From positions 499,395 through 563,394 of the forward strand of contig CBDHDD010000002.1 in the NCBI GenBank assembly GCA_965261405.1: a DNA stretch of 64,000 nucleotides. The letters run 5' to 3'. Shown piece by piece: positions 1 to 64,000 of this stretch (positions are counted from its first letter, which is position 1; every line of letters starts with the position of its first letter). The notes below the pieces were generated by a model. It was not told the origin of the DNA. It saw nothing but the letters and a program-made list of their open reading frames with translations, and did no database searches. The DNA is from Dehalococcoidia bacterium. GTDB taxonomy: Bacteria > Chloroflexota > Dehalococcoidia > Lucifugimonadales > UBA1127. The translations under genes and the position numbers were made by a program.

Positions 1-302
1 TGTTCAAGATTCAGGCGCGGCTGCCGGGCGCGCGAGTGGGGACCGTGGACAAGTTTCAAGGCCAGGAGGCTCCGGTGGTCATCTACTCGATGGCGACCTC
101 CAGCCCCGAGGAGGCCCCGCACGGCATGGAGTTCCTCTACAGCTTGAACCGGCTCAACGTGGCGACGTCGCGTGCGCGCTGCGTCTGCGTCCTCGTGGGT
201 GCCCCCGCGCTGTTTGCTCCCGAATGCCGCACGCCGCGCCAGATGCAATTGGCCAATGCCTTCTGTCGCTACAGGGAGTTGGCAACGGAAGTATCCGTAT
301 AA
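1..302 (+). CDS. Superfamily-1 helicase, C-terminal fragment (5' end lies outside the window)
   Basis: The frame is open from base 3. 'TVDKFQGQEAPVVIYSM' and 'RLNVATSRAR' look like helicase motifs V/VI of DNA2/NAM7/RecD-type SF1 helicases. Confidence 0.7.
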   Translation, partial: FKIQARLPGARVGTVDKFQGQEAPVVIYSMATSSPEEAPHGMEFLYSLNRLNVATSRARCVCVLVGAPALFAPECRTPRQMQLANAFCRYRELATEVSV

Positions 303-629
303 CAATGCTTGACTCCCAACTGGGGGACTCGGCGTTTCAGCGCCGCGACGCCCGCCAGGAGGGACACGGCGCTAGTGCGCCACGTTTCCAAAGGCCTGTG
401 TCGCCTGAGCGGTGGGTGAGCACTTGTCCTGTGTTCCACATAGGGAAGATTATGGGAGCCTGTCCTTAGGACGTGGAGCAGACGGACCAACACGTATGTT
501 TCCAGCCTCCGATCAACCGTTGAAGCAGCAGGCGGGAGGCTGAAGATTGTGGCCGGGTTACCCGCAGGAGATGTCGCGATTTCCAACTCTTCCAGGGTAG
601 CCGGTTCAGAAGAAGGGCCGTAGGACGAA

Positions 630-1474
630 ATGCCGATACCAGAGTCTACCCTTACAGGATGGAGCCACCACCGTTCAGGGACCGCCCCGATACAGGCCCA
701 TCTTGCGATTCGCGAGGCCCTGGCCGCCTATACGTGGCCTCAGGAAGTCACCTACGATGTCTTCTCCAGGGTTCCTACAAGAATGACACCAACCTCAGTG
801 GCGACAGCGATGTCGACGTCGTCATCCAGTTGTCATCCAGGCTCAGGCCGCGTGTCGCCGCCCTCCAGGGCCCTGAGCTGCTGGAGGACGCCTCGCACAA
901 GGTGGCGCTCGAACGGTGGCAAACGTTCCGTCGTCACGCATTGGCGGCGATGAGGGCGAGGTTTGGCAATTCGGTGACATCGGGACGGAAGTCGCTGAAG
1001 CTGGCCAAGGGCAAGCTCCCCTCGTCCGCCGACCTCGTCGTGACCCTGCGCTTTGAGGAAGGTCTGGCCTTCTATCTCCCCGACCGTCGGCACTGGGTCA
1101 TGAGCTACCCGCAGACGCACCATCAACGAGGTGTCCAGAAGGAGGAGGCCACAAACAACAGGTTCAAGAGAACCATCCGCATGTTCAAAGCCGCCCGCAC
1201 GCAGCTCATTCGGAAGCAGCTCATCGACGATAGATTGGCGCCCTCGTACTTCATCGAGTGCATGCTCTACAACGTGCCAGACCGATTGTTTCGCGAGCCC
1301 CTGAGCAAGACGTACGAGGATAGCGTTGCGTGGCTCAAGACCGCGGACCTCAAGGGCTTCCTGTGCCAGAACGGCAAGGTGCGGATGTTCGGCGAGCGAA
1401 GCGAGCAATGGACCATAGAGGCTGCGCGCGCCCTTGTCGACGCATGGGCTACGCTGCAGCGTGACTGGCGCTGA
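630..1474 (+). pseudogene. Pol-beta-fold nucleotidyltransferase (SMODS/CD-NTase-like) with an apparent 1-nt frameshift near 762-767
   Basis: The N-terminus (MPIPESTLTGWSHH...TYDVF) is in the frame of ORF 630-953. It continues as 'LQGSYKNDTNLSGDSDVDVVIQL' (GS...DxD NTase core) in the frame of ORF 659-1474. The two halves join cleanly at cttctcc (761-767). Confidence 0.6.
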
Positions 1475-1719
1475 TGCGAAGCGCTCCAGAGCCAGCGGCG
1501 GTACGGCCGAGAGACGCTGCCGCAGCGTCTGGTCCACACTGCTCAATTGGCCCGTTCGTTCAGAGACAATCAAAGGAGGACGGTTTGTCGGCCGTATCGT
1601 CCCGGTGCTGCGAGAACCAAGAGTGTGGGGCTTCCTTGGTGTGGCTCGCCGGAAGGTACAGGGGGCGCGATGCGGCCCTGGCCGCGGACGAGCTCTTGTC
1701 AGGAAGGAAGGGTCGAACG

Positions 1720-2649
1720 GTGCGTGAGATTATACGGATTGTGGCGATCGGCCTTGTAGCGGCGCTGGCCGGGACGGTGCTGCTGGCATGTGAGGGCGGA
1801 GCATCCCCCGCGTCCAGCACGCCAGCCTTAACCTTCGGGACCACAGCCGAACAGGTTCCCTCGGCGACGCCAGCATTTGAGCCAATCCCTACGCGCGATC
1901 CCTCCCAAGCCCCAACGCCAGGGCTGACGACAATGCCTGAGGGTGTAGTTACATCCCCCACCGTGGTGGGTTCCGATACATGGCAGGGAATAGTGGTCGC
2001 CCCGGAACACCGCTGCGCGCCCTACGACGCGGACGACTACCGCTATTCCCAGTCCGTCGAGCAGCGCATCGTCGCCGACATGGGCGGCATCATCTACGGC
2101 CCTTACACTGGAACCTGGTTCGCCAACACCTCCGAGACCGACATCGAGCACATCGTCGCCCGCTCCGAGGCCCACGACAGCGGACTGTGCGCGGCGGACG
2201 CCGCCACCAGGCGTCAGTTTGCGGGTGACCTGCTGAACCTGACGCTGGCCAGTCCCGCGGTCAACCGCTCCCACAAAAGCGCGAAGGACGCGGCGGAATG
2301 GCTCCCAGACCTCAACCACTGCTGGTTTGCGGGCCGAGTCGTCGAGGTGCGCCAGCGCTATTCCCTCACCATCGACCCGCGTGAACGCGACGTGCTGGAA
2401 GGCATCCTGACCGGGTGTGCATCGACGTCCATGGACGTCTACGACTTCCGTCCGGCTCCCATTGCGCCTTCGGTCCCGATACCTCCTGGTGACGGAAGTG
2501 CCAGTGCCCTTCATCTCTATGACGACAACGACAACGGCCGCATCACCTGCGCGGAGGCACGCGGGCATGGCATTGCCCCCGTTTACGCCGGTCATCCCGC
2601 TTACGTCTACATGGATGACCGGGACGGCGATGGCGTGGTGTGCGAGTAG
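1720..2649 (+). CDS. Secreted/lipoprotein HNH-type (DUF1524-like) nuclease with a C-terminal Excalibur Ca-binding domain
   Basis: An in-frame GTG at 1720 follows aggaagg. There is a signal peptide with lipobox 'VLLAC'. Motifs: 'DIEHIVARSEAHDSG...NLTLASPAVNRSHKSAKDAAEW' and a C-terminal 'DDNDNGRITCAEA...DRDGDGVVCE'. Confidence 0.65.
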   Translation: MREIIRIVAIGLVAALAGTVLLACEGGASPASSTPALTFGTTAEQVPSATPAFEPIPTRDPSQAPTPGLTTMPEGVVTSPTVVGSDTWQGIVVAPEHRCAPYDADDYRYSQSVEQRIVADMGGIIYGPYTGTWFANTSETDIEHIVARSEAHDSGLCAADAATRRQFAGDLLNLTLASPAVNRSHKSAKDAAEWLPDLNHCWFAGRVVEVRQRYSLTIDPRERDVLEGILTGCASTSMDVYDFRPAPIAPSVPIPPGDGSASALHLYDDNDNGRITCAEARGHGIAPVYAGHPAYVYMDDRDGDGVVCE

Positions 2650-3256
2650 TCAGGGCGGCCCAGCGAACGGAATTGTCCCTGGGCAACAACGGACCCAACA
2701 AACACCACTGTTGCTATCGGGACCAACCCGTCTTAACCGAAGATCTTGCGGCCGAGGCCGTGGCAGCCGGAGGTTGTCTCGAGTAACCGCAACGGCAACG
2801 ACCACTCTGGTGAACCCGACTAAGGGCAACAGTCGCTGTTCTCGTGGGCGGAGTTCATGGCCGAGGTACAGGGCGAAGCCGAAGGGTCGCAGGCCGCTCC
2901 CACGCTGCACTTCAAGTGGACATTCACCCTAGAGCAGAACCGGGAGCCGGTCGGGACGGGATGCTAGACCCTTCACGCACCCGACAGCCTATTTGTGCGG
3001 ACCCTTTTTGTTGTCCGACATTGTCTTAGAGTGTTAGAGTATGCCCTTGACGCCTACCGCGCTACCGTGCTGAGAGAAGGGCAGCCGTGGGAGGTTCTCG
3101 CCGATGCAGCCGACACTACTAGCTTCGTGTGTACGTGCTTGCCTGATAGTAACACCAGTAAATCGAAGTCAAAGTAGGCGGTCGTACGATGACCCATCGC
3201 ATAGCAAATGAGATACTCGAAGGCTTTTTTAGCACATACTCCTACCCCGTGCCCTA

Positions 3257-3955
3257 TTGGTGCATGGGCGAAGGCGACTGGGAGCTAGTGGCAATCGTCG
3301 GAGGCTCTCCGTGATCTTAACCGGACTGGCTATGAGTTTTGTGACTCTATTGGTAGTGGCGAATATCGTTGCCGTGAAGCCGGTGGACCTCAACGGTTGG
3401 GTGCTTCCGGCAGGAACCATCGCCTACCCATTCACATTCTTGGTAACTGACGCCATATCAGAACTATACGGCAGGAGAGTCGCCACCCGCGTTGTGTGGT
3501 TCGGATTCGGGTTGAGCGGCGCCATGGTCGTCTTGGTCTATGTAGCGCAATTGTTTCCTTCGCCCGAGTTCTGGGAAGGACAAAATGCCTATGAAACCAT
3601 CCTAGGATCAGTGCCGCGGATAGTCTTGGGTTCAATGACCGCGTACCTCGTGAGCCAGCACATCGACGTGATTCTGTTTCATCAAATGCGCCGTGTCACA
3701 AATGGACGCCACCTTTGGCTCAGGAACAATACTTCGACCATGGTGTCTCAAGCGGTCGATACCGCGCTCTTCATCTCGATAGCCTTTGCTGGAGTAGTGC
3801 CGGCGAGTGTGTTGTTGAACATGATGGCGACTCAATATGTGGTCAAGCTTGGTGTCGCCGTCGTAGACACGCCCCTCGTTTATGCGCTCGTCGGGTGGAT
3901 CAGAACTCGACCGAGCTATGCTTCTGACGCCCAGGTCCCGGAGTTGGCAAGGTGA
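3257..3955 (+). CDS. yhhQ: Queuosine-precursor (preQ0/preQ1) transporter, YhhQ/VUT family
   Basis: Multi-TM protein. 'VVANIVAVKP...AGTIAYPFTFLVTDAISELYG', 'TAYLVSQHIDV', 'LRNNTSTMVSQAVDT' and 'VKLGVAVVDTPLVY' match the family signature as I recall it. The start codon is uncertain. Confidence 0.8.
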   Translation: MVHGRRRLGASGNRRRLSVILTGLAMSFVTLLVVANIVAVKPVDLNGWVLPAGTIAYPFTFLVTDAISELYGRRVATRVVWFGFGLSGAMVVLVYVAQLFPSPEFWEGQNAYETILGSVPRIVLGSMTAYLVSQHIDVILFHQMRRVTNGRHLWLRNNTSTMVSQAVDTALFISIAFAGVVPASVLLNMMATQYVVKLGVAVVDTPLVYALVGWIRTRPSYASDAQVPELAR

Positions 3956-4087
3956 GGTACTTTGCATCTAGCATTCAACGGACGACCCTCTCTGCTCTCA
4001 ACTGGGCGTTTCGCGTTGTATTGCTAGTCGTGGATGGCGACGGTGGGCTACGGGTTGCCCAACTACCCACATTAGGGCGTAGTCCAC

Positions 4088-5806
4088 TTGGATAAGAGAT
4101 TGCTGATCCTTGGCTGTGCGGACCGCAAGCGAGAGTCGGATGGCCTGCTCCCTGCGCTGGATCGGTACGACGGCCCTGCATATCGCGTCGTCAGGAAGTT
4201 TCTGCGGGACTACCGGTGGCCTGAGGATGTGTCCATAGCGGTCCTGTCTGCGGAGTATGGACTGTTCGGTGTCCTTAAGGGAATCAAGGACTACGACAAG
4301 AGGATGGACCCGGTGACGGCGCAAGCAAAGGCTTCAGAATGCTCAATCGTCCTCGGGAAGTGGGCAACATCCCATCGCTCTGTTCATGTATCGCTAGGAA
4401 AGGACTACATGCCAGCGGTCCTACCCGGGCTAGAGATGCTCGACCTCGAACTGGAGGTGTTCGCAGGAGGCATCGGGCAGAAACTTAACCAACTCAAGTC
4501 CTTTTTAACGAATACCTCACCCCTACGCAGGGTTAAGGCCGAGGTTGAGGGCGGTTCTGGTAGCTACACCTACTTTCTACCAGACTGGGATGACCTGCTG
4601 GATCCTCTGTTCAATTTCAAAGAAGATTCCTTTTCTGGAGCATCGCGAGCGCAGAGGGAAGACAAGCACTGTTGCGTGTTGATGCAGCCCAATAGGATAT
4701 CTGATGGCATACTCGTCAGCCTTGCGCAGCAAGGAACTCAAAAGGGGCCATTGCGGCGGCTCGAAGGAACGGAGCCCGGTGCTCTATCTCCTCCGCCACT
4801 GCGAAAGCACTTCGGACTCTCGGACAACCAGTACCTCTTCGGAGATTGTGGAGCGTTCAGTTACGTAAACGAGATGCATCCAACGATTTCTGTGGACCAG
4901 GCAGTTGCCTTGTATGAATCATACGGATTCGACTTCGGAGCATCAGTGGATCACATGCCGGTTTCCGTAGTCAGCAGAAATGGCGAGAAGATAGAACTCT
5001 CCGAAAGAGAACGGCAGGAAAGGGTAGACACCACCCATGAGAATGCTCGTCTGTTCATTGAGTCGGCCAGGGAACGCAAGGTGGGATTCATTCCCGTTGG
5101 TACGATTCAAGCTCTGACCCCAGAACGGTATGCTCAGTCGGTTCGAGACTACTACGAATTTGGATATCGTCACTTGGCAATCGGAGGACTTGTTCCCCAA
5201 ACGGATGCGGACATAGCGAAGAACATTAGGGCTGTGATGAAGGTCGCAGAAGAACTGCCGGAGCGACCTTGGATTCATTTGTTTGGAATCTATCGACCAC
5301 GGCTACAAGAACTCATTAGACAATTGAAGGTGGACAGCTTCGACAGTGCTTCGTACTTTCGAAAGGCATGGTTGCGGTCAGACCAGAACTACCTCGCGTC
5401 AAATGGGCAGTGGTATGCAGCCTTGCGCGTCCCCATGACGAAGGACGCCCGCACTCAGAGTCGTCTTCTGGCGATGGATGTGGACATTGACGAGTTGAAA
5501 ATACAAGAACGTGAAGTGATGAGACTCTTATCACAGTACGATGAGGATCAAGTCCAAATAGGTGAGGTCTTAGAAGCAGTTCTCAACTATGATAGCCATT
5601 TGGCGAGATCCAGTGAAACGGCTTCGATGCGCGCCAAGTATGAACGAACTCTAAAGGACCGCCCTTGGCGAAGTTGTCATTGCAACTTTTGCGAGAACCT
5701 AGGAATACACATGCTAATCTTCCGCGGAGCCAATAGGAACAAGCGACGCGGTGCCCACAACACACTCATGCTGTATGGTGGCATTGCAAAGGACCCACAA
5801 AAGTGA
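4088..5806 (+). CDS. dpdA: DpdA-like DNA-guanine (7-deazaguanine) transglycosylase with an extra ~155-aa N-terminal domain
   Basis: The TGT-fold part starts at about residue 160 ('YFLPDWDDLLDP', 'FGDCGAFSY', 'AIGGLV', 'DSFDSASY'). The Zn motif is 'CHCNFC...H'. TTG start. The stop overlaps the next gene's start (GTGA at 5803-5806). Confidence 0.8.
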   Translation: MDKRLLILGCADRKRESDGLLPALDRYDGPAYRVVRKFLRDYRWPEDVSIAVLSAEYGLFGVLKGIKDYDKRMDPVTAQAKASECSIVLGKWATSHRSVHVSLGKDYMPAVLPGLEMLDLELEVFAGGIGQKLNQLKSFLTNTSPLRRVKAEVEGGSGSYTYFLPDWDDLLDPLFNFKEDSFSGASRAQREDKHCCVLMQPNRISDGILVSLAQQGTQKGPLRRLEGTEPGALSPPPLRKHFGLSDNQYLFGDCGAFSYVNEMHPTISVDQAVALYESYGFDFGASVDHMPVSVVSRNGEKIELSERERQERVDTTHENARLFIESARERKVGFIPVGTIQALTPERYAQSVRDYYEFGYRHLAIGGLVPQTDADIAKNIRAVMKVAEELPERPWIHLFGIYRPRLQELIRQLKVDSFDSASYFRKAWLRSDQNYLASNGQWYAALRVPMTKDARTQSRLLAMDVDIDELKIQEREVMRLLSQYDEDQVQIGEVLEAVLNYDSHLARSSETASMRAKYERTLKDRPWRSCHCNFCENLGIHMLIFRGANRNKRRGAHNTLMLYGGIAKDPQK

Positions 5807-8154
5807 TTGGCGACGATGTTTTCTTGGACCTAGTTGATGGTCACCTTGGACGAAATTTGCGTGACATTGCCAATAGGGCTCAAAGAGATGCAGTCACTCA
5901 CAGCCCGAACTCTATTCTTCAGCTTGTCGCAGGTCCGGGATCAGGCAAGACTACCGTACTTGTGCTTCGGGCTCTCCGCCATGTGCTCGTGGAAGACGTA
6001 GAGCCCGAACACATCCTAATCACTACATTCACCCGCAAAGCAGCTCGGGAACTCCGCACGCGCTGGTTGGACTGGGGTACTTCACTACTACATGCACTTT
6101 CCCAACACCAAAGTGTAGAACACATAGACATAAACCGATGCCGAATCGATACTCTGGACGGCACCGTGCACGATGTGCTTACAGAATTCCGTCCCGCAGG
6201 ACAACTCGCTCCCGCGTTGGCAGACACGTCTGCCAGTCTTCTAATTCTCAAGAGAGAAGTCTTTCAATCAATGTACTGGCCGAACCAACAGACGGTCGAC
6301 ACGCTGTTGTCACGCTACACTTTCGACGGACAGCCCCCTAGGAATCAAAGAGAAGCCCTCGGAACGGCGAGACGGGTACTGGAGAGGCTGATTCAGGATC
6401 AAGTAGATACAGTCGGGTATGCACAAAGTGGCGCCGCTGAGCAGCTTGTCGTTGATATGCTGAACGAATATCGAGGAGTATGTTCCGACACTAACGTTTT
6501 CGACTTCACAACCCTAGAAGAGGACTTCTTGGAGCGACTATTAGGCGGTCATCTCGACGAGTGGACGAGGGACTTGCGTGTATTGCTCATCGATGAGTAT
6601 CAGGACACAAACCCTCTCCAAGAAGCGATTTACTTCGCTTTGATCAACTCGGCTCAACTCTCCGCGGCTGTTGTGGGAGACGATGACCAGGCTATGTATC
6701 GATTTAGAGGTGGATCAGTGGAGCTGTTTACGGACTTTCCTGACCGCTGTCGACAAGCCACAGGACGCAATGTGACTCGTGTCGATATGGTCAGAAACTT
6801 TCGGTCCCAGCCCGAGATAGTTGACTTCTTCAATAACCATATTACAAGTGACCCAGAGTTTCAGAGCGCACGGATCAATCCTCCAAAGCCTCTGGTTACA
6901 GCGGCAAATCCCAGCGCAACTATTCCTGTCTTGGGCATGTTCCGCCCTGATGAGGCTACCCTTGCATCTGACCTCGCTATTTTCTTACGGAATCTCGCCG
7001 ATCGAAATCAAATCTCGGTTGGAGTCGGTCAGGAGATTCATCTATCCCAAAATGGTGCCATGGGAGACGCCGTATTCCTGTCTCACTCCGTGGAAGAGGC
7101 TAGCTATGACCATTTTGGCCGAACTCAGGACTCCCGATTCCCAGGAGTGCTCAGGGGGTGCCTAGAAGGCTTAGGTTTGGAGGTCTTCAATCCCAGGGGA
7201 CATTCCCTTAGGACCATACCCGATGTCCAAACGCTCCTTGGTCTCGTGTTGCTTACGGTTGACCCGAGTTCAACAATGGTCAGCGGGCTAATGCCCACCG
7301 GCGAGACAGGATACTTTCTTCGTCAATGGCGTGAAACTGCTCAGGAGTTTGTGGACAGCGACCCCCAACCAAATGATGCGCAGGGACTCTCAGGCTTCAT
7401 CAATGCGTGGCAGAAGGTCGCCTCCGGCCAAGTCGTCACAGAGATACCGGCGGATTGGCCCGTCTTGGAACTGATTTTTAAATTGATCTCCTGGATACCG
7501 GGATTTCAGAGCGAGCCTGAACATCAAGTGTGGCTGGAGGCCGTTACGCGGGCTATTGCCAGCGCCGCAATGGGCTCTCCCTACGGCATGCAACTCCTTC
7601 AGAACGTGCAAGGTAAGAATCAGGGAGCACATGTTGAACGAAGTAGAGAGAGCCTGATCCGCGATGCACTCATGTCAATCGCAGCGAATGAAGTTGGCGC
7701 AGATGAAGACATAATGCCGAGTGTGCCTCGCGACCGACTGCAATTCATGACCATCCACCAGTCCAAGGGGCTGGAGTTTCCTTTGGTAATAGTCGATGTA
7801 GGAAGTCGCTTTAGGATGAACCATCCGAAACAGAGATTCCTGAGATTTCCAGAGGCCATTTCAAATGTCGTACAGGCAGAGGACGATATGGAGCCCTACC
7901 TTGCTGCCCCTCTTCGGGGACAACGAAGCGGGCTGGACCGTACATTTGATGACTTGGTTCGACTCTACTACGTTGCATATAGTCGGCCTCAGTCCGTGCT
8001 CATGCTTGTGGGAAATGAGGCAGGGCTCCTCTATGGAGGGACAATCAGGAACGTCGCGCTGAGCTGGCAACGAGGTGGAAGTTGGCCGTGGAGACAAGGG
8101 TACACGACCAAAAGGCCGCCGGTGAAGGTTAATCCACCCTTCTGGGAGTTATAA
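5803..8154 (+). CDS. UvrD/Rep/PcrA-like SF1 helicase
   Basis: Walker A 'AGPGSGKTT', 'TFTRKAAREL', 'LLIDEYQDTNP', 'VGDDDQAMYRFRGG', 'MTIHQSKGLEFPLVIV', 'YVAYSRP'. Confidence 0.85.
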   Translation: MIGDDVFLDLVDGHLGRNLRDIANRAQRDAVTHSPNSILQLVAGPGSGKTTVLVLRALRHVLVEDVEPEHILITTFTRKAARELRTRWLDWGTSLLHALSQHQSVEHIDINRCRIDTLDGTVHDVLTEFRPAGQLAPALADTSASLLILKREVFQSMYWPNQQTVDTLLSRYTFDGQPPRNQREALGTARRVLERLIQDQVDTVGYAQSGAAEQLVVDMLNEYRGVCSDTNVFDFTTLEEDFLERLLGGHLDEWTRDLRVLLIDEYQDTNPLQEAIYFALINSAQLSAAVVGDDDQAMYRFRGGSVELFTDFPDRCRQATGRNVTRVDMVRNFRSQPEIVDFFNNHITSDPEFQSARINPPKPLVTAANPSATIPVLGMFRPDEATLASDLAIFLRNLADRNQISVGVGQEIHLSQNGAMGDAVFLSHSVEEASYDHFGRTQDSRFPGVLRGCLEGLGLEVFNPRGHSLRTIPDVQTLLGLVLLTVDPSSTMVSGLMPTGETGYFLRQWRETAQEFVDSDPQPNDAQGLSGFINAWQKVASGQVVTEIPADWPVLELIFKLISWIPGFQSEPEHQVWLEAVTRAIASAAMGSPYGMQLLQNVQGKNQGAHVERSRESLIRDALMSIAANEVGADEDIMPSVPRDRLQFMTIHQSKGLEFPLVIVDVGSRFRMNHPKQRFLRFPEAISNVVQAEDDMEPYLAAPLRGQRSGLDRTFDDLVRLYYVAYSRPQSVLMLVGNEAGLLYGGTIRNVALSWQRGGSWPWRQGYTTKRPPVKVNPPFWEL

Positions 8155-8156
8155 CA

Positions 8157-9338
8157 GTGGAGATTGAAGTCAAACGCCCTGAGAATATCGTCCCTTCCTA
8201 TTCGCTAACTGGCGACTTGCTTTCCTACTTGCGGTGCCGGCTACAGTATCGCTACCACAATGGAAGCGCGTTGCCTCCCTCACGACCCATTCAACTCTGG
8301 TTCGGTGAGTTTATTCATGGCACTCTTGAAATGTGCTTCCGCTTCTGGGATGAGACACGCCATAGAGGTGGACAGCCACCGGCCTTTCCGTGGCCATGCA
8401 CTCAGCGTCAGTGGGGAGAGAACAATCCAAACTGGGAACAGCACGACATTGGGAGTTTCGCCAACTCAGTTGAGGAGGCTCTCCGACGCCAGGGTAAGCA
8501 AGCCCGCAGCACTGACGCTCGCGATTCCGCGTACCAACGTGTCGAGGTGGCAGTGAATGAACTAGGCCCCCATCTGTTTCCGCTCATAGCGGCAGCCGAA
8601 CGCAGAGTCGTTGGAACTCGCCCCGTGCCAACGGGCAGTATTCCTCTGAGGTGTGCTAACTACGAGGTGCACGGGATTGTAGACGTACTCACCCACATGA
8701 CCTTGACGCAGGGCACAGACGACAACCTGATTCGAGAGCACGTTCATCGAGTTTGTCCAAGCCTAAGCGGCATATTTGAAGTGATTGTCGACTATAAGGG
8801 CACACGTAGACCCCTTACCAACGAACCGTATTGGGATCAGGGGGAGTGGCAGATCCAGACATATGCTTGGCTAAGGCACAAACAGCCAGATGCCCTCTCA
8901 GTCGCGGCTGGAATCCTGATCTACATCAATGAGCTAACGCCAGGCGCGGAGGAGATGACAGCATTGCGGAAGGGTTGGCAACAGGGCACCACGGACGAAG
9001 TTCCGGAGGCCAACTCACGCGATGAGCAGATTGTCAGGATGTGGCGACCCGGCATGGACACAGGCCAATTGGGACTGGCTTTTCGCTTACGTCGAGCAAT
9101 CCGGGTTATACCTGTGTCATCCAGCAGCATCAATACAGCGTTGCATGAATTTGATCAGGTTGTGCGCAGGGCTGAAGAAGACATCATGGCGGAATCGACC
9201 AATGCCAACATACTCCAAGCATGGTCCCCAGACTGTGAGGATGGAGCTACTTGCGCGGCGTGTGATTTCAGGCATTTCTGTCCGAAGCCCGCAGGTGTCT
9301 CAGCCACATATCAGGTCACGGCTCCGACTGCCCCATGA
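8157..9338 (+). CDS. PD-(D/E)XK nuclease of Cas4/AddB type with a 4-Cys Fe-S cluster motif
   Basis: 'GIVDVL' ... 'EVIVDYKG' (D...E/DxK core) and 'QIQTYAWL' (QxxxY). One N-terminal Cys ('YLRCRLQY') plus a C-terminal 'CAACDFRHFC' (CX2CX5C). Starts 2 nt after the helicase stop. Confidence 0.7.
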   Translation: MEIEVKRPENIVPSYSLTGDLLSYLRCRLQYRYHNGSALPPSRPIQLWFGEFIHGTLEMCFRFWDETRHRGGQPPAFPWPCTQRQWGENNPNWEQHDIGSFANSVEEALRRQGKQARSTDARDSAYQRVEVAVNELGPHLFPLIAAAERRVVGTRPVPTGSIPLRCANYEVHGIVDVLTHMTLTQGTDDNLIREHVHRVCPSLSGIFEVIVDYKGTRRPLTNEPYWDQGEWQIQTYAWLRHKQPDALSVAAGILIYINELTPGAEEMTALRKGWQQGTTDEVPEANSRDEQIVRMWRPGMDTGQLGLAFRLRRAIRVIPVSSSSINTALHEFDQVVRRAEEDIMAESTNANILQAWSPDCEDGATCAACDFRHFCPKPAGVSATYQVTAPTAP

Positions 9339-9395
9339 CGCCTCACACAGGTAGGTGGCGAGACTCCGAGAAACCCTGGCTCGCTCAGAGAGCGG

Positions 9396-10139
9396 TCATA
9401 CGCTGCCGAGCCTGACGAGCAGCGGGTCCGGAATACCGGCCTCAGCAAAACCCCTAGCGCGCAGGATGCAACTGTCGCACGAATCGCACGGAATCTCGTC
9501 GCCCTTGTAGCAACTCCAAGTATGCTCCAGTGGGGCCCCGAGCCTAGTCCCGAACGCGGCTATCTCGGCCTTAGATAGGTCGATAATCGGTGTCACGATA
9601 TTGATCGACACCGCGTATTCCGTCCAGAGCTTGCTCCCCAGTTCCAGCGTTCGCCTAATGCTGTCGTAGAACTCGGGGCGACAGTCGGGGTAGCCGCTGT
9701 AGTCAAGCGCGTTGGCGGCGATGTACACGGAGGCTCCAACATCAGAGGCGTCGATCCCTTCGACCTCGATTGCGTACAGCACTCGGCTCTCCAGGTAGGC
9801 CGCGGACAGAGAGAGGAAGATCGTGTTGCGCATGGGGACGTAGGTTATCGGAATGCCGTGCCCAATTTCCTCGCCGGAGCGCCCCGAAGGTACATGGAAG
9901 CGGTCGGGGTTGGTCAGGGCGGAGTACCAGCCAACGTCCGAGAGAAAGGAGATGTCGAGGAGTCTGTGCTCAATGCCCAGAATGCCGGCGATTCGCACGG
10001 CGGAGTCGACCTCCTTAGAGTGGCTCTGGCCGTAGCGGAATGTGATCGCCGACATATTGTCAACGCGGCCCTTTGCATAGGCAGCAACGGTAGTGGAGTC
10101 TAGTCCTCCGGACAAGAGAGTAACGCCGTAGCTAGGCAT
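9396..10139 (-). CDS. queC: 7-cyano-7-deazaguanine (preQ0) synthase QueC
   Basis: Starts at 'MPSYGVTLLSGGLDSTT' (PP-loop SGGxDS). 'GYPDCRPEF'. C-terminal Zn cysteines 'WSCYKG...CDSCDSCILR'. The longer ORF upstream is IS debris. Confidence 0.9.
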   Translation of the reverse strand: MPSYGVTLLSGGLDSTTVAAYAKGRVDNMSAITFRYGQSHSKEVDSAVRIAGILGIEHRLLDISFLSDVGWYSALTNPDRFHVPSGRSGEEIGHGIPITYVPMRNTIFLSLSAAYLESRVLYAIEVEGIDASDVGASVYIAANALDYSGYPDCRPEFYDSIRRTLELGSKLWTEYAVSINIVTPIIDLSKAEIAAFGTRLGAPLEHTWSCYKGDEIPCDSCDSCILRARGFAEAGIPDPLLVRLGSV

Positions 10140-10159
10140 GGAAAAATTATAACAGATTC

Positions 10160-10640
10160 TCAGATGTCCATCATGAGTGAGTAGGCGCGTGTAGCGCCCT
10201 CTACTACAACGAGGCCGGCTAGCCTCACACGAAGCGAAGCCCTGAACCGCGCAGCGGCCCAGGCGGTGGACCGTCGACTCTGAGACGGAGAAGTTCTGTT
10301 TGTCGACAGAACGTAGTCTACTTCCTGGGAGGTCAGCCGGTTCAAAGGGGGCCTGCCGCCTCCTGCAATATTCTCGATCCCATGGATGTCCTGACGTCTG
10401 AGCCACCGGTAGCAGGTGCTCTTGGGAACGTTCAACTCCCTGAGAACCCTACGCTTGGGCAGAGGAGACGAAGCTACCCTGGTCGGCACCTCCGCCTTCC
10501 CTGCACCACTCATCCGCTGTTACTGCCGACGCCCTGGATATCCTGAGGCATTGCAATGGGCGTTTTCTTGAGACGATAGACCTCAAGGGACAGATCGCAG
10601 ACTAGTTGCCTGAGTTCTCCGTTCTCCAGCTTGAATTGAT
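10160..10640 (-). mobile_element. IS debris: an IS3-type OrfA leucine-zipper fragment plus a frameshifted transposase HTH fragment
   Basis: 10514-10640 encodes 'FKLENGELRQLVCDLSLEVYRLKK'. 10160-10513 encodes 'KRRVLRELNVPKSTCYRWLRR...GGGRPPLNRLT'. This continues out of frame as 'SVSESTVHRLGR'. No DDE domain is present. Confidence 0.55.
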
Positions 10641-10656
10641 AGACCTACTAACCTAC

Positions 10657-12849
10657 TCACGAGAGCGCGACCACTAGGTCATTCAGAACTCGCAAGATAC
10701 TAGATGATCCTTTGCCTTCAGGCCAGAGTGTACGCGCTGTCTTGGGTCGGAGTTGGCTAATCCGATTCGTTGCTGCATGGGCGGATGATCGCCAGCATAT
10801 GACGAAAACGTCGGCATTGCGCGCAAGTTCGTCCAACTGCGGACTGGCCACCTTGTCGTAGCTCAGCCGGACCACAACCCCAGGATAGAGTTGCTCTACT
10901 AGTAGACGCACACGGTCGCCGACTGACTCATTGAGCGTGTGAACGGCAATAGTCTTTCCGATTAGCCATTGGCGTTGTGGAATATCTTCAGGTTGTCGTT
11001 CGGGCTCAGGAAACAGGTCAGGCATCCCGAAAAGCGCAGCAAGCTGATTGGCTAGAGCCCTCTCACCCTTCGAAAAGCGAGTCTCGATTGGTGCAAGGGC
11101 TCCGTAGGTGCGACTCCACAATCCCTGTCTGGCCTCGGGATCGGGGCAAGCGTGAGTAACAGCCAATTCGGTAAGATCCAGCAAGCTTTCGATGTCGGAG
11201 GCTCCCGCTTCCTGCGGGATTACCGAACGCAGTCCATTAAGCAGGCTCCTGTACTGATTTTGATTGGGACCGAGTTCAAGCAACCCATCCAACAAGACCA
11301 TGGCGGCGCTCACTGCCTCGCGTCGCCACCCTGAACTCAGCAGCAACGTGAGGAGTTCGTAAACCGTGATATACAGGGGCGCAGCTGGGGGGAAGGGCCA
11401 ACGCGGGTCGGATCTTACCCAAGACACAATGAAGGGCAACGTGTCGAATAGCGTATCCTCCGCAAAAGGAGGCACCCCATTAATGGCCTCCGATATGCGA
11501 ATCGCGTCTCCCTCTGCGCTGAGTTGATCCGCTACCGGCCACTCATGAACAGCATTTGCGGCCCACGCGCGCACTTCCGCCGTTGGGGCCTCTGTTAGCG
11601 TATTCAGCCATTGAATCCAAGAACGAGGGACAGTATCCACCCCCACTCTGTCGCGCAAATCGTCGTAGACAGCTCGATAAGCTCGGTTCTCAAGCAGGCT
11701 GCGTCTTTTCTCCTCCGGTAGCCGGCCCACGTAGTCAAGAGCGAGTTGAGACGATACAGAGTCCTCCAGCGGCATTGCGGTTAACATTCTCGCGATTGCG
11801 GCCTCCACAGTCGCGACCGCGCCGTCATCTTCGAGCACAGCCATCGGGTTCGCGACGTCTGCAGCCCTAGCTCGTAGCTCTCCGGCACTTATCTCTATCA
11901 AATTCTCGAGAAACTCCGCGTCCCCCGTAGCCCACTCAGCAGCTGCTTCCTTCAGCGAATCCAGCGCCGCCAAATTGATTGGACTCATAGAGAGCGCATT
12001 CAGAGCGAACGCCTTGCCAGCGGCCGGACTTGGCTGCAAAGGTCGCCTTGTAAACAGACTGCCTGAGTTACCGTAGATTTCCCTTTTGAAGAGTTCCAGG
12101 GCCCCGGCAGTATCTCCATCCAACTCCGCAGAACGAATTGTCGTTTGGTAAAGAGCCTCCGCCATCGCGTTCGTGACCGCAGACGAACGGCGCACCTGGC
12201 ATAGCGCCGAGAAGAATTCGAGACCGCGCAGTTGTTCCCACTCCTTGAATTCAGCGTGGAGCCTTACTGTTAAGAATCGTAGGTTCACTGCATCAATGCG
12301 GCGATTGGACGAGAGAAAGGTCAGACTGTCTTGGGCCGCGGCCCGGTCGAGCCCAGCAATAGCGAGTTCAAACGAACGCAACACCTCACCCGTTGTGCGT
12401 GGGGCTATCTCCCAGCCAGACGGCATTTCATCAAGGTGCCTAGTTAGCCTTGCAAGGGCTGACAGAGTGTACCTGCCGCGGTCCTGGTCTGCGCCCGACG
12501 TGAAACGGGTACCAATCAAACCATCTACTTCAAGCAGGGCCGCCTCAAACGGATCGCTCTCCCCGAATTCGACCGTCGCTCCTGTGAAGTCGGACACGGT
12601 AAGACCAACCGCTGAACGCAGTAACGGCACTAGTTGTCTCCACTGTGAACCGTTTGCAGCTACCGCATAGTAGACCATTCTGTCACCCACATATCGTGGG
12701 ATTATTGCACCCGGCAATCGGTCTGCTTTACACGTACGCAAGACTTGTTCAAGAAGCGCAAGCCGATCGGGTCTCACCTCTGAAGGCCAATCCAGCAAGG
12801 GGCGCAATTCCAAGTCAGCCGTCTTCCCGTTGATTAGCGGTAGAGCCAT
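10657..12849 (-). CDS. Large conserved protein at the distal end of the dpd operon; possible DpdD equivalent
   Basis: The ATG at 12849 lies 5 nt after the dpdK stop. About 730 aa, helical, with no catalytic motif seen. The C-terminal ~100 aa ('KTIAVHTL...ADVFVICWRSSAHAATNRI') resemble a DUF2325-like domain. The DpdD call rests on context only. Confidence 0.4.
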   Translation of the reverse strand: MALPLINGKTADLELRPLLDWPSEVRPDRLALLEQVLRTCKADRLPGAIIPRYVGDRMVYYAVAANGSQWRQLVPLLRSAVGLTVSDFTGATVEFGESDPFEAALLEVDGLIGTRFTSGADQDRGRYTLSALARLTRHLDEMPSGWEIAPRTTGEVLRSFELAIAGLDRAAAQDSLTFLSSNRRIDAVNLRFLTVRLHAEFKEWEQLRGLEFFSALCQVRRSSAVTNAMAEALYQTTIRSAELDGDTAGALELFKREIYGNSGSLFTRRPLQPSPAAGKAFALNALSMSPINLAALDSLKEAAAEWATGDAEFLENLIEISAGELRARAADVANPMAVLEDDGAVATVEAAIARMLTAMPLEDSVSSQLALDYVGRLPEEKRRSLLENRAYRAVYDDLRDRVGVDTVPRSWIQWLNTLTEAPTAEVRAWAANAVHEWPVADQLSAEGDAIRISEAINGVPPFAEDTLFDTLPFIVSWVRSDPRWPFPPAAPLYITVYELLTLLLSSGWRREAVSAAMVLLDGLLELGPNQNQYRSLLNGLRSVIPQEAGASDIESLLDLTELAVTHACPDPEARQGLWSRTYGALAPIETRFSKGERALANQLAALFGMPDLFPEPERQPEDIPQRQWLIGKTIAVHTLNESVGDRVRLLVEQLYPGVVVRLSYDKVASPQLDELARNADVFVICWRSSAHAATNRISQLRPKTARTLWPEGKGSSSILRVLNDLVVALS

Positions 12850-12854
12850 TCTGT

Positions 12855-13376
12855 CTACCTTTCCCCCCACCGCTCCTCTAGCACCAATCGGCGTTGAAAC
12901 ACCAATTCTGGGTCGCACCGGTAACCGAGGTATTCTTGGTTTATGTGGATACCACGAAAGGTGAAGTTCATGCTGCCGTCAATTGTGAAGTGATCGCTCA
13001 CGATTCCCTTCTCGTGAACGTCCTGCGTGCGGATAATGCGCAAGTCATCGGTTAGCAGTTCATCCTTCATGCGCTGAAGTCGATCCACGAATTCATTATT
13101 CTGCACATCATAGTTGACGATAGCTGTAATCTTCACTCCGCGCTCGACGAGAGCCCGGAGAACCGAAGATAGGCGAATCATGGTTGCGGGCCACGCAGGT
13201 ACTAGGCTCCCGAACTGGCGGGCGGTATTGTCGATTAGGTTGACATCATTGACCCAGGGTGATGAGAGCCACATCTGGGAACTCGGGCAAATCATCTCTG
13301 CGACGAAAAGCGACTGGAGAAACTCCATCGGCACCAGGTGCGATTTCTCCGCATAAATGTCCCTCGAAAGTGCCAT
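12855..13376 (-). CDS. dpdK: Single-HKD phospholipase-D-family nuclease (DpdK-like)
   Basis: HKD motif 'HEKGIVSD' followed by 'IDGSMNFT'. About 173 aa. The start is 1 nt after the dpdJ stop. Confidence 0.75.
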   Translation of the reverse strand: MALSRDIYAEKSHLVPMEFLQSLFVAEMICPSSQMWLSSPWVNDVNLIDNTARQFGSLVPAWPATMIRLSSVLRALVERGVKITAIVNYDVQNNEFVDRLQRMKDELLTDDLRIIRTQDVHEKGIVSDHFTIDGSMNFTFRGIHINQEYLGYRCDPELVFQRRLVLEERWGER

Positions 13377-13377
13377 C

Positions 13378-16300
13378 CTAAAACACCTCCCGTATCGCAA
13401 ATGTTACACCTGTTCCTATCTCATTCCGGTCCACATTCACCACAACTGGATATAGGAGCATATAGTTTATCTCAATAGGTTCAGCCAACAGCGGGAATAG
13501 GCTCGCCGCAAGTTGTCCTTCCTCCCCATGTGTTGCATGGAGTGACGCCGAGCCGGCCTTCGCAAGAGCACCGGCCAAATCGGCCTCCCACGACGGAGAG
13601 CCAAAATCGATCAGTTCAGGCCTGCCAACCAACACTAGATCCCGAATCAAACTCGGGTCTGTAAACCCCACACTCCTAAACGGCTCGGCAGACTGGTAAA
13701 TGCGCTCCCTAGCCTCGGCTGTTCGTTGCCACAGCAGTCCGCTTATTACGTTCGCCGACTCCGCGAAACCCAGGTTTACAGATGTGTGGACCTGGATCAA
13801 TTGCCTGACCCGTGGCCCTAGCTCCGAGTGCAGCGACACTACCAAGCTGAACAGCCGTAGGTTTAACGCAAGACCCAATTCCTCTTCCCAATAACGCCAA
13901 GACCGCAACAGATCTGCGAGAAGTGCATCGGTTGCAGCATCTACGCCAGCACGAAGCAGCCTATGGCTAAGAGCTCCCTTAAGCTCCTCTCCCATGGCAA
14001 ATCCACGTCGGGACATTGCCTTGAAGAGATCGGCCATCGCAGAAATTCGGGCTTCGTGGTCATCCCTGCCTCTTACTTTAGCAACGCGAGAGGCAAGATC
14101 TTCATCTTCTTCTAGCAATAGGACGAACCGTTCGAGATCCTGGGCAACTACTTCAATTGCGTCAGGAGCCACGGAGGCTTCGAGTGATCGCAAGAATCGA
14201 CGCGGGTCCGCAGTTACTGTCTCCGACAGAGCCTCGATAACGCCGGCGCCTCCCAAGGTCGACTCGGTAATCCAGATTTCCCCATCTGGGGAATTGTTTG
14301 GGATACCCCGTGACAAATCTAGAAGTAAGGCCCCCTCTGGGGTGTGGTAGGGCACCGAGTCGTATGTTGCCGCGAGCAGCGCCTCTCCCAATGTCTCATG
14401 GACGCAAGCATACAGCCATGATGCCCAATCCGCCTCGTTTGGTTCCCATAGGCTGGGAGCAAGCTGCGCCAACCGGGTGACAACTGTCGGATTGGCAAGG
14501 AGCCGTTGCCAGCTTTGCTGCTCGTCTTCGCTTCTGTCCTCTTGTCCCATAACCGTGTCGTTGGTATCAAGATCAGCGAATTGTGCAGCGGTGTGAAATA
14601 GCTGGTCGGCAAGGCCCCTTTCGAGAACGACGCGAAGCGCGACGCTGAGAGTGAGGTTCTCCCCTATAGCCGTTTTAACAAGTGTGGCGACCAAGAACTG
14701 GCATAACCAATCTCGTTGAAAGGAATTGGTCAGGGACTGAAGCGCCTTGTCGCTTTGAATCAAGTAATTAAAGTATGCCATCTGCCAGGAGCGGAGATTA
14801 GAAGATTGCGCCGCATGGCTGGCCAGAGTCTCAGCGGTCGGCAAAGCAAGAGGAACAAAAAGTGCGTCAGTCTCTAGCTCGAACCCTAGCGCAGCTTGCG
14901 AGCCATCCGCCTCGGTGTAGATTGTCCTTACTTGGAATTCTCCGTTCGCCGGCGCTGGCGTCTTCACCGATGCGATCGCGCTGGTCGCGAAACGCCTAAC
15001 CGTTGCTGGTGCCTGCAGAGAATGCGTATGGAAGTTGATGCTAGGGATCAGGTTACCCCATGTTGGATCGTGCGCGAAAGCGAGCGATATCGGATTACCC
15101 TGAGGGAGGATATGTGTGCTCCAGACCTGCCAGGCGTTTGAGGTGGGTCTGACCCGCCGGTCCTCGATTCTCTGCAGAGCCACCCGCCAGGGTCGATAAC
15201 ACCTCACCTCTCCAACAGTGCCATCATCCTGGCGGATAGGCACTAGGCCGACAATCTCCGCCTCTTCCGCATACTCCCCTATAGCAAGAGGATAGTCGCC
15301 ATCCGCCAGGGGGACTGGCACCCAGTGATTAAGCCTTCCCCGCTCAGGGGCGAACCGCCTAGTGACACGGCCTGGGGTCAACTGGCTGATGGCCTGACTG
15401 ATAGCCATTGACTCAAACTTCTCAACGTGTTGAGTCGTCGCCGGCGGTATCCGTATCGTTACTTCCGGGAGATTCAGATCACTGAAAAGATTGGGAGGCA
15501 AGAATTCTGGCAGAGGACGGATTCCTTCTACATGGCGGTCGAGCGCGTTACTACCGGCGAGTGTCGGGTGCATTGCCCAGTTCGTTTGGAGCCTCCTAGC
15601 CAACGTCGGCAGAACTTCTAGCATGAGCCCACGTGGGGTTCCCCATAGGAGTTCATCCACCTCGCGTTGTGAGTTGAGTTGCAGGGCCCACCGAATATGA
15701 TTGGCGAGGTCCTTTCGACGCGCGCCGTCGTTTGTTAAGACGTCTTCAATCACTTCCTTCAAGATTGACTGCTGCTCTTGACCTCGGTGCCAGCGAGCGG
15801 CCTCAGGGCCGCTCGCCGGTTGCCACCACCAGCCCCTCGCCGACCGGTTCCTTGCCGCAAGCCAGTCCAAGAAGGCGAATGCGGCCTGCATCCTGAGCAC
15901 GTAGCGATTCTGAATCGGCAGCGCCTGCGGGCGGAGTGTCGGGTCGAATAGTTGATCATAGGTTTGGAAAGTCTGGCGGTCGCGCCCATAATCGGAAAGG
16001 ACTGTGACGGTCCATGGACGCATAGACTCCGTTCGTCCTGCCCGCCCTTTCCTTTGCACGAAAGAAGCCAGAGTCTTAGGGCTCTTGTGTTGAATTACCC
16101 CGCCAACCGTAGCGTCGTTGAAGCCCACTTCCAAGGCCGAGGTTGCAACAAGTACATCACTCGTCACATCGACGCCTCTGTCCTGAGCGGATACCCGACC
16201 AACACCCAAGCGCCGGGTGAGTGGCCGCCCGATCTGCTCCACCGCACGCCAGCGCTGTCCAACTCGATCCTTCATGCCGCTGGAAAGGCCCTCCTCCGGC

Positions 16301-17904
16301 CCGCGGAGGGCGGCGAGCGGCTCGCGAGTCCAATCTGGCTGTCCGAATATGGTCTGAGCTTCAGCATCCCTCAAGAAGTCAAATAGCCGGTTGGTGGAAT
16401 CAAGGTCATCGGTGAAGACGAAGACTCGTTGGCCAAACCGCCCGTCAGACACAGAATTCACGCCAAGCGGGTCTAGCAACCGAGCCATCAGGAAGGTCGC
16501 CTGGATGGTTGCAGACAACAATTGCGTACGAGCAGCCGGGTTCCCTCTCAAGACCAATTGATACTCCATTGCCTGTGGTTCAAGTTCCTCAAGTCGAGGA
16601 GACTCTTCGGCAACCTCACTCAAACGAACACCCGTCAAATCGGAGAGGAATCTCGGCGCACCTTCCAAGGTTGCAGATAGCCCCACAAAATGTACTGGGT
16701 TGGTTCTCCCCACAGCATTACGCCACCGTCGGAGCACAAAAGCCATCTGAGCGCCGCTCGTTCCTCCGTAGGTGTGCACCTCGTCCAAGAGAACCAAACG
16801 AGCTCGCCTGGCTGGGTTGTCGGCAACTCCGATAACATGCCGCATCGAAGTGTCAGAGAGCCGCCGGTTCAGCATTTCCCCCGTTGTGAACACAAAGTCC
16901 GGGGGTTCATGACGAGCACGCTCCCGAGTTAGCACGACCTCCTCTGGGCCAACCGCGCCGCCACACTTCTTGGCGCAGAATAGTCGCTCCATCCTCCGGC
17001 CAATATCATTAAGACTCCAAATCATCTCCGCGCCACATTGGGAGCAAGAAAGAAATGGGCAAACGAATCCCTCTCCCTGCAAGACCCAATTCGCTCTCCT
17101 CACCGACTCCGGCGTTGAATCGTTGGGAGTCATGCCGAAGTAGGTGCCAATGAGAAACGGCCGCCGACCGAAGGAGGAAAGGGCAGTTCCTGTAAGGGAC
17201 AACAGTTGATAGGCCTGAGCGAACTGGTCCTTAAGTAATTCCACCCTTGGGTAAATGGCCAGAGCCTTTACCCAATGATCATTCGGAGCCAATAGGTCCG
17301 CCAATTTGATGGATGCCGGAAGGTAAAATGCCAATGTCTTCCCCGAACCAGTTCCCGAGGTCAAGACAGTTCCTGCGTCACGCTCCAGATTCCGCTGGAT
17401 TGTTTTCGTAGCCCGGAGTTGGAATCTCGATAGAGAAATGCCATCCAACATGGCGGTTGCCACAGCTTCCTTAAGGTCAGTCCAAGCCTCAGCGGTCTTC
17501 AACTCCGCTAAAGCGGCAACTCTCGATACCTCTCGGCGAGGGACCATGCGCGGCCTCGCGTCAATCCGATAGCCTGATACAAGATCCGGCGCACTGAGCC
17601 AATGGCGCCTGGGAAACAATTGCTTTAGCCGCAACATCAACCGGACGCCCTCACCAAAACGCGATCTGTAACGATAGCCCGCGCCATCGCGCCCCACCTC
17701 AAACAGCAACCTCTTCTCTATCAATTGTTCCACCAGTTCATCCGCCTTGCCCTCACCGCCGCCATCCCGCAAGATAGCGGTTGCCAGCCCGTCGATATCA
17801 CTCTCGCTTAGGCTTCCATCGACATAGCCCCATTTGAGCAGGCGCAGTTCGTTCTGCTCAACGTCTGTAAGTAATTTGTCTATCTTGGGACTCGTGTCGC
17901 TCAT
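13378..17904 (-). CDS. dpdJ: ~1500-aa DEAD/DEAH-box (Lhr-like) helicase (DpdJ-like)
   Basis: 'TSGTGSGKT', 'LLDEVHTYGG', 'VGLSATL', 'VQRKGRAGR'. Size and operon position match DpdJ as I recall it. Confidence 0.75.
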   Translation of the reverse strand: MSDTSPKIDKLLTDVEQNELRLLKWGYVDGSLSESDIDGLATAILRDGGGEGKADELVEQLIEKRLLFEVGRDGAGYRYRSRFGEGVRLMLRLKQLFPRRHWLSAPDLVSGYRIDARPRMVPRREVSRVAALAELKTAEAWTDLKEAVATAMLDGISLSRFQLRATKTIQRNLERDAGTVLTSGTGSGKTLAFYLPASIKLADLLAPNDHWVKALAIYPRVELLKDQFAQAYQLLSLTGTALSSFGRRPFLIGTYFGMTPNDSTPESVRRANWVLQGEGFVCPFLSCSQCGAEMIWSLNDIGRRMERLFCAKKCGGAVGPEEVVLTRERARHEPPDFVFTTGEMLNRRLSDTSMRHVIGVADNPARRARLVLLDEVHTYGGTSGAQMAFVLRRWRNAVGRTNPVHFVGLSATLEGAPRFLSDLTGVRLSEVAEESPRLEELEPQAMEYQLVLRGNPAARTQLLSATIQATFLMARLLDPLGVNSVSDGRFGQRVFVFTDDLDSTNRLFDFLRDAEAQTIFGQPDWTREPLAALRGPEEGLSSGMKDRVGQRWRAVEQIGRPLTRRLGVGRVSAQDRGVDVTSDVLVATSALEVGFNDATVGGVIQHKSPKTLASFVQRKGRAGRTESMRPWTVTVLSDYGRDRQTFQTYDQLFDPTLRPQALPIQNRYVLRMQAAFAFLDWLAARNRSARGWWWQPASGPEAARWHRGQEQQSILKEVIEDVLTNDGARRKDLANHIRWALQLNSQREVDELLWGTPRGLMLEVLPTLARRLQTNWAMHPTLAGSNALDRHVEGIRPLPEFLPPNLFSDLNLPEVTIRIPPATTQHVEKFESMAISQAISQLTPGRVTRRFAPERGRLNHWVPVPLADGDYPLAIGEYAEEAEIVGLVPIRQDDGTVGEVRCYRPWRVALQRIEDRRVRPTSNAWQVWSTHILPQGNPISLAFAHDPTWGNLIPSINFHTHSLQAPATVRRFATSAIASVKTPAPANGEFQVRTIYTEADGSQAALGFELETDALFVPLALPTAETLASHAAQSSNLRSWQMAYFNYLIQSDKALQSLTNSFQRDWLCQFLVATLVKTAIGENLTLSVALRVVLERGLADQLFHTAAQFADLDTNDTVMGQEDRSEDEQQSWQRLLANPTVVTRLAQLAPSLWEPNEADWASWLYACVHETLGEALLAATYDSVPYHTPEGALLLDLSRGIPNNSPDGEIWITESTLGGAGVIEALSETVTADPRRFLRSLEASVAPDAIEVVAQDLERFVLLLEEDEDLASRVAKVRGRDDHEARISAMADLFKAMSRRGFAMGEELKGALSHRLLRAGVDAATDALLADLLRSWRYWEEELGLALNLRLFSLVVSLHSELGPRVRQLIQVHTSVNLGFAESANVISGLLWQRTAEARERIYQSAEPFRSVGFTDPSLIRDLVLVGRPELIDFGSPSWEADLAGALAKAGSASLHATHGEEGQLAASLFPLLAEPIEINYMLLYPVVVNVDRNEIGTGVTFAIREVF

Positions 17905-18608
17905 CTATTCCTCTTCCACGACATTACGATAATCTCGGTTAGTTCATTTTGAGCAAGCCAAGCCCCAGCCTCTGCGGTGAGGTTCGCAAGGGTCGCTGTA
18001 CCGTCGCTGATAGCCTCAAGTAACTCTTGGACGAACAACGGCACATCGGGCACATGATCGCGCAACTTTTTCATTTCTTCAGCGAGAGCAGCTGGCCGAT
18101 CCATTGTCTGTTCCGTAATAGGGGACTCCTCAAGCCTGTCAAACTCAGCTTCACGTTCGCGAATTTCCCTCACGACATGCTCGTAGACCGGGGATCCACT
18201 GAGAAGACGCAACAGTCCCTCGCTTGATTCGGGACGGAAAGAGGCGACGTATTCAACCCACGCCTTCTTGATCGACGCGTTTAGCGAACTAGACAACCGC
18301 TGTAGCTCCCCTTTCACTTCAAAACGCCATTTGGGGTTCGGTTCAGTAATACTTGCACGTTCCCGCTCATAGTCCGCAGCAATCTCTTTGATAGTATCCC
18401 TTAGGTCTATGACTCCTCCCGGAATAGAAACCGAGATGCCTCTTTTCCTAAATTCCCCTATCCGTGCCGTGGCGAGTCTGATAGAACTGGCCGGCCCATT
18501 GAGTTCAGTCGCACGTTCTTCAAATTGTTTAGCCTTCCAGGTGTCTACGTCGCTTTCCGCAAGATCCTTGATTCGAGCAGAGAGTTGATCTAGTTCTTCA
18601 ACAAACAA
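17901..18608 (-). CDS. dpdI: ~235-aa coiled-coil protein in the DpdI position
   Basis: Charged, helical sequence with no enzymatic motif. The stop overlaps the dpdJ start by 4 nt. Assigned by size and synteny only. Confidence 0.45.
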   Translation of the reverse strand: MFVEELDQLSARIKDLAESDVDTWKAKQFEERATELNGPASSIRLATARIGEFRKRGISVSIPGGVIDLRDTIKEIAADYERERASITEPNPKWRFEVKGELQRLSSSLNASIKKAWVEYVASFRPESSEGLLRLLSGSPVYEHVVREIREREAEFDRLEESPITEQTMDRPAALAEEMKKLRDHVPDVPLFVQELLEAISDGTATLANLTAEAGAWLAQNELTEIIVMSWKRNR

Positions 18609-18620
18609 TCTAACCTCCCA

Positions 18621-21600
18621 CTATTCCCTAGCGGGCTCCGCTAGTAACTGCAAATCTTCCAATAGTGAGTCCAGTGACTCCTTAATCTCTGACTGGTGAT
18701 GTTGTACAGCGATGTTACCAACTGAGCGCTCCTGTTCTCGCTGGGTCAAGCTACGGGTCAATTCTGAGGCGAATCGGTTGCCAGCATCGATAAAATCGCG
18801 AGCACCGGCGGTAGCATTTCTACCTCTATCACGCCCTAATTCTCTCAGACGGTTTTCGGGATTTGTCTCTTGGCTAAGCGAGTGCGCTGTTCGCACTGCG
18901 TCGTCCAGTTGCAACCCTTCTAGCCTCGTGATCGCCTCCTCGAAGTTTCTTCGTAGAGTCGCCTGGTGCGGTATAGACTTTGCGACTGCAAGGTCGACAA
19001 GCGCGCGGGCACTGTCCAAGAGCGATTTTCGAGTTGTTCCTACATCGACGTGTGCTCGCCACCACGGAAGCCATTCTGTCTTTGCCTCCCACTCTCGTCG
19101 TGCGGACACAGGCAGTTGTAAGGCGACTTCACTGTGGAGTGTGGCGATTGCCTCGTATTCCTGAAACAGCCTTTTCCCTGCTGACGGAGCCGCCGACAGT
19201 TGCCATCCTTGAGGAAGGGCTCGCAGGGCCTTGATGATTGAGGCCGGTCGGAGAAAGGGGCTGGCTACTCCTCCCTTACTCGCCGTGGTCCAACCCAACA
19301 CCGTTTCCTGAATCTTCGAACGTTGACGTTCCAGTCTCTTATGAAGGTTTTGCCACTCTGCTGACTGTCCCACATCGCGAGGCCATTCCTCGAACAGCGC
19401 GTTTAGTATCTCTGCAATCGTTGGGTTAGTACGCGCCGGACGTCCGGCTAGGGCAGCGCCAACGGCGAGCAATTCAACCCCGGTAGACACTACGTCGATG
19501 CAATGCATAGGATCGGAAAGTGCACGTATCTGCCTGACAACCTCGCTCGACCATCGATCTAGAGATGTGCCAAGAGCACGCAAGCGTTGTCCGCCGCCGG
19601 GGAAGGCCCAGGTACTTTGCTCCCGGTAAAACTCCAACCCTTCCAAGGCAACCGCAGCCTGGATTAACTCATCTGGATCGTCATCCATCGGAATGCGAAG
19701 CATCACTGGCCGTTGAGCGACCTGAACTGTCTGTCTGACAAAACTGATGCTGTCTGGACGGAAGGGCATTCCTGATCCTGCCCATCGGGTCCTTAGGATT
19801 CCCTCGCTATCCCAGTCTATATGGCTCACTATGGCCTCAAATAGCATGGGACGGACGGAGTTCAGCAAATTGTCCCTGATGGAAGCGCCGTTGCCCCAAT
19901 CAGCTATCCCGGATCGACGCCAGGAAGACGGTTCGTCGTCCGGCCCTGGGGGCTCGCCTTCAGGCGGGTTTTCCGGTGGATCTAAGCCTCCGATCTCTGG
20001 CTTGCCCACACCAAATGCTTCGTAGAGGCCGGAAGGTTCGTCAACGAACCTTCCGGGGGCACTCGTCGCCCAAAATCCTAGAATCCCTACCTGTTGGCTA
20101 GCTTGACCAGGAGACTGCCTGCTCAATTCCTGAGCCAAAGCAGGCGGAACTTGGTGCCCCCCCATGCGTTCCAGGAAGCGGGCAGTCGGAAATATTCCCT
20201 CCTCAATGTCTCGCGCAAAGAGATCTAGTGTTGTTGCCAGTACATTTTGGACGAGGAATCGAGGATTGAATCTGTAGTCGAACGCCGGGTCGCTTCGTCG
20301 CAAGGCGTTGAGTAGCGCATTTCGGTTGAAAGGATACAGTCCCTGATCCTCCGATTCTCCGAATGCAGCATGACACTCTGAGCGAAAGTCACAGGATTCG
20401 CAGGCGTTCGGAGGTAGGTTAGAACCCGCATCGTTGTGAGTTGCCCACTCCGTCAAGCTCTCCCAATCAAGTCGCGCAGCATTGAGATACCGTGCAGCAA
20501 AACCGACTACGGCCTCGTCCTTCGCTGTCGCCTCTTCGCCGAAAGTCATCAAATCTGTATGAATAACCTGCAAAACTCTGGTCTTCACCGTTTCGGGGAT
20601 ATTGGCAGTGTAGTATCCGGTCGTCACAGCTCCAGCCCAGCGGAGTCGGCACAATCCCTTATCGTCATCAGGTCTGCCCTCGTCTAAGAGAGCATCGAAC
20701 AACGCACCGCTGAGTCCTTGACTCAATGCCATGTCTTCGAACAACAGAATCAATTCCTTCTTTTGCGCAGCAAGATACCGACGCACCTCTTGAATCAGGT
20801 TAACTAGACGTTCCGCGCTAAGTCCTACGACCCTTGAGATTGCAGCGTCGAGGTTACGATTGAGGATCTCAATCGCCATCAGTTGCACCTGTTGGTCAAT
20901 GTTCAGTTGAAACATGATTTGCTGTGCTGGATTCGACATCTTCGCAACGTCGGCCATTGAACTCGGAAGATCGCTTAGACGGAACTCCCAGTTCGGCTCC
21001 ACTTCGCTTCCATACATCGTGGGCGGACTCAGCACATGGTCCACAACATGTTGCAACATTGGATGATCCGCCCAAAATTCCATATAGACAAATGGGTCGG
21101 CCAACAAATCCGGTAAGCCCCTGATCAAGGCGTCCTCGAGGTCCTGACCATTCTCCTTGGTGGCGCGAGAACCTCTTATGACAGCGGCAAGGCTGAGAAC
21201 CAGCGCGTACTTCAGGTCCTCCCGTGTCACGTACTCACGGCCAGCCTTCTCGAGTTCATCTCGGTACGGGCGCGCATCCTCCTTCGGGAGCAAGGCCAGG
21301 ATAGCTTCGATGATTCCTCGAAGGCCCACCCCTGTGCGTGGAATTGCTATGACCTGACGGCTCTTGTCGTCAGGTATGTTCAATTGCATCCATTTGACGA
21401 AATGGGACTTCCCGGAACCCGACTCTCCAAGAATCATGACTTGAACGTGATTCCTTGCCGGCGAGAGAAACTCATCCAAGAACTGCCTGGGGTGCACGAT
21501 CTCCTTGGGGACAGCGGCAACGTCCCCGACAACCGGGCCTGAAATCCGAAGTGGAAATTCGCTGTGGATAGCCAAGAATACCGCACGGTCAGCAAGCTCA

Positions 21601-21665
21601 GCGTTAGTATTCATCACGCTGTGAACTCGATCAGGGTCCCAGCAGAGATATTTTCCAAAAGTCAT
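18621..21665 (-). CDS. dpdH: ~1010-aa P-loop NTPase in the DpdH position
   Basis: Walker A 'LGESGSGKSH' and Walker-B-like 'LILLFEDMA'. The preferred start is 21665 (ATGA overlap with the dpdG stop). Assigned by size and synteny. Confidence 0.5.
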   Translation of the reverse strand: MTFGKYLCWDPDRVHSVMNTNAELADRAVFLAIHSEFPLRISGPVVGDVAAVPKEIVHPRQFLDEFLSPARNHVQVMILGESGSGKSHFVKWMQLNIPDDKSRQVIAIPRTGVGLRGIIEAILALLPKEDARPYRDELEKAGREYVTREDLKYALVLSLAAVIRGSRATKENGQDLEDALIRGLPDLLADPFVYMEFWADHPMLQHVVDHVLSPPTMYGSEVEPNWEFRLSDLPSSMADVAKMSNPAQQIMFQLNIDQQVQLMAIEILNRNLDAAISRVVGLSAERLVNLIQEVRRYLAAQKKELILLFEDMALSQGLSGALFDALLDEGRPDDDKGLCRLRWAGAVTTGYYTANIPETVKTRVLQVIHTDLMTFGEEATAKDEAVVGFAARYLNAARLDWESLTEWATHNDAGSNLPPNACESCDFRSECHAAFGESEDQGLYPFNRNALLNALRRSDPAFDYRFNPRFLVQNVLATTLDLFARDIEEGIFPTARFLERMGGHQVPPALAQELSRQSPGQASQQVGILGFWATSAPGRFVDEPSGLYEAFGVGKPEIGGLDPPENPPEGEPPGPDDEPSSWRRSGIADWGNGASIRDNLLNSVRPMLFEAIVSHIDWDSEGILRTRWAGSGMPFRPDSISFVRQTVQVAQRPVMLRIPMDDDPDELIQAAVALEGLEFYREQSTWAFPGGGQRLRALGTSLDRWSSEVVRQIRALSDPMHCIDVVSTGVELLAVGAALAGRPARTNPTIAEILNALFEEWPRDVGQSAEWQNLHKRLERQRSKIQETVLGWTTASKGGVASPFLRPASIIKALRALPQGWQLSAAPSAGKRLFQEYEAIATLHSEVALQLPVSARREWEAKTEWLPWWRAHVDVGTTRKSLLDSARALVDLAVAKSIPHQATLRRNFEEAITRLEGLQLDDAVRTAHSLSQETNPENRLRELGRDRGRNATAGARDFIDAGNRFASELTRSLTQREQERSVGNIAVQHHQSEIKESLDSLLEDLQLLAEPARE

Positions 21666-22543
21666 CAGTGGCCACCAATCCAAGTTAGGTGACTTACGGG
21701 CCTTGCCGTTGTACCGTCGTCCAGTTCCATTGATGGCGCATCTGATAGATTCTCTAACCTGAGTTCGCTGGATTGCTCCAACTGCAAGAAAGCAAGGCTC
21801 AATGAACGGGATATCGTCGTTGGCCTTCGAGGATTGGCCAATCGGGCGTCAATTTCAGTGCGTGCTGTGCCCCCATCAATCAAAGGAAGACTCTCCGCCA
21901 GCAGGCGAAGCGTTTCGGCCACCGGGGTTTGCTCCACAAGGCTGGCGACCCTTCCCAAATGGCGTCTCACCGCCTCTGTCGGATCCACCACTACCACCTC
22001 ACGGGAAGAACCCCTAGCAGTCTTCAGCCGCCAAGCGAATCCCAGGTGTCTCGCCCAGTAGATGAACTGTTGACTGCGGGCTTCGTCAGTCAAATCTAGG
22101 GGCGATCCGCAGTCATCCTCCACCTCGCTTCGAAGCCCACCCTGCCAGGGAAGCGGGTCAAGAGGGTCTCGAGTCAGCAACCACGCCAATGCCTTGCACA
22201 CCCTGGCCTGCCGATTCCCATCAGCCAGTTGAGGTTGGACAATCTGGTCCTCAAGAAAGTGGAACTTCTGACTGCTAGTCATTCGCCTGACCTGGTCTGT
22301 CAACATGAAGCGGCCCTCGTCCCCTGACACAACGACATGAAGATTTCTGAGCTCTGAGAGCACCTCCGGCAGAATCGCACCTTGGCGGTCCGGATCGTCG
22401 TCTCTTCGCACTCTGGAAAGGGACGGTGGAGTAACTTGACTTGCGATTTCTGCTTGCGTCATACCTTTCGATGATCCATCAAGGAGTTCCCAAACGGCAT
22501 ACAGCCGATTTGGAGTAGCCGTTACAGATGTAACTACGCTCAT
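21665..22543 (-). CDS. dpdG: ~290-aa protein in the DpdG position
   Basis: No motif recognised. ATGA-type overlaps with both neighbours. Assigned by size and synteny only. Confidence 0.45.
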   Translation of the reverse strand: MSVVTSVTATPNRLYAVWELLDGSSKGMTQAEIASQVTPPSLSRVRRDDDPDRQGAILPEVLSELRNLHVVVSGDEGRFMLTDQVRRMTSSQKFHFLEDQIVQPQLADGNRQARVCKALAWLLTRDPLDPLPWQGGLRSEVEDDCGSPLDLTDEARSQQFIYWARHLGFAWRLKTARGSSREVVVVDPTEAVRRHLGRVASLVEQTPVAETLRLLAESLPLIDGGTARTEIDARLANPRRPTTISRSLSLAFLQLEQSSELRLENLSDAPSMELDDGTTARPVSHLTWIGGH

Positions 22544-25152
22544 TGGGACATCCTCCCCACAAAAAATGCAACATCAAGTTTCCGCCCCTCAAACCCATCC
22601 TGCAGCCTGCGGTCCGGACGATCCGGATCCATGGCATCAGCATGCAGGAACAGAAAATGTGAAGAACCCGGCGGCCTTACCCTCAGCAACAGGGTGGTAA
22701 CCAACGCTTCCCTGCCGAGAATCACGCCAGTGTGTCCCTGCGGAAGAGAATTGGGTGGTAGGTCAGCAGAATGGAAGAGGGGCCAAGCACGAGCCACCTT
22801 CTGAATGTCAGCCGCAGTGATAAGTGCATCTGGAGGGATGATCCAGTTCCAAACGCCACATGACACAAGCTTAGCTAAGGCTTCAATCCAACGTCTGGTT
22901 CGACGGACATCGCCCATGTCCTCGTCGCTGTAGAATATTACTGTGCGATTTCCACGGCCCAAAACACTACGAGCGGTATTGTCAATCTCCCTCTCAAATG
23001 GCCAAGCAAAGGCAGTATTTCGAGCGTGTTCAGTCAGTTTAGCTCTCCCGGCGGAGCGGCAATCTGGGCATCCCGCGCAGGCCGTCGCCACATGAACAGC
23101 CCTATGGCTGGTTTGATAGCTGTGAGAATTCACCTCAATCTCATAAATCGGGGCCAATAAATCCGCTATACAGTTGCCGCCTCGGAGCAATTGAACCATT
23201 CGCTGGAAATTAGTCCGATTGCTCCCGACTAGCCGCTCTCTCAGGGGAGAAACGACTTCCTGCCAATGCTCAATGCTAGGGTGCATCGGGTCGTCAAGTC
23301 GAACTCGTTGATACTGTTGGAAGAGATTGCTCCCAATCTCATCAAGTTCTTCCTCCTCACCTGAAGTCTCTTCAATTGACTTCATGGTTTCGTTATCAGG
23401 TCCGAGCAATCGAATCATCTTCGCGTTGGCCATAAGTGTTAGGGTTCTGATATGCCATTCCGTGTTCAGGTCACCGCCCATGTCCTGTCGTCCATTGCCA
23501 ACCCCTGGAGGGACATCAACAGCCAACCTAAATACATTATTCCCTTCATAGGAACTTCTCTTGTGATTGATCATCGATTGCCAACGATTGATGGCCCTTT
23601 CGATGGTAAGCAACTGCGGCCGGTTGAGCGAACGTGCGATTCCAACGTCGCGTTCAGTGGGAATGATAACTGATGCAGTTCCACCGCCATCACGACCTCC
23701 CCTTCCAACTTCTTGGTAGAAGCGATCTAGCGTCTCTGGAACACATGCATGCACGACGCATCTTACGTTTGGATTGTCAATCCCCAGCCCAAAGGCCGAC
23801 GTGCCAACAACCAGATCGAGCGTTCCTTCTCTCCAACCATGAATCACATTGTGTCGGTCGGAGGCACTGCTTTTGCCAGTCATCAATCCGATGCGCCTAA
23901 ATCCTTGGCCGTGTAGCAACTCATACCATTTGTGCGCTTTTTCTACTTCCGTTGCGTAGAGGATGGCCGGACGCGGCATGTGTAACACAGTTTCAAGAAC
24001 TCGCTCACGCTGCACCACACCGGAGATCTCTGGCGAAACCCAATACTCTATCTCCGGACGCAATTGGACAGCCGATAGGAAGTTCAATCCAAGATCCCCT
24101 CCGTCGGCAAACAACGCACGAAGGGTCTCTATCGTTGTTGTAGTCATGGTCGCCGAGAGAAGAAGCGTTTTGGGCGCCCGGTTCGAAGGCGATGCTTCAA
24201 TTAGTTCGGCGCGCACTCCACTCAGTGCTTGGAATGATGCACGGAAGTTCGCGCCCCATGCGTCGACTAGATGCGCTTCGTCAATGACAATTGCTCGTAA
24301 GAAGCCTACCCGTGCAGCGTGGAGGAGAGCTGGGTGCAGGGTAGTACAAACAGCCTCGGGGGAAGAAAAGCATAAACCTTGCGTGCCCATCCGTATCCTA
24401 TCAAGCATCTGGTGGCGTTCCTCCGCCGACACGCCACTGGTATAGGCAAGCCTATGACTCCCAAACCCCAAGTCTCTAGCGGCAATCGCATGGTCTTCCG
24501 CTAGGGCGCTGGTCGGCGTGACGACTAGCGTTACGCCCGGAACTCCGAGATCGGTTTCCAGTGCAGCCAGCAACTGGAATACAAAGCTCTTGCCGTCGCC
24601 AGTCGGAAGTGTGATGGCCAGCGAAGCGCCTGGCGGTGTCATGAAAGCAGCCCGAACGGCAGAACGTTGACCTCTGGTTTGGTAGCTATCCCGGTGGAGC
24701 AATGACAGAAAAGGATCGCCAGGCACCCTATCATAGGTGCGCCTAGTCGCCTCGCCGGCTGCGTGGCCGTCCACACCTCGATCCGGCACGTCCTGGAGCC
24801 ACGTCGGTCTCCATGGTGTTGCTTGCAGAAGCACCGAATCCTTACCTGCCTGCGTGTGTACGCCAGTAAGCCTCCAGTGGTTCAGGCTTGGCCAACCATC
24901 TTTGACGGGGACGCTGAGTTGTGCATCCGCTCCGGTAGTCTCTTGCTGGAAGCGGAGGACCTGCCGAACCAAGATCGCAAGGTCGATGGGTGATGGACGA
25001 TCGAGAGCGCCCTCCCTTAGTGCTGCTACCGCGCGCATCAATCTATTAAGGCTCGGATAGGCCGTATGAGAAAACTCCTCAGCTGCCAACACTTGATGAC
25101 TCAGAGCCTCGAAAGCCGCCAACCCTTCAAGTCCTGACCGCTGATACATCAT
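22540..25152 (-). CDS. dpdF: RecQ-like DEAD/DEAH helicase (DpdF-like)
   Basis: 'LPTGDGKSFVFQL', 'VIDEAHLVDAWG', 'LLSATMT', 'GTSAFGLGIDNPNVRCVVH...FYQEVGRGGRDG'. Confidence 0.7.
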   Translation of the reverse strand: MMYQRSGLEGLAAFEALSHQVLAAEEFSHTAYPSLNRLMRAVAALREGALDRPSPIDLAILVRQVLRFQQETTGADAQLSVPVKDGWPSLNHWRLTGVHTQAGKDSVLLQATPWRPTWLQDVPDRGVDGHAAGEATRRTYDRVPGDPFLSLLHRDSYQTRGQRSAVRAAFMTPPGASLAITLPTGDGKSFVFQLLAALETDLGVPGVTLVVTPTSALAEDHAIAARDLGFGSHRLAYTSGVSAEERHQMLDRIRMGTQGLCFSSPEAVCTTLHPALLHAARVGFLRAIVIDEAHLVDAWGANFRASFQALSGVRAELIEASPSNRAPKTLLLSATMTTTTIETLRALFADGGDLGLNFLSAVQLRPEIEYWVSPEISGVVQRERVLETVLHMPRPAILYATEVEKAHKWYELLHGQGFRRIGLMTGKSSASDRHNVIHGWREGTLDLVVGTSAFGLGIDNPNVRCVVHACVPETLDRFYQEVGRGGRDGGGTASVIIPTERDVGIARSLNRPQLLTIERAINRWQSMINHKRSSYEGNNVFRLAVDVPPGVGNGRQDMGGDLNTEWHIRTLTLMANAKMIRLLGPDNETMKSIEETSGEEEELDEIGSNLFQQYQRVRLDDPMHPSIEHWQEVVSPLRERLVGSNRTNFQRMVQLLRGGNCIADLLAPIYEIEVNSHSYQTSHRAVHVATACAGCPDCRSAGRAKLTEHARNTAFAWPFEREIDNTARSVLGRGNRTVIFYSDEDMGDVRRTRRWIEALAKLVSCGVWNWIIPPDALITAADIQKVARAWPLFHSADLPPNSLPQGHTGVILGREALVTTLLLRVRPPGSSHFLFLHADAMDPDRPDRRLQDGFEGRKLDVAFFVGRMSQ

Positions 25153-27269
25153 TCGAAGTCCTCAGATGAATGATCGTCGGTCTCGAGTTCGTACGCATTC
25201 GGTGGTGAGTTCGAGACTACGAACAGACCCATGGCATCAAGTCTTATGGTCGCCTGCCTGATTGCCTCCATCAACAACGCATTCACTTGCAAGTCGACGT
25301 CAATTGAAGAGCCAGCCGCGTCCCCAGTCTTCCTAGTTGCTAGTCGATCGTTGTCTGCAGCCAGAGCGCCCAGGGCATGTGCTACAACTCGATTCTTCCA
25401 AGATTGATGCTCTGTAGAATTCCCCACTAGCACTTGACCTGTTTCACGCGTGCGATAGACTGCCTCTTGGAACGCGCCAGGCTCGATTATTCGAAACAGC
25501 GACTCCCGCCGACTGCCGAGATTATAGTCCCGGCCCGCGTGGCCTCCGACGGTCGAATAACCGCGCTTAAGAATCCTCTGCAAGAGATCGTCGTTGATCG
25601 GCGATCCGTCCAAACCGACGTCAATCAGCATTGTCCAAGGAGGCAGAAGAGCGTCGAGACGACGCTGGATCGCGAATTCATCAATGTTGTCAGGCAGCAT
25701 AGTAGTCTCTCTCTGGATCGTAGACGCTTCGGCCTGAACGACATAGCTCAAACGGAATCCTAGCCAACGGCCCCAGCGTTCAGAATCCCACTCGGGATCC
25801 ACGCGCCAGGTCGCGAACGCGATGCCCCGGTCGTCCCACCGAAGGAATCTCTCCACAGCGTCGACGAGATGCATCCCCGGCCGCACGAGCCGTATCCCTG
25901 GGACAGTTGTTGCAATCGATCGCAGGTAAGTCAGATTGGACCCAAAGATAGAAGGATCGAACAATTCGCTCCAGGGTTCCTTTGGAAGCAGTGTTCGCTC
26001 TGACCACCCGAGACTGAATACTCCACGCCGTGACATCGAGTCGATGGGGCGGAACTTGAGGGTGCCGACCAGGAATCTCTGGAGCGGCTGGAAGCGTCGT
26101 GCCTCGTCGGCCGCGTCTAAGCACTCGAACAGCAGGTTCGCGTCATCGTCGGCCATCGCTCGGGAGTCAAGCGCATATTCCTCATCGAGGCGTTGGCGCT
26201 CACCGGCGATTTGACTACTCAAGGCCTCCATGATCTCGGTCAGCCCCTGTGCACCTCGCCGAAACAGCGCCAATTCAACCTGGCCACGCAAGTCATCAAG
26301 CAAAAACTGTAGTTCTGAAATCGACTCGTCGAACACATGGAACGTATCACGTATCGCCTCGAACCACGCCATCCACGGGTTTGGACCCTGACAATACGGC
26401 ACCACCACCCATTGGGGGATTTTGTCGCCAAACCTATGTCGGCCAAAGCGGTCAACCCTGCCAATGCGCTGCTCGATGCGCGCTGCGTCCACGGGGAGGT
26501 CGGCATGCACGATTGCCGTTGCAAATTGGAGGTTCAGTCCTTCCTCCGCACGTCGATCGCCAACCAGCACGGCATCGCGTGGAGATACACGGAATCCTTC
26601 CACCGCCCGAGCAATTTCGTCCTCAGTCGATTGCTCGGTTACCTTGAACACTGTCTCGTGCCCACACTCTTCCACAGCGTTGCTCAGTGAACTACCGAAC
26701 TGGCTGGATGAGGTCATCGCGACTACCTTTGCTGGCTCTTCGTCAGTACGTGTGCGGAGCGCCGCGCTGTGGACGACAGTGGCAACCAACTGCTCCCGAT
26801 TCCCGGCTGTCTCTTCTCGAAAGGCCTCTAGGGCCAGCCGCAATTCTCTCGATTCTCCCTCGAAGCATTCAGCATTCCTTTGCATTTCACTAAGGAGCCT
26901 CTCGCACTCTTCGGGGCTTTGGCCCAAAGTCTCTAGCATCAAGGCGTGTCTGTGAACAAGTACTCTTTCCAGCGCTTCATCAGGGTTCTCTACTAGGTAT
27001 TCGACTGCGGTCTGTCGCCAAGAATCCAATGCGTCGGCCATAAGAGGACTTCGCTCATCGTCGTCTTCTTCAGGCGTCACGTCACCTCGGCGAGGAACGA
27101 GCACCCATTCTGGCAAGTCGCGTCTCCTGGTTCTGACGAGTCGTTGATGAAGGCGATAAGTATCAGCGATATGGTGCCGTAGTCGAATGATAAGACTTGT
27201 TGCCTCGGGGATGTCCTTTTCAATTGCTTCACTCAAACTTCGCACTTCTTTAATCATCCGGGAATGCAC
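25149..27269 (-). CDS. dpdE: SNF2-family helicase, C-terminal (RecA2) half plus a long C-terminal region (DpdE-like, second polypeptide)
   Basis: 'VLVGDRRAEEGLNLQ' and 'HADLPVDAARIEQRIGRVDRFGR' (SNF2 motifs V/VI). GTG at 27269 or ATG at 27257. It overlaps the upstream ORF's stop. Confidence 0.65.
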   Translation of the reverse strand: MHSRMIKEVRSLSEAIEKDIPEATSLIIRLRHHIADTYRLHQRLVRTRRRDLPEWVLVPRRGDVTPEEDDDERSPLMADALDSWRQTAVEYLVENPDEALERVLVHRHALMLETLGQSPEECERLLSEMQRNAECFEGESRELRLALEAFREETAGNREQLVATVVHSAALRTRTDEEPAKVVAMTSSSQFGSSLSNAVEECGHETVFKVTEQSTEDEIARAVEGFRVSPRDAVLVGDRRAEEGLNLQFATAIVHADLPVDAARIEQRIGRVDRFGRHRFGDKIPQWVVVPYCQGPNPWMAWFEAIRDTFHVFDESISELQFLLDDLRGQVELALFRRGAQGLTEIMEALSSQIAGERQRLDEEYALDSRAMADDDANLLFECLDAADEARRFQPLQRFLVGTLKFRPIDSMSRRGVFSLGWSERTLLPKEPWSELFDPSIFGSNLTYLRSIATTVPGIRLVRPGMHLVDAVERFLRWDDRGIAFATWRVDPEWDSERWGRWLGFRLSYVVQAEASTIQRETTMLPDNIDEFAIQRRLDALLPPWTMLIDVGLDGSPINDDLLQRILKRGYSTVGGHAGRDYNLGSRRESLFRIIEPGAFQEAVYRTRETGQVLVGNSTEHQSWKNRVVAHALGALAADNDRLATRKTGDAAGSSIDVDLQVNALLMEAIRQATIRLDAMGLFVVSNSPPNAYELETDDHSSEDFE

Positions 27270-28353
27270 TTCTGATTTTCGCCAAAGTGTTTAGCAAGAA
27301 TGGTGCCGGTAAGCTGGGACTCAGAGCCAAGAGAAGGCGACCGTATTCTTGCCGCCTGCGAACACGATCAGCGAATTCGTCGCGCGCTTCGAAAGGATAT
27401 CCCGTTGGATCCAACAAGTGTAAGAGTGCCAAAAGAAGGTCTTCGTCGCCAAGCGTTGGAGTAGCTGATATCAGAAGCACTCGTGAGGCCAATCGTGTTA
27501 GTTCTTCAAGATGACGATATTCTTCATTTGCCCAGGCATTCTCAGGGATGAGATGATGAGCTTCATCGATAACCAAAGAGTCGACTTCTCCCGGCACGAG
27601 TTGCTTCAACTCCTCATGGGTCAGAATCGTTACGTTAGAACTCGTGAGAAAGAACCGGTCTCTCAGTTCTCTTACCCACTGCCCAAGGAGGGTGGCCGGA
27701 ACTAGGATTCCGACCCTCTCTGTCGGATTGTCGATGACTGCCTGGCGTACAATCGCACCGGCTTCAATCGTCTTGCCGAGGCCCACCTCGTCCGCTAATA
27801 AATAACGTTGGATAGGATCCTGCAAGATGCGCCGAACTACCTGAATCTGATGGGGGAGTAGTTCAACGGACGCCGACAGGAGTCCGGTCAACCCATGCCC
27901 AGCAGCCCTACTATTGGTGATGCATTCAAGCGCGCCCTGGCGGGCGTCGAAGAAATATTGAGTCTCCATGCCACCGTTAGCGAGAATAGCGGCGGGGTCG
28001 TCAACAGGCAATAGGCAACGCACGTGTAAGTGCCGTTCAGGTATCCTATGACTCAACCGATTTGGGAACTGGATATCATATGCTATCTGCCCCCCACCAT
28101 CGAGAGTCGAACCCACGAAATAATCAACGACACGTCCCACCATCCAGTGCCCCGCACCACTCTCGACATATACCCGAGTCTGCGGACTAAGATATGCTCG
28201 CCTAATCTGCTGTGCCGGGTACACTAGATCGAATGTCCGGGAAGGAGACCTGAAAAACCGGACCGTGGCCTGTTCCTCATCTGAATCTACTAACCGCCCA
28301 ATACCATTCTGATCAAGTGTCCAAACGAACTCACCATTCCTAAGCCGAACCAT
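27250..28353 (-). CDS. dpdE: SNF2-family helicase, N-terminal domain plus RecA1 lobe (DpdE-like, first polypeptide)
   Basis: 'LLPHQIQVV', 'LLADEVGLGKTIEAG', 'LVIDEAHHL', 'LLISATP'. It ends at the TAA at 27250-27252. Confidence 0.65.
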   Translation of the reverse strand: MVRLRNGEFVWTLDQNGIGRLVDSDEEQATVRFFRSPSRTFDLVYPAQQIRRAYLSPQTRVYVESGAGHWMVGRVVDYFVGSTLDGGGQIAYDIQFPNRLSHRIPERHLHVRCLLPVDDPAAILANGGMETQYFFDARQGALECITNSRAAGHGLTGLLSASVELLPHQIQVVRRILQDPIQRYLLADEVGLGKTIEAGAIVRQAVIDNPTERVGILVPATLLGQWVRELRDRFFLTSSNVTILTHEELKQLVPGEVDSLVIDEAHHLIPENAWANEEYRHLEELTRLASRVLLISATPTLGDEDLLLALLHLLDPTGYPFEARDEFADRVRRRQEYGRLLLALSPSLPAPFLLNTLAKIRSAFPDD

Positions 28354-28590
28354 CTGCTCTCGATTCCCTATCCCCGCCGCTGCCAGTAACAGAGTTTGCT
28401 GGCGCGAAAAAATCTGACCAGGGATTTTTCCCTATGGTAAGACATGGTTCAAGCGGTGACCACCCTAAGAATCGACGCTCAGTGGCATAACACTCCTTAG
28501 GGGTGTAGAGACAGCAGGCCTAGCAAAGACGAAGGGCACCGCTCCACCCTGAATTCACAAACGAAGTGGAACACCAGATCAGGGTGTTGC

Positions 28591-29060
28591 CATGGGATAC
28601 CGACAACTCTCCATTGAGGATCGGTGTGAGCTTGCCCAATTGTCCTGCGGGCGCGGGGAGGCAGACACGATGCTCTTCGGGAGGTCAGGGTAGGTGGTGC
28701 CGGCCCTGCACGAGCGCCACTCGCGCCTGCTGATCGCAGCGCGGGCGCTGCCGCCGGCGTTTCGACAGTCGGTGACCTTCGACAACGGGACGGAGTTCGC
28801 CCGTCATCACGAGTGTGCATCGAGACCTTCTTCTGCGACACCGACTTGCCGTGGCAGAAGGGCGGGGTGGAGAAAGCGATCGGGCAGCTGCGCCGTTTCC
28901 TGTCCGGTAGGACGGTCCTGGCGGATGTGTCGGAGGAGCGGTTCTCGCTGATAATGCAGACGCACAACAACACGCCGCGCAAGTGCCTCGGCTACCGGAC
29001 ACTGACCGAGGTTTTCATGGCCCAGGTGTTGCACTTCAAATTTGAATCCACCGCGCAGCC
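28591..29060 (+). mobile_element. IS30-family transposase pseudogene (internally deleted and frameshifted)
   Basis: N-terminal 'MGYRQLSIEDRCELAQL', then a stop. 'VTFDNGTEFARHHE' is in a second frame. 'FFCDTDLPWQKGGVEKAIGQLRRF...HNNTPRKCLGYRTLTEVF' is in a third. Confidence 0.7.
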
Positions 29061-29748
29061 GGGAACAGTTGAGATCGGAATGGGCATCGCAATGATCAGG
29101 GAACGGCGGATAGGCCACTATCGATTCTGCGAATCTTCAAGGTGCGGGGTAGGGAGCCACTTCCCTTCGCCCTTGGAACGACAACGGCGCAGCGAAAAGG
29201 GACTTGCCGGTTGTCCGGCCACAGCAAAACGTCAAGAAAGACATCCCCGCCCGCCGCATTGTGGATGGCGCAGGCTCTCGCCGGAGCATATCCACGCGCA
29301 ACACCGCCGCACCATGTGATGCTCCACGAACGCCTTCCCCACGCCGCGGCGTCGCTACAGGAGACGCAAGCAGAGGTCCCGCCTTTGCCACACCCGCGTT
29401 AAGATGCTATCGAACACCCCGGGAGCGCCCTGACAACAAGACATGGCGACGAACGGAGAACAAGTTGCCCCCGCGGTTGCCTCGCCGTGCCCACTACCGA
29501 CGAACCGGTCCGATACACCATGGGAAGCCCATACCGCCGTTCAAACAGCGAGAGTAACGAGACCTACCTCAACCATGGCGCCTTGTAGTAAAACGCCGTA
29601 TCATACATCGTGCATAGCAACAAGGCTATATCATCTCCCCGTTCCGTGCCTAGGAACGCGGCATCCCCTACCTCTTGGGAACAATCCATCTATGGTTCCC
29701 TACACAACCACATAAGCCTTGCCCACAAGAACACACCGAGTTACTCAA

Positions 29749-30111
29749 ATGATATTGTTTAAGGAACCTGCTGCATCCATGATCCTTCGCGGAGAGAAGA
29801 CTCAGGCACGCAAAATGTGGTCGCGACCACGGGCGAAATTAGGATCTGAGCATCTAGCATGCCGAAGGCTTCCTATGCGCGGCGAAAAACCATTTGCCAA
29901 GATCAAGATAGACCGCATTTGGCGCCAGCGGCTCGGGGATATATCGGAAGCTGATATTAAAGCTGAAGGATACACTGGACGGGAAGAATATATAAGACAG
30001 TATATATTGGGTCGAACCGTTCCCGAGCCGGTGGAAGACGTTGAAGTGTACGTGTTGGAGTTCCATATCGTGGAGCGATATGAGCCTGTGCCGCCTATTC
30101 AACCCCAATGA
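29749..30111 (+). CDS. ASCH-domain protein
   Basis: 'MILFKEPAASMILRGEKTQARK...FAKIKIDRIW...DISEADIKAEGY...VLEFHIV' fits the ASCH pattern. The ATG at 29749 is preferred over the upstream alternative start. Confidence 0.65.
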   Translation: MILFKEPAASMILRGEKTQARKMWSRPRAKLGSEHLACRRLPMRGEKPFAKIKIDRIWRQRLGDISEADIKAEGYTGREEYIRQYILGRTVPEPVEDVEVYVLEFHIVERYEPVPPIQPQ

Positions 30112-30751
30112 TCTTGTGCAGTTGAACGCCCAACCTCCATCCAGGCAAATGGTTCAGCAACTCAATCGCTGACCTTAGATTCGTGGTGGTTTGGTCTAGG
30201 TCAGCATCCCAAACAATGGGCTGCAGGTATCGAACCTGGGCTTCGATTGCATCGTAGCCCTCCGGCCGTATCTCAGGGTTTGGATGGGGCCACAACAATT
30301 TCAACGTATCAGCCCTCCCAATCACCGTCATTGCCGGAGGCAGTTTTGGCGAAAGAGTCAAGTGGTCGAGCCGCTCCAAAACCCCGTCGCGAAACGCCTT
30401 CGTTCCGTTGGTTTCGATGGCGACGCGATAATTCTCAGAGTGAAGAGCGTCTAGCAAAGGTGCGTCAATTTGAAGCGCAGGTTCGCCGCCACTCACCCAA
30501 ACCCATTCAGCACCTGGCGTTCGGAGTGTTGAAAGCCTGGCCAGAATCGAGTCGCTAGTTTCCATTGTGTGGGAGAAAAACTCTGTATCACAATAGGGGC
30601 ACTTCGAATCGGCCTTCGTTTGCGGGCGCCCGTCCCACATGTTGCAACCGGAAAAGCGCAGGAAAAGGCAAACAACACCCGCTAAGGCTCCCTCGCCCTG
30701 GATGGTGGGTCCAAAGATGCTATTCACGCCGTATCGATGCACTACAACCAT
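30095..30751 (-). CDS. queE: 7-carboxy-7-deazaguanine synthase QueE (radical SAM)
   Basis: 'IFGPTIQGEG'. Cluster motif 'C-x14-C-x2-C' (CNMWDGRPQTKADSKCPYC). 'VSGGEPAL'. Starts at 'MVVHRYG'. Confidence 0.85.
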   Translation of the reverse strand: MVVVHRYGVNSIFGPTIQGEGALAGVVCLFLRFSGCNMWDGRPQTKADSKCPYCDTEFFSHTMETSDSILARLSTLRTPGAEWVWVSGGEPALQIDAPLLDALHSENYRVAIETNGTKAFRDGVLERLDHLTLSPKLPPAMTVIGRADTLKLLWPHPNPEIRPEGYDAIEAQVRYLQPIVWDADLDQTTTNLRSAIELLNHLPGWRLGVQLHKIIGVE

Positions 30752-31127
30752 TAGACTCCCACAAAGTAATCGCTTCGACATTAAACGGAGTGTGATCCTC
30801 CAGGCTGCGCAGCAGAAACGAAGCAATGTTCTCAGCCTGTGGGCGCCAGTTAAGAGTAACCACACTCGGGGCCAGTTACACCAACGACGCCGAACATGGT
30901 TAATCACGGTGTACGACGAAGCGGTGGTCAAGGTTAGCGTCAATGAAACCGCCGGCCACCGCCTTCAGGGCGGCAAAACCACCAACCATCCCCTTGTCGT
31001 CCAACGAAGGCGCACAGACAGTTACGGGAGCAACGCAACCATAGCCGTGAAGATTGGAACACGAAGCAGGATGGTTGTATAGAGTATAACCCCTAGTAAA
31101 TTCGAATCTTCGCGTAATGCTGGTCAT
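30720..31127 (-). pseudogene. queD: QueD-like 6-carboxytetrahydropterin synthase interrupted by two in-frame TAA codons
   Basis: A single frame reads '[10 protein letters not shown]...LHGYG...LDHRFVVHRD*PCSASLV*LAPSVVTLNWRPQAENIASFLLRSLEDH...ITLWESNGCSASIRRE'. Stops are at 30900-30902 and 30876-30878. The start overlaps the upstream stop (ATGA). The 3' end overlaps the queE start. Confidence 0.65.
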
Positions 31128-31461
31128 TGCATGTACTCCGTTGGATCCATCACCCCAGCTTCCTGAAAGGCCTCCCGGCGCTCGCAGCAGATGCCACATT
31201 CCCCACATTGCGGCTCGAGTCCCTTATAGCAAAACCAAGTTGCAGCCCAGTCTTATACCAACTCTTCGCCGCTTCTGACAATGTCGCTGAAGCCAAGGAG
31301 TGTATAGGTGGAGCATAGCCCTCTGTTGCTATCGATTCCATCGCAGCAAATGACTCGATAGTCGCCGGACGACAATCAGGGTAGATGGGGTGATCACCAA
31401 GGTGCACGCCAGCAGTTACAATAGGCATTCCCGAACCGGGGGGCGTTGAGAATGCTCGCAC
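31124..31461 (-). pseudogene. QueC-like 3' fragment (N-terminal half missing, -1 frameshift near 31229)
   Basis: 'PIVTAGVHLGDHPIYPDCRP...' resembles QueC 'DYSGYPDCRPEF'. After a frame change it reads '[34 protein letters not shown]', which is the QueC Zn/C-terminal motif. No PP-loop region is present. Confidence 0.6.
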
Positions 31462-31816
31462 CCCCGTGTTCCTCGAGAGGCAGGAGATGCCGTCGGTCGT
31501 CGGTCACCAGGAAGTCGGCGGTGGCGGTCGCCACGCACTCCAGGATGCGGTTGTCGGCGTGGCCGCCGTCGATCATCTCCGGAAGCCGCGGGGGCTCGAT
31601 GACGCTGCCGGCATGCCCGATCGCCCAGAGAGCCTGTGACGAGCGTTCGTCGGTCCATCCGAACTTTCGCGCAAGCACCCCGGCAACCTCCTCCAGGATG
31701 AAGGGGGAAAGATACATCTCGAACCGTCCCCTTAGCGCCAAATCGAGAACGCGGCGCTCGTTGCCGTGACGGTTCAGACCGGAGACGATGACGTTGGAAT
31801 CGAGGACAACGCGCAT
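31394..31816 (-). CDS. PIN-domain toxin (VapC-like)
   Basis: 'MRVVLDSNVIVSG...' is the N-terminal acidic PIN motif. 'FLVTDDRRHLL'. About 140 aa. Its 3' end runs into the queC-like fragment. Confidence 0.75.
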   Translation of the reverse strand: MRVVLDSNVIVSGLNRHGNERRVLDLALRGRFEMYLSPFILEEVAGVLARKFGWTDERSSQALWAIGHAGSVIEPPRLPEMIDGGHADNRILECVATATADFLVTDDRRHLLPLEEHGGASILNAPRFGNAYCNCWRAPW

Positions 31817-32070
31817 GGACGGGAGGCGTTGACTTCGGCCCGGTACTCGTCCATCAGAGCGGCTGCGTCTTCAGGTCCGATGCCCCTCTCCCTGGCCCTC
31901 TCCTCTCCGTACTGGGGCAACTGCCGCCACTCGCACTCGTCAATTTTACGGAGCAACTCCTCCCGCAGGAACTCGCTCCTTGACCCTCCCTGTTGCTTCA
32001 TCGCCTCGTCCACCCGGTCCGCCATCTTCGGCGGCAAGGAGAAGGTGATGGTCCTGGTCGTTCGCGGCAT
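31774..32070 (-). CDS. Ribbon-helix-helix (CopG-type) antitoxin
   Basis: Starts at 'MPRTTRTITFSLPPKMADRVDEAMKQQGGSRSEFLREEL' (RHH beta-strand plus helices). It overlaps the PIN start. Confidence 0.65.
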   Translation of the reverse strand: MPRTTRTITFSLPPKMADRVDEAMKQQGGSRSEFLREELLRKIDECEWRQLPQYGEERARERGIGPEDAAALMDEYRAEVNASRPCALSSIPTSSSPV

Positions 32071-32401
32071 GCCCACCTCTTGTGACCGAGTTGTGCATGA
32101 CACTGCGCCATCGGCGTACTCTCTGTCAAAGGTCTCGAGCCCTCCACCGAAGGACTTTGAGCCGGGAGGACAGGCAGGGCCACGCTCCGCCGTCCACTTG
32201 ACGGGCGGAAGCGGGGAACGGCGGCGGGAGCCTATCAAATCGGACTATCTTCAAGAGAAGACGGGGGTGGGAAGTCACCTCTTCCCCTGGACCTTGCTCT
32301 TGAAAACCTCGTCGGCGGAAATGGAACAACTGCTCAGTGCCGATGCGTTGTTGTAGCATAGACACTGACCATCCCGGACCAATTGAACGCGGAGGTTTGC
32401 T

Positions 32402-32695
32402 TTGCCAACGTTCACCAAGATGTCCATAGCGCAAGCTCAAGCCAAGAGCGCGACCGGCAAACGGGCGGCGCTTCTCCAGGAATACATGGCGTTTGTCCAG
32501 GACGTGGCTTCCGGCGAAGCGGGTTCACTGGAGGCCACGGAGGGTGAGACCACCCAGGCGATTCGGCGCAGGCTCAATGCCGCTGCGGAAGCCCTCGGCA
32601 GGACGCTGGAGACGCGGCGGAACGGCAACACCGTCTACTTCTGGGTATCGGAGGGCCGACGCCGCGGCAGGCCCCGCAAGAACCCAGAGGGGTAG
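32402..32695 (+). CDS. Small hypothetical protein with a C-terminal AT-hook-like 'GRRRGRPRKNP'
   Basis: Third-position GC is consistent with coding. No family recognised. The start is either TTG at 32402 or ATG at 32420. Confidence 0.35.
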   Translation: MPTFTKMSIAQAQAKSATGKRAALLQEYMAFVQDVASGEAGSLEATEGETTQAIRRRLNAAAEALGRTLETRRNGNTVYFWVSEGRRRGRPRKNPEG

Positions 32696-32869
32696 TTGCC
32701 AACATCAGGCCCAGGGAGCGGGCGCGTCGGAAACCACGGGGGTCTCGCACCTCTCGGCCAAGGCCGGGACATCCTTCGTTTGCGTGACGGGCTGGGCAGA
32801 ATCAGGACGCTTGCAGAGGCGCCAGCGGCTGCGCGGAGTGATGCGGCTCGCGCCTGGATTCTGAGCCCA

Positions 32870-35434
32870 CTAGCCCAGGGTTTCATCAAAGCCCAGATCT
32901 CGGACCCGCTGGTAATCGCTCTCCGCCCCTGCCGTGTCCCCCAGGGTTTCGCGCGCCACTCCCCTGCCGTAGTAGGCGGAAGCGCTCGCAGGGTCGCAGG
33001 CGATCGCCGCGTCGAAGTCCGCTATCGCCAGGTCCACGTTTCCGCTGAAGAGATGGGCGCTGCCCCTGCCGCGATGCGCAACCTCATTGTTGGGATCCAG
33101 GTGTAGGCTGACGTCAAAGTCGGCCAGTGCTCGATCATAGTCTCCACTGGCGAGATGGGCGTCTCCGCGGAACCTGTACGCATATGGGTCTTCGGGGTCA
33201 CGGTGCAGCGCCCTATCGAAGTCGGCAATCGCCCGGTCGAATGCACCCTGCCTACGAAGGACTGCTCCCCGCCCGCGATAGGAGCGGGCGCTCTCGGCGT
33301 CGAGTTCGATAGCGGTGTCGAAGTCGGCAATCGCCGAGTCGTATTCCCCTCGGTAGAGCCGGCACTCACCCCTTGCCTGGTAGGCTTGGACAAAGCCAGG
33401 GTCCAGGCGAATGGCCTCGTCAAAGTCGGCGATGGCTAGCTCAAGGGCGTTGAGTTCTCCGTACGACAGTCCGCGGTAATGGTGGGCCATCGCTGCTCCC
33501 GGGCTGAGGCTGATGGCCTGGGACATATCGGCAATCACCTGCTCATGACTCCCCATGTACCCGTGGACGATGCCGCGCAGTACGAGGGCTCCAACGTTTC
33601 TGGCATCGAGCCGTAGGGCAGCGTCAAGGTCTGAGACTGCCTGGCTATCCTCTCCCTTGAGGAAGTGTGACCTTGCCCTGGCAACGTATGCGGCCGCGTC
33701 TTGGGGGTCGCCCTTTATGGCGACGTCCTGAGATGCGAACGCACGATCATCGCTGCCACCACCAGCGCCCGCCGTCATTACTGCCCGTATGGCTTTGGCT
33801 ATGTCCAAAGTACGGTCCAACACCGTTCCCGCGCCCAAGAAACGGGCGGCCTTGCCGTAGCGGTTGGATGTGATCTTGTCGCCGGCCATCAACGCGGCTA
33901 CTGCGGCGGCCACCGCGAAGGATGGATCGTCGGGATTCAATTGCAGGGACGACTCGAAGGCCGCCAGCGCTGCGGCATGCTCTCCGACCTGCGCTTGCGC
34001 CGACCCCAAGGCAAAATAGTACCGGGCATCCAGGGGTCCGCAGGTGGGCGCGACGCCCACTAAGTGGGCAACCGCCTCCTCCGCCCTACCCAGTTGCAGA
34101 AGCAACCACCCGATTTCAGCCCAGGGAAGAATCCAGTCGGGGTCCAAGGCATGAGCGAGCCAGCAGGATTGCATTCCCCGGGAGATAAGACCTGCGTCCC
34201 CGGTCATGCCGCCAATGCCGCCCAGGGCGGAACCCAAGGTAAAGTGGTTCACAGGGTCGAGCGGGTCCAGGTCAACCGCCTTGGCTACCTCGGCGATAGC
34301 TTCGGGGATCCTCCCCTGCACCTGCAGTTCCTCGGAACGCTGGTAGTGCTCGTAGGCTTTGGGGTTACGAACCTCCCAGCGTTCAAGGATACGACCATCC
34401 GTCCGCTCTATGAGCTCATTCACCTCCGCCCGGTGTACCTGCAAGTTGACCTCCAGTACGCGGCCGACCCAATCGAAGTTCGCAGCCAGGAGGTCAGCTT
34501 TCCACTCCTCGTCGCTCTCCAGGATGGCCAGTGCGGCGAGCAGGGGCTCCGCGCGCGGAGCGTGCACCCCCAGCATAACGAGCTCGAGGTGGTCGACGGG
34601 TCCGCCTGCGGCCACCTCCTCACCGTGGATGATGCGAAATGCCTGTAACGCATAGCGGTGGAGGTGGCCCACGATTTCGTTCACGGCATCGACGCCAAGG
34701 TGCTTCCCCAGGACCGCGGCAACATCGCTGGTCCAGTAGAGCAGCCGTAGGTCACGGACTATCCGGGCACGTTCCTGGGGGTCACCGCGGGGCGCCAGCG
34801 CCTCACCGATCTTCAGCAGGTTTTCGTCTGTAGGCCGCGCCCTGCGGTAAAGCCACGCCTCCGCCGTGTTCTTGAAGACTCCCGCAGCGGCTGGGAAGTC
34901 AATCACGGGGATTCCCGCCTTCTTACGCTGCTGGTTCAGGTACCTTCCCCGCCGGGTGACATCCGCCCACGCGAGGAAGTCCAGCGCTGTCTCCGACGCG
35001 CCGGTATAGTGGAGGAGTGCAGCTAGCCTCAGGGCCAAATCGATACTCGCCAGCCTGAGGTACGCTTTCCAAAGAGTGGCGAGACTGCTGGGATACACGC
35101 GCATCATCCTGGGGAGGAGAAACGCCCTCAACCGGTCCCAGTTGACGGTATGTTCGTTAAGTATGGACGAGAGCACGGAGTGGAACGGCATCTCGTCATT
35201 AGGCTGAGGCGTCGCCTCAAAGCCCAAAACGGCCAAAGTCTCCACGATAGCCGCAAGCGTCTCCTCGCGGCTGAGCTCCTTCACTTGCTCGTCGCGCCGT
35301 CCGCTGAAGAACCGCTTGGCAGTCCTGTCACGGAGCATCGCGTCCTGGAAGCCCATAGTATCTACCAGGACACCCAAGATCTGTCCGCTGGTCGGCAACT
35401 GTTGCGAAACTTCAAACTCCACGGCGCCATGCAC
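32870..35434 (-). CDS. 854-aa protein: unknown N-terminal region with a possible HTH segment, plus a long C-terminal TPR array
   Basis: The C-terminal ~500 aa hold many 34-aa repeats ('A..D..AI.LDP....AY..RG'). The N-terminal part contains 'GIPVIDFPAAAGVFKNTAEAWLYRRARPTDENLLKIGEAL'. Confidence 0.75.
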   Translation of the reverse strand: MHGAVEFEVSQQLPTSGQILGVLVDTMGFQDAMLRDRTAKRFFSGRRDEQVKELSREETLAAIVETLAVLGFEATPQPNDEMPFHSVLSSILNEHTVNWDRLRAFLLPRMMRVYPSSLATLWKAYLRLASIDLALRLAALLHYTGASETALDFLAWADVTRRGRYLNQQRKKAGIPVIDFPAAAGVFKNTAEAWLYRRARPTDENLLKIGEALAPRGDPQERARIVRDLRLLYWTSDVAAVLGKHLGVDAVNEIVGHLHRYALQAFRIIHGEEVAAGGPVDHLELVMLGVHAPRAEPLLAALAILESDEEWKADLLAANFDWVGRVLEVNLQVHRAEVNELIERTDGRILERWEVRNPKAYEHYQRSEELQVQGRIPEAIAEVAKAVDLDPLDPVNHFTLGSALGGIGGMTGDAGLISRGMQSCWLAHALDPDWILPWAEIGWLLLQLGRAEEAVAHLVGVAPTCGPLDARYYFALGSAQAQVGEHAAALAAFESSLQLNPDDPSFAVAAAVAALMAGDKITSNRYGKAARFLGAGTVLDRTLDIAKAIRAVMTAGAGGGSDDRAFASQDVAIKGDPQDAAAYVARARSHFLKGEDSQAVSDLDAALRLDARNVGALVLRGIVHGYMGSHEQVIADMSQAISLSPGAAMAHHYRGLSYGELNALELAIADFDEAIRLDPGFVQAYQARGECRLYRGEYDSAIADFDTAIELDAESARSYRGRGAVLRRQGAFDRAIADFDRALHRDPEDPYAYRFRGDAHLASGDYDRALADFDVSLHLDPNNEVAHRGRGSAHLFSGNVDLAIADFDAAIACDPASASAYYGRGVARETLGDTAGAESDYQRVRDLGFDETLG

Positions 35435-35481
35435 CTCCAGTTGTGGTCTCTCGGTGGGTCACGGGTTCTGCCCGATTCGGG

Positions 35482-36351
35482 CTACCAGCCGTACAGTCCA
35501 CCCCTCTCGAGGAATCGCTGAGTATCCACAGCAATGTCCTTGATTGCCTCTTCGACTCCCACCTCGATTATAGGTCGGCTGTAGGTGTGTGCCCCCGATG
35601 TATTGTCGAAGAACCGCCCGGCCGGATCCACCATGACGTAGCTCCCGGTCATCAGGTCGTTCGACTCCGGCACGACACGAACGCCGTAGTCCTCGACGCG
35701 CCGGCTCGATTGAACGTAGCGCTCAAACTCATCCGGTGCGACCACATACTGGTCCACTTCAGCGTCGTTCTGGCCTTTGACGGGGAGCACCTGCAGGAGC
35801 TTCCATCGCTCTGGCCGAGCCGCAATGATGAAGTCCGTGAGGTCCTCCTCCAGATTGCTGCGGGTCACGACGGTGTTCACCTTTATGCGGGCGCCGTACC
35901 CTCTGAGGAGGTCAATCGCTCGCGCGTAGTCATTGGCCGTCAGCGGGCCCGCCCGCAGGGTCCGCCCGATGCCACTGAGGGTCTCTGGATTCACCGAGTC
36001 GATGCTCAGTGCCGCCCAATCGAGACTCCCGTTTACCCTCTCCAGCCATGCCCGCGTGATCCGGCTGCCGTTGGTGACCACCGAAGTGGTGAGCCCCAGT
36101 TTCTTGGCATGGGTGATGAGGTCGGGCAACCAGGGGCAGAGGGTTGGCTCTCCGCCCGCGAAGTTTATCTTCTGGATGCGGGCCCCGGCGAGCGCATCCA
36201 CCAGCTTGAGGCAGTCCTCGCGATCTAGATGACCCTTGGGCAGTGTGTCGCGTCCGACATCTTGAAAGGTTGCGAAACAAAACCCGCATCGCATGTTGCA
36301 GGGTTTCCAGAGGTGGTAGTTCACCGTAGGTATGCCGATTGTGCTCTTCAT
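35482..36351 (-). CDS. Prokaryotic viperin (pVip), radical-SAM ddhNTP synthase family
   Basis: Collinear with animal viperin as I recall it: 'VNYHLWKPCNMRCGFCF' (CxxxCxxC), 'KINFAGGEPTL', 'VVTNGS', 'KVNTVV', 'RWKLLQVLPVKGQN', 'VPESNDLMTGSYVMVD', 'IEVGVEEAI', and C-terminal 'FLERGGLYGW'. AAGGAGG lies upstream of the ATG. Confidence 0.85.
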   Translation of the reverse strand: MKSTIGIPTVNYHLWKPCNMRCGFCFATFQDVGRDTLPKGHLDREDCLKLVDALAGARIQKINFAGGEPTLCPWLPDLITHAKKLGLTTSVVTNGSRITRAWLERVNGSLDWAALSIDSVNPETLSGIGRTLRAGPLTANDYARAIDLLRGYGARIKVNTVVTRSNLEEDLTDFIIAARPERWKLLQVLPVKGQNDAEVDQYVVAPDEFERYVQSSRRVEDYGVRVVPESNDLMTGSYVMVDPAGRFFDNTSGAHTYSRPIIEVGVEEAIKDIAVDTQRFLERGGLYGW

Positions 36352-37130
36352 GATCCTCCTTCTGTCCGGTGTGCTTAAACTTTGGGCACTTCAATTGTTT
36401 GGGTCAGATGCCACAGAGCGAAACCCCAGTTGCACGGACAGAATCCTTTTCGCTGGCTGAAGAAGGGTGAAACTACGGTCGGTGTGTGAGGTGTTTTGTC
36501 AGTCACACGTCGTCATCGAGTCGAGCAGGGGGCAGGGGGCAGGGGAAGAGGCTTCCGCCGTACTGTTGGGGCCGCGACAAGACCCGCACGACCGAAATCA
36601 ATCCTTCTGAGTAGCGACAAAGAACGGATTGTCACGGTGCTGGCCCGCCTATGGATGGATGGCGCACATGACAAAGTGCCGTCCATTAGTTAGTGGGACG
36701 ACCCCAATGCGGGTGACTATTCGTGGCGTTCGCTGTCCAGTCCGGCGGGCCTGAGTGAATGAAGGCAGTACCGTCTTTGAGATGTGACAGCGTCTGAGAG
36801 GTTCACCGAGGCGCGCTACTCCACAAGTATGACGACGCGTGCGAGGCAATTGGAACTACTTCCTTAGGTACTCTTGGGCAGTGGCTCTCCAAATGGTGAG
36901 GCAATCAGCTGCCTCGCATTTCGTCCTTAAGTGGCCTTCTAGGTTCAAGTCCTGAACAGCCCACCCTTCTCGCAGCATCAGTCCCTGAGAATGCTTACTT
37001 CGGGTTGCTTGACCTCGCCCTGGACAGCTTGCTACTTTGCGAAATCGCCGCACGCGTCCGGTCGTGGGGATGTCTGGCAGTGGAGGTCCCTGCCTTCCAC
37101 TACCCCAATGACAGCGCAAAGGAGGCCACT

Positions 37131-37184
37131 GAAAACAGTGCCTGACAGGTGTATCACTGTTGATGCACCTGTCAGGCAGTTTTC
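37131..37184. repeat. 54-bp near-perfect palindrome/hairpin in non-coding DNA
   Basis: gaaaacAGtgcctgacaggtg-[tatcactgttgatg]-cacctgtcaggcagttttc. The arms are 19 bp with a 2-nt bulge. The loop holds the inner repeat atca/tgat. Confidence 0.8.
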
Positions 37185-38129
37185 TTACCGCACCCCGGCC
37201 GTTCACACTTGAACCGTGGCGCCCAGCACCAAGTAGGCGACCTCGACGCAATGTACAAACCCCCGCAGCCCCATATTGACGTTCAAACGAGGGCCCAACG
37301 GTGAACGCACAAAAGCGCCTCCCTCCAGGAGGTCTAGGAGGAACCCTTAGTCGTTCACACCGTCAGGCGGGCACCGCGGTCCAGCTAACTGACAGCTACC
37401 TAGGGCCGCGCCGTCGAACGCCTGGTCCGAAGTGCAGACATAGACACCACCGGACACTCCGGGTGAGGCAGATGCAACGAGACGATATGGGAGATACGAG
37501 CACACGGGACAGGCGGAAGAGGCCCCACGGGGGCGCCTCTGAGCTCCGGGTGGTCAGGGTCTTCGACAATCCCGGCCCCGACGCCGAGGACCGGCTGCGC
37601 CGCCTCGTCTCCCTCCTGCTTAAGTACGCCACCAGAGACGGGCAGTCTGCGTCCGAGAAGGACTCGCCTCCAGACGCCAGGCACATCGGCGACTGTCCCG
37701 AGGCCGAAGGCTGATGCGGTCCGAGTCGTGTCCAATGGTCATCAGCGTTGGGTCCCTGGCCATGCCGCTCTTGGTGAGCGAAGGTCCGTGCTCCGTCGAG
37801 TGAACGTGGCGGAGTAGTCCGTGAACAAGATGGCCGCATTCGGCGAGCAGGAGGCGCCGTACGCGGCCGTCCTCGGGGGCGTGTCGAAGAGCATCGACGC
37901 GGCCAAGGCGTCGGCTGCCCGTCCGGTGACCGCCGCCATGGCCGCCGCGTACTTGCTGACCGGGGATCGCGTCGTCGAGTTCGAGCAGTCGGGAGAACCG
38001 CGGACCAAGCACGGGGCTGCGCGCATCGAGCGGCTGGCGGCTGACCCAAAGCGACGGTTCGAACGCGGCTTCCCGTGACAGGACGTACAGCACCTGCGCC
38101 TGTTCTACCCCTCCTGCCCACCCGATCTG

Positions 38130-38154
38130 ATCTGCCAGACGCTGTCTGGCAGAT
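38130..38154. repeat. Perfect 11-bp inverted repeat with a 3-nt spacer
   Basis: atctgccagac-gct-gtctggcagat. Confidence 0.8.
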
Positions 38155-38301
38155 TCGACGCCGATCTCGCCGACCTGCGAATGGCGGGCCTTCCACTGCC
38201 CTCGTCCGCCTGCGTGGAGCTGCTGTCGGTCAGGGACGACAGCGCCCGAGAGTTCTGTGAGACCGAGGCGCTGCGAAGGGTAAGCAGCCCGGGTCTGCGC
38301 T

Positions 38302-38330
38302 TTGACGCCCCCTGTCCAGCGGGGTACAAT
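38302..38330 (+). promoter_or_regulatory. Sigma-70-like promoter (TTGACG-17 nt-TACAAT)
   Basis: ttgacg at 38302-38307, a 17-nt spacer, and tacaat at 38325-38330. It points toward the recombinase gene. Confidence 0.45.
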
Positions 38331-38425
38331 GGAGGGCAGAAAGTTGACCCGGCGATGCGACAAACATCCCGGGCCGTGGCGCCACCCGCGGGTAGCAGGT
38401 GATGCAAAGGCATTGTACCACCCGC

Positions 38426-38458
38426 AGACCCGCTCCCAACAGGAGGCGGGTCTTTTTG
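38426..38458 (+). terminator. Intrinsic-terminator-like hairpin plus T-tract, 28 nt upstream of the recombinase start
   Basis: agacccgc-[tcccaacaggag]-gcgggtct followed by tttttg. Confidence 0.55.
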
Positions 38459-38485
38459 ATTGCAGAGGATGTGAAGGGGGCAGCA

Positions 38486-40084
38486 ATGGCGAGAACCATC
38501 AATAGGAAGACCGAAATGAATCGGGCGGCCATCTACGCCCGCGTCTCGGACAAGAGCCAGGACGGAGAGGACAAGACCTCCCTCTCCGAGCAGACCGCCG
38601 ACATGGAGGCCTACTGCGCCCGCAAGGGCTTGCGCATCGTTGCCCGCTACCAGGAGGTGGGCCGGGGCTGGTCCAAGAAGCGCCCGGAGTTCCAGCGCAT
38701 GCTGGACGAGGCCCGCGAGGGCCGCTTCGACACCGTCGTCTGCTGGAAGTCCGACCGCCTGAGCCGGGGCATGTACCCTGCCGCCGCCCTCATGGAGGTG
38801 GTGGAGGCCTACCAGATCGGCCTGGAGGCGGTCATGGACGCCATCGACATGAAGACCTTCGGCCTCATGGCGGCCATCGGCAAGATCGAGTTGGACAACT
38901 TCCGCGAGCGGGCAACCATGGGCAAACGGGGGACGGCCAAGCAGGGGCGCATACCCTCAGGCGGAGTCCCCTACGGCTACCGCATCGGCGCGGACGGCAA
39001 GCCTGCAGTGGTGGAGGCTGAGGCTGAGATTGTGCAGCGCATCTTCCGCCAGTACGTTCACGAGGGGCTAGGGATACCGACGATTACCCGCCAGATCGAG
39101 GACGAAGGAGTCCCTACGGGAAAGCCAAGCGGCAAGCGTTGGTACGGTTCGCACCTCAATCGCATCCTGAGGAATGAGGCCTACAGGGGCACGTGGACCT
39201 ATGGCCGAAGCAGGCACGTTTCGACTGAGGACGGGAGAGTGACCTACCAGCAGCCAGAGGAGAACTGGATAGAGATACCATTCCCCCCGCTGGTGGACGA
39301 AAGAACCTGGGATATGGCCCAGAAGCTCAGGAAGCAGCGGCTGATCCGGTCCAAGAGGAACACCAAGGTGTTCTATCTGTTGCAGCACCTCGTCAGGTGC
39401 GCGGAGTGCGGGATGCTCTTTGGAGGGCGAGCAACGAATCAGAATACCGTGAGACGCCGCGGTAAGCTCTATCAGTACCACTTTGACACCCCCCGTCGGT
39501 ATTACCAGTGCTACGGGATGCAGAAGCACCAGTCTCGCTGCCGGCAGCATCCGTTCATCCGGGCGGAACGGTTGGAGGACCTGGTCTGGGGCGAGGTCAC
39601 GAGGGTGCTGCAGAATCCCGAGGTCATCGTGACTGGCATCGATGCTCTCAATGTACGGGAAGACCGCGGGGCGGCAGAGGAGCTCGCCAAAGCGGAGCGG
39701 GATCTGCGCGAGGTGCAGATGGAAGAAGAACGGTGCATCAGACTGTATGTGTCGGGGAAGATCACCGAGGACCAGCTCGACCATCAACGTAAGTTCGTTA
39801 CCGAACGCCTGGAGAGTCTCCGAGCAAGGGTGGAAGACTACCGCGCACAAAGAGCTACGGACACCGAGAGACGAGCACTTGCAGGGAGGCTGATCGAGTG
39901 GGCCCGGAAGTTTGGGGAGGGGACAGATGGGTTGAACGCTGAGCAGCGCCGAGAGATTCTGCTGCTTCTCGTTGACAGCGTCGCAATCGACCGTGACGAC
40001 AGCGTCAGCATCTCCCTGGCCATCCCTACTGGGGAGTTTTGTGCAAATGCAACCCCGAATAGTTCATGCTCGTCGGCGCGATGA
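38486..40084 (+). CDS. Large serine recombinase (island integrase)
   Basis: 'AAIYARVSDKSQ' (catalytic Ser region) and 'WKSDRLSRG'. Recombinase domain 'PYGYR...'. Zn-ribbon 'CAECG...YYQCYG...C'. C-terminal coiled coil. The ATG at 38486 follows gaaggggg. Confidence 0.9.
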   Translation: MARTINRKTEMNRAAIYARVSDKSQDGEDKTSLSEQTADMEAYCARKGLRIVARYQEVGRGWSKKRPEFQRMLDEAREGRFDTVVCWKSDRLSRGMYPAAALMEVVEAYQIGLEAVMDAIDMKTFGLMAAIGKIELDNFRERATMGKRGTAKQGRIPSGGVPYGYRIGADGKPAVVEAEAEIVQRIFRQYVHEGLGIPTITRQIEDEGVPTGKPSGKRWYGSHLNRILRNEAYRGTWTYGRSRHVSTEDGRVTYQQPEENWIEIPFPPLVDERTWDMAQKLRKQRLIRSKRNTKVFYLLQHLVRCAECGMLFGGRATNQNTVRRRGKLYQYHFDTPRRYYQCYGMQKHQSRCRQHPFIRAERLEDLVWGEVTRVLQNPEVIVTGIDALNVREDRGAAEELAKAERDLREVQMEEERCIRLYVSGKITEDQLDHQRKFVTERLESLRARVEDYRAQRATDTERRALAGRLIEWARKFGEGTDGLNAEQRREILLLLVDSVAIDRDDSVSISLAIPTGEFCANATPNSSCSSAR

Positions 40085-40560
40085 ACCCGTGCCCCTGCGG
40101 CTATTTCGGCGATCCGTTCCGGGCGTGTACCTGCGCTCGCAGCGCTGTTGTACGGTATCGAAACCGCATCTCCGGGCCGCTCCTCGACCGCATCGACATC
40201 ATCTTGCCCGTGCCCAGGGTGGACTATGACAAGTTGACGACGGACAGCGTCTCCGAGGCCTCAACGCAGGTGCGCCGCCGCGTCGAGACTGCCCGCGATC
40301 TCCAGCGCCGCCGCTTCGGCGAGTCCGCCATCCAATGCAACGCCGACATGGGTCCCTCTGAAGTGTGGACCCACTGCCAACTTGACGACGCCACGCAGGC
40401 GATGGCCAAGGCGGCCATGGACACGTTGCACCTCTCCGCGAGGGCCTACCACCGCACCCTCAAGCTCGCTCGCACCATCGCCGACCTGAGCGGCGCCGAG
40501 GCCGTTGGCGGCGACCATTTCCTGCAGGCCATGAACTACCGCCAGCGCGCCGAAGAGTAG
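40063..40560 (+). pseudogene. comM: 3' remnant of comM/yifB (Mg-chelatase-like ATPase) truncated by the island insertion
   Basis: 'FMLVGAMNPCPCGYFGD...CTC', 'ISGPLLDRIDI', 'LSARAYHRTLKLARTIADL'. A stop codon lies immediately upstream (40060-40062). No N-terminal ATPase part is in the window. Confidence 0.85.
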
Positions 40561-40581
40561 GGGCAACCCTCGTGGTTGCCC
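40557..40581. repeat. GC-rich hairpin repeat (REP-like), copy 1
   Basis: gtaggggcaaccctcgtggttgccc. The identical 25-mer is also at 44316-44340 and 51357-51381. Confidence 0.85.
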
Positions 40582-40717
40582 ACCCGCCCCTCCGCTGCCG
40601 CGCGCACCCCGCTCACATCACTGCGCCTTGCCCAACGTCCCCCGCGCAGCTATACTTTCCCTTATCGTCGCAAGCTGCCCGGCAATCCCATCGCACAGCG
40701 AAGGAGCCCATCGCGCC

Positions 40718-41086
40718 ATGTCCCTGATGCTGGAAGTGGAGGATAACGCCAACTGCGACGGCGTCCCCCAACTCATCTTCAACACCATGGGAGAGCCACG
40801 CCAGGTGGTCGAGGTCATCGCGGGCGATTTTGGGCAGGAGTCGACCCTGCACCGCGTTACCGGCTGGTCCAGTGAGGGCGACGGGAGCCCGTGCCCGGCC
40901 TATGCGGTGCACATCGAGGAGTCCGGCGCCGGGGAAGCATTGCTGGTCTACGGCGGCGATTGGGGTCTGCGCCTAATTCCCGCCTCCATCGAGGAGGAGT
41001 GGAGCCTTGACAGCCCCAACCAGTGGGGAGAGAACTTCCTCTCCCTGGACGATGAATCCCAAGTGAGGTTCGTCGATTCCGGGTAA
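40718..41086 (+). CDS. Hypothetical protein (~122 aa)
   Basis: The ATG lies 11 nt after aaggag. Acidic protein, no family recognised. Confidence 0.5.
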   Translation: MSLMLEVEDNANCDGVPQLIFNTMGEPRQVVEVIAGDFGQESTLHRVTGWSSEGDGSPCPAYAVHIEESGAGEALLVYGGDWGLRLIPASIEEEWSLDSPNQWGENFLSLDDESQVRFVDSG

Positions 41087-41111
41087 GTCCAATCTGACCA
41101 AGGAGCAAGAC

Positions 41112-41816
41112 GTGTCCAAGCTGATCATCATCGTCCTGGCGATACTGGCCGTCCTGGTTCTGACGGCATGTAACGGCGAAGAGGAAACAACGTCCTCGTC
41201 GAATGTTGTCACAACAACCACCACGACCACCACCACCACCTCAAACGAGCCCGAGCCTACTGCGGCGCCCGAACCCACCGCACAACCAGATTCGATGGGA
41301 GAAAACATGAGCATGCAATACGACAGCCCTCCAGCCACCGTGATTGACGAGGCCAAGACCTACAAGGCGGTGATCTCCACCACCCTTGGCGCCATCAATG
41401 TGGACCTCTTCGCGACGGAAGTCCCCAACACCGTCAACAACTTCGTATTCCTGGCGCGAGAGGGATTCTATGACAACGTCATCTTCCACCGCGTCATCCC
41501 CGGCTTCATGATTCAGGGCGGCGACCCCACCGGCACGGGGAGGGGTGGTCCGGGCTATCGCTTCAACGACGAACCAGTCCAGCGTCAGTACCTGCGCGGT
41601 ACGCTCGCAATGGCCAATTCCGGCGCCAACACCAACGGCAGCCAGTTCTTCATCATGCATCAGAATTACACCCTGCCGCCTCAGTACACTATCTTCGGCT
41701 TCGCAACGTCCGGTGTAGAGGTCGTCGACTCCATTGTGGCCTTGTCAAGGGACGCCAACGACAAACCCTTTGACCCGCCGCAGATCCTCTCGATTGAGAT
41801 CATCGAGGAGGGCTAG
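41112..41816 (+). CDS. Cyclophilin-type peptidyl-prolyl cis-trans isomerase, lipoprotein
   Basis: Lipobox 'VLTAC' and a poly-Thr linker. 'FHRVIPGFMIQGGDP', 'GTLAMANSGANTNGSQFFI'. Confidence 0.9.
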   Translation: MSKLIIIVLAILAVLVLTACNGEEETTSSSNVVTTTTTTTTTTSNEPEPTAAPEPTAQPDSMGENMSMQYDSPPATVIDEAKTYKAVISTTLGAINVDLFATEVPNTVNNFVFLAREGFYDNVIFHRVIPGFMIQGGDPTGTGRGGPGYRFNDEPVQRQYLRGTLAMANSGANTNGSQFFIMHQNYTLPPQYTIFGFATSGVEVVDSIVALSRDANDKPFDPPQILSIEIIEEG

Positions 41817-41839
41817 CCTCCACCCTCGCAAATGACCAC

Positions 41840-41879
41840 GGGCCCGGCGGAGACGATCCCGCCGGGCCCGTTGCTTTTT
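41840..41879 (+). terminator. Rho-independent terminator after the PPIase gene
   Basis: gggcccggcgg-[agacgatc]-ccgccgggccc followed by gttgcttttt. Confidence 0.7.
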
Positions 41880-42220
41880 GGACGGCTCAACAGGCTTTTG
41901 TGGCGTCGTTACCGTGCCGCCAATAGGCCCTTTCATCGCTTTTCATTTGCTTGCCTATTAGCCAGAGATGGGCATTTATGTAAGTTTTCTAAATGCCCCA
42001 GAAACTCCCTATGGAGATAGTACGCACGTTCTCTTGACACCCCCTTGACCCCCTTCTAAGGTCAAGGCACAGCGAAAGAGCAACCCCAAATCGCGCCCGT
42101 CTGAGGGGTGTGGCGCCCCACACGAACGGGCCCCGGGAATCCTGCCGAGGGCTGTCACACAACTTCTCAATGGCTTGGGTATTTATATCCTATTGGCATT
42201 GAGCGCGATGGAGGCGGGAC

Positions 42221-43057
42221 ATGCGTATGAAGGACCTCGAGATCCATCTCCTCACCGATGGCGCCGTGAAGGTTGACGGCGGGACCATGTTTGGACAAGT
42301 GCCCAGGGAATCCTGGGAGACCATGGTAAAGCCGGACCGGCGGCATCGTGTGCGGTGGGGGATCAACGCGCTCCTCATCCAATCCAAGGGCGTCAACATC
42401 CTCGTGGATGACGGCGCCGGCGCCAAGCTTGACGAGGAGGAGCGGGAGGACAAGGGCCTGAACTGCAACCGCCTCAAGAAGGAACTGCGCGAACTGGACC
42501 TGACACCCAGGGACATCCACTACGTCGTCCTCACCCACCTGCACTACCTGCACGCCGGTGGGAGCACCCGCCGCACCCGCAACGGCGATGTCGTCGCGGC
42601 GTTCCCACAGGCGCGGTACCTCGTGCAGCGGCACGCTTGGGAAGATGCCCTTTCCCCCACCGAGCTTGGTCGGCATTCCTTCAACACGGAGGACTTCCTG
42701 CCCCTGGAGAAATCTGGCCACCTGGAGTTGATCGACGGCGACTACGAGATCCTGCCCGGCGTCAACGTCCGCGTCACCGACGGTCATTGCCGCGGCCACC
42801 AGGTTGTGGTGGCGGAGCATCTGGGCAACCGCTTCGCCTACCTGGGTGACCTGGTGCCCAGCGCCTTTCACCTTGGCCTGCCGACCATCTCCTCCCAGGA
42901 CCAGTTCCCGGAGGACACGCTGACGCAGAAGCGCAAGCTCCTGGCCGCTGCGGAGCGCGACGGCTCGCTGCTGCTCTTCTCGCACGGTATGGATACCCGG
43001 GGCGGCTACTTGGAGCGCCGCAACGGCAAGCTGGCCCTGACGCCGGTGGCCGTCTAG
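42221..43057 (+). CDS. MBL-fold metallo-hydrolase
   Basis: 'VVLTHLHYLHAGG' is an HxHxDH-like motif. 'DGHCRGH'. 'LLLFSHG'. Confidence 0.8.
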   Translation: MRMKDLEIHLLTDGAVKVDGGTMFGQVPRESWETMVKPDRRHRVRWGINALLIQSKGVNILVDDGAGAKLDEEEREDKGLNCNRLKKELRELDLTPRDIHYVVLTHLHYLHAGGSTRRTRNGDVVAAFPQARYLVQRHAWEDALSPTELGRHSFNTEDFLPLEKSGHLELIDGDYEILPGVNVRVTDGHCRGHQVVVAEHLGNRFAYLGDLVPSAFHLGLPTISSQDQFPEDTLTQKRKLLAAAERDGSLLLFSHGMDTRGGYLERRNGKLALTPVAV

Positions 43058-43124
43058 CCCCAATCTCTCGGCAAACGAAAGGACCGGCGCCTCGCATACG
43101 GGACGCCGGTCCTTTCGCTTCGCT

Positions 43125-43159
43125 GCCCGTGCCCGTGCCGGTGCCGGTGCCGGTGCCCT
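43125..43159. repeat. Hexanucleotide microsatellite (GCCSGT) with about 6 units
   Basis: gcccgt gcccgt gccggt gccggt gccggt gccct. It lies just after a 13-bp-stem hairpin at 43077-43116. Confidence 0.8.
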
Positions 43160-43256
43160 GATGTTGTCCGTCTACTCCGGCAAAGTCGTATACTGGACAC
43201 GCGCTGACGGTTTGACTCGACCGCACGAACGCGCAAAACCCAGATAAGGACCTGCA

Positions 43257-44270
43257 ATGCAATACAGGCAGCTTGGCAAGACCAACTTGACCGTGTCCGA
43301 GGTGGGCTTCGGCGTCTGGACCGTCGCAACCAACTGGTGGGGGAAGATTGAGCCCGCTGACGGCGTCAAGCTCCTCCAGGAGGCCGTGGGCCTCGGCGTC
43401 ACCCTCTTCGACACCGCGGACACCTACAGCGAGGGCTTCGGTGAGGAGATTCTCGCCAAGGCCATCGGCTCCAACCGGCACGACGTGGTCTATGCGACCA
43501 AGTTCGGCTACGACATCTACAACGCCGTCCCACGAGAGGGCCACCGCGAGCGCCCCCAGGACTTCTCGCCGGACTTCATCCGCTTCGCCTGCGAGCAAAG
43601 CCTCCGCCGCCTCAACACGGACTACATCGACCTCTACCAGATGCACAACCCCCGCATCACCGCCATCGAACGCGACGAGGTCTTCAACACGCTGGAGGAA
43701 CTGGTGAGTGAGGGTAAGCTGCGCTACTACGGCGCCGCCCTTGGTCCAGACATCGGCTGGTTCGAAGAGGGCGACGCCTTCATGCGTGAGCGCGACGGTG
43801 CCTCGATGCAGATCATCTACAGCATCATCGAGCAGCAGCCTGCCCGAGACTTCTTCCCCATCGCGAAGGAGCACGAGATTGGTCTCCTCTCCCGAGTCCC
43901 CCATGCCTCCGAGATCCTGACGGAGAAGTTCCGTCACACGCCGCCGGTCTTCGACGCCGGCGACCACCGCGCGCACCGCAACCAGGCGTGGCTGGACGAG
44001 GCCGTCCGTAAGTTGGAGGAGTTGCGCTTCCTGCAGGAACACCACACCTTGGCAATGGACCAGCTGGCCATCACCTTCGCGTTGGCGGAGCCCGCAATCT
44101 GCGCCGTGCTGCCCAACATCACCAGCCGCGAGACGCTGCAGACATACGTCGCGGCGTCGGAGGCGGAGCGCCCCTGCGAGGACTGCCTGAAGCAGTTGCG
44201 TGAGGTCTTTGACGAGGTCTTCACCAAGGAGTTGGCCCCGCTGGACAAGGCGGGCAAGACCCGTCCGTAA
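43257..44270 (+). CDS. Aldo/keto reductase
   Basis: 'MQYRQLGKTNLTVSEVGFGVW', 'FDTADTYSEG', 'YIDLYQMHNP'. Confidence 0.9.
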   Translation: MQYRQLGKTNLTVSEVGFGVWTVATNWWGKIEPADGVKLLQEAVGLGVTLFDTADTYSEGFGEEILAKAIGSNRHDVVYATKFGYDIYNAVPREGHRERPQDFSPDFIRFACEQSLRRLNTDYIDLYQMHNPRITAIERDEVFNTLEELVSEGKLRYYGAALGPDIGWFEEGDAFMRERDGASMQIIYSIIEQQPARDFFPIAKEHEIGLLSRVPHASEILTEKFRHTPPVFDAGDHRAHRNQAWLDEAVRKLEELRFLQEHHTLAMDQLAITFALAEPAICAVLPNITSRETLQTYVAASEAERPCEDCLKQLREVFDEVFTKELAPLDKAGKTRP

Positions 44271-44284
44271 GGCGCTTCTCGGTC

Positions 44285-44340
44285 ATTCCGGCGCAGACCG
44301 GAATCCAGGGGAGGCGTAGGGGCAACCCTCGTGGTTGCCC
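44285..44340. repeat. Composite intergenic repeat: attccgg-N6-ccggaat hairpin plus REP-like copy 2
   Basis: attccggcgcagaccggaat (44285-44304) and gtaggggcaaccctcgtggttgccc (44316-44340). Confidence 0.8.
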
Positions 44341-44394
44341 GCCCCGTTCGTCCTGAGGCTCTCGAAGGAGGCGAACAGGATGGCGAGCGCTTGG

Positions 44395-44976
44395 CTACGT
44401 GCCGGGCGCGGGCGCGACCGGCGCGCCTTGGTCGGGCGCGTTTCGCCCATTGCGCGGACCTCGAGAGAAGTTCCCGCGACGGTTGTTGCCCCCGCGCTGC
44501 TGGCGGTTCTCGAGGGGCTGGGGCGGCGCCGGCGGCCGTCCAAGGATCTTGCGCATCTCTTCCTCGATGAACTCGTAGTCCTTGCGCGGCAGCAGGTGCA
44601 GTTCGTCCATGAGGGCATAGTGCCACATCTCCGGTGGCCACCGGCGCACGTACTCCATGCGCGGCCCAATCTGGTTGACCAGCAGGTACTTCTCCGACGG
44701 CAGCACGAAGTCCTGTGAAATCCGTACGCGGTACTTGAAGGACTCGCTGGCCTGATGGGCCGTCCACAGCGGGCTGTCGTCCTCGAACACCGGGGAGGAG
44801 ATGGTGGCCGTTGCGGGAAAGACACGCGAGCCTTTGACGTAGAACAGCAGGCGGTCGCCCTTGACCATTCGGTCGGTCTTGCGGCGCTGTCGAGTCCCAA
44901 ACCCCTGCACGCTGAACCCCTGGGCGCGCGTTACTTCAAAGTTCTCTTCTGAGATGCTGAGCATCCAATAGTTCAC
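44395..44976 (-). CDS. EVE (PUA-like) domain protein with a disordered RGG-rich tail
   Basis: 'MNYWMLSISEENFE...GDRLLFYVKG...' fits the EVE pattern. The C-terminus is 'RQQRGGNNRRGNFSRGPRNGR'. Confidence 0.65.
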   Translation of the reverse strand: MNYWMLSISEENFEVTRAQGFSVQGFGTRQRRKTDRMVKGDRLLFYVKGSRVFPATATISSPVFEDDSPLWTAHQASESFKYRVRISQDFVLPSEKYLLVNQIGPRMEYVRRWPPEMWHYALMDELHLLPRKDYEFIEEEMRKILGRPPAPPQPLENRQQRGGNNRRGNFSRGPRNGRNAPDQGAPVAPAPGT

Positions 44977-45076
44977 GCCGACCTCCTGGCCGCCGCAGCC
45001 TTCCGCCCCGGCGCGCCGTCATTATTTGTTCATTCAACGGAGCATCCCACGAGCCTCGAGACGTGTGGGGCTGCCC

Positions 45077-45574
45077 CTACTCCATGTTTGGCAGGCCCGC
45101 GGGGCCGACGCGGACCTTGCGGACCATGTCCACCATCTCCAGCCCTGCCACTGTCACGTCGAATCCCCGGTTGCCGAGCATTCCGCCGCTGCGGTCGAGC
45201 GCCTGCTGCTCCGTGTACGCCGTCAGCACCCCGAACATCACCGGCACGCCGCTCTCGCGCGACACCGCCGCGATTCCCGCCGCCGCCTGCTCCGAGACGT
45301 GCTCGAAATGCGCCGTCTCGCCCTTGATGACAACGCCCAGGCACACGATGACGTCGTAGCGGCCTGTCTTGGCCAGCTCAGCCGCGAGAAGGGGCAACTC
45401 AAAGGAACCGGGTACCCACGCGATGGTGAGGTCATCGTTCTGCACGTCATGCTGCTGGCACGCCACCAGAGAGCCCTCCAGCAGGCGCAGCGTGATCTGC
45501 TCGTTGAAGCGAGAGACTGCGATGGCGACCCGTACGCCTCGCCCTGTCCTCTCGCCTTCCAGTTCCGTTGCCAA
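45077..45574 (-). CDS. ribH: 6,7-dimethyl-8-ribityllumazine synthase
   Basis: 'VRVAIAVSRFNE', 'VPGSFELP', 'YDVIVCLGVVIKGETAHFEHV'. Confidence 0.9.
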   Translation of the reverse strand: MATELEGERTGRGVRVAIAVSRFNEQITLRLLEGSLVACQQHDVQNDDLTIAWVPGSFELPLLAAELAKTGRYDVIVCLGVVIKGETAHFEHVSEQAAAGIAAVSRESGVPVMFGVLTAYTEQQALDRSGGMLGNRGFDVTVAGLEMVDMVRKVRVGPAGLPNME

Positions 45575-45607
45575 TGTTCACGTCCTTGGCCGAGTTCAGC
45601 CGTCGTG

Positions 45608-46816
45608 CTAGCCAAGCGGGTCGTCTATGAGATGGCCCAGCTTGACGCGCTTGGTCTCAAGGTAATCGCGGTTCTGCGGCGTAGACGGCGCCATGATCGG
45701 GACCCGGTCCACCAGGTCCAGCCCGTACGCGTCCAACCCGACGACCTTTTTGGGGTTGTTGGTGAGCAGTCGCAGCCGCCGAACGCCCAGGTCCGCCAGG
45801 ATCTGCGCGCCGATGCCGTACCAGCGCAGGTCCGGCGCGAAGCCCAGCTCGACGTTGGCCTCCACCGTGTCCATGCCGTTGTCCTGCAGCGCATAGGCCC
45901 GAATCTTGTTGTGCAAGCCTATGCCGCGGCCCTCTTGCCGCATGTACAGGAAGACCCCGCTGCCCTCCTCTGCGATTGCCTCCAGCGCTATGCGCATCTG
46001 TTCGCCGCAATCACAGCGCAGGCTGCCGAAGATGTCGCCCGTCGTGCATTGGCTGTGTACCCGCACCAGCGCCGGGGCATCGGGCGAGATGTCGCCCATG
46101 ACCAGCGCCAGGTGTTCGTCCGGGTCCACCATGCTCTTGTACGCCACGACGGTGAAGTCGCCGTATCGCGTGGGGAGCTTTGCGTCGGCGACGCGCTCCA
46201 CCAGCCGCTCGTGCTTGCGCCGGTACGCGATGAGGTCCTCTATGGTCACGATGTGCAGCCCGTGCTCTTCCGCGAACTGCTCCAGGTACGGCATGCGGGC
46301 CATCGTACCGTCCTGCGCCATGATCTCGCACAGCACCCCCGCGGGGTAGAAGCCCGCCAGCCGCGCCAGGTCGACGATGGCCTCCGTGTGGCCCGCGCGC
46401 ACCAGTACGCCGCCGTTGGTGTACCGAAGCGGAAAGAGGTGCCCCGGTCGGGCGAGGTCCTCCGGCTTGGTGCTCGGGTTCAGCATGGCCTTCACCGTAG
46501 CCGCCCGGTCGAAGGCCGATATGCCGGTCGTCGCGCCTTCCTTGACGTCGACGGGGACCGTGAACGGGGTGCCATGGCGCGCCGTGTTCTCCGTCACCAT
46601 CTGCGGCAGACGAAGCTCGTCAAGGCGTCCGCCCGGCAATGGCATGCACACCAGGCCGCCGGCGTGCTTCGCCATGAAGTTAATGTGCTCCGGCGTGACC
46701 GCTTCCGCCGCGACCATCAGGTCGCCCTCGTTCTCCCGGTCGGCGTCGTCCACGACGATGAGCGCCTTGCCCAACTTCAGGTCTGCAACGCCCTCTTCTA
46801 TCGTGCTGATTGCCAT
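45608..46816 (-). CDS. ribBA: Bifunctional DHBP synthase / GTP cyclohydrolase II
   Basis: 'VVDDADRENEGDL', 'GHTEA', 'VRVHSQCTTGD', 'RCDCG', 'EGRGIGL'. Confidence 0.9.
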   Translation of the reverse strand: MAISTIEEGVADLKLGKALIVVDDADRENEGDLMVAAEAVTPEHINFMAKHAGGLVCMPLPGGRLDELRLPQMVTENTARHGTPFTVPVDVKEGATTGISAFDRAATVKAMLNPSTKPEDLARPGHLFPLRYTNGGVLVRAGHTEAIVDLARLAGFYPAGVLCEIMAQDGTMARMPYLEQFAEEHGLHIVTIEDLIAYRRKHERLVERVADAKLPTRYGDFTVVAYKSMVDPDEHLALVMGDISPDAPALVRVHSQCTTGDIFGSLRCDCGEQMRIALEAIAEEGSGVFLYMRQEGRGIGLHNKIRAYALQDNGMDTVEANVELGFAPDLRWYGIGAQILADLGVRRLRLLTNNPKKVVGLDAYGLDLVDRVPIMAPSTPQNRDYLETKRVKLGHLIDDPLG

Positions 46817-46856
46817 GGCCTTCTCCCTCGGACTGCTCTTTCGGAGCAGCCCGCTG

Positions 46857-47456
46857 CTACCCGGTGGGGGTCTGGGCCGCCCCTTCCGATAGGAGCCGCT
46901 CCGTGTATTTCGCCAGGATGTCCGCCTCCAGGTTCACGCGGTCCCCCGGCTTTCGCCCCCCAAGCGTGGTGTGCTCGTCTGTATATGGTATCACTGCAAT
47001 CGTAAACTGGCTGTCCGTCAGGGCCGCGACGGTCAGACTGATGCCGTCCACCGCCACAAATCCCTTCTCGACAACGTACCGCATCGTCTCCCTTGGCGCC
47101 ACAATCGTCAGCAGCCGGCTGTTCCCTTCCGGCGTGACCTCGGCGACGACCCCCACCGCGTCGACATGCCCCTGCACGAGGTGCCCGCCCACCTTGCCGC
47201 CGTACGCCAGCGACGGCTCGAGGTTCACCGCCGACCCCGCCTGCAGGTCACCGAGGTTCGTGCGGCGCAGCGTCTCCGGTGTGACGTCAACGGCGAAGCG
47301 GCCCTCGCTCATGGTCGTGATGGTCAGGCACGCGCCGTTGACCGCGATGCTGTCGCCGATCTGCGCGCCCTCCAGCGCCAGCCATCCTTCAATGACCAGC
47401 GACTCCTGGCTGACGTCCAGCACCTTACCCTTTTCGACCACGATGCCCGTGAACAC
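46857..47456 (-). CDS. ribE: Riboflavin synthase (alpha chain)
   Basis: The GTG start gives 'VFTGIVVEKGKV'. 'GDSIAVNGACLT' and 'GDRVNLE'. The start is 2 nt after the ribD stop. Confidence 0.9.
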   Translation of the reverse strand: MFTGIVVEKGKVLDVSQESLVIEGWLALEGAQIGDSIAVNGACLTITTMSEGRFAVDVTPETLRRTNLGDLQAGSAVNLEPSLAYGGKVGGHLVQGHVDAVGVVAEVTPEGNSRLLTIVAPRETMRYVVEKGFVAVDGISLTVAALTDSQFTIAVIPYTDEHTTLGGRKPGDRVNLEADILAKYTERLLSEGAAQTPTG

Positions 47457-47458
47457 AG

Positions 47459-48568
47459 TTACTCTACTCCTCCGCGGCTGGTGGGCGTGTATCCCACAAT
47501 GTGCACGTCCTCGCCGAGTCGGCCGACGCTGACGCGGCTTAACCGCAGCGCGTCTCCGATTCGCGCGAACCCCTCGCCCTCCACCGGTGTGCGCGCGCTC
47601 TCCCCCCCGATGATCATCGGCGCAACGATAGCCTCGACCTTGCTCACCAGCCCGTCCCGGAAAAGTGAGGCCAACAGCACGCCGCCGCCTTCCACCAACA
47701 CCATGTTGACGCCGCGCTCCATCAGGCGGCACATGAGCCCATGCAGGTCCACGCGGCCGTCCGTGCCCGGCAGGCTCACGACGTCGGCCCCTACGCCGCG
47801 GTACGACGCCTCCGTCTCCCCGTCGACGCCCGCCGTCGCGACAAGCGCCTTGCCCGGCCCATGAAAGATCTGTGCGTCGACGGGCGTCCGTCCCGTGCTG
47901 TCCACCACCACCCGCAACGGCTGCCGCTCCAGCGTTGCGCCGTCGGCGTCGCGCGCCGTCAGCTGCGGGTTGTCGATGACCACCGTGCCCGCCCCGGCGA
48001 TGATGGCGTCACACGTGCGACGCAGCTCGTGGGCGCGACGCCGGCCCGTTTCGCCCGACACCCATCGCGACTCCCCCGTCGACGTGGCGATCTTGCCGTC
48101 CAGGCTCATCGCGAACTTGGCAACCGCAAAGGGCATGCCGGTGCGTGTGCGGTGCAGGTAGCCCTCCAGCCCCTCGGCCGCGTCCTCGGCGCACATCCCC
48201 GTCGTGACGCGAACACCCGCCGCCCGAAGCTCCCCTGCGCCTTTCCCGTTCACTCGTTCGTCCGGGTCCAGCACCGCCGTGCACACCTCCGCGATGCCCG
48301 CCTCCTGCAGCGCCTGTGTACACGGCGGTGTTCTGCCGAAGTGGCAGCACGGCTCCAGCGTCGTGTAGATCGTCGCCCCTCGCGCCGCCTCGCCCGCCTG
48401 CCGCAGCGCGATGATCTCAGCGTGCGGCCCGCCAACCGGCTGCGTCCAGCCCTCGCCGACAACCCGCCCGTCCTTGACGATCACCGCTCCCACGGAGGGG
48501 TTCGGGCTGGCGAGGCCCAAGGTGTTGCCCGCGAGCATAATGGCTCGTTGCATGTACTCTGTGCTCAT
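47459..48568 (-). CDS. ribD: Bifunctional riboflavin-biosynthesis deaminase/reductase
   Basis: 'HAEIIAL', 'TLEPCCHFGRTPPC', and a C-terminal reductase domain. Confidence 0.9.
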   Translation of the reverse strand: MSTEYMQRAIMLAGNTLGLASPNPSVGAVIVKDGRVVGEGWTQPVGGPHAEIIALRQAGEAARGATIYTTLEPCCHFGRTPPCTQALQEAGIAEVCTAVLDPDERVNGKGAGELRAAGVRVTTGMCAEDAAEGLEGYLHRTRTGMPFAVAKFAMSLDGKIATSTGESRWVSGETGRRRAHELRRTCDAIIAGAGTVVIDNPQLTARDADGATLERQPLRVVVDSTGRTPVDAQIFHGPGKALVATAGVDGETEASYRGVGADVVSLPGTDGRVDLHGLMCRLMERGVNMVLVEGGGVLLASLFRDGLVSKVEAIVAPMIIGGESARTPVEGEGFARIGDALRLSRVSVGRLGEDVHIVGYTPTSRGGVE

Positions 48569-49383
48569 GCCTCATCCGGCAACAGCAGACGTGCTGAATA
48601 CACTGACAGTCCCGTGACCCGGTGCAGGGCGGCCCACTGCCTCGTCGATGGCCTGGCACGGCCGTAGACCCACTCCTCAACGGTCCGCTGATTGACCCCA
48701 AGGGCCGCGGCAAACCCGGCGACGTTGCCCTCGTACTCGCTGGCGTGGAACCACGCCCGCAGCTCGGGGTTGGCGTCGTGGCCGCGTTGGCGCTGTGCGT
48801 GACCCGAAGCCCCTTCCTGCGACGTGTAGTTCTGGTAAAAGCGGCTGGGCACGGGCTCCATCTGCCCTTGGTACTTGCTGTTCAACCCTGCTGAGCCGTA
48901 CGGGCGCTCCGCGGGGCTGCTCAGCCACACGAAGGAGAGCTGTGAACTCTTCATGCCCAGGTAGAGGTTGATGGGAATGCTGGAGAGATTGCTGAGTTCC
49001 AGGGTGAGCTTCCCGCGCCAACCGGGGTCCACAAACCCCGCTGTGGAGTGCACCACCAGCCCCAGCCGGCCCAGCGAGCTCTTGCCGTCCAGCCGACCGA
49101 CGATGTCGTCCGGGATCTCTATGTTCTCCGCCGTGATGCCGAGCGCAAACTCGCCAGGCTGCAGGGGGTACGGCACGCTCTCGTCCAGCTCGACTTTCCG
49201 CCACTGCATATCCGATTGCTGCCGCGGATCGATGAGCGCGAGCTTCGCGGTTTCCTCCACCAACAGCGGCGTGCCGAGGCGCAGGTCGACGCTTGCGGGC
49301 TGCACTGCGTCGTCGTCATACGGGTCAACAACGATGCGCCCCTGCGCGATCTGTCGCCGGATGTCTCTGTCGCTCAGGACCAT
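48565..49383 (-). CDS. dcd: dCTP deaminase with a ~85-aa C-terminal HTH-like extension
   Basis: 'MVLSDRDIRRQI...VQPASVDLRLG...GFVDPGWRG.LTLE...KYQGQ' is the Dcd core. The extra tail is 'NVAGFAAALGVNQRTVEEWVYGRARPSTRQWAAL'. The stop overlaps the ribD start (ATGA). Confidence 0.8.
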   Translation of the reverse strand: MVLSDRDIRRQIAQGRIVVDPYDDDAVQPASVDLRLGTPLLVEETAKLALIDPRQQSDMQWRKVELDESVPYPLQPGEFALGITAENIEIPDDIVGRLDGKSSLGRLGLVVHSTAGFVDPGWRGKLTLELSNLSSIPINLYLGMKSSQLSFVWLSSPAERPYGSAGLNSKYQGQMEPVPSRFYQNYTSQEGASGHAQRQRGHDANPELRAWFHASEYEGNVAGFAAALGVNQRTVEEWVYGRARPSTRQWAALHRVTGLSVYSARLLLPDEA

Positions 49384-49518
49384 TGCACCAAACCTGTGCC
49401 GAATAGCGGCGGTGATGCTCCATCATACCACGCGCCGATGCGCGGGCGTGCCGCCTGGCCACCGTACCCTGACACGGGGCCGTTGCCCCTACCTGCCGCC
49501 CCCCGCTAACCTCGCTCC

Positions 49519-49938
49519 ATGAAGAAGAAGATGAAGAAGTACACTCAACAGGAATGGGCCGACATGGCAGCAGATCTTGCGAGCTCCATGGGCTTTGGGG
49601 ACTTGGTGGAACACGACGATTTTCTGACCGATCCCGAAGAGGACGCACGCAAGCCCCCCATTACCGTGAAGAAGCCGGGCGCCCCCAAAGGCAACCAGAA
49701 CGCCCGCAAGCACGGCCTCTACTCAAAGATTGCTCCGGCACGGCGGCGCGGCGACATGGATAAGGCCTTGGATATGGAATCCCTCACCCAGGAGGCCGCC
49801 ATGTTGCGTCTCCTGTTGGCCAAACTCATGGAAAACCCCGACGAGAACCTCAAGGAAATATTGCAGATCCTCAGGGTCCTCACCCCCATCGTCAAGCTCA
49901 ACCTAATGGTCGAGGATGATGACGATAGCCGGTGGTAG
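49519..49938 (+). CDS. Hypothetical protein (139 aa)
   Basis: 'GAPKGNQNARKHGLYS' is a motif I have seen in small uncharacterised or phage-associated proteins. No firm family. Confidence 0.45.
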   Translation: MKKKMKKYTQQEWADMAADLASSMGFGDLVEHDDFLTDPEEDARKPPITVKKPGAPKGNQNARKHGLYSKIAPARRRGDMDKALDMESLTQEAAMLRLLLAKLMENPDENLKEILQILRVLTPIVKLNLMVEDDDDSRW

Positions 49939-49992
49939 GCGAGGTGGGCCAAACGTGGAACAATTCAATGCGTATCTGGGCCTGCTCCCCAC

Positions 49993-50086
49993 AGCTACGC
50001 ATTGTTTCCGAAACAATCGCCCGCCAGCTACGGATTGTTTCACAAACAATTCCTATCTGCTGGCTACGGATTGTTTCGCAAACAAT
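49993..50086. repeat. Three tandem ~25-bp units, each containing ATTGTTT-N3-AAACAAT
   Basis: agctacgcATTGTTTccgAAACAAT (49993-50017), agctacggATTGTTTcacAAACAAT (50026-50050), gctacggATTGTTTcgcAAACAAT (50063-50086). Confidence 0.85.
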
Positions 50087-50239
50087 CTTCAAGCCTTAAG
50101 TACAAGGATGGAATTGTCTCCGAATCAATCCTTGCCCGTCTGTGGAGGGCTCGAAGGGCAGGGCGAAATGGAACGCGCCCCAACCCGTTCGCCCGAAGTG
50201 AGCGAGTGGGTTGGGGCGCGTGTTCTCCCTAAGTTCCCG

Positions 50240-51211
50240 CTACGACCAGTAGGCGAAGGCCATGGCGCAGCCCGTGCCCGCCGGCGACCGGTAGCACGGC
50301 GCGTAGTCGATCAGGTGGAAGTCCATGTGCTCCGTCGCCCCCGACGTCGTGATCCAGTTCCGTATCTCCGACGACCCCGAGTTGAGGTGCTCGCGCGGCA
50401 GCCCGAACAGCCCCTCGGTGTCCCGGGTCTCCAGGCCCTTGATGACGCTCTGGTCCAACTCCTCGTTGATGACGAAGTGGCTCAGCCCGCCGGACGCGAT
50501 GACCGCCACCCGGGCGTCCGAGTCCCAGTCCTCAACCGCGTTGCGGATAGCCTGCCCCAGGTTGTAGGAGCGCTTGGGCGTCGGCTGGTTCGGCGGGAAG
50601 TAGGTGTTCAGCATCACCGGCACCATGGGGATCAGCTTGTCCTGCATGATGCGCGTGTAGACGAAGCTGAAGGCGTGCCCCATGCCCTGTCCCTTGCGGA
50701 AGTACCGCGAGCGCGCCACGTCAAACTCCTGCTCGATCAGCGAGCCCAGCATGTGGCTGGCCAGGTCCTTCGCGATGGGGTACTCCTTCTCCTCCAACCC
50801 GTAGGCCCACGCGGCGCGGCGAAGGGGCGCTTGCAAGCTGTCCGGGATGTTCGAGATGGTGTCGCCCCAGTAGACGGCCATGGCCGGGAAGTTGTCTTCC
50901 TGGAAGACCTCCTCCTGGTCGTCGCCAACGACGATGACCGCGTCGACGTTGGCCTCCGCCAGCTTGCGGCTCACCGTCGCGAGCCCGTTCTGGCAGATGT
51001 CATACCGCTTCTGCCACAGCTCCGGGTCGAGCTGCTTCTCGATGGACGCGTCCGCCATGTCGAGAACTTCCTCGTACGTGTGATGGATGCCGTCCAGGCC
51101 GTAGAGGTGTGGGTTGCGCTTGTCGTTCTCGGCGTGGAGCGACCAGGTCTCCGGCGTAAGGCTCAACTGTGGGCTGTGGGACGTCCCAAGCCCGAGGACA
51201 ATCTCTGCCAT
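50240..51211 (-). CDS. Class III (LigB-type) extradiol ring-cleavage dioxygenase
   Basis: 'MAEIVLGLGTSHSPQL', 'VVGDDQEE', 'SGGLSHF'. Confidence 0.75.
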   Translation of the reverse strand: MAEIVLGLGTSHSPQLSLTPETWSLHAENDKRNPHLYGLDGIHHTYEEVLDMADASIEKQLDPELWQKRYDICQNGLATVSRKLAEANVDAVIVVGDDQEEVFQEDNFPAMAVYWGDTISNIPDSLQAPLRRAAWAYGLEEKEYPIAKDLASHMLGSLIEQEFDVARSRYFRKGQGMGHAFSFVYTRIMQDKLIPMVPVMLNTYFPPNQPTPKRSYNLGQAIRNAVEDWDSDARVAVIASGGLSHFVINEELDQSVIKGLETRDTEGLFGLPREHLNSGSSEIRNWITTSGATEHMDFHLIDYAPCYRSPAGTGCAMAFAYWS

Positions 51212-51356
51212 AACGTGTCTCCTTTGTGCGATATACCCGGCCGCAGCAATGCCAGGGCCACAGGGCGTTCCGTGCCCCGATTATACACGAATGGTCTCTC
51301 GACAGGCCTGCGCCAATACGCCATCCGCTCGCCTCGCTCCGAGCCTGTCGAAACAC

Positions 51357-51381
51357 GTAGGGGCAACCCTCGTGGTTGCCC
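51357..51381. repeat. GC-rich hairpin repeat (REP-like), copy 3
   Basis: gtaggggcaaccctcgtggttgccc, identical to copies 1 and 2. Confidence 0.85.
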
Positions 51382-51394
51382 ACCCCCGCTCCCC

Positions 51395-52642
51395 CTACTC
51401 GTGCCGCAGCGCCTCGATGGGGTGCAGCCGCGCCGCCTGCATCGCCGGGTAGATGCCGAAGAAGAGGCCGATGCCGCCCGAGACCGCCGTCGCGATGATG
51501 GCGATGTCGCTGCTGAAGACCATATTGAGCGCCGTCCCGCCCAGCTCCACGTCGTCGAAGTAGTAGGTGAAGCCGTAACCCAGCGCCACGCCGATGATGC
51601 CGCCCGTCAGGCTCAGCAGGATGGCCTCGACAAGGAACTGCGAGAGGATGTCGCGGCGCTTCGCCCCCATCGCCTTCCGTATGCCGATCTCCCGCGTTCG
51701 CTCCGTCACGGACACCAGCATGATGTTCATGATGCCGATGCCGCCCACCAGCAACGCGATGCTGGCAATCGCCCCAAGGAAGATGACAAAGGTCTGCGTG
51801 GTCTCCTCCAGCGTCTCGATCGTATCCACCAGGCTGGTTACCGAGAAGTCGTCCTCGTCGGTGATGCGGTGGCGCAGGCGCAGGATGTTGCTGATCTGCT
51901 CCGTCGCCGCGTCGTTGACTTCCTCGTTCGCAATCTGCACGTTGATGCGCTGAACAGTGATCTCTCCGCCCGCGGTGCGTTGCGCCCCCAGGCGGTAGTA
52001 CGCCGTGGTGATGGGCACGAAGACCCGGTCGTCCAGCGAGCCGATGCTGGTGCCGCCTTTGCTCTTCAGCACTCCGACAACCTCGAACGGCCGGCCGTCG
52101 ATCCGGATGGTGTGCCCAACTGGGTTCCGAAGTCCAAAGAGCTCCTCCGCCGTTTCCGAGGCCAGCAGCGCCACCTGCGCGCGTCGGCCAAGGTCCGCCT
52201 CATCGATGGCTCTCCCGTCCTCCAGCTCGTAGACGCGCACGTCCAGGTAGGAGGGAGTAACGCCCACCACCTGCGTGTTCGTGTTCTCCCGCTCGAACAC
52301 TACCTGCGTCCGGGTGGTGATCTCCGGCGCCACGTCCACCACGTGGGACGCGAGCACCGGGTCCATCAGCGCCTCCGAGTCCTCCAGCGTCAGGCTCGCC
52401 GCGCTACCAAGCGCCCCCGCAAACCCGAATTGGCTGAACGAGGCCCCCGGCTGCACGAAGAGGAGGTTTGTGCCGAGCGACTGGATCCGCGTCGTGATCG
52501 ATTCCTGCGCGCCGTTCCCGATCGCCGTCAACGAAATGACCGCCGTCACGCCGATGATGATGCCGAGCAGCGTCAGCCCTGATCGCAGCTTGTTGGAGTT
52601 CAGCGCGTCCAGCGCCGTCAGAAATGTCGTTAGTGGTGTCAT
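51395..52642 (-). CDS. ABC transporter permease (MacB/FtsX family)
   Basis: An N-terminal TM helix, a large periplasmic domain, and a C-terminal FtsX-like 'ERTREIGIRKAMGA'. Confidence 0.85.
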   Translation of the reverse strand: MTPLTTFLTALDALNSNKLRSGLTLLGIIIGVTAVISLTAIGNGAQESITTRIQSLGTNLLFVQPGASFSQFGFAGALGSAASLTLEDSEALMDPVLASHVVDVAPEITTRTQVVFERENTNTQVVGVTPSYLDVRVYELEDGRAIDEADLGRRAQVALLASETAEELFGLRNPVGHTIRIDGRPFEVVGVLKSKGGTSIGSLDDRVFVPITTAYYRLGAQRTAGGEITVQRINVQIANEEVNDAATEQISNILRLRHRITDEDDFSVTSLVDTIETLEETTQTFVIFLGAIASIALLVGGIGIMNIMLVSVTERTREIGIRKAMGAKRRDILSQFLVEAILLSLTGGIIGVALGYGFTYYFDDVELGGTALNMVFSSDIAIIATAVSGGIGLFFGIYPAMQAARLHPIEALRHE

Positions 52643-53358
52643 GCGTGTTGGCCCGCCAGCAAGGGTTGCGCCACCGGCGCGTCGTCCACGACAAGCCCGT
52701 CCCGGAATGAGACGATGCGGTTGGTGTGCTGCGCGATGTCCATCTCGTGCGTGACCAGCACGATCGTAAGCCCCTCGTTGCGGTTGAGCCCCTGGATCAC
52801 GGCCATGATTTCGTCGCTCGACCGCGTGTCCAGGTTCCCCGTCGGCTCGTCCGCCAGCAGGATGGCGGGCTCCTTCACTAGGGCCCGCGCGATGCCGACG
52901 CGCTGCTGCTCGCCGCCTGAGAGCTCCGTTGGCATGTGCCTAGCTCGGTGTGCGAGCCCCACCCGGTCGAGCGCCTCCAACGCCCGGGCGCGTCGGTTGT
53001 GTCCGTTGCCGTACATGAGAGGCATCTCCACGTTGGCCAACGCCGTCGCCCTCGGCAGCAGGTTGTACGTCTGAAAGACAAACCCTATCTTGCCCTGCCG
53101 GATCCCGGCTAGCTCATTGTCGTTCATCTCGCGGACGTCCTCTCCTTCGAGGAAGTAGCGCCCGATGCTGGGCACGTCCAGGCAGCCGATGATGTTCATC
53201 ATGGTCGACTTGCCGGAACCCGAGGGCCCCATGACGGCCAGCATTTCGCCGCGCTCGACGGTGAGGTTCACGCCCCGCAGGGCCTCCACCCGTACGCGCC
53301 CCATCTGGTACGTCTTCGTGACGTTCTGAATAGCGATGACCGGCATTGCATGCTGCAT
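52639..53358 (-). CDS. ABC transporter ATP-binding protein (MacB/LolD-like)
   Basis: 'GPSGSGKST', 'LSGGEQQRVGIARAL', 'LLADEPTGNLD'. Confidence 0.9.
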   Translation of the reverse strand: MQHAMPVIAIQNVTKTYQMGRVRVEALRGVNLTVERGEMLAVMGPSGSGKSTMMNIIGCLDVPSIGRYFLEGEDVREMNDNELAGIRQGKIGFVFQTYNLLPRATALANVEMPLMYGNGHNRRARALEALDRVGLAHRARHMPTELSGGEQQRVGIARALVKEPAILLADEPTGNLDTRSSDEIMAVIQGLNRNEGLTIVLVTHEMDIAQHTNRIVSFRDGLVVDDAPVAQPLLAGQHA

Positions 53359-53369
53359 GTCAGCGGCCC

Positions 53370-55415
53370 CTAGTTTCCCGCGCCCTGGCCGCGTTGGCCC
53401 GCGCCCTGCCCCGCAGCCTGACGCTGCCGTCGAAACGCCTCCCTCTGTGCATCGGTGGGGCGCCCGCCCTGACCTAAGGCGGCTCCTCCAAGGCCTCCCA
53501 GTCCGCCGATCCGCGCGATGTTCCCGAAGTTCGGCCCGTCGCTGCCTCCGCCTGTCGATACCAGGCTTTCGCCCTCGTCAACCCCGCCCGTCACGACGAT
53601 CCAGAAGCCGTCAGACGCGCCCAGGGTGACCGCACGCTCCATGACTTCATCATCCACGCTAACGAGCACCGTGGGCTCCGCCAGCGTTCCGGCGATGGAG
53701 GTGGTGGGGATCAGCAGGACGTCCAGTTCCTGCTGCAACACGATATTTGCCGTGGCCGTCAGGCCCTCCCGAAGCGCCAGTTGCGGCGGAGTCCTCACGG
53801 ATATCTGGATGGGGTACGTGACCACACCCTGCTGGTTTTCTCCGGTTTGGGAGATCTCCCGGACCACGCCGGGCAACCCGGCGCCGGGCAGCCCGTCCAG
53901 CGTAATGAGCGCCTGCGCGCCCACCTGCACACTCAAAACGTCGATTTCGTCCAGCCGGGCGTCCACCTCTGCCACCGTGGTGTCCACGATCTCAAAGACT
54001 GCGGAGTTCGCGTTGTTGGCATTGATGCTTTGCCCTGCTTCGGCGTAAACGGCGCTCACAACTCCTGCAAAGGGCGCCACGATGGTCACAAATTCCAGCC
54101 GCTCCGTCGCGATCGTGAGCCCGGCTTCGTTCGCCGCAATCTGAGCCTCCCGCAACGAGACGGTGGTCTCGTCCGGAGGCTCGTCGAACGCATCGAGCTT
54201 CACCATGGCATCAGCCAGCATTGCCTTGGCCACTTCAACGTCGTGGAGCTTCACCTGGACTTCCAGGTCGTCCACATTCACGAAGACCTCTTCCAACTGC
54301 TCCTTTGCCTGTTCAAGAGCCTGCTCCGCCAGGTCAACCGCCTTCTCGCCGTCGTTCTCAGCCTTGGACGCAGCTTTCACTACTGTGTCCAGCCCACCCT
54401 GTGCTGCATCAACTCCTGTCCATGAACCCTCCAAGTCCTGTAGCACACAAACGTCCTGCGGGCTGACGTTGATGTCCAAACATGACCCGTAGATCCTTCC
54501 TGGATACAGGGCGATCCAGCGGTAGACCGTGAACTCGTCCCACGGCGTTTCCGGGTCGTCCAGCTCCGACACGGGTCCCGGCGCCAGCGGCAGAAGCGAC
54601 AACACGGCGTCCTCGAGTTGCACGTCGGAGAAGAACGTTGAGAGGTCAATGCCGTACGCAGCAAAGAACTCTTCTGGAGTCAGCCTGTAGTCATCCTCCG
54701 TGAGTGTCTGTCCCAAGAAGTTGTCCACCACTTCCTGGTAGTTGCCCTTGGCCGCTTCCAACGCGTCGGTGGCCTCTTGCACCGTGTCGGCGTGCTCGTC
54801 AATGGTGAATTCCAGGTCAGCTTGCGCGTCAGCAAGGTCCCCTTCAGCCGAGGTCACGTCGGCCTGGGCATCATCGATTTCTTCCTGGGTGAAGGGGTCT
54901 TCAACGTCATGAAGTGCATCCCTGGCCACTTGGATCGCAAACTCTGCCTTGGCAATCTCAGCTCGAGCTTGGACGAGGTCGAGTTCCGCGGGAGGCTCCA
55001 TGAGCTCCTCCAACGCATCAAGGGAACTCTGAAGGTCGAATTCCGCCTGGGCCACGTCGCGCTCCAGTACGGCAACGGTCTCGCCGTCCAACCGCGCGAG
55101 CTCCTGCCCCGCAGAAACGCTGTCGCCCTCCGCGACGAGAATCTCGCCAATGGCGCCCGTCGTGCCAAAGAAGAGCTGCTCGCGGTTGGGGAAGACGATG
55201 CTGCCGCTGCTGGTGATCTGGTTGACCAAGTCGCCGCGTCGCACTTGGACCAGCTGCTGCCCCTCCTCCAGGGCAACCTCCGCTCCCGCTTCCCCATCCC
55301 CTCTGTTCTGTAGATAGACAACCGCCGCAATGACGAGAATGATCGCCACCACCACCCAGATTGCGACCGCCTGCCCCGTGCTCATTCTGTTCACTTGGGA
55401 TACCAGTCCCACCAT
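53370..55415 (-). CDS. Efflux periplasmic adaptor (HlyD/MacA-like) with a very long coiled coil and a Gly-rich tail
   Basis: An N-terminal TM helix, 'GDSVSAGQELARLD', long heptad regions, and a beta-barrel/MP domain near the C-terminus. Confidence 0.8.
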   Translation of the reverse strand: MVGLVSQVNRMSTGQAVAIWVVVAIILVIAAVVYLQNRGDGEAGAEVALEEGQQLVQVRRGDLVNQITSSGSIVFPNREQLFFGTTGAIGEILVAEGDSVSAGQELARLDGETVAVLERDVAQAEFDLQSSLDALEELMEPPAELDLVQARAEIAKAEFAIQVARDALHDVEDPFTQEEIDDAQADVTSAEGDLADAQADLEFTIDEHADTVQEATDALEAAKGNYQEVVDNFLGQTLTEDDYRLTPEEFFAAYGIDLSTFFSDVQLEDAVLSLLPLAPGPVSELDDPETPWDEFTVYRWIALYPGRIYGSCLDINVSPQDVCVLQDLEGSWTGVDAAQGGLDTVVKAASKAENDGEKAVDLAEQALEQAKEQLEEVFVNVDDLEVQVKLHDVEVAKAMLADAMVKLDAFDEPPDETTVSLREAQIAANEAGLTIATERLEFVTIVAPFAGVVSAVYAEAGQSINANNANSAVFEIVDTTVAEVDARLDEIDVLSVQVGAQALITLDGLPGAGLPGVVREISQTGENQQGVVTYPIQISVRTPPQLALREGLTATANIVLQQELDVLLIPTTSIAGTLAEPTVLVSVDDEVMERAVTLGASDGFWIVVTGGVDEGESLVSTGGGSDGPNFGNIARIGGLGGLGGAALGQGGRPTDAQREAFRRQRQAAGQGAGQRGQGAGN

Positions 55416-55557
55416 GCTCTTCCTCCGGCAGCTCTACCTGACGACACATACACAACACAAGCGCAACTGGAAGGGGAAACGGTCTGCCCAAAGAAAGGTT
55501 AGTCGCATGCTATGGGCGCAAGTGGCACACATAGTCAAAAGCCGAGAACTCGCCCGT

Positions 55558-56187
55558 CTAGCCTGCGCCAACGCCCTCGCTCAGCACGCGCTCTACAACC
55601 TGCTTGAAGAAGTCATACGGGTGCGCCCCGGTGAAGAGGTACCGCCCGATGGTGAATGCGGGAATACCGTTGATGCCGTAGCTGATTGCCTGCTGGTAGC
55701 TTTCCTGCACGGCCTCCGAGTAGGTGTGATTGTGCAGCGCCTCTTCCAGCTTGCGGGGGTACAGCCCAACTTCCTCGGCAACGGCGGCAAGCACTTCCGT
55801 CTTCTCGATGTCCTCGCCGCGCTCCCAATAGGCACGGAAGACCGCGTGGTGGAAGGGCATCTCCAGCCCCATCGCCTTCGCGAATTCCGTGGCTTCCAGC
55901 GCGGGGCCGGTGTACGGAGTGTGTGGGCTGCGGCGCATGACAAACCCGGCCTCTTCGGCATAGGTGCGCAGCGGTTCGTTCAGTTCTCCCCCGGGGCCCT
56001 CACCGGGTCGGGGCTGTCGGTCCCTGCCGCCCGGCTGCATGTCCGGACGCAGGAAGAAGGCGCGCGTCTCAATGGTGACGGGGTACTCCTCCTGGAGCTT
56101 GTTCAGCCTGTCCAGGCCGATGTAGCACCAGGGTCAGATGTAGTCGGTCCACACGGTAATCGGAATTGTCTGCGCTTCGGTAGACAT
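55558..56187 (-). CDS. DsbA/FrnE-like thiol oxidoreductase with an in-frame TGA at the first CxxC position (candidate selenoprotein, otherwise a pseudogene)
   Basis: One frame reads 'MSTEAQTIPITVWTDYI[TGA]PWCYIGLDRLNKL...GINGIPAFTIG...'. The TGA is at 56134-56136. The family normally has D..CPWCY.G here. Confidence 0.7.
56091..56116 (-). promoter_or_regulatory. SECIS-like hairpin 17 nt downstream of the in-frame TGA
   Basis: CCUGGA-cag-GCU-[GAACA]-AGC-UCCAGG. This gives 9 bp with a 3-nt bulge. The apical loop contains a G. Confidence 0.45.
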
Positions 56188-56321
56188 GGCTGCCCCCTCA
56201 CACTTTCGCGCGAGTATACCACGCGGACCCCGCGAGACCCTAAAAATTCTTGACACCTTCCAGCCTCAGTTGGTACGCTTGTGAAGCTTTTATACCCATC
56301 GATCACTAGTTGAGGTTTGCT

Positions 56322-56669
56322 TTGCCTACGTACGACTACCAGTGCAGCAGCTGCAATCACCGTTTTGAGCTCCGGCAGGGATTTGACTCAGACAGGATGA
56401 CGGACTGCCCAAATTGCGGGCAGTTGGCCGAGCGGCAAATCAGCTTGGTGCCTGTTATTTTCAAGGGCAGCGGCTGGTACGTGAACGACTACGGCAAGAA
56501 GAAGAGCACGCTGGGCAACGGCGACGCGCCTTCGTCCCCATCGTCTGACGACGGCCACGGCCATAGTCACGACGACCATTCCCACAGCCACGGCGATCAC
56601 AGCCACTCCCACGACCACGGCGCCGCCCCTGCAGTCGCCCCCTCTGAGTCCTCCGGCTCGGACAGCTAG
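56322..56669 (+). CDS. FmdB-family zinc-ribbon protein with a His-rich tail
   Basis: 'PTYDYQCSSCNHRFE...CPNCG', then 'HGHSHDDHSHSHGDHSHSHDHG'. A TTG start at 56322 is preferred. Confidence 0.75.
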   Translation: MPTYDYQCSSCNHRFELRQGFDSDRMTDCPNCGQLAERQISLVPVIFKGSGWYVNDYGKKKSTLGNGDAPSSPSSDDGHGHSHDDHSHSHGDHSHSHDHGAAPAVAPSESSGSDS

Positions 56670-56675
56670 CCTCCC

Positions 56676-57143
56676 ATGCGGGCCCTGCTCCAGCGGGTGT
56701 CCTCCGCCTCCCTCCGCGTCGACGACCTACACCTTGGCAGCATTGGAGTTGGCTTTGTCGTGCTCTTGGGTGTCACCGAGGACGACTCCGTCGACGACGC
56801 CCGCCACCTCGTCGACAAGACGGTAAACCTGCGCGTCTTCCCCGATGACGAGGGTCGCTTCAACCGCTCGTTGCTCGAAGTGAACGGTAGCCTGATGGTG
56901 GTGAGCCAGTTCACCCTCTACGCCGACACCCGCAAGGGCCGCCGCCCCAGCTTCGTGCGCGCCGCCCAGCCCGAGGTCGCAGAGCCGCTCTACGAGCAGG
57001 CCGTCGCGCTGTTCCGCGAGGCGTGTCCCACGGTGGTGACCGGCGTCTTTGGCGGCCACATGGTCGTGGAGATCCACAACGACGGCCCCGTCACCATCAT
57101 GCTGGACAGCGCAGACCGGCAGCTTCCGCGGCGGGGTGCATAA
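56676..57143 (+). CDS. dtd: D-aminoacyl-tRNA deacylase
   Basis: 'MRALLQRV', 'VSQFTLYADTRKGRRPSF', 'NDGPVT'. Confidence 0.9.
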   Translation: MRALLQRVSSASLRVDDLHLGSIGVGFVVLLGVTEDDSVDDARHLVDKTVNLRVFPDDEGRFNRSLLEVNGSLMVVSQFTLYADTRKGRRPSFVRAAQPEVAEPLYEQAVALFREACPTVVTGVFGGHMVVEIHNDGPVTIMLDSADRQLPRRGA

Positions 57144-57251
57144 GGGACACGGGGCTTCAACAGTTGTTCCGGCAATCGTGGCAGTACAGAGGGTGGAGTA
57201 ACGGGGAGTCTCTTGGCTCCAAATGGGAGGCTTGTAGGAACCTCCCCAGCC

Positions 57252-58106
57252 TTACCCCCCGTATGAAATGTCCATGCTGATGTCCAGCGCCGGTGACGAG
57301 TGCGTAAGCGCACCGACGGAGATGAGGTCCACGCCGGTCTCCGCCACGGCCCGCACCGTCTCCAGGTTGATGCCGCCCGAAGCCTCCAGCAGCGCGCGCC
57401 CTCGGTTCAAATCGACGGCGCGGCGCATCAGCTCAAGGGACATGTTGTCCAGCAGCAGCAGTTGCGCCCCGGCGTCCAACGCCTCCTCCGCCTCTTCGAG
57501 CGTGGTGACCTCCACCTCCACCTTGATGGTGTGCGATGCCCGCTCGTGCGCCATGCGCACCATGTCGCCCAGCGACACGCCGCGCAGCTTCAGCGCAGCG
57601 ATGTGGTTGTCTTTGATGAGCACGCCGTCGCCCAGGTTCTGGCGGTGGTTGTGACCGCCCCCGCACCGGACGGCGTACTTTTCCAGCGCCCGCAGGCCCG
57701 GGATTGTCTTGCGCGTGTCGATAAGCGTGGCGCCGGTGCCCTCGACGGCCTCCACATACGTTGCCGTCGCCGTCGCAACGCCGCTCAGGTGTTGCATGAA
57801 GTTGATCGCGGTGCGCTCCGCCATGAGCAGGCTTGCCGCGGAGCCGTCGACACGCAGCGCGACACTGCCCCGCTCCATGAAGACGCCGTCCCGCAGCGCC
57901 TGTTCCACCTGCAGTGTCGGGTCCACGCGGCGAAAGACCGCGGCCGCAACGTCGACGCCGCAGAGCACACCCGGCTGCTTCGCAAAGAGCGTCGCCGTCG
58001 CCTGCAGGTCCTCCGGCACCAACGCCGCCGTCGTCGCGTCGCCGATGCCCAGGTCCTCCTGCAACGCCCGGTCTATCAGATCATGGATCTCTGGCGTCAA
58101 CAGCAT
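57252..58106 (-). CDS. nadC: Nicotinate-nucleotide pyrophosphorylase (carboxylating)
   Basis: 'DTRKT.PGLR', 'GGGHNHR', 'LLDN', 'EASGGI'. Confidence 0.9.
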   Translation of the reverse strand: MLLTPEIHDLIDRALQEDLGIGDATTAALVPEDLQATATLFAKQPGVLCGVDVAAAVFRRVDPTLQVEQALRDGVFMERGSVALRVDGSAASLLMAERTAINFMQHLSGVATATATYVEAVEGTGATLIDTRKTIPGLRALEKYAVRCGGGHNHRQNLGDGVLIKDNHIAALKLRGVSLGDMVRMAHERASHTIKVEVEVTTLEEAEEALDAGAQLLLLDNMSLELMRRAVDLNRGRALLEASGGINLETVRAVAETGVDLISVGALTHSSPALDISMDISYGG

Positions 58107-58109
58107 CGG

Positions 58110-58961
58110 CTACACCGTGAACTTCATCAGGTCTTCGCCAAAGGTCAACGTGCCCCTGTAGTCGGCGGTGATGACCTCGCGGGACCACGGCTCGTCAACG
58201 TCGCCCATGTGCGACGCCACCACGTGCGGCACGCCGGACTTGGCGGCGACTTCCGCAAGCCCGTGCGGGCACGTGTGCGAGTTGGCGATGCGCCGCGCGA
58301 ATTCCGTCAGCGGCTCCCGGTCTACCTCGTGGTAGTCGCGGCCGTCGGGCGCCGGGCCCCCGCGATGCTGCTGCGTCTGCATCAGCTCATGCACCAGCAG
58401 CCCCGCGGTGGAGGATGCTTCGATGATGGCGTCGCTCACGGCCGTGTCGCCGGAGATAACCAGCTTGCTGCTACCCTCCTCGAAGACGAACCCAAGCGCC
58501 GGCTTAACGTAGCCGTGCTCGACTTCCAGCGCCGTGGCGCGCCAGCCGTTGCCCTCAAAGTGGTCGCCATCGACGACTTCGATCACACGGACATCCATCA
58601 CGTCCTCGCCCACCCGGTCGCGGAGCCGCCGGATCCGAATGTCCTCTTCGTAGGCATGGATGAGCCTGTCCACGAAGTCCCGCGTCCGTGCGGGCCCAAT
58701 GATGGTGAAGGGAGTCTTGCGATAGCGTATCCAGCCGGTTATCAGGACGTGGGCCAGATCAATGGTGTGGTCCGAGTGCATGTGGGTGATGAAGATGTAG
58801 TCCAGATTGGTGGTGTCCTCACCCATCTCCACCATACGGCGCACGCAGCCATTGCCCGTGTCCACCAACACCGACTGCCCGCCGATGCGCAGGTGGTTGC
58901 TGGGTCCGGCGCGCTCGGGGCTGGGCATGGGTGTGCCCGTGCCCAGCAACGTCAACTCCAT
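58110..58961 (-). CDS. MBL-fold metallo-hydrolase (RNase Z-like)
   Basis: 'LLGTGTPMP' and 'IFITHMHSDHTIDL'. Confidence 0.75.
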   Translation of the reverse strand: MELTLLGTGTPMPSPERAGPSNHLRIGGQSVLVDTGNGCVRRMVEMGEDTTNLDYIFITHMHSDHTIDLAHVLITGWIRYRKTPFTIIGPARTRDFVDRLIHAYEEDIRIRRLRDRVGEDVMDVRVIEVVDGDHFEGNGWRATALEVEHGYVKPALGFVFEEGSSKLVISGDTAVSDAIIEASSTAGLLVHELMQTQQHRGGPAPDGRDYHEVDREPLTEFARRIANSHTCPHGLAEVAAKSGVPHVVASHMGDVDEPWSREVITADYRGTLTFGEDLMKFTV

Positions 58962-58976
58962 TGGTAGCCTCCCTCT

Positions 58977-60518
58977 CTAGTGCGCCGGTTTCATGAACAC
59001 CGTGTGCCGCTGCCACGCTTCAGACGTCTCGGAAAAGTCCGTTCTGAAGTGTGCGCCGCGGCTTTCCTCCCGCACAAGCGCCGATTCCGCCATCAGTCTA
59101 CCCAACGAGACCATGTTGGCAAGCTCCCGATCGCTGCGGTCGCCGCCGGGCAATGTCGCTGCCTCCCATGCCGCAAAGGTCCCGGCGGCCTCAGTCAGTC
59201 CCTCTTTCGAGCGGATGATGCCGACGTTGCTCCAGTTCAGCGCCTGCAGCTCCTCCAGCGACGGCTCACCCGCCTCTAAGGGCTCCGCCTGCAGTTCGTA
59301 CGCCCCCTCGGGCCGAGGGCCGGTCCACCCGCCCTCCAGCGTGCGACGGACGACCCGCTGCCCAAAGACCACCGTCTCCAGCAACGAGTTGCTCGCCAGC
59401 CTGTTTGCCCCGTGCAGGCCCGTGCACGCGACCTCGCCGCAGGCGTAGAGGCCAGGGAGTGTCGTCTCGCCGTCCGTATTGGTCAGAACGCCGCCCATCA
59501 TGTAATGCGCGGCTGGCGACACCGGAATGGGGTCTTTCGTGATATCCAGGCCGTGGGTGAGGCAGGTCTTGTAGATGCTTGGGAACCGCGCGGCCACCAT
59601 TTCCGAGGGCAGGTGCGTTGCGTCCAGTACTACATGACCCGCGCCGGTTCGCCGCATCTCTTCCAGCAGCGACCGCGACACCACATCGCGCGGCGCGAGG
59701 TCGCCCTGTGGGTGGTATCCAGTCATGAAAACGTCGCCGTGGGCGTTCCGCAACACCGCTCCCTCGCCGCGCATGGCCTCCGTAATCAGGAACGGCGGCG
59801 CGCCGGGCAGCCGCAGCGATGTGGGGTGGAACTGGTAGAACTCCATGTCCATGACCGCCGCCCCGGCCTGGTACGCCTGCGCGACCCCGTCGCCGGTCGT
59901 GACCTCCGGGTTTGTGGTGTAGCGATAGAGCCGTCCCGCGCCGCCGGTCGCCAGCACCGTGTGCGCCGCGTAGAACTCGACTTCCGCGCCTACGCCACCC
60001 ACAAGGCCCGCCACGCCAACAACCCTGCCGCCGTCCGCGTCCAGCAGCAGTCGAGTGGTGGTGACGTACTCCTGCACGCTGATGCGCGAGTGGTGCGCCA
60101 GCGAAGACAAGGTCAGCTCGATGCGCGCGCCGGTGGCATCGCCCCCCGCGTGGAGCACGCGCGGCATCCGATGCGCCGCCTCGCGTCCAAGCGACACCTC
60201 GCCGTCGGCCGTGTCGAAGATGACGCCGAGCCGCACCAACTCCGAGATGGCCTGCGGCCCCTGCTCCGCGAGGATTCGGGCCGCGTCCTCATTGCAGAGC
60301 CCCGCGCCTGCCGCGAGCGTGTCCGCCAGGTGGTAGCTCGGCGAGTCCTCCGGCCCGACAGCGGCGGCGATGCCCCCCTGCGCGTACTGCGTATTGCAGT
60401 CCGCGATGCCCCCCTTGGTGAGGATGAGCACACTCCCATGCTCCACCGCCAACAGCGCCGAGTACAACCCGGCAATCCCGCTGCCTATAACGATGTAGTC
60501 ATAGTGCTGTGTGGCCAT
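58977..60518 (-). CDS. nadB: L-aspartate oxidase
   Basis: 'DYIVIGSGIAGL', 'YAQGGIAA', 'HPTS', 'RGEG', 'LHGANRLASNSLLE'. Confidence 0.9.
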   Translation of the reverse strand: MATQHYDYIVIGSGIAGLYSALLAVEHGSVLILTKGGIADCNTQYAQGGIAAAVGPEDSPSYHLADTLAAGAGLCNEDAARILAEQGPQAISELVRLGVIFDTADGEVSLGREAAHRMPRVLHAGGDATGARIELTLSSLAHHSRISVQEYVTTTRLLLDADGGRVVGVAGLVGGVGAEVEFYAAHTVLATGGAGRLYRYTTNPEVTTGDGVAQAYQAGAAVMDMEFYQFHPTSLRLPGAPPFLITEAMRGEGAVLRNAHGDVFMTGYHPQGDLAPRDVVSRSLLEEMRRTGAGHVVLDATHLPSEMVAARFPSIYKTCLTHGLDITKDPIPVSPAAHYMMGGVLTNTDGETTLPGLYACGEVACTGLHGANRLASNSLLETVVFGQRVVRRTLEGGWTGPRPEGAYELQAEPLEAGEPSLEELQALNWSNVGIIRSKEGLTEAAGTFAAWEAATLPGGDRSDRELANMVSLGRLMAESALVREESRGAHFRTDFSETSEAWQRHTVFMKPAH

Positions 60519-60548
60519 GGTTTCCCTTACAGCCTTTAGCCATATGCC

Positions 60549-60576
60549 GTAGGGGCGATTCGTGAATCGCCCCTAC
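60549..60576. repeat. 13-bp-arm perfect palindrome, a variant of the REP-like family
   Basis: gtaggggcgattc-gt-gaatcgcccctac. It shares the gtagggg...cccctac ends. Confidence 0.75.
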
Positions 60577-60633
60577 AATAGAAGGCCCAGTGATACCAAA
60601 CTTGTCGCGATGAAACTGCAATCGGAGAATCGC

Positions 60634-61188
60634 TCATGGCAAGCCGTTCGCCCTCTTCCACTCCTCATAGCATGTGAGACATAGCGGCAAGTCTTGAACG
60701 GCGCTATGGTTTCGCAACCTGTTGGACTTACCACAGCGAGCACAGAACGTTGTGGCAGACGAGCTATCGGTGATGAGATTCTCAACTCGTTGCCTAATCC
60801 GATTCTGGCTAAATGCATCAGTTACTCTGTACGCCACTTCGCAGTTGCCAATCGAGTAGTCCGTCAGGTTCATCGAACTCAACAGAATTGTATCTTCATT
60901 GATGTACATCTTTGCGTGCAGATTGGGCACCGTGACACAATCTACCTTGTTGCTTCTTAGCCAGTTCACGTCAGGATGTCCCGAAAGCTTGTCCGCTTCA
61001 TCCTCACGCAGGATGAATTTGACGTCTACCCTTCTTTTCCTAGCTGCACGGATCGCCTTCTTTGCTTCATCCCACAGCCTCAGGTAAGGACTTACAACGA
61101 TGACCGACTCTTTCGCTTCGTGAATGATCTGGAGAATCCCCGGAGCAACTTGGGCATCCAAGTAGACTTCTCCGCCCTCATCAACCAA
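60634..61188 (-). CDS. Single-HKD PLD-family (Nuc-like) nuclease with a C-terminal Cys4 zinc ribbon
   Basis: 'NLHAKMYINED' plus 'LLSSMNLT' (HKD/GSxN-like). 'FCARCG...CLTCY'. Visibly AT-richer than the flanks. Confidence 0.65.
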   Translation of the reverse strand: MVDEGGEVYLDAQVAPGILQIIHEAKESVIVVSPYLRLWDEAKKAIRAARKRRVDVKFILREDEADKLSGHPDVNWLRSNKVDCVTVPNLHAKMYINEDTILLSSMNLTDYSIGNCEVAYRVTDAFSQNRIRQRVENLITDSSSATTFCARCGKSNRLRNHSAVQDLPLCLTCYEEWKRANGLP

Positions 61189-61207
61189 TTCCGCCTCCTC
61201 GTCACCC

Positions 61208-61672
61208 TCAGTCCAACTCCACCGAAAACGGCACCCGTCCCCGCAGCTGCGGCTTGCCGTCCGGCCACTCGTCCTTGGGCAGCTCGTAGACGACCTCGAT
61301 CTCGTTGCCGTCCGGGTCCATGAAGTAGATGCCGAAGCCGAGGCCGTGCTCGCCGTAGCCGACGATGGGCACCTCGTGCTCCTTCAGTCGACGGTGGAAG
61401 TCCCGCAGGTCCTCCAGCGTCTCCACCTGCCACGCCATGTGGTACAGCCCGACACGGTTCTGCTGCGGGCCCGGCGCGTCCATCCCGATTTCCTGCGTTG
61501 CGAGGTCGTGCGTGGTTGGCTCGTCGTCCGTAGCGTAGAACACCATGCCGGGGTATTTGGCCGTGATGTGGAAGCCCATGACCTCCGTGTAGAAACGCTC
61601 CGAGCGCTCTACGTCTCGAACGCGGATCACCAAGTGGGTCAGGCGCTTGATCCGTGCTTTGGTGGTTGTCAC
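61208..61672 (-). CDS. VOC-family (glyoxalase/extradiol dioxygenase-fold) protein
   Basis: 'LTHLVIRVRDVERSERFYTEVMGF', 'LYHMAW', 'YFMDPDGNEIEV'. Confidence 0.8.
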   Translation of the reverse strand: MTTTKARIKRLTHLVIRVRDVERSERFYTEVMGFHITAKYPGMVFYATDDEPTTHDLATQEIGMDAPGPQQNRVGLYHMAWQVETLEDLRDFHRRLKEHEVPIVGYGEHGLGFGIYFMDPDGNEIEVVYELPKDEWPDGKPQLRGRVPFSVELD

Positions 61673-61823
61673 CGGTGTCCCTCCTTGGCTTGTCCGACAT
61701 CCGTTCGCCCTGAGCTTGTCGAAGGGTGCCTAGGCTCTCTGGCGGCTTCCATCGCACCTATGGAGCGGGGGCGTCCATCGCGCCCCCTTACTCAAATCCC
61801 TCTGCATTCCCGCCTCCGCCGGC

Positions 61824-63047
61824 CTACACCAGCGTCAGCATTCGGTCCAGCGCGACCTTGGCGTAGTGCGCTGTCTCCTCGTCGACGGTCACCCGGTTCG
61901 GGACGCGGCCAGCCAGCAGCTCGTCCGTTACCCACAGCAGGTACGCCGGGTGGATGCGGTACATCGTCGAGCACGGGCAGACAACAGGGTCGAGGCAGAA
62001 GACCGTCTTGTCCGGGTTCTCGTGGGCCAGCCGGCTGACGAGGTTGATCTCCGTCCCGACGGCCCAGACGCTTCCGGGCGCGCCCTCGCTGATGCACCTG
62101 ACGATCAGCTCCGTCGAGCCAACGTAGTCGGCCATCTGCACTGTCTCCATCGGGCACTCCGGATGGACCAGAATGTTGACGTCAGGGAAGGCCGCTCGCG
62201 CCTTGTCCACCTGCGTTGGCGTGAAGCGCGTGTGCACCGAACAGTGGCCCTTCCACAGCACCATCTTGCTCTGCTCCAGCGCATCCGCAGTGTGCCCGCC
62301 CAGCGGACGGAACGGGTTCCAGACCAGCATCTCATCCAGCGGGATCCCCAGCTTCAGGCCCGTGTTGCGGCCCAGGTGCTGGTCCGGCAGGAAGAGCACC
62401 CGCTTGCCTTGCTGGAACGCCCACTCCACCACCTTGGCGGCGTTTGAGGACGTGCACACAGCGCCGTTGTTCCGCCCGACGAGCGCCTTGATCTCCGCCG
62501 TGGAGTTCATGTAGGTCACGGGGATAATCGAACCCTCGCCCAACGTCTCCATGAGGTCGTCCCAGCAGTCCTCGACGTCCCCCGTGGGCGCCATGTCCGC
62601 CATCGAGCATCCCGCGTTGATGTTGGGCAACACGACGCTCTGGTGCTTGCCGCCCAGGACCGCGGCTGTCTCCGCCATGAAGTGTACGCCGCAGAAGATG
62701 ATGAACTGCGATTCCTGCCGCTCCGCCGCGTACTGCGATAATTTGAGGGAGTCGCCGCGGAAGTCCGCGAAGAAGATGATGTCCTCACGCTGATAGTGGT
62801 GGCCTAGGATGACGGTGCTACTGCCGAGCGCGGCCCGGTTCGATTGGATGCGCTCCGTCAGCTCTGCCGGCGTGAGGTTGACGTATTCGTCCGGCAGCCG
62901 CTGCCACCGGACTCCGGCGTTCAGCTCCTCTGCCAGCGGCTTCGTTTCGAGGGGCTCAACCTGGCAGAAAGCGGACTGCTCCAGCTCCGTCAGGGGTACG
63001 CGTGGGTTTCGAAGTCTACTGTCCGCCACCGGCAATTCAAGGGCCAT
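61824..63047 (-). CDS. nadA: Quinolinate synthase
   Basis: Starts at 'MALELPV'. 'ILGHHYQ', 'FCGVHFMAETA', 'AGCSMAD', 'HPECP', 'CPCSTMYR'. Confidence 0.9.
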   Translation of the reverse strand: MALELPVADSRLRNPRVPLTELEQSAFCQVEPLETKPLAEELNAGVRWQRLPDEYVNLTPAELTERIQSNRAALGSSTVILGHHYQREDIIFFADFRGDSLKLSQYAAERQESQFIIFCGVHFMAETAAVLGGKHQSVVLPNINAGCSMADMAPTGDVEDCWDDLMETLGEGSIIPVTYMNSTAEIKALVGRNNGAVCTSSNAAKVVEWAFQQGKRVLFLPDQHLGRNTGLKLGIPLDEMLVWNPFRPLGGHTADALEQSKMVLWKGHCSVHTRFTPTQVDKARAAFPDVNILVHPECPMETVQMADYVGSTELIVRCISEGAPGSVWAVGTEINLVSRLAHENPDKTVFCLDPVVCPCSTMYRIHPAYLLWVTDELLAGRVPNRVTVDEETAHYAKVALDRMLTLV

Positions 63048-63060
63048 GAGATTCCTCCCC

Positions 63061-64000
63061 CTACACCGCTTCCTGCACGCCTTGCAGCGACCACGGTGAC
63101 GTCTTGGTGATGTGGACGCGGACAATCTTCCCATGGAAGTCCCCTGCGTCCTCAAAGAACACCAGCTTGTCTGTGCGCGTCCGGCCACGCCACTTGCCCT
63201 TGTCCCGCCCCTCAACCAGCACCTCGACTGTCACGTCGAGAAGCCGCGAGTTGATCTCCGTCGCCACCCGCTCCTGCAGCGCTTCCACGGCCTTGAGGCG
63301 GCGGCGCTTCTCCTCCTGCGGCACGTCGTCCGTCAGCGTGCGGTGGGCGATGGTGCCCTCACGCGTCGAGTATTGCGCCACGTGCACCTTGTCGAAGCGC
63401 ACCTGCTCCAGCAGCCGGTAACTCGCATCGAACCCCTCATCCGTCTCCCCGCAGAAGCCGACGATGAGGTCCGTGCTCAGCGCGACGCCGGGGATGGTCG
63501 AACGGATGCGGTCGATGGTGGAGAGGTACTCCTCCGTCGAGTACGTGCGCCGCATGGACGACAGCACTTCGTCGTCACCTGCCTGCACGGGAAGGTTGAT
63601 GTGCTCGCAGACCTTGGGCAGGTCCGCCACCGCCCGGATGATGCGGTCGCTCATGTACATGGGGTGCGATGTCAGGAAGCGGATGCGCTCCAGCCCGGGC
63701 ACCTCTTGCAGCCCATACAGCAAGTCCGCCAGGTCGTCGTCCCCAGGCAGGTCGTGTCCGTAGGCGTCGACGGTCTGTCCCAGCAGCGTGACCTCGCGAA
63801 CGCCCCGTGCCGCCAGCAACTCTGCCTCGCGCACCACTTCGGGCAGCGGACGGCTCACCTGCCGGCCCCGGCGGTAGGGGATGATGCAGAAACTGCAGAA
63901 GAGGTCGCAGCCCTGGATGATGGGGATAAAGCTCGTGACGTCTGCGTGAACGTCCGTAAGAGGGCCAATACAGCCCTCGTAGTCGACGCCGAGCCGATCA
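63061..64000 (-). CDS. miaB: tRNA methylthiotransferase MiaB (3' part; the gene continues past the window end)
   Basis: The frame is open to base 64000 and includes radical-SAM '[13 protein letters not shown]'. The C-terminus is a TRAM domain: 'VEVLVEG...[11 protein letters not shown]...IVRVHITK'. Confidence 0.8.

Follow-up and report, generated by a model that had tools for sequence, protein, structure and literature searches.

Two abutting reading frames for one ATPase

On the minus strand of the window, i.e., the whole stretch of 64,000 nucleotides analyzed here, an SNF2-like ATPase of the Dpd restriction module is spread over two overlapping ORFs in different frames, and this raises the question whether the locus encodes a two-subunit enzyme, is a single gene recently broken by a frameshift, or is broken only in the deposited sequence. 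An earlier note on this DNA had left the choice between a natural two-subunit variant with translational coupling and a recent frameshift, and the ORF coordinates, motifs, overlap of 8-20 nt and upstream TAA that it listed are all present (Table 1). The 5' ORF (N ORF) encodes N-terminal β domains, RecA lobe 1, and the first half of a helical insert, carries motifs I (DEVGLGKT), II (DEAH, as DEAHH), and III (SAT, as SATP), and its product ends in ...SAFPDD directly before the TAA. The 3' ORF (C ORF) encodes 706 residues from the GTG at 27269, or 702 from the ATG at 27257, comprising the remainder of the helical insert, RecA lobe 2 with motif VI (QRIGRVDRFGR), and the C-terminal domains. Counted from the GTG, both ORFs overlap by 20 nt, and counted from the ATG, which sits 5 nt upstream of the stop TAA of the N ORF, by 8 nt (ATGATTAA); the frame of the C ORF is stopped by a TAA that forms the 8th codon upstream of the GTG. 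In NCBI/ENA-derived data, the 367-residue N fragment and the 702-residue version starting at the ATG are separate protein entries.

On the NCBIfam profile for DpdE, NF041062, the N ORF matches positions 1-365 with 424 bits and the C ORF positions 370-1047 of 1048 with 444 bits; each score alone is below the 500-bit cutoff, and in combination both ORFs span the entire profile, their scores adding up to about 868 bits. PADLOC models for DpdE give the same end-to-end picture. By these profile matches, the two ORFs are collinear, abutting halves of one DpdE gene, far beyond what chance would produce, and the locus is a dpdE gene, of which neither ORF product alone qualifies as DpdE. The SNF2 motif columns are invariant, i.e., G191, G193, K194, T195, D263, and E264 in the N ORF and Q631, R632, R635, D637, and R638 in the C ORF. 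What separates the locus from other DpdEs is that these mostly form one polypeptide of about 1040-1130 residues, which is interrupted here by the TAA at 27252-27250 and the change to the +1 frame. The profile length of 1048 and the homolog lengths of 1040-1130 residues bear out the statement in the earlier note that DpdE is one chain of ~1000 residues.

Compared with DpdE of the dpdA-K cluster of Salmonella Montevideo (NF041062), the window locus shares the full-length collinear profile match, the SNF2 motifs, and the dpd neighborhood, but differs by a 1-nt insertion that leaves ORFs of 367 and about 702 residues; in addition, a tblastn search with one query detected no DpdB-like gene and DpdA has a DUF6884 N-terminal extension. 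The bacterial Swi2/Snf2 ATPase RapA (HepA) of E. coli (PDB 6BOG, 8T0L, and 4S20) is the best match to the intact ortholog described below, both in sequence (E about 6e-29) and in fold (Foldseek E 7e-39, TM 0.52-0.64), and both have a multi-domain architecture in common. In a phmmer alignment, the break in dpdE corresponds to about RapA residue 385. However, identity is only about 20%, RapA works on RNA polymerase and outside any defense island, and the 138 bits obtained with the RapA-family profile NF003426 fall far short of its cutoff of 576, so that no membership in the RapA family is claimed.

Table 1. Features of the dpdE locus and of the Dpd island in the window.
Feature	Position	Strand	Basis	Remarks
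dpdE, whole locus	25149..28353	-		gene for an SNF2/RapA-like ATPase of the Dpd restriction module; broken by a +1-nt frameshift
dpdE 5' fragment (N ORF)	27250..28353	-	profile and AlphaFold2	367 codons plus TAA (27252-27250)
dpdE 3' fragment (C ORF)	25149..27269	-	profile and AlphaFold2	+1 frame
TT dinucleotide	27252..27253	-	alignment with L001	one T is the inserted base
9-nt in-frame indel site	26867..26868	-	alignment with L001	three codons absent (CDE of ...AECDESFEG...); frame unharmed
dpdF	22540..25152	-	NF041063, 778 bits (cutoff 550)	870 aa; intact; same length in L001
dpdG	21665..22543	-	NF041064, 114 bits (cutoff 80)	292 aa; intact
dpdH	18621..21683	-	NF041065, 590 bits (cutoff 450)	1014-1020 aa; intact
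dpdI-like	17901..18608	-	NF041066, 28 bits (weak, below cutoff 150)	235 aa; 235-aa gene in the same place in L001
dpdJ	13378..17904	-	NF041067, 1565 bits (cutoff 800)	1508 aa; intact
dpdK	12855..13400	-	NF041068, 173 bits (cutoff 100)	PLD-like; intact
dpdD	10657..12918	-	NF041061, 432 bits (cutoff 300)	753 aa; intact
dpdA	4088..5806	+	NF041059, 332 bits (cutoff 200), aa 161-564	DNA-guanine transglycosylase

A single extra T separates the two fragments

An intact ortholog (P0122) is encoded on the metagenomic ENA contig ERZ25071132:ctg802635_5x_l (L001), where dpdE is a single ORF of 1070 residues (3213 nt) with 96.2% DNA identity to the window locus in a pairwise alignment. At the junction, L001 reads GATGATAAAG and the window GATGATTAAAG, i.e., GAT GAT AAA G in the intact gene is replaced by GAT GAT TAA AG in the window, and the extra T alone makes the TAA stop and shifts the 700 codons that follow to the +1 frame. 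P0122, which shares a 90% cluster with both window fragments, reads ...AFPDDKVVRSLSEAIEKD... across the junction. When the alignment that the earlier note had proposed was run, removal of one T in silico restored a continuous frame (FPDDKEVRSL) that agrees with L001 and fits 29 aligned homologs with zero residues gained or lost; D367, with which the N fragment ends, shows no variation among 58 homologs. Only two indels distinguish dpdE of the window from that of L001, the extra T and the 9-nt in-frame indel. Both loci are followed by dpdF-J of identical lengths and preceded by a common region with queE and an IS30 remnant, whereas L001 has a single T in place of TT, three extra codons at about 26867, and lacks the 1.1-kb insert present in the window at 31403-32539.

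An AlphaFold2 model of the intact ortholog, of high confidence (pLDDT 89.5), places the break in a loop of four residues (364-367) that connects helix 350-363 to helix 368-379. Both helices belong to the helical insert lying between RecA lobe 1, whose last strand is 291-295, and lobe 2, with strands 545-654. The description of the gene as split between its two RecA lobes is thus correct in topology but not as a domain boundary, since the break falls inside the helical insert of the model.

DpdE homologs are predominantly single chains. With the fused protein as query, 113 of the 119 best non-self matches are single chains of 1025-1300 residues that cover at least 95% of the query, and among 150 representatives from a search with the N half, 121 have at least 950 residues; the lengths of the other 29 lie between 325 and 846 residues, with no peak at 367. 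In these searches with the fused protein and the N half, the termini of the window split were found in no other sequence. Orthologs with the same two-gene arrangement and conserved termini were therefore not encountered among them, and the other split locus examined (L002), on a contig labelled 2x, has its frameshift about 25 codons further downstream, i.e., at a different codon. The clusters of P0117 and P0088 contain fragments mixed with full-length members. We are nearly certain that the interruption in the window goes back to a one-time insertion of a single base and does not represent an evolved split.

Recent mutation or consensus error

No sign of decay is seen in either half of dpdE. 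In comparison with L001, dN/dS amounts to 0.17 in the N half and 0.36 in the C half and spans 0.18-0.52 in dpdF-J; these pairwise values mostly record the history before the frameshift and not selection on the split state. Derived amino acid changes are symmetric, the lineage of the window having 3+17 and that of the intact gene 2+14. Decay of a long-standing pseudogene was rejected, as dN/dS is below 1 like in the neighboring genes, derived changes are symmetric, and further lesions are absent. From the absence of decay it follows that the lesion is either very recent or an assembly artefact, and the same absence is equally expected from an artefact or from a split that is still functional.

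It is possible, though we consider it somewhat doubtful, that dpdE is intact in the organism and that the extra T entered the deposited contig of 1.86 Mb as a consensus error. This would account for a one-base difference from an intact gene of otherwise 96% identity, and for the undecayed state of both halves. Related contigs are low-coverage metagenome assemblies in which frameshifted, fragmented, or split dpdE calls recur, and the organism, an uncultured-type Chloroflexota, has its best NadB match in a MAG, suggesting that the genome may itself be metagenome-assembled or a long-read assembly. However, along about 20 kb the window and L001 differ by ten indels whose length is not a multiple of three, nine of which are intergenic and non-coding, the T in dpdE being the sole coding one. 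Such a distribution points to real differences filtered by selection and to two assemblies that appear indel-accurate over about 16 kb of coding sequence. Furthermore, the change from T to TT does not occur in a long homopolymer, and other large genes of the window, e.g., those for NadB, NadA, and DpdJ, match their profiles end to end. On balance, an extra T that is real rather than an assembly error is moderately favored.

Searching GTDB representative genomes with the intact protein yielded no relative, so that the window genome and its close kin are absent from the species representatives, and when JGI metagenome contigs were scanned for exact matches to the junction, with T or TT allowed, there was no match and thus no independent sample for or against the TT allele.

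Could two fragments make one enzyme?

Translational signals distinguish the second ORF from its neighbors. GGAGG- or GAGGA-type Shine-Dalgarno sites precede the N ORF of dpdE, dpdF, dpdG, dpdI, and dpdJ, and an SD-like GGGA..GAGAG lies upstream of the dpdE ATG at 28353. Start and stop codons overlap as ATGA for the pairs dpdE/F, F/G, and I/J, and dpdF, whose start overlaps the dpdE stop in this manner, has GAGGA as its SD. In contrast, no Shine-Dalgarno sequence is found within 20 nt upstream of the GTG at 27269 or the ATG at 27257.

A functional two-piece DpdE, in which ribosomes reinitiate at ATGATTAA and fragments of 367 and 702 residues reassemble non-covalently across the helical insert, seems unlikely. 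The ATG 5 nt upstream of the stop in an operon that already employs ATGA-type coupling would suit such an arrangement, as would a break in a short surface loop between helices that cuts no secondary-structure element, and dN/dS values below 1 in halves free of further lesions. Yet the second ORF has no SD, the break bisects a helical domain instead of following a domain boundary, the arrangement occurs in no ortholog, and the low dN/dS is mostly inherited from before the frameshift. If it were nevertheless true, the locus would offer a natural snapshot of the first step in the fission of an SNF2 ATPase into two subunits. The natural two-subunit variant with translational coupling that had been suggested earlier does not stand up, given a 96%-identical ortholog that is one ORF and differs at the junction by one T, homologs that are single chains, termini that are not shared, and a missing ribosome-binding site.

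Known programmed +1 sites, e.g., that of prfB, are conserved. A +1 shift at or before the TAA in the window would give back exactly the ancestral protein length. Programmed +1 ribosomal frameshifting or transcriptional slippage as a regulatory device is nevertheless highly improbable and was discarded on sequence context and lack of conservation: at the site GAU-UAA-A the P-site GAU is unable to re-pair in +1 (AUU), no SD-like stimulator lies upstream, there is no homopolymer for slippage, and the closest ortholog and all others are single-frame.

Probable consequences of the frameshift

The split of dpdE is probably an ordinary recent frameshift, a genuine and strain-specific mutation through which the ATPase activity of DpdE would be lost or strongly reduced, and restriction probably as well. 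Of the two alternatives in the earlier note, it is thus the recent frameshift that is supported, with the single extra T relative to the 96.2%-identical intact gene as the lesion and the absent decay as the indication of recency. Before the T was inserted at 27252/27253, dpdE would have been a normal single-chain gene of about 1067 codons. With GAT GAT AAA changed to GAT GAT TAA A on the minus strand, translation is expected to stop after residue 367 and to leave an N fragment that comprises RecA lobe 1 and one half of the helical insert. The 3' part, which has no ribosome-binding site, would be translated weakly or not at all, through re-initiation at the ATG located 5 nt before the stop. The ATPase activity of DpdE would then be lost or strongly reduced, probably together with Dpd restriction, and the lesion would be very young, nothing else in the gene having decayed.

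In these respects dpdE is like the ordinary frameshift pseudogenes and split-gene calls met with in assemblies of bacterial genomes and MAGs, where a single-base indel likewise leaves two ORFs that abut in different frames, the second one is without a ribosome-binding site, and close relatives have the intact gene. The new stop overlapping an in-frame ATG (ATGATTAA) is the sole coincidence in comparison with such pseudogenes.

Both ORFs should be annotated as one frameshifted dpdE, i.e., as a pseudogene or as a gene to be corrected, and not as two separate proteins, each a helicase fragment. Provided that the mutation is real, the restriction arm of the Dpd island has probably just been disabled with all else intact; such disabling is a common fate of costly defense systems. 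The strain would then be a mildly useful natural dpdE-null for comparison with the intact sister lineage. The value of the case lies mostly in annotation, as nothing new is learned about the workings of SNF2 enzymes or of Dpd restriction.

The surrounding Dpd island

The operon has the order dpdE-F-G-H-I-J-K-D and adjoins dpdA, queC, queE, and a gene for a YhhQ-type transporter. Apart from dpdE, the dpdD-K restriction operon is intact, with dpdF, G, H, J, K, and D all scoring above their NCBIfam cutoffs. It has been reported that DpdD-K confer restriction, and individual roles, including that of DpdE, are not established (PMC10164549); in the literature on the specific role or structure of DpdE, only this restriction phenotype of DpdD-K and the label "SNF2-like" were found.

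As part of its frameshift alternative, the earlier note had also proposed that modification persists while restriction is inactivated. As stated, this appears doubtful, since DpdA is present but a tblastn search with one query found no DndB/DpdB-like gene in the window, and insertion of preQ0 in Salmonella needs DpdB (PMC10164549). The N-terminal extension of DpdA (aa 7-137) resembles the DpdC family (DUF6884, PF21818), although its 25.7 bits do not reach the gathering score of 30. The whole window was also scanned for Rfam families and tRNAs, with no match. The IS-like ORFs had no Pfam match at E ≤ 0.001, and at a relaxed threshold NCBIfam identifies them as IS30 remnants.

One extra base separates the two dpdE reading frames

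The earlier note had described an SNF2 helicase divided into two overlapping ORFs, and the ORFs, motifs, overlap and closing stop codon are all present as it stated. DEVGLGKT, DEAHH and SATP lie in the 5' ORF and QRIGRVDRFGR lies in the 3' ORF, the two overlap by 20 nt counted from GTG 27269 or by 8 nt from ATG 27257 (ATGATTAA), and a TAA eight codons before GTG 27269 closes the frame of the 3' ORF. The NCBIfam DpdE profile NF041062 (length 1048, cutoff 500 bits) is matched at positions 1-365 by the 5' ORF (424 bits) and at positions 370-1047 by the 3' ORF (444 bits), each below the cutoff alone, and the PADLOC DpdE models give the same assignment. The 5' and 3' ORFs thus make up adjoining halves of one DpdE.

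Features of the window, with coordinates
Feature	Position	Strand	Remarks
CBASS-type oligonucleotide cyclase	659-1474	+	
GmrSD_C nuclease/Excalibur gene	1474-2649		
dpdA ORF	4088-5806	+	572 aa; DpdA profile covers aa 161-564 only
UvrD-like helicase	5803-8154	+	
PD-(D/E)XK nuclease	8157-9338	+	
dpdI-position gene	17901-18608	-	NCBIfam DpdI 28 bits (cutoff 150); no PADLOC match
dpdE 3' ORF	25149-27269	-	706 aa (GTG 27269) or 702 aa (ATG 27257)
dpdE 5' ORF	27250-28353	-	367 aa; C-terminus ...LAKIRSAFPDD, then TAA
Two short ORFs, different frames	28694-29319	+	last ~85 IS30 transposase profile positions (E 1e-4, 5e-10)
PIN-domain-like protein	31394-31816	-	by eye
Segment missing from L001	31403-32539		1.1 kb
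Ribbon-helix-helix-like protein	31774-32238	-	
Large serine recombinase	38399-40084	+	resembles CcrB/XisF, every match well short of its family cutoff

Both fragments share a 90%-identity protein cluster with P0122, an intact ortholog of 1070 aa from ENA assembly ERZ25071132 that is continuous over the junction (...AKIRSAFPDDKVVRSLSEAIEKD...). Its contig, L001, has the gene order of the window, with dpdF, dpdG, dpdI and dpdJ of identical length. The dpdE DNA of the two is 96.2% identical with just two indels, one of 9 nt, in-frame, near 26867, and one an additional T at 27252/27253 of the window. At the junction L001 reads CCGGATGA-TAAAG and the window CCGGATGATTAAAG; the extra T turns GAT GAT AAA into GAT GAT TAA and moves the rest of dpdE to the +1 frame. 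Alignment with single-chain homologs, as the earlier note had proposed, indicates that one indel restores the frame: with the T removed, FPDDKEVRSL... aligns with 29 homologs with zero residues gained or lost. D367, with which the N fragment ends, does not vary across 58 aligned sequences. The dpdE break amounts to a commonplace single-base frameshift in a gene and a system already described, due either to a mutation of very recent date or to an error of assembly; the chief practical outcome is a correction of the dpdE annotation.

Age and reality of the frameshift

When the window is compared with L001, the two halves of dpdE have pairwise dN/dS values of 0.17 (N) and 0.36 (C), against 0.18-0.52 for dpdF-J. 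Polarised with three outgroups (61-66% identical), the differences assign 3+17 derived changes to the window lineage and 2+14 to the intact one. Over ~20 kb, ten indels of a length not divisible by three distinguish the two, nine in non-coding DNA and one, the dpdE T, in a gene. A pseudogene drifting over the whole divergence would be expected to collect several indels in the 3.2-kb dpdE; since the T is the only frame-breaking one there, the frameshift is very recent or not real, and the "recent frameshift" reading of the earlier note is supported in this form, as a single extra T with no further decay.

As the other such indels are confined to non-coding DNA, both assemblies appear indel-accurate. 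Together with the insertion context (T to TT, no long homopolymer), this distribution moderately favours a genuine mutation. The same two observations speak against an assembly error, to which we nevertheless give a real, if minority, chance, the related data being low-coverage metagenome assemblies with recurring fragmented dpdE calls. Scans of representative genomes and JGI metagenome contigs yielded no further copy of the TT allele.

Absence of a conserved split

For the repaired DpdE, 113 of 119 best non-self matches are single chains of 1025-1300 aa with at least 95% coverage, and the shorter matches checked (P0088 and P0117) belong to clusters that also include full-length members. When the N half alone was searched exhaustively with HMMER, 121 of 150 representatives had at least 950 aa, and the 29 shorter ones were spread over 325-846 aa with no mode at 367. 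Nearest in length among those examined is P0128 (394 aa), which carries an independent frameshift ~25 codons further on. This break is that of contig L002 (ENA ERZ25072196:ctg142146_2x_l), labelled 2x, where a 50%-identical dpdE directly downstream of a DndB-family gene is broken by a frameshift at about residue 392 into ORFs of 394 and 657 aa (1422-4659). Single-chain homologs, scattered short lengths and the different position of the L002 break thus show that the split is not conserved. Calls of a divided dpdE are a recurring form of noise in the related assemblies (L002; P0117 and P0088 clusters), and the family survey contains no orthologs sharing the two-gene arrangement and termini, the L002 gene being split at a different codon.

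GGAGG/GAGGA-type sequences stand 6-12 nt upstream of the starts of dpdE-N, dpdF, dpdG, dpdI and dpdJ, and none precedes GTG 27269 or ATG 27257. The 3' ORF did not evolve as a gene of its own, and the sole route to its translation would be termination-reinitiation at the fortuitous ATGATTAA overlap. Given the intact ortholog, the single-chain homologs and this missing Shine-Dalgarno sequence, the window dpdE is not a two-subunit SNF2 variant, the alternative raised in the earlier note. A programmed +1 shift is implausible, since GAU is unable to re-pair on AUU, a stimulator is absent and the site is not conserved.

Structural and functional consequences

The AlphaFold2 model of the intact ortholog is confident (pLDDT 89.5, pTM 0.87) and has RapA as its best PDB fold match (Foldseek E 7e-39, TM 0.52-0.64); by sequence, too, RapA ranks first. 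In the model, strand 291-295 (motif III) is the last of RecA lobe 1, the residues from ~298 to 404 form an all-helical insert, and lobe 2 has its strands at 545-654. The loop hit by the break is 364-367, flanked by helices 350-363 and 368-379; the lobes are indeed separated, as had been claimed, but the helical insert is itself divided in two, and the cut marks no domain boundary. Lacking lobe 2, the 367-aa product would be unable to hydrolyse ATP productively, and DpdE would be inactive unless the C fragment were efficiently made and reassembled. In Salmonella, DpdD-K as a group provide the restriction phenotype and DpdA/B/C the modification (PMC10164549; PMC5699537), and it is thus reasonable to infer that Dpd restriction is lost in this organism. 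Whether modification persists is uncertain, because no DpdB-like gene was detected.

Gene content of the Dpd island

Downstream of dpdE, on the same strand, follow dpdF, dpdG, dpdH, a weak dpdI, dpdJ, dpdK, dpdD and queC, all dpd genes of this series except dpdI exceeding curated cutoffs. The dpdI-position gene, whose length and position are kept in L001, is probably a divergent DpdI. Upstream of dpdE lies queE, and the opposite strand carries a YhhQ-type preQ0 transporter, dpdA, the UvrD-like helicase and the PD-(D/E)XK nuclease, the last two in the usual place of dpdB/dpdC. A tblastn search of the island (3000-32500), with the L002 DndB-family protein as sole query, found no DpdB/DndB-like gene. 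As the DpdB ATPase is needed for preQ0 insertion in Salmonella (PMC10164549), base insertion by this cluster may work in another way or be missing altogether. The N-terminal 137 aa of the dpdA ORF match DUF6884 (Pfam) nearly end to end (25.7 bits versus a gathering score of 30), a domain listed for DpdC (preprint 10.1101/2025.02.24.639861), and the ORF may encode a DpdC-DpdA fusion; NCBIfam and PADLOC scans found no DpdC-named family in it.

Neighbouring mobile elements and defence genes

The island (~3-32 kb) has a G+C content of 52-57% versus 61-67% in the flanks, and the host belongs to the Chloroflexota, its NadB sharing 88% identity with the NadB of a MAG from this phylum. The two short IS30-like ORFs are a decayed remnant, with queE on one side and the promoter region of dpdE on the other; it appears common to both contigs and older than the frameshift, since L001 aligns across the region (L001 gene 8854-9585). 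The segment missing from L001 lies between queD/queE and a TPR gene. By eye, it is a putative VapBC-type toxin-antitoxin cassette, the ribbon-helix-helix-like protein preceding the PIN-domain-like one, gained or lost since the lineages split. With the CBASS-type cyclase and the GmrSD_C/Excalibur gene that follows it, both on the plus strand, the Dpd island marks a defence-island neighbourhood. The serine recombinase, ~6 kb past the low-G+C island, may act as integrase for a larger mobile element bearing the Dpd island.

Follow-up and report, generated by a model that had tools for sequence, protein, structure and literature searches.

We analysed a 64-kb window of DNA from an uncultured Dehalococcoidia bacterium, and all coordinates below are those of the window. 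A queC'-queD-queE remnant lies at the right edge of a Dpd island, with all three genes on the minus strand. Dpd islands (dpdA to dpdK) were reportedly described by Thiaville et al. in 2016. The island in the window is a low-GC block of about 3.2-31.4 kb, which in the GC profile stops at the queC' truncation, and it encodes DpdA, D, E, F, G, H, J and K, a weak DpdI, YhhQ and QueC. The features at its right edge are as follows.

29719-30111, plus strand: ORF with an ASCH domain (Pfam ASCH, 25.2 bits), convergent with queE and overlapping its 3' end by 17 nt
30095-30751, minus strand: queE (7-carboxy-7-deazaguanine synthase, Cx14CxxC type), intact, 218 aa, stop TAG at 30097-30095
30720-31127, minus strand: queD pseudogene (PTPS fold; Pfam PTPS) with TAA at 30902-30900 and 30878-30876 and Tyr at two Zn-ligand His
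31124-31437, minus strand: queC' remnant, C-terminal half only (Pfam QueC, positions 116-209 of 210, E = 3e-11)
31394-31816, minus strand: PIN-domain toxin gene (Pfam PIN_3, 54 bits, model positions 1-115 on residues 2-109; also TIGR00305)
31774-32238, minus strand: RHH (CopG-type) antitoxin gene, 5' of the PIN gene and oriented like the operon remnant (Pfam RHH_1, 27.5 bits)

Related contigs were used as comparators. L001 has 93-97% nucleotide identity to the window. The more distant L002 and L003 carry an intact dpdA-queC-queD-queE adjoining dpdE, and L085 carries dpdA-queC-queD, its queE being lost except for a remnant. As in the window, queE is trailed by a small convergent gene in L001 and L003.

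From 31127 to 30720, queD reads in one frame of 135 codons, with TAA as codons 76 and 84. The conceptual protein matched the Pfam PTPS model (PF01242) over positions 2-121 of 121 (73.4 bits, E = 2e-20), and thus QueD homology extends across both TAA codons, as the initial annotation had read from conserved blocks on either side of them. That annotation had also pointed to 'RGY' and 'HGYG' where Zn-binding His were expected, and these correspond to TAT at codons 14 (31088-31086) and 29 (31043-31041). We take the Zn ligands of E. coli QueD to be His16, His31 and His33, as in PTPS/QueD structures. In a profile alignment to the E. coli protein (PDB 4ntm), Tyr14 falls on His16 and Tyr29 on His33, bearing out the suspicion, while His27 (E. 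coli His31) and Cys23 (E. coli Cys27) are retained; one of the three Zn-ligand His remains. E. coli QueD, a CPH4 synthase (PDB 4NTK, 4NTM and 4NTN), belongs to the same PTPS/T-fold family, and the window protein keeps the aligned catalytic Cys and the LDH motif, but it differs in the Tyr residues at the His16 and His33 equivalents, in its two premature stops and in a sub-equivalog score. Against the NCBIfam QueD equivalog TIGR03367 (cutoff 89.25 bits), the intact proteins from P0122 and L002 scored 89.7 and 86.2 bits, L001 59.7 and the window, under the cutoff, 53.1. Judged by four intact outgroups and PDB alignments (the homologue search gave four proteins in total), 19 of the 64 QueD sites invariant in intact homologues are altered in the window. 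The dN/dS of queD between the window and L001 is 0.97, and queD evolves neutrally.

The N-terminal PP-loop (SGGxDS) is absent from queC', as had been noticed earlier. Homology to the tested family, QueC / 7-cyano-7-deazaguanine synthase (PF06508, TIGR00364), begins at model position 116, and the DNA upstream is that of the PIN gene. A single -1 shift near 31229 had been proposed to restore the C-terminal motif. Instead, comparison with orthologues revealed two 11-nt deletions (at 31305/31304 and 31289/31288), whose net -22 is equivalent to -1, together with a TAA in frame at 31255-31253, which had been overlooked. The remnant has no continuous reading frame; its Cys cluster (C...CxxCxxC) is present in the last frame, in alignment with the QueC of L085 and L002. 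It is 75% identical to the L085 QueC but 31% identical to the full-length QueC of the window. Frame translations showed that the last ~14 codons of the PIN toxin gene run out of frame into queC', and this 3' tail is the deletion junction as well as the edge of the low-GC island.

The remaining gene, queE, is intact as first described. Its product has the radical-SAM cluster motif C-x14-C-x2-C (SGC NMWDGRPQTKADSK C PY C), and its best NCBIfam match was TIGR04508 (queE_Cx14CxxC) over positions 1-207 of 208, at 156.2 bits, which is below the equivalog cutoff of 240 bits. By homology the gene starts at ATG 30751 (with GGGAG 4 nt upstream) or GTG 30742, and not at GTG 30727. The protein is 97% identical to P0001 and belongs to a divergent clade frequently seen in phages; this clade recurs in contigs with phage hallmark genes, beside queC, DUF6884, queF and folE. 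Conservation is high, with 49 of 50 columns kept where at least 95% of 119 homologues agree, and 87 of the 88 sites that are invariant in four outgroups. The dN/dS of queE against L001 is 0.31 (0.17-0.52 for neighbouring genes), and synonymous changes are in excess (p = 0.01-0.03) in a test that rests on 17 substitutions. These values argue that queE is under purifying selection and is not decaying.

The queC' stop codon (TGA 31126-31124) lies over the queD ATG in an ATGA overlap (31127-31124) that is conserved in intact operons. The overlap between queE and queD is 23-32 nt, with a matching overlap in the intact relatives L002 and L003, and the earlier view that both overlaps mark a once-coupled operon is well founded. 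Alignment with the orthologous operons of L002/L003 and L085, proposed earlier as a check, confirmed the decay. The window and L001 have in common the queD TAT codon 14 (His14Tyr), about 18 further changes at invariant QueD sites, the queC' TAA and a 9-nt deletion. Both queD TAA codons, His29Tyr and the two queC' 11-nt deletions are found in the window only: L001 has TAC and GAA at the TAA positions, and CAT at codon 29 where the window has TAT. The private changes of L001 are a TGG>TGA and a 1.15-kb deletion, which removes the whole RHH-PIN toxin-antitoxin module (window 32539 to ~31385). Its queD has an open frame of 135 codons, yet 18 of the 64 invariant sites are changed. The comparators indicate that the lesions of the window are real and that they arose stepwise. 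Since His14Tyr and numerous further changes had damaged queD before L001 and the window diverged, the conclusion that its function is lost is independent of the two TAA codons.

Taken together, the data support a formerly coupled queC-queD-queE operon that is undergoing pseudogenisation and is now unable to make preQ0 alone. The initial annotation's central claim, that the operon has lost its own de novo preQ0 supply, is upheld by the intact relatives, the shared and private lesions of L001, the queD dN/dS near 1 and the 19 altered sites. The annotation had further called this a second operon. That is correct for queC alone and wrong for queD and queE, for which this is the sole locus in the 64 kb, where folE is also absent; no other QueD, QueE, FolE or QueF homologue was found there. 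An exact-pattern scan of JGI metagenomes gave no match to either allele of the TAA region, and no second assembly carrying the exact window alleles was found in the assemblies and metagenomes searched. Look-ups of the NadB and DpdF encoded in the window gave no record. Scans with QueE yielded a single, uninformative contig of 1.4 kb from the JGI metagenomes and no relative from the genome collection.

The two TAA codons, and the extra T in dpdE described below, might be assembly or consensus errors in an operon that is intact and functional, and L001 does have an unbroken queD ORF and an intact dpdE, while the contig of the window itself did not turn up in the collections searched. We regard this as quite improbable. 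Both stops are single-base transversions in a non-repetitive context, which is untypical of consensus error, and the queC truncation history, the queC' TAA and His14Tyr are common to independent assemblies. Moreover, the ORF-intact QueD of L001 still lacks one Zn ligand, has changes at 18 of the 64 invariant sites and falls 30 bits short of intact QueDs, and a complete operon queC is present in neither assembly. The open L001 frame, kept over 135 codons despite those changes, could also mean that the QueD-like gene of L001 and the window had gained a new, Zn-independent function through adaptive changes and was lost in the window recently. This is very improbable, because queD dN/dS between the two is about 1 with two nonsense changes, the partner queC is truncated and has a shared stop, and no family besides PTPS/QueD was matched; nor did the homologue search (four hits in total) yield an ORF-intact Tyr14-type clade under purifying selection. 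Finally, the in-frame homology that runs past both stops would be expected if TAA were read through or recoded and a full-length QueD-like protein were made, a reading to which we give almost no credence. TAA as a sense codon had been named earlier as something that would overturn the decay, but TAA is a real stop here, used by RibD and a UvrD-like gene and ending them where their domains predict. The two sites also differ in relatives, which carry Tyr or Asp at one and have Glu, Lys or Ala at the other. A tRNA scan of the window found no tRNA, suppressor or other, and the protein would in any case lack two of its three Zn ligands.

The source of preQ0 in this island has to be considered with four further genes.

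3257-3955, plus strand: yhhQ-family queuosine-precursor transporter gene at the left end of the island (Pfam Vut_1, 196.6 bits; TIGR00697, 184 bits, above the 50.95 cutoff)
4088-5806, plus strand: dpdA, encoding the DNA-guanine transglycosylase that consumes preQ0 (NF041059, 332 bits, above the 200 cutoff; PADLOC DpdA, E = 5e-94)
9396-10139, minus strand: queC, intact and unrelated to queC' (Pfam QueC, 203 bits; TIGR00364, 183.6 bits, above the 150.3 cutoff)
25149-28353, minus strand: dpdE, two ORFs split by a +1 T at 27253 (PADLOC DpdE, positions 2-364 and 387-1084)

DpdD, E, F, G, H, J and K matched PADLOC/NCBIfam models and DpdI did so weakly, with DpdA and DpdD above the NCBIfam equivalog cutoffs. 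The second broken gene of the island is dpdE; its homologue in L001 is intact (1070 aa). DpdB, the DndB/ParB-like ATPase partner of DpdA, had no match among the PADLOC-scanned ORFs, of which small ORFs were scanned non-exhaustively. The DpdA N-terminus (residues 7-137) weakly matched DUF6884 (25.7 bits, under the cutoff of 30), which is cited as the DpdC domain (PMC12235509). Identity between the window DpdA and its counterparts in L002 and L085 reaches only 40-41%, against 67% and 51% for DpdE, and the QueC encoded at 9396-10139 is 32% identical to operon-type QueC.

Dpd 7-deazaguanine modification/restriction islands have been reviewed (PMC5699537) and surveyed (PMC12235509); preQ0 genes are often present in them, and yhhQ sometimes (PMC5699537; PMC12235509). 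The window island likewise has dpd genes, queC, queD, queE and yhhQ (reported for a subset of islands) and a defence-island setting. However, it differs from known islands in having no detected DpdB, at most the weak DUF6884 domain on DpdA for DpdC, a UvrD-like helicase and a PD-(D/E)XK nuclease following dpdA, and a frameshifted dpdE. In addition, part of its preQ0 module is pseudogenised, and the island apparently joins two modification modules that differ in lineage. The locus also resembles the phage-type queC-queD-queE-folE modules of phage DpdA systems (e.g. PMC6884629): the QueE clade (Cx14CxxC, ~210 aa) and the queD/queE overlap recur in the contigs with phage hallmark genes. The window, in contrast, has no folE after queE, a dead queD, a truncated queC and the setting of a chromosomal Dpd island instead of a phage genome.

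Our preferred reading, which we hold with a probability of about 0.8, is that the locus is the eroded end of a Dpd island in which queC' and queD are dead and queE is retained, serving a hybrid preQ0 route. As the relatives show, dpdA, queC, queD and queE formed a translationally coupled, phage-type module in the ancestral island. Everything upstream of mid-queC, the cognate dpdA and the PP-loop half of queC included, is now missing, and the remnant is fused to the 3' end of the PIN toxin gene. From that point queC' and queD drifted neutrally: the queC' TAA, His14Tyr, the ~18 invariant-site changes and the 9-nt deletion are placed before the window/L001 split, and the two queC' 11-nt deletions, His29Tyr and the nonsense transversions GAA>TAA and TAC or TAT>TAA later in the window lineage. 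Throughout, queE has retained its frame, its radical-SAM cluster motif and nearly all conserved residues under purifying selection. The other end of the island may be a module of different lineage (yhhQ, the DpdA with its weak DpdC-like N-terminus, the UvrD-like helicase, the PD-(D/E)XK nuclease and queC), whose presence would have made the original dpdA and queC dispensable.

In the hybrid route, host FolE and host QueD would supply CPH4, the island QueE would form CDG, and the QueC encoded at 9396 is the likely partner that turns the QueE product into preQ0; import by YhhQ may supplement or replace this route. Transcription of queE would probably be by read-through from the RHH-PIN operon, and translation from its own GGGAG-ATG. 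The island queE is probably still in use alongside the intact, unrelated queC (9396-10139), and outside supply is then probably needed for QueD and FolE only. The earlier suggestion of reliance on this queC plus host queD and queE can be kept for queC, which is intact and probably used, and should be dropped for queE, since the island copy is constrained. Reliance on YhhQ salvage or host queD is plausible.

The whole remnant, queE included, could instead be dead, with queE merely not yet struck and preQ0 coming wholly from YhhQ salvage or host genes. The operon partners of queE are gone, dpdE is broken too, yhhQ is present, just 17 substitutions inform the selection test, and the loss of queE in L085 means that the gene is dispensable in some islands. 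On the other hand, queE shows a dN/dS of 0.31 and a synonymous excess; of its 88 invariant positions 87 are unchanged, as are 49 of the 50 highly conserved ones, beside a queD of the same history that lost 19 of 64. The island also keeps an intact queC, which is of use only with CDG being produced. We therefore consider a dead queE unlikely and retain the reading of an eroded island end with a queE that is probably still in use. More tentative, at slightly less than even chances, is our proposal that the island is a two-module chimera in which selection maintains the hybrid preQ0 route, with an orphan phage-type QueE, the QueC of the replacement module and host CPH4. Given the failure to find DpdB and the frameshift in dpdE, the Dpd system as a whole may be disappearing, which would weaken the idea that the hybrid route is in use. 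If the chimera proposal is true, sister islands lose different steps (queE in L085), and the preQ0-supply genes would be a recurrent, lineage-specific target of loss in the Dehalococcoidia population.

The system is of a known kind, and its decay is ordinary pseudogenisation that raises no new mechanism or question. It does offer a clean, polarised, stepwise case of operon decay within a defence island, with a dead queD beside a constrained queE, and a small data point on how Dpd systems source preQ0, with island, host and salvage mixed. For annotation, queD and queC' should be listed as pseudogenes, and the island should not be counted as complete for de novo preQ0 synthesis.

A deaminase-like C>T bias had been suspected from the His>Tyr changes and a possible CAA>TAA. 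We rejected it because the two nonsense changes are transversions (G>T; C or T>A) and the only window-derived C>T among these queD changes is His29Tyr. An Rfam scan found no preQ1 riboswitch or other family, and promoter and terminator predictions were at chance level only. A look-up of DpdG returned solely L004, a fragment at 2x coverage. Individual IS fragments in the window had no Pfam match; their stitched translation matches IS30. The NadA encoded in the window is 92-94% identical to its matches in Dehalococcoidia MAGs in a scan of the genome collection.

The frame of queD (31127 to 30720, minus strand) has 135 codons with TAA at 30902-30900 and 30878-30876, and with the stops masked its product matches the Pfam PTPS model across its whole length (73 bits). 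It is joined to the truncated queC' by an ATGA stop/start overlap (31127-31124). The homology of queC' is confined to positions 116-209 of 210 in the QueC model and is scattered across three frames. Downstream of queD, queE is an intact radical-SAM gene with the motif C-x14-C-x2-C, and its top NCBIfam match is queE_Cx14CxxC, aligned full-length at 156 bits, which is under the equivalog cutoff of 240. It starts at ATG 30751 (GGGAG 4 nt upstream) or GTG 30742 (homologue N-termini MRRYGVH.IFGPTIQGEG), and thus overlaps queD by 23-32 nt; intact relatives have the same overlap. The initial annotation described this remnant accurately except for queC', where it placed a -1 shift near 31229; four-way alignment replaces this with two 11-nt deletions and an in-frame TAA.

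A QueE search identified a 97% identical protein encoded on contig L001, whose DNA matches the window at 93-97% identity across the stretch spanning the TPR gene to dpdH. Among more distant relatives, L002/L003 carry an intact dpdA-queC-queD-queE adjoining dpdE. In L085, dpdA-queC-queD is intact and adjoins dpdE, and queE is a frameshifted stub of ~35 codons before dpdE (L085 10414-10478; contig coverage 1x). Loss in L085, with queE gone and queC and queD kept, thus appears to be the opposite pattern to the window.

The lesions were polarised by the four-way alignment. Common to the window and L001 are, in queD, TAT at codon 14 (CAC or CAT, His, in the outgroups), Met12Arg, numerous further replacements and a 9-nt deletion, and, in queC', the TAA at 31255-31253 (TTA in L085). 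Found only in the window are the 11-nt deletions in queC' (31305|31304 and 31289|31288) and, in queD, CAT>TAT at codon 29, GAA>TAA at codon 84 and TAA at codon 76 (TAC in L001, GAT in the outgroups). L001 alone has TGG>TGA in queC' and a 1.15-kb deletion (window 32539-~31385; L001 ~9376) at a short imperfect TCACCC match, which took the N-terminus of a 97-aa ORF, an RHH antitoxin, a PIN toxin and the initial ~50 nt of queC'. The private lesions show that neutral decay is ongoing in both lineages. In the window the RHH/PIN pair lies upstream of queC' in the same orientation, and the PIN ORF enters queC' out of frame for ~14 codons. The pair is cleanly absent from the near-identical strain.

In a profile alignment (PDB 4ntm), queD codons 14, 27 and 29 align to His16, His31 and His33 of E. 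coli QueD, the three Zn ligands in PTPS/QueD structures. The window keeps one of the three histidines and L001 two. Sites invariant in four intact homologues are changed at 19/64 in the window and 18/64 in L001, and the QueD equivalog score (cutoff 89.25) falls from 86-90 bits in intact proteins to 59.7 in L001 and 53.1 in the window. Between the window and L001, queD has a dN/dS of 0.97 with the two nonsense changes left out. The lost ligands, changed invariant sites, lower scores and dN/dS together indicate that queD was most probably inactive before the stops arose, and sense codons on resequencing would not rescue it. The dN/dS of queE in the same comparison is 0.31, a value in line with its functional neighbours (0.17-0.52), with a synonymous excess (p = 0.01-0.03). 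Only 1/88 invariant QueE positions is changed, and 49 of the 50 columns at least 95% conserved among 119 homologues are kept, the exception being a D>E also present in the intact L002 protein. Thus, queE looks maintained by selection. That queE is dead as well and has not yet been hit is unlikely, since these constraint data speak against it.

Sequencing error would explain the window-private lesions only. Lesions that recur in two independent assemblies cannot have arisen in assembly, and an error could rescue neither queD nor queC'. Recoding of TAA as sense is excluded: RibD and the UvrD-like gene both stop at TAA, the two queD TAA sites are different amino acids in relatives, and the window contains no tRNA. 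The Tyr14 allele of queD might instead have gained a new function, but this has no support, as queD has a dN/dS of ~1 and the homologue search (4 proteins returned) found no clade of Tyr14-type proteins. Decay of a coupled queC-queD-queE operon, as proposed initially, is upheld, with refinements, by the related-locus alignment, queD dN/dS and Zn-ligand loss. The locus shows ordinary pseudogenisation, and the system it belongs to is of a known kind: a Dpd island that supplies preQ0 only in part. As an evolutionary case it is tidy and helps annotation; its general significance is limited.

On its right, a block of low GC content (~0.51-0.59 vs ~0.64) ends with the remnant; by its gene content this block is a Dpd 7-deazaguanine DNA-modification/restriction island. 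Its genes include DpdD, K, J, a weak DpdI, H, G, F and E, and the following features.

3257-3955, plus strand: yhhQ-type precursor transporter
4088-5806, plus strand: DpdA with a weak N-terminal DUF6884 domain
5803-8154, plus strand: UvrD-like helicase, same operon, after DpdA
8157-9338, plus strand: PD-(D/E)XK nuclease, same operon, after DpdA
9396-10139, minus strand: intact QueC
25149-28353, minus strand: dpdE, two ORFs of 367 aa and 706 aa, +1 T at 27253 (GATGAT[T]AAAG)
~28590-29090, plus strand: IS30-family transposase remnant between dpdE and the ASCH/queE genes, frameshifted, N-terminus deleted

DUF6884 is listed as the DpdC domain (PMC12235509), and the window DpdA may be a DpdC-DpdA fusion; the DpdA homologues of L002 and L085 share this architecture. 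DpdB was not detected among the ORFs scanned with PADLOC, and the Dpd modification module here may be a variant that lacks it. L001 dpdE is intact (1070 aa), and relative to it window dpdE has, besides the extra T, a 9-nt in-frame deletion at ~26867. Given the split dpdE, the restriction arm may be inactivated too. The dpdE frameshift and the lack of a detectable DpdB weaken confidence in full activity of the system. The stitched IS30 translation scores 78 bits against NF033563 (model positions 184-267), and the window carries 148 bp (29053-29201) that L001 lacks.

DpdA requires preQ0. The island itself could still convert CPH4 to CDG with QueE and CDG to preQ0 with QueC, so the outside need would be limited to H2NTP and CPH4. 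These might come from host FolE and QueD, or preQ0 might be imported via YhhQ. Neither a second QueD nor any FolE or QueF was found within the 64-kb window. The suggested reliance on the intact queC, host genes and YhhQ thus probably holds in outline, but host queE would be unneeded, as the island queE looks selected. Only a subset of Dpd islands carries preQ0 genes, and ~9% carry yhhQ (PMC5699537, PMC12235509).

This QueE clade, like the queD/queE overlap, recurs on contigs that carry phage hallmark genes, and there folE follows queE. The closest wider relatives (contigs L087-L092) have operons of the form (queF)-queC-(DUF6884)-queD-queE-folE, with terminase, portal and capsid genes nearby in some and DNA polymerase and RNR genes in others. 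The island preQ0 module is therefore of a type seen in phages, although the window queE has no folE following it. queC' is 75% identical to L085 QueC and 64% to L002 QueC, both operon-type, vs 31% to the complete QueC of the window. Window DpdA is 40-41% identical to that of L002/L085, and DpdE 67% and 51%. From these identities, we infer a two-module history as the simplest reading. The ancestral island would have held its own dpdA-queC-queD-queE module; a second module from a different lineage (yhhQ, DpdA, helicase, nuclease, queC) would have been gained later or been present already; and a deletion from the flanking toxin-antitoxin locus would then have eliminated the original dpdA along with the 5' half of queC.

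Taken more widely, the window is a defence island with the features below. NadA, encoded in the same window, shares 92-94% identity with Dehalococcoidia MAG chromosomes.

659-1474, plus strand: CBASS-type oligonucleotide cyclase (PADLOC E=2e-64)
35482-36351, minus strand: prokaryotic viperin (NF038283, 302 bits)
38399-40084, plus strand: large serine recombinase with Resolvase, Recombinase and Zn-ribbon domains

The recombinase lies beyond the Dpd/toxin-antitoxin/viperin block and is a candidate integrase for a larger, mobile defence island. After the cyclase comes a 391-aa protein that carries GmrSD_C and Excalibur domains and may be an effector (region 659-2649, plus strand). The viperin adjoins an 854-aa TPR protein (region 32870-36351, minus strand), and this pair is kept in L001.

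What the first reader, a model, noticed from the sequence alone, without database searches (positions are those of the whole stretch)
38486..40560. Island right end: large serine recombinase inserted in comM, with the recombinase ORF terminating inside comM-derived sequence
Seen:
- The comM-like reading frame starts abruptly at 40063 ('FMLVGAMNPCPCGY...') right after a stop codon. Only the C-terminal ~165 aa are present.
- The recombinase stop (40082-40084) lies about 20 nt inside that sequence. So the crossover/attR core must lie around 40050-40070.
- No N-terminal comM part occurs anywhere in 1-40,000.

Established: comM/yifB is a recurrent integration hotspot for genomic islands. Large serine recombinases act at short, specific att sites.

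Inference: everything left of about 40,060 in this window belongs to one integrated element of at least 40 kb. Excision would restore comM.
Basis: partly seen in the sequence, partly recalled or inferred. Interest (0 to 1): 0.65.

Follow-up and report, generated by a model that had tools for sequence, protein, structure and literature searches.

The report
Serine-recombinase defence island inserted in comM
This is the right-hand junction of a mobile island of at least 40 kb, loaded with anti-phage genes, that a large serine recombinase has inserted into the middle of the bacterial comM gene; this kind of event is known, but here it can be mapped to within 3-5 bases.

Summary
A 532-aa large serine recombinase (LSR, 38486-40084) ends 22 nt inside the 3' third of comM/yifB (40063-40560).

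A close relative with an uninterrupted comM (L088) matches the window from exactly 40063 rightwards. It matches nothing at 1-40062, so all of that DNA is inserted.

A 349-aa comM 5' fragment sits on a contig of the same length (1,862,106 bp) as the one carrying this exact LSR. Joined to the window fragment, it rebuilds a 508-aa ComM that is 501/508 identical to the intact gene.

The crossover lies in TTC(AT), 40063-40067.

The event recurs. The closest LSR relatives in Chloroflexota/Dehalococcoidia sit at the same comM codon, and their stop codon is always the TGA hidden in comM's ATG-AAC.

The cargo is a defence island: Dpd, viperin and a CBASS-like pair.

All main features have precedents: Dehalococcoides DsiB islands, phage WO in Mg-chelatase, and yifB as a "regulated gene integrity" target. 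This is therefore a new member of a known kind.

Two things remain open. The island may be a single element or an accreted one. The family's left ends may encode a conserved LSR C-terminal peptide that is rejoined to the gene only after excision.

The parts
1..40062 (.). DNA that is absent from the uninterrupted comM locus of a close relative, i.e. the in-window part of the inserted island. Its left end lies beyond the window.
   Evidence: blastn of the empty-site locus L088 against the window aligns only 40063-40561 (97.6%) and 40642-50607 (94.3%). Nothing else aligns apart from short REP-like repeats. There is no comM 5' part in the window.
38486..40084 (+). Large serine recombinase gene (532 aa). 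Its last 7 codons, including the stop (40064-40084), are encoded by comM-derived DNA.
   Evidence: Pfam Resolvase + Recombinase + Zn_ribbon_recom. PHROG 95 integrase, E = 1.9e-104. The nearest solved structure is the SPbeta-type YokA integrase. R19, S21, Q25, the DRLSR motif and four Cys are invariant in a 25-sequence alignment. 532/532 identical to P0244.
40063..40067 (+). Crossover core (attR). TTC is shared by attB, attR and every attL. TTCAT is shared with the attL form implied by three of the four full-length 5' fragments in the P0249 cluster. The exact dinucleotide is not resolved.
   Evidence: attB (L088) is ...CCGCCAAC-TTCATGCTCG. attR (window) is ...CCGAATAG-TTCATGCTCG. attL (L087) is ...CCGCCAAC-TTC-GTCCCAG. 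P0370, P0249 and P0367 end FPANF-I..., so their attL reads TTC-AT.
40063..40560 (+). comM/yifB 3' fragment (residues 344-508 of a 508-aa protein). It is still an open frame.
   Evidence: TIGR00368 positions 339-499. 161/164 aa identical to intact P0251. There are 12 codon differences from L088, 9 of them synonymous. The downstream gene order is the same as in L001 and L088.
38302..38485 (+). LSR 5' region: a promoter-like site (38302-38330), a leader conserved across the family, a terminator-like hairpin (38426-38453) followed by a U run, and a ribosome-binding site.
   Evidence: Promoter scan gives 10/12 matches. A 12-locus alignment shows a conserved leader and hairpin. No Rfam match.
37487..37714 (+). 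Conserved 75-aa ORF that accompanies the LSR across the family. It is a candidate accessory or directionality factor; its function is unknown.
   Evidence: tblastn finds homologues upstream of the LSR, on the same strand, in 62 of 80 loci. No Pfam or PHROG match.
36830..36963 (+). Non-coding block containing a copy (36846-36890) of the motif that marks left ends (P' arms) in this LSR family. Read in the LSR phase it gives ...FLRYSWAVAL....
   Evidence: nhmmer matches L087 9679-9803 (E = 6e-5). A DNA profile of the motif hits here with E = 9.6e-8. In L087 and L014 the motif lies 28-29 nt beyond the crossover.
37139..37178 (.). Strong hairpin with 18 base pairs, flanked by T runs on both strands. 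It looks like a bidirectional terminator and separates the block above from the LSR module.
3257..30943 (.). Cargo: a Dpd 7-deazaguanine DNA-modification/restriction cluster. It comprises a YhhQ-type transporter, DpdA, QueC, DpdD, K, J, I, H, G, F, E, and QueE. This region has low GC (52-57%).
   Evidence: NCBIfam equivalog matches. PADLOC DpdA. GC profile.
35482..36351 (-). Cargo: prokaryotic viperin (pVip).
   Evidence: NF038283, E = 3.1e-90, above the curated cut-off. PADLOC pVip.
659..2649 (+). Cargo: a CBASS-like nucleotidyltransferase (659-1474) whose end overlaps the start of an HNH/GmrSD_C-Excalibur protein (1474-2649).
   Evidence: PADLOC cyclase, E = 1.7e-64. Pfam GmrSD_C and Excalibur.

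Best explanation
Window 38486-40560 is the attR junction of an integrative island that a site-specific large serine recombinase inserted into the chromosomal comM (yifB) gene of a Chloroflexota (probably Dehalococcoidia) bacterium.

Shown:
- The LSR gene lies at the extreme right end of the island and reads outward.
- Its recognition half-site (P arm) is the 3' end of its own coding sequence.
- Strand exchange took place within TTC(AT) at the Phe344-Met345 codons of comM.
- As a result the LSR ORF now runs 22 nt into comM DNA and stops at a TGA supplied by the host.
- comM is cut inside its AAA+ module into a 344-residue 5' part and a 164-residue 3' part.

Inferred:
- Recombination between attL and attR by the same enzyme, probably with a directionality factor, would excise a circle and rebuild an intact comM.
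- The conserved 75-aa ORF upstream is a candidate for that factor.

The island carries anti-phage systems (Dpd, viperin, a CBASS-like pair), so it acts as a mobile defence island. Whether its 40+ kb arrived in one event or by accretion is open.
For: - Domain architecture and conserved catalytic residues of the LSR.
- Empty site in a close relative, with the homology break exactly at 40063 and conserved gene order on both sides.
- attL in a near relative (L087; its LSR gene is 95% nt-identical to the window's), where comM ends at the same TTC.
- A comM 5' fragment (P0370) recorded on a contig of the same length and sources as the window's own LSR (P0244). The rebuilt ComM is 508 aa and 501/508 identical to the intact gene; the TIGR00368 matches are 1-339 and 339-499.
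- Recurrence. 6 of 80 GTDB loci carry the identical junction, and these include the closest relatives. 34 of the 120 nearest LSR clusters end in the +1-frame reading of FMLxxAM|N, including 19 of the top 20.
- Intact and interrupted comM alleles coexist among relatives whose ComM 5' part is 95-98% identical in protein to L087's fragment.
- Both comM halves are still open frames, with 9 synonymous against 3 non-synonymous differences in the 3' part.
- Published precedents: PMC3146451, PMC9203015, PMC7192596.
Against: - The left junction of this very island was not seen. The link rests on matching contig length and sources, not on coordinates.
- GC content is mosaic: 62% at 1-3 kb, 52-57% at 3-31 kb, and 60-65% at 31-40 kb.
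- A left-end-type motif lies inside the island at 36846-36890, and the relative L087 shows a tandem arrangement. A single 40-kb unit is therefore not established.
- No excised circle or restored site was found for this element. An exact search for its P arm in JGI metagenomes returned nothing.
- No recognised directionality factor is present.
- In this copy a DUF1016 fragment occupies the position where many relatives carry a PAPS-reductase-like gene.
Confidence: 0.85

Rival explanations
1. The island is an accreted array, not one element. On this view a small LSR module (about 36.83-40.065 kb: P'-like block, terminator, 75-aa ORF, LSR) sits next to comM 3'. The 36.8+ kb to its left (viperin, Dpd, CBASS-like genes) would be one or more separately acquired islands. 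These could move only together with the LSR module, or not at all.
For: - A P'-type motif lies at 36846-36890 and is homologous to one inside L087.
- L087 has comM 5' - P' - P' - LSR - P', which is a tandem or composite arrangement with an attP-like junction.
- GC content is mosaic.
- Tandem accretion is documented for Dehalococcoides ssrA islands (PMC3146451).
- Several loci carry two or three motif copies near their left end.
Against: - No second LSR or LSR remnant lies left of 36830.
- The sequence at the expected crossover position is ACG, not TTC. Its left flank (TGACGAC) is shared with L087, so it does not look like an independent junction.
- The other five comM-clade loci have no motif within 10 kb upstream, so large elements are normal in this clade.
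- Even a composite could still excise as one unit through the outer attL and attR.
Confidence: 0.35
2. The island is a fixed, no longer mobile remnant. The recombinase is retained, but excision no longer happens and comM is permanently inactivated.
For: - No excised form was detected.
- The module next to the LSR is eroded: there is a DUF1016_N fragment and no PAPS-reductase-like gene.
- DpdE is split into two ORFs.
- A relative (L082) keeps a truncated comM with no LSR beside it.
Against: - The LSR ORF is intact, with all invariant catalytic and zinc-binding residues.
- Its promoter and leader are conserved.
- Both comM halves are undamaged, with mostly synonymous differences.
- Presence and absence of the insertion are polymorphic among very close relatives.
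Confidence: 0.15
3. The 165-aa frame is an independent short Mg-chelatase-like gene or paralogue, and its position beside the recombinase is a coincidence or an assembly chimera.
For: Many database entries are short 'Mg chelatase' proteins of 164-172 aa that begin MLVGAMNPC.
Against: - Those short proteins are themselves products of the same interruption.
- The fragment is 97.6% nt-identical to the 3' end of an intact syntenic gene, starting at exactly one base.
- It matches only positions 339-499 of the family model.
- The same junction occurs in independent assemblies.
Confidence: 0.01

Closest known systems
Dehalococcoides ssrA-specific genomic islands with the DsiB serine integrase (McMurdie et al. 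2011, PMC3146451)
   Same: - Same phylum.
- A recombinase of about 540 aa sits at the very edge of the island.
- Its 3' end always overlaps the att site, so the stop codon lies outside the island.
- The islands carry accessory cargo and form tandem arrays.
- The authors already suggested that the gene might be fully functional only on the circle.
   Different: - The target here is comM, a protein gene that is inactivated. DsiB islands target the 3' end of the tmRNA gene.
- No second small serine recombinase (DsiA) and no ParB or RecF-like genes are seen next to the window's LSR.
- Sequence orthology to DsiB could not be tested, because no DsiB sequence is available in the tools.
Phage WO sr1WO prophages of Wolbachia (Bordenstein & Bordenstein 2022, PMC9203015)
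   Same: A large serine recombinase integrates into the host magnesium-chelatase-family gene, and pieces of that gene flank the element.
   Different: Those elements are tailed prophages in an alphaproteobacterial endosymbiont. Here no phage structural genes are seen in 40 kb, and the family has no close relative in IMG/VR.
Regulated-gene-integrity elements: SPbeta in spsM, skin in sigK, A118-like prophage in comK, and yifB as a TIGER candidate (Mageeney et al. 2020, PMC7192596)
   Same: - The insertion disrupts a conserved domain.
- A tight integrase clade uses the same position repeatedly.
- Excision would restore the gene.
- yifB is explicitly listed as such a target.
   Different: No evidence here for conditional or developmental excision. 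The host group and the integrase clade are different.
AbaR/Tn6022-type resistance islands in comM of Acinetobacter (from my own knowledge, not checked here)
   Same: comM is the recurrent landing site of a large cargo island, and interruption is expected to lower natural transformation.
   Different: Those islands move by Tn7-like transposition with a 5-bp target duplication, not by a serine recombinase.
Archaeal SSV-type 'suicidal' tyrosine integrases (review PMC8371274)
   Same: attP lies inside the integrase's own ORF, so integration partitions the gene. This is the analogy for the novel reading of this family.
   Different: Those are tyrosine recombinases split near the N-terminus, and they are said to occur only in archaea. 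Here a bacterial serine recombinase would lose only its last 20-40 codons.

Membership tests
Large serine recombinase (serine integrase) | N-terminal resolvase catalytic domain with a serine nucleophile | tested here: met
   PF00239, E = 3.8e-25. R19, S21, Q25 and D90-R94 (DRLSR) are invariant in 25 homologues.
Large serine recombinase (serine integrase) | Recombinase domain plus a zinc-ribbon domain with four Cys | tested here: met
   PF07508 and PF13408. C305, C308, C342 and C352 are invariant.
Large serine recombinase (serine integrase) | Short att sites with a very short shared core and no long direct repeats | tested here: met
   attB, attL and attR share only TTC(AT). There is no second copy of the comM core in the window. 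The attP rebuilt for L014 is an imperfect palindrome, ATTGGAAACCCCGAACCAG|CTTCCGCGGTTTCTAAT, read by eye from the sequences.
Large serine recombinase (serine integrase) | Catalysis of attP x attB recombination, with excision dependent on a directionality factor | not testable with these tools
   Needs biochemistry. The only candidate partner seen is the conserved 75-aa ORF.
ComM / YifB family Mg-chelatase-like AAA+ ATPase | Match to the family model over its full length | tested here: met
   The window fragment matches TIGR00368 positions 339-499 and P0370 matches 1-339. Intact P0251 scores 584 bits against a cut-off of 362.
ComM / YifB family Mg-chelatase-like AAA+ ATPase | Orthology, shown by the same genomic neighbourhood as an intact gene | tested here: met
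   L088 and L001 share the downstream genes (hypothetical, cyclophilin, lactamase_B, aldo-keto reductase, rib operon).
ComM / YifB family Mg-chelatase-like AAA+ ATPase | A role in natural transformation in this host | not testable with these tools
   No data are available for this lineage.
Dehalococcoides DsiB-type integration module | The LSR 3' end overlaps the att site and the stop codon lies outside the element | tested here: met
   the paper's statement is quoted
Dehalococcoides DsiB-type integration module | Integration at the 3' end of ssrA (tmRNA gene) | tested here: not met
   The target is comM. No tmRNA or tRNA gene is present in the window.
Dehalococcoides DsiB-type integration module | Companion genes: a small serine recombinase (DsiA), RecF-like, ParB, a 'Mom'-like protein and a primase-like protein | tested here: not met
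   No second resolvase-type sequence in the window. A 278-aa PAPS-reductase-like gene, possibly the 'Mom homologue', occurs in many related loci but not in the window.
Dehalococcoides DsiB-type integration module | Sequence orthology to DsiB | not testable with these tools
   No DsiB sequence could be retrieved.
Regulated-gene-integrity (RGI) element | A conserved domain is disrupted without being restored by the element | tested here: met
   The Mg_chelatase domain is cut at profile position about 150 of 207. The 5' fragment ends in 5 foreign residues and the 3' fragment is preceded by a stop.
Regulated-gene-integrity (RGI) element | Several independent insertions at the same position by one integrase clade | tested here: met
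   6 loci and 34 protein clusters, concentrated among the closest relatives.
Regulated-gene-integrity (RGI) element | Conditional excision that reactivates the gene | not testable with these tools
   No read data are available. Both halves remain intact ORFs, which is compatible with this but is not proof.
Integrase gene partitioned by its own att site (SSV-type logic) | attP lies inside the integrase ORF, so the integrated copy lacks part of the protein | tested here: inconclusive
   Rebuilt or observed attP junctions continue the LSR ORF in frame into a conserved peptide (NRHKKLRYSWAV...) for the comM target and for type-2 LSR sites 141, 246, 80 and about 500. No excised molecule and no protein evidence are available.
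Dpd 7-deazaguanine defence system (cargo) | DpdA plus DpdD-K present | tested here: met
   NCBIfam equivalogs. DpdA, D, K, J, H, G and F score above their cut-offs. DpdI is weak. DpdE is split into two ORFs, each below the cut-off.
Dpd 7-deazaguanine defence system (cargo) | DpdB and DpdC present | tested here: not met
   The two genes after dpdA match UvrD/GajB-like helicases and Cas4-like nucleases instead.

The most novel reading that the evidence does not exclude
In this Dehalococcoidia LSR family the recombinase gene is itself split by integration.

The crossover lies 20-40 codons before the true stop. The missing C-terminal peptide, with the conserved core N-R-H-K-K-L-R-Y-S-W-A-V-x-L, is encoded at the opposite (left, P') end of the element.

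A full-length LSR would therefore exist only on the excised circle, or at P|P' junctions inside tandem arrays. The integrated copy would make a tail-swapped enzyme (...SCSSAR* here). This would give a built-in, state-dependent switch of recombinase activity, stability or directionality.

That would be a bacterial, serine-recombinase counterpart of the archaeal 'suicidal' integrases. The same family also shows whole clades that specifically insert into the genes of a second LSR family.
Probability: 0.45. Interest if true: 0.7.

Novelty: new member of a known kind. Interest (0 to 1): 0.45.

Why it matters
For the window: 40 kb of anti-phage genes (Dpd, viperin, a CBASS-like pair) can now be assigned to a mobile island. 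Its insertion point is known to within 3-5 bases, a natural empty site is available for comparison, and comM can be called inactivated but restorable.

For the field: the analysis adds a well-resolved attB/attL/attR set for a large, highly conserved LSR family (64-97% identity over hundreds of clusters) with several copies per genome. The family has several discrete target specificities, which makes it useful raw material for integrase engineering.

It also sharpens a 2011 speculation about DsiB into a testable claim: the integrated and excised copies of the recombinase differ by a conserved C-terminal peptide.

comM interruption also fits the idea that mobile elements block transformation to avoid being cured. 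That idea comes from my own knowledge and was not tested here.

Tried and rejected
Searches that found nothing:
- Exact 50-mer of window 1-50 in GTDB genomes and in JGI metagenomes: no match.
- Look-ups of window proteins, or of their identical or near-identical database copies, to reach the source contig: 'not on record' every time. The left junction and the island length therefore could not be read.
- Exact P-arm search in metagenomes for an excised (attP) form: nothing.
- LSR relatives in IMG/VR, with a single sequence and with a 25-sequence alignment: only 22-27% identical hits, so a phage identity has no support.
- A second copy of the comM core or of LSR remnants in the window: none.

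Ideas rejected or left unsupported:
- A tRNA/tmRNA-like reading of the 36.85-kb block, prompted by a GGTTCAAGTCC T-arm-like string. ARAGORN and Rfam find nothing and RNAalifold gives no consensus structure. The motif's variation is concentrated at every third base, which fits a coding reading better.
- P0067/L082, a truncated comM on a 3.9-Mb contig, has no adjacent LSR. It is a different or decayed event, not a second example.

A weakness I noted and partly corrected: the first codon-entropy test on the motif was biased, because the copies had been picked with a peptide pattern. I repeated the collection with a DNA profile, and relied on the unconstrained flanks and on stop-codon counts per frame.
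Full report
**1. Checking the observation**

- The ORF at 38486-40084 (+) has the three-domain architecture of a large serine recombinase (LSR): Resolvase, Recombinase and Zn_ribbon_recom.
- It matches the PHROG integrase family 95 (E = 1.9e-104). Its nearest solved relative is the SPbeta-type YokA integrase.
- In an alignment with 24 homologues the catalytic R19, S21, Q25, the DRLSR motif and four zinc-ribbon cysteines are invariant.
- Directly after a TAG at 40060-40062, the frame 40063-40560 encodes 165 residues. They match Mg_chelatase profile positions 150-206 of 207 plus Mg_chelatase_C, and positions 339-499 of the 499-position YifB/ComM model TIGR00368.
- The LSR stop, TGA at 40082-40084, lies 22 nt inside this sequence. 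It is the TGA contained in the comM codons ATG-AAC.
- tblastn with the 65-95 residues that precede the break in longer ComM proteins finds no 5' part anywhere in the window.

The description is correct in every point.

**2. Is it an insertion? The empty site**

- A search with a relative's ComM 5' fragment returned intact 508-aa ComM proteins. Their C-terminal 165 residues are 160-162/165 identical to the window fragment.
- One of them was fetched as locus L088. It has comM between a Fe-dependent repressor and a 129-aa gene on the left, and a 122-aa gene, cyclophilin, lactamase_B, an aldo-keto reductase and the riboflavin operon on the right. The right side is the window's own gene order.
- blastn aligns L088 11030-11528 to window 40063-40561 at 97.6%, and L088 11560-21527 to window 40642-50607 at 94.3%. 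Nothing from L088 1-11029 is found in window 1-40062.
- The more distant relative L001 shows the same pattern.

Everything left of 40063 in the window is therefore inserted DNA relative to a natural empty site.

**3. The other half of comM**

- The source contig could not be reached by any look-up.
- Cluster listings, however, give contig lengths. P0244 is 532/532 identical to the window's LSR and lies on an NCBI+ENA contig of 1,862,106 bp.
- P0370 is a 349-aa ComM 5' fragment ending ...VTFPANF|IPVGQ*. It lies on an NCBI+ENA contig of the same length.
- P0370 matches TIGR00368 positions 1-339.
- Joining its residues 1-344 to the window fragment gives 508 residues, 501/508 identical to intact P0251.
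- In the same way, the 97%-identical LSR P0121 and the 5' fragment P0249 share a contig length of 3,228,016 bp.

This is strong but indirect evidence that the 5' fragment is on the same replicon. Its distance and orientation remain unknown.

**4. Where the crossover is**

- L087 is a 103-kb contig whose LSR gene is 95% nt-identical to the window's. It carries a comM 5' fragment, and homology to L088 ends at ...CCGCCAAC-TTC.
- The three sites compare as follows:
  - attB: CCGCCAAC-TTCATGCTCG
  - attR (window): CCGAATAG-TTCATGCTCG
  - attL (L087): CCGCCAAC-TTC-GTCCCAG
- The overlap is TTC. Three of the four full-length 5' fragments in the P0249 cluster read F-I (TTC-AT.), which extends the overlap to TTCAT.
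- The exchange therefore happened within window 40063-40067. The dinucleotide itself cannot be fixed.
- The bases just left of it (GAATAG) cannot encode the conserved Ala-Asn, so they belong to the element.

**5. Recurrence and specificity**

- The LSR belongs to a very large and very conserved family: 1,350 clusters with E <= 1e-20, and the top 120 are 62-97% identical.
- In GTDB species representatives it was found only in Dehalococcoidia/Chloroflexota genomes, often in several copies per genome.
- Six of 80 loci (L002/L084, L003, L004, L005, L028, L035) have the comM 3' fragment overlapping the LSR end at the same codon. Four of these are the four closest relatives.
- Because the LSR reads comM in the +1 frame, its tail is predictable: S-C-[SWL]-[SWL]-x-[PLQR]-stop. 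34 of the 120 nearest clusters end this way, including 19 of the top 20 and only 5 of the last 80.
- The tails differ as expected from synonymous differences in the host comM genes, so they represent different hosts rather than copies of one sequence.
- Intact and interrupted alleles coexist among close relatives: the intact P0251 cluster has 55 members and the interrupted P0249 cluster has 6.
- Both halves are intact ORFs. The 3' part differs from L088 at 12 codons, 9 of them synonymous.

**6. What surrounds the recombinase**

- The LSR is preceded by a promoter-like site (38302-38330) and a leader of about 120 nt that is conserved across clades. The leader ends in a hairpin (38426-38453) followed by a U run, just before the ribosome-binding site. 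No Rfam family matches it.
- Further upstream lies a 75-aa ORF (37487-37714). Its homologues accompany the LSR in 62 of 80 loci. It has no family match. It is the only candidate partner or directionality factor I can point to.
- Many relatives have a 278-aa PAPS-reductase-like gene between the two. The window instead has a DUF1016_N fragment.
- The remaining 36 kb is defence cargo:
  - a CBASS-like cyclase with an HNH/GmrSD_C-Excalibur partner;
  - a Dpd cluster with its own preQ0 supply genes;
  - a TPR protein;
  - a prokaryotic viperin.
- No phage structural or conjugation genes were seen, and the family has no close relatives in IMG/VR.

**7. One element or several?**

This is not settled.

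- GC content is mosaic.
- At 36830-36963 there is a block homologous to one inside L087. It contains a ~48-nt motif that marks left ends in this family.
- In L087 the order is comM 5' - P' - P' - LSR - P'. The LSR is followed by another left-end arm, as expected for tandem elements.
- Against a separate 3.2-kb element in the window:
  - there is no LSR remnant to the left of the block;
  - the expected core position reads ACG rather than TTC;
  - the flank is shared with L087.
- I rate a composite origin at about one in three. Even then, the outer attL and attR could excise the whole island as a unit.

**8. A family-level feature that bears on mechanism**

Target sites:
- In 32 of the 80 loci the LSR end abuts a fragment of a second LSR gene, about 25% identical ('type-2'). 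The junction falls at one of six fixed residues: 80, 106, 141, 246, about 350 and 497.
- In L014 both halves of the split type-2 gene flank a 10.6-kb element.

The motif at left ends:
- In L014 the element's left end starts with the motif, 29 nt after the core.
- Joining the right arm (P) to the left arm (P') continues the LSR ORF in frame...NPEP|ASAVSNRHKKLRYSWGVGLEAAEGDSAETSR*.
- In L087 the same continuation is directly observed...PPTS|GVTGNNGESLRYSWAVALG* (P0242).

Tests of a coding reading:
- Using the target gene's codons as a ruler, the phase of the LSR frame at attR equals the phase of the motif frame at attL for every target where both are available: sites 141, 246, 80 and about 500, plus comM.
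- Among 23 distinct motif copies collected with a DNA profile, the LRYSW frame has no stop in its first 22 codons in 19. The other two frames are open in 7 and 9.
- In the flanks that the selection pattern did not constrain, variation is concentrated at third codon positions. For example, the Leu two codons after the core LRYSWAV uses TTG, CTG, TTA, CTA and CTC.

Reading and caveats:
- The simplest reading is that integration removes the last 20-40 codons of the LSR gene and excision restores them.
- The phases may be inherited rather than independently maintained.
- Part of the conservation could serve DNA binding.
- No excised molecule was seen.

McMurdie et al. noted the 3' overlap for DsiB and raised the same possibility. 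A review states that self-disrupting integrases are known only from archaea.

**9. Comparison with what is known**

Each element of the finding has a precedent:
- LSR islands in Dehalococcoides whose recombinase gene overlaps the att site (PMC3146451).
- LSR prophages in the Wolbachia Mg-chelatase gene (PMC9203015).
- yifB as a target of 'regulated gene integrity' (PMC7192596).
- comM as a hotspot for AbaR islands (my own knowledge).

The membership table records which features are met and which are not. The main failures are the ssrA target and the DsiA/ParB module, so this should not be filed as a DsiB ssrA island. It is a related LSR island with a different target.

**10. Verdict**

The crossover is refined to 40063-40067, and the claim of a single element stays open. 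As it stands this is a new member of a known kind. The possible split-gene switch, the recombinase-in-recombinase targeting and the conserved leader are the parts worth a specialist's time.

Noticed in passing
window 36830-36963 (motif 36846-36890); also L087 9556, 9685 and 11593; L014 939, 1834 and 2142; and other loci: A ~48-nt motif (consensus CAATCGACACAAAAAACTGCGGTACTCGTGGGCGGTGGACTTGGATGC) marks the left ends of elements in this LSR family. In the LSR phase it reads NRHKKLRYSWAVxLxA. It may encode an LSR C-terminus that is joined to the gene only after excision.
   Followed up: partly
loci L007-L073 (32 of 80), e.g. L014 3-938 and 11556-12314: Many members of the LSR family are inserted inside the gene of a second LSR family that is about 25% identical. 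The insertions fall at six fixed residues (80, 106, 141, 246, about 350, 497), in either orientation. L017 has two elements in one target gene.
   Followed up: partly
window 38302-38485: A promoter-like site is followed by an LSR leader of about 120 nt that is strongly conserved across clades. The leader ends in a terminator-like hairpin (38426-38453) plus a U run, just before the ribosome-binding site. It may be an attenuator or riboswitch-like control of the recombinase. It has no Rfam match.
   Followed up: partly
window 37487-37714: A 75-aa ORF with no family match lies upstream of the LSR in 62 of 80 loci. It is a candidate accessory or directionality factor.
   Followed up: partly
window 25149-28353 (-): DpdE is split into two ORFs (model positions 1-365 and 370-1047) that overlap by 20 nt at 27250-27269. 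This is either a frameshift or an assembly error.
   Followed up: partly
window 4088-9338: The Dpd cluster lacks recognisable DpdB and DpdC. After a DpdA with a 160-aa N-terminal extension come a UvrD/GajB-like helicase (5803-8154) and a Cas4-like nuclease (8157-9338). QueC, QueE and a YhhQ-type transporter are included in the cluster.
   Followed up: partly
window 659-2649: A CBASS-like nucleotidyltransferase overlaps by ATGA a 391-aa protein with GmrSD_C/HNH and Excalibur domains. A similar GmrSD_C-Excalibur gene lies about 9 kb upstream of the LSR in L084.
   Followed up: partly
window 32870-36351 (-): A prokaryotic viperin (35482-36351) lies directly upstream, in the direction of transcription, of an 854-aa TPR-repeat protein.
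   Followed up: no
window 37139-37178: A hairpin of 18 base pairs has T runs on both sides. It looks like a bidirectional terminator between the P'-like block and the 75-aa ORF.
   Followed up: no
window 37821-38078: An 85-aa ORF matches only the first 64 positions of DUF1016_N. It is a gene remnant at the position where relatives carry a PAPS-reductase-like gene.
   Followed up: partly
window 40557-40589, 44312-44352, 51356-51391: Short GC-rich hairpin repeats (REP-like) lie at gene ends. They also occur at several places in the relative L088.
   Followed up: no
L082 10001-10513: Another genome (a 3.9-Mb contig) has a comM truncated one codon further right (...MAMVRV|LLVGAMNPC) with no recombinase beside it. 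This is a decayed or different insertion.
   Followed up: partly
window 36-302: The C-terminal end of an AAA_12/UvrD_C_2 helicase runs off the left edge of the window. The island continues beyond the window.
   Followed up: no
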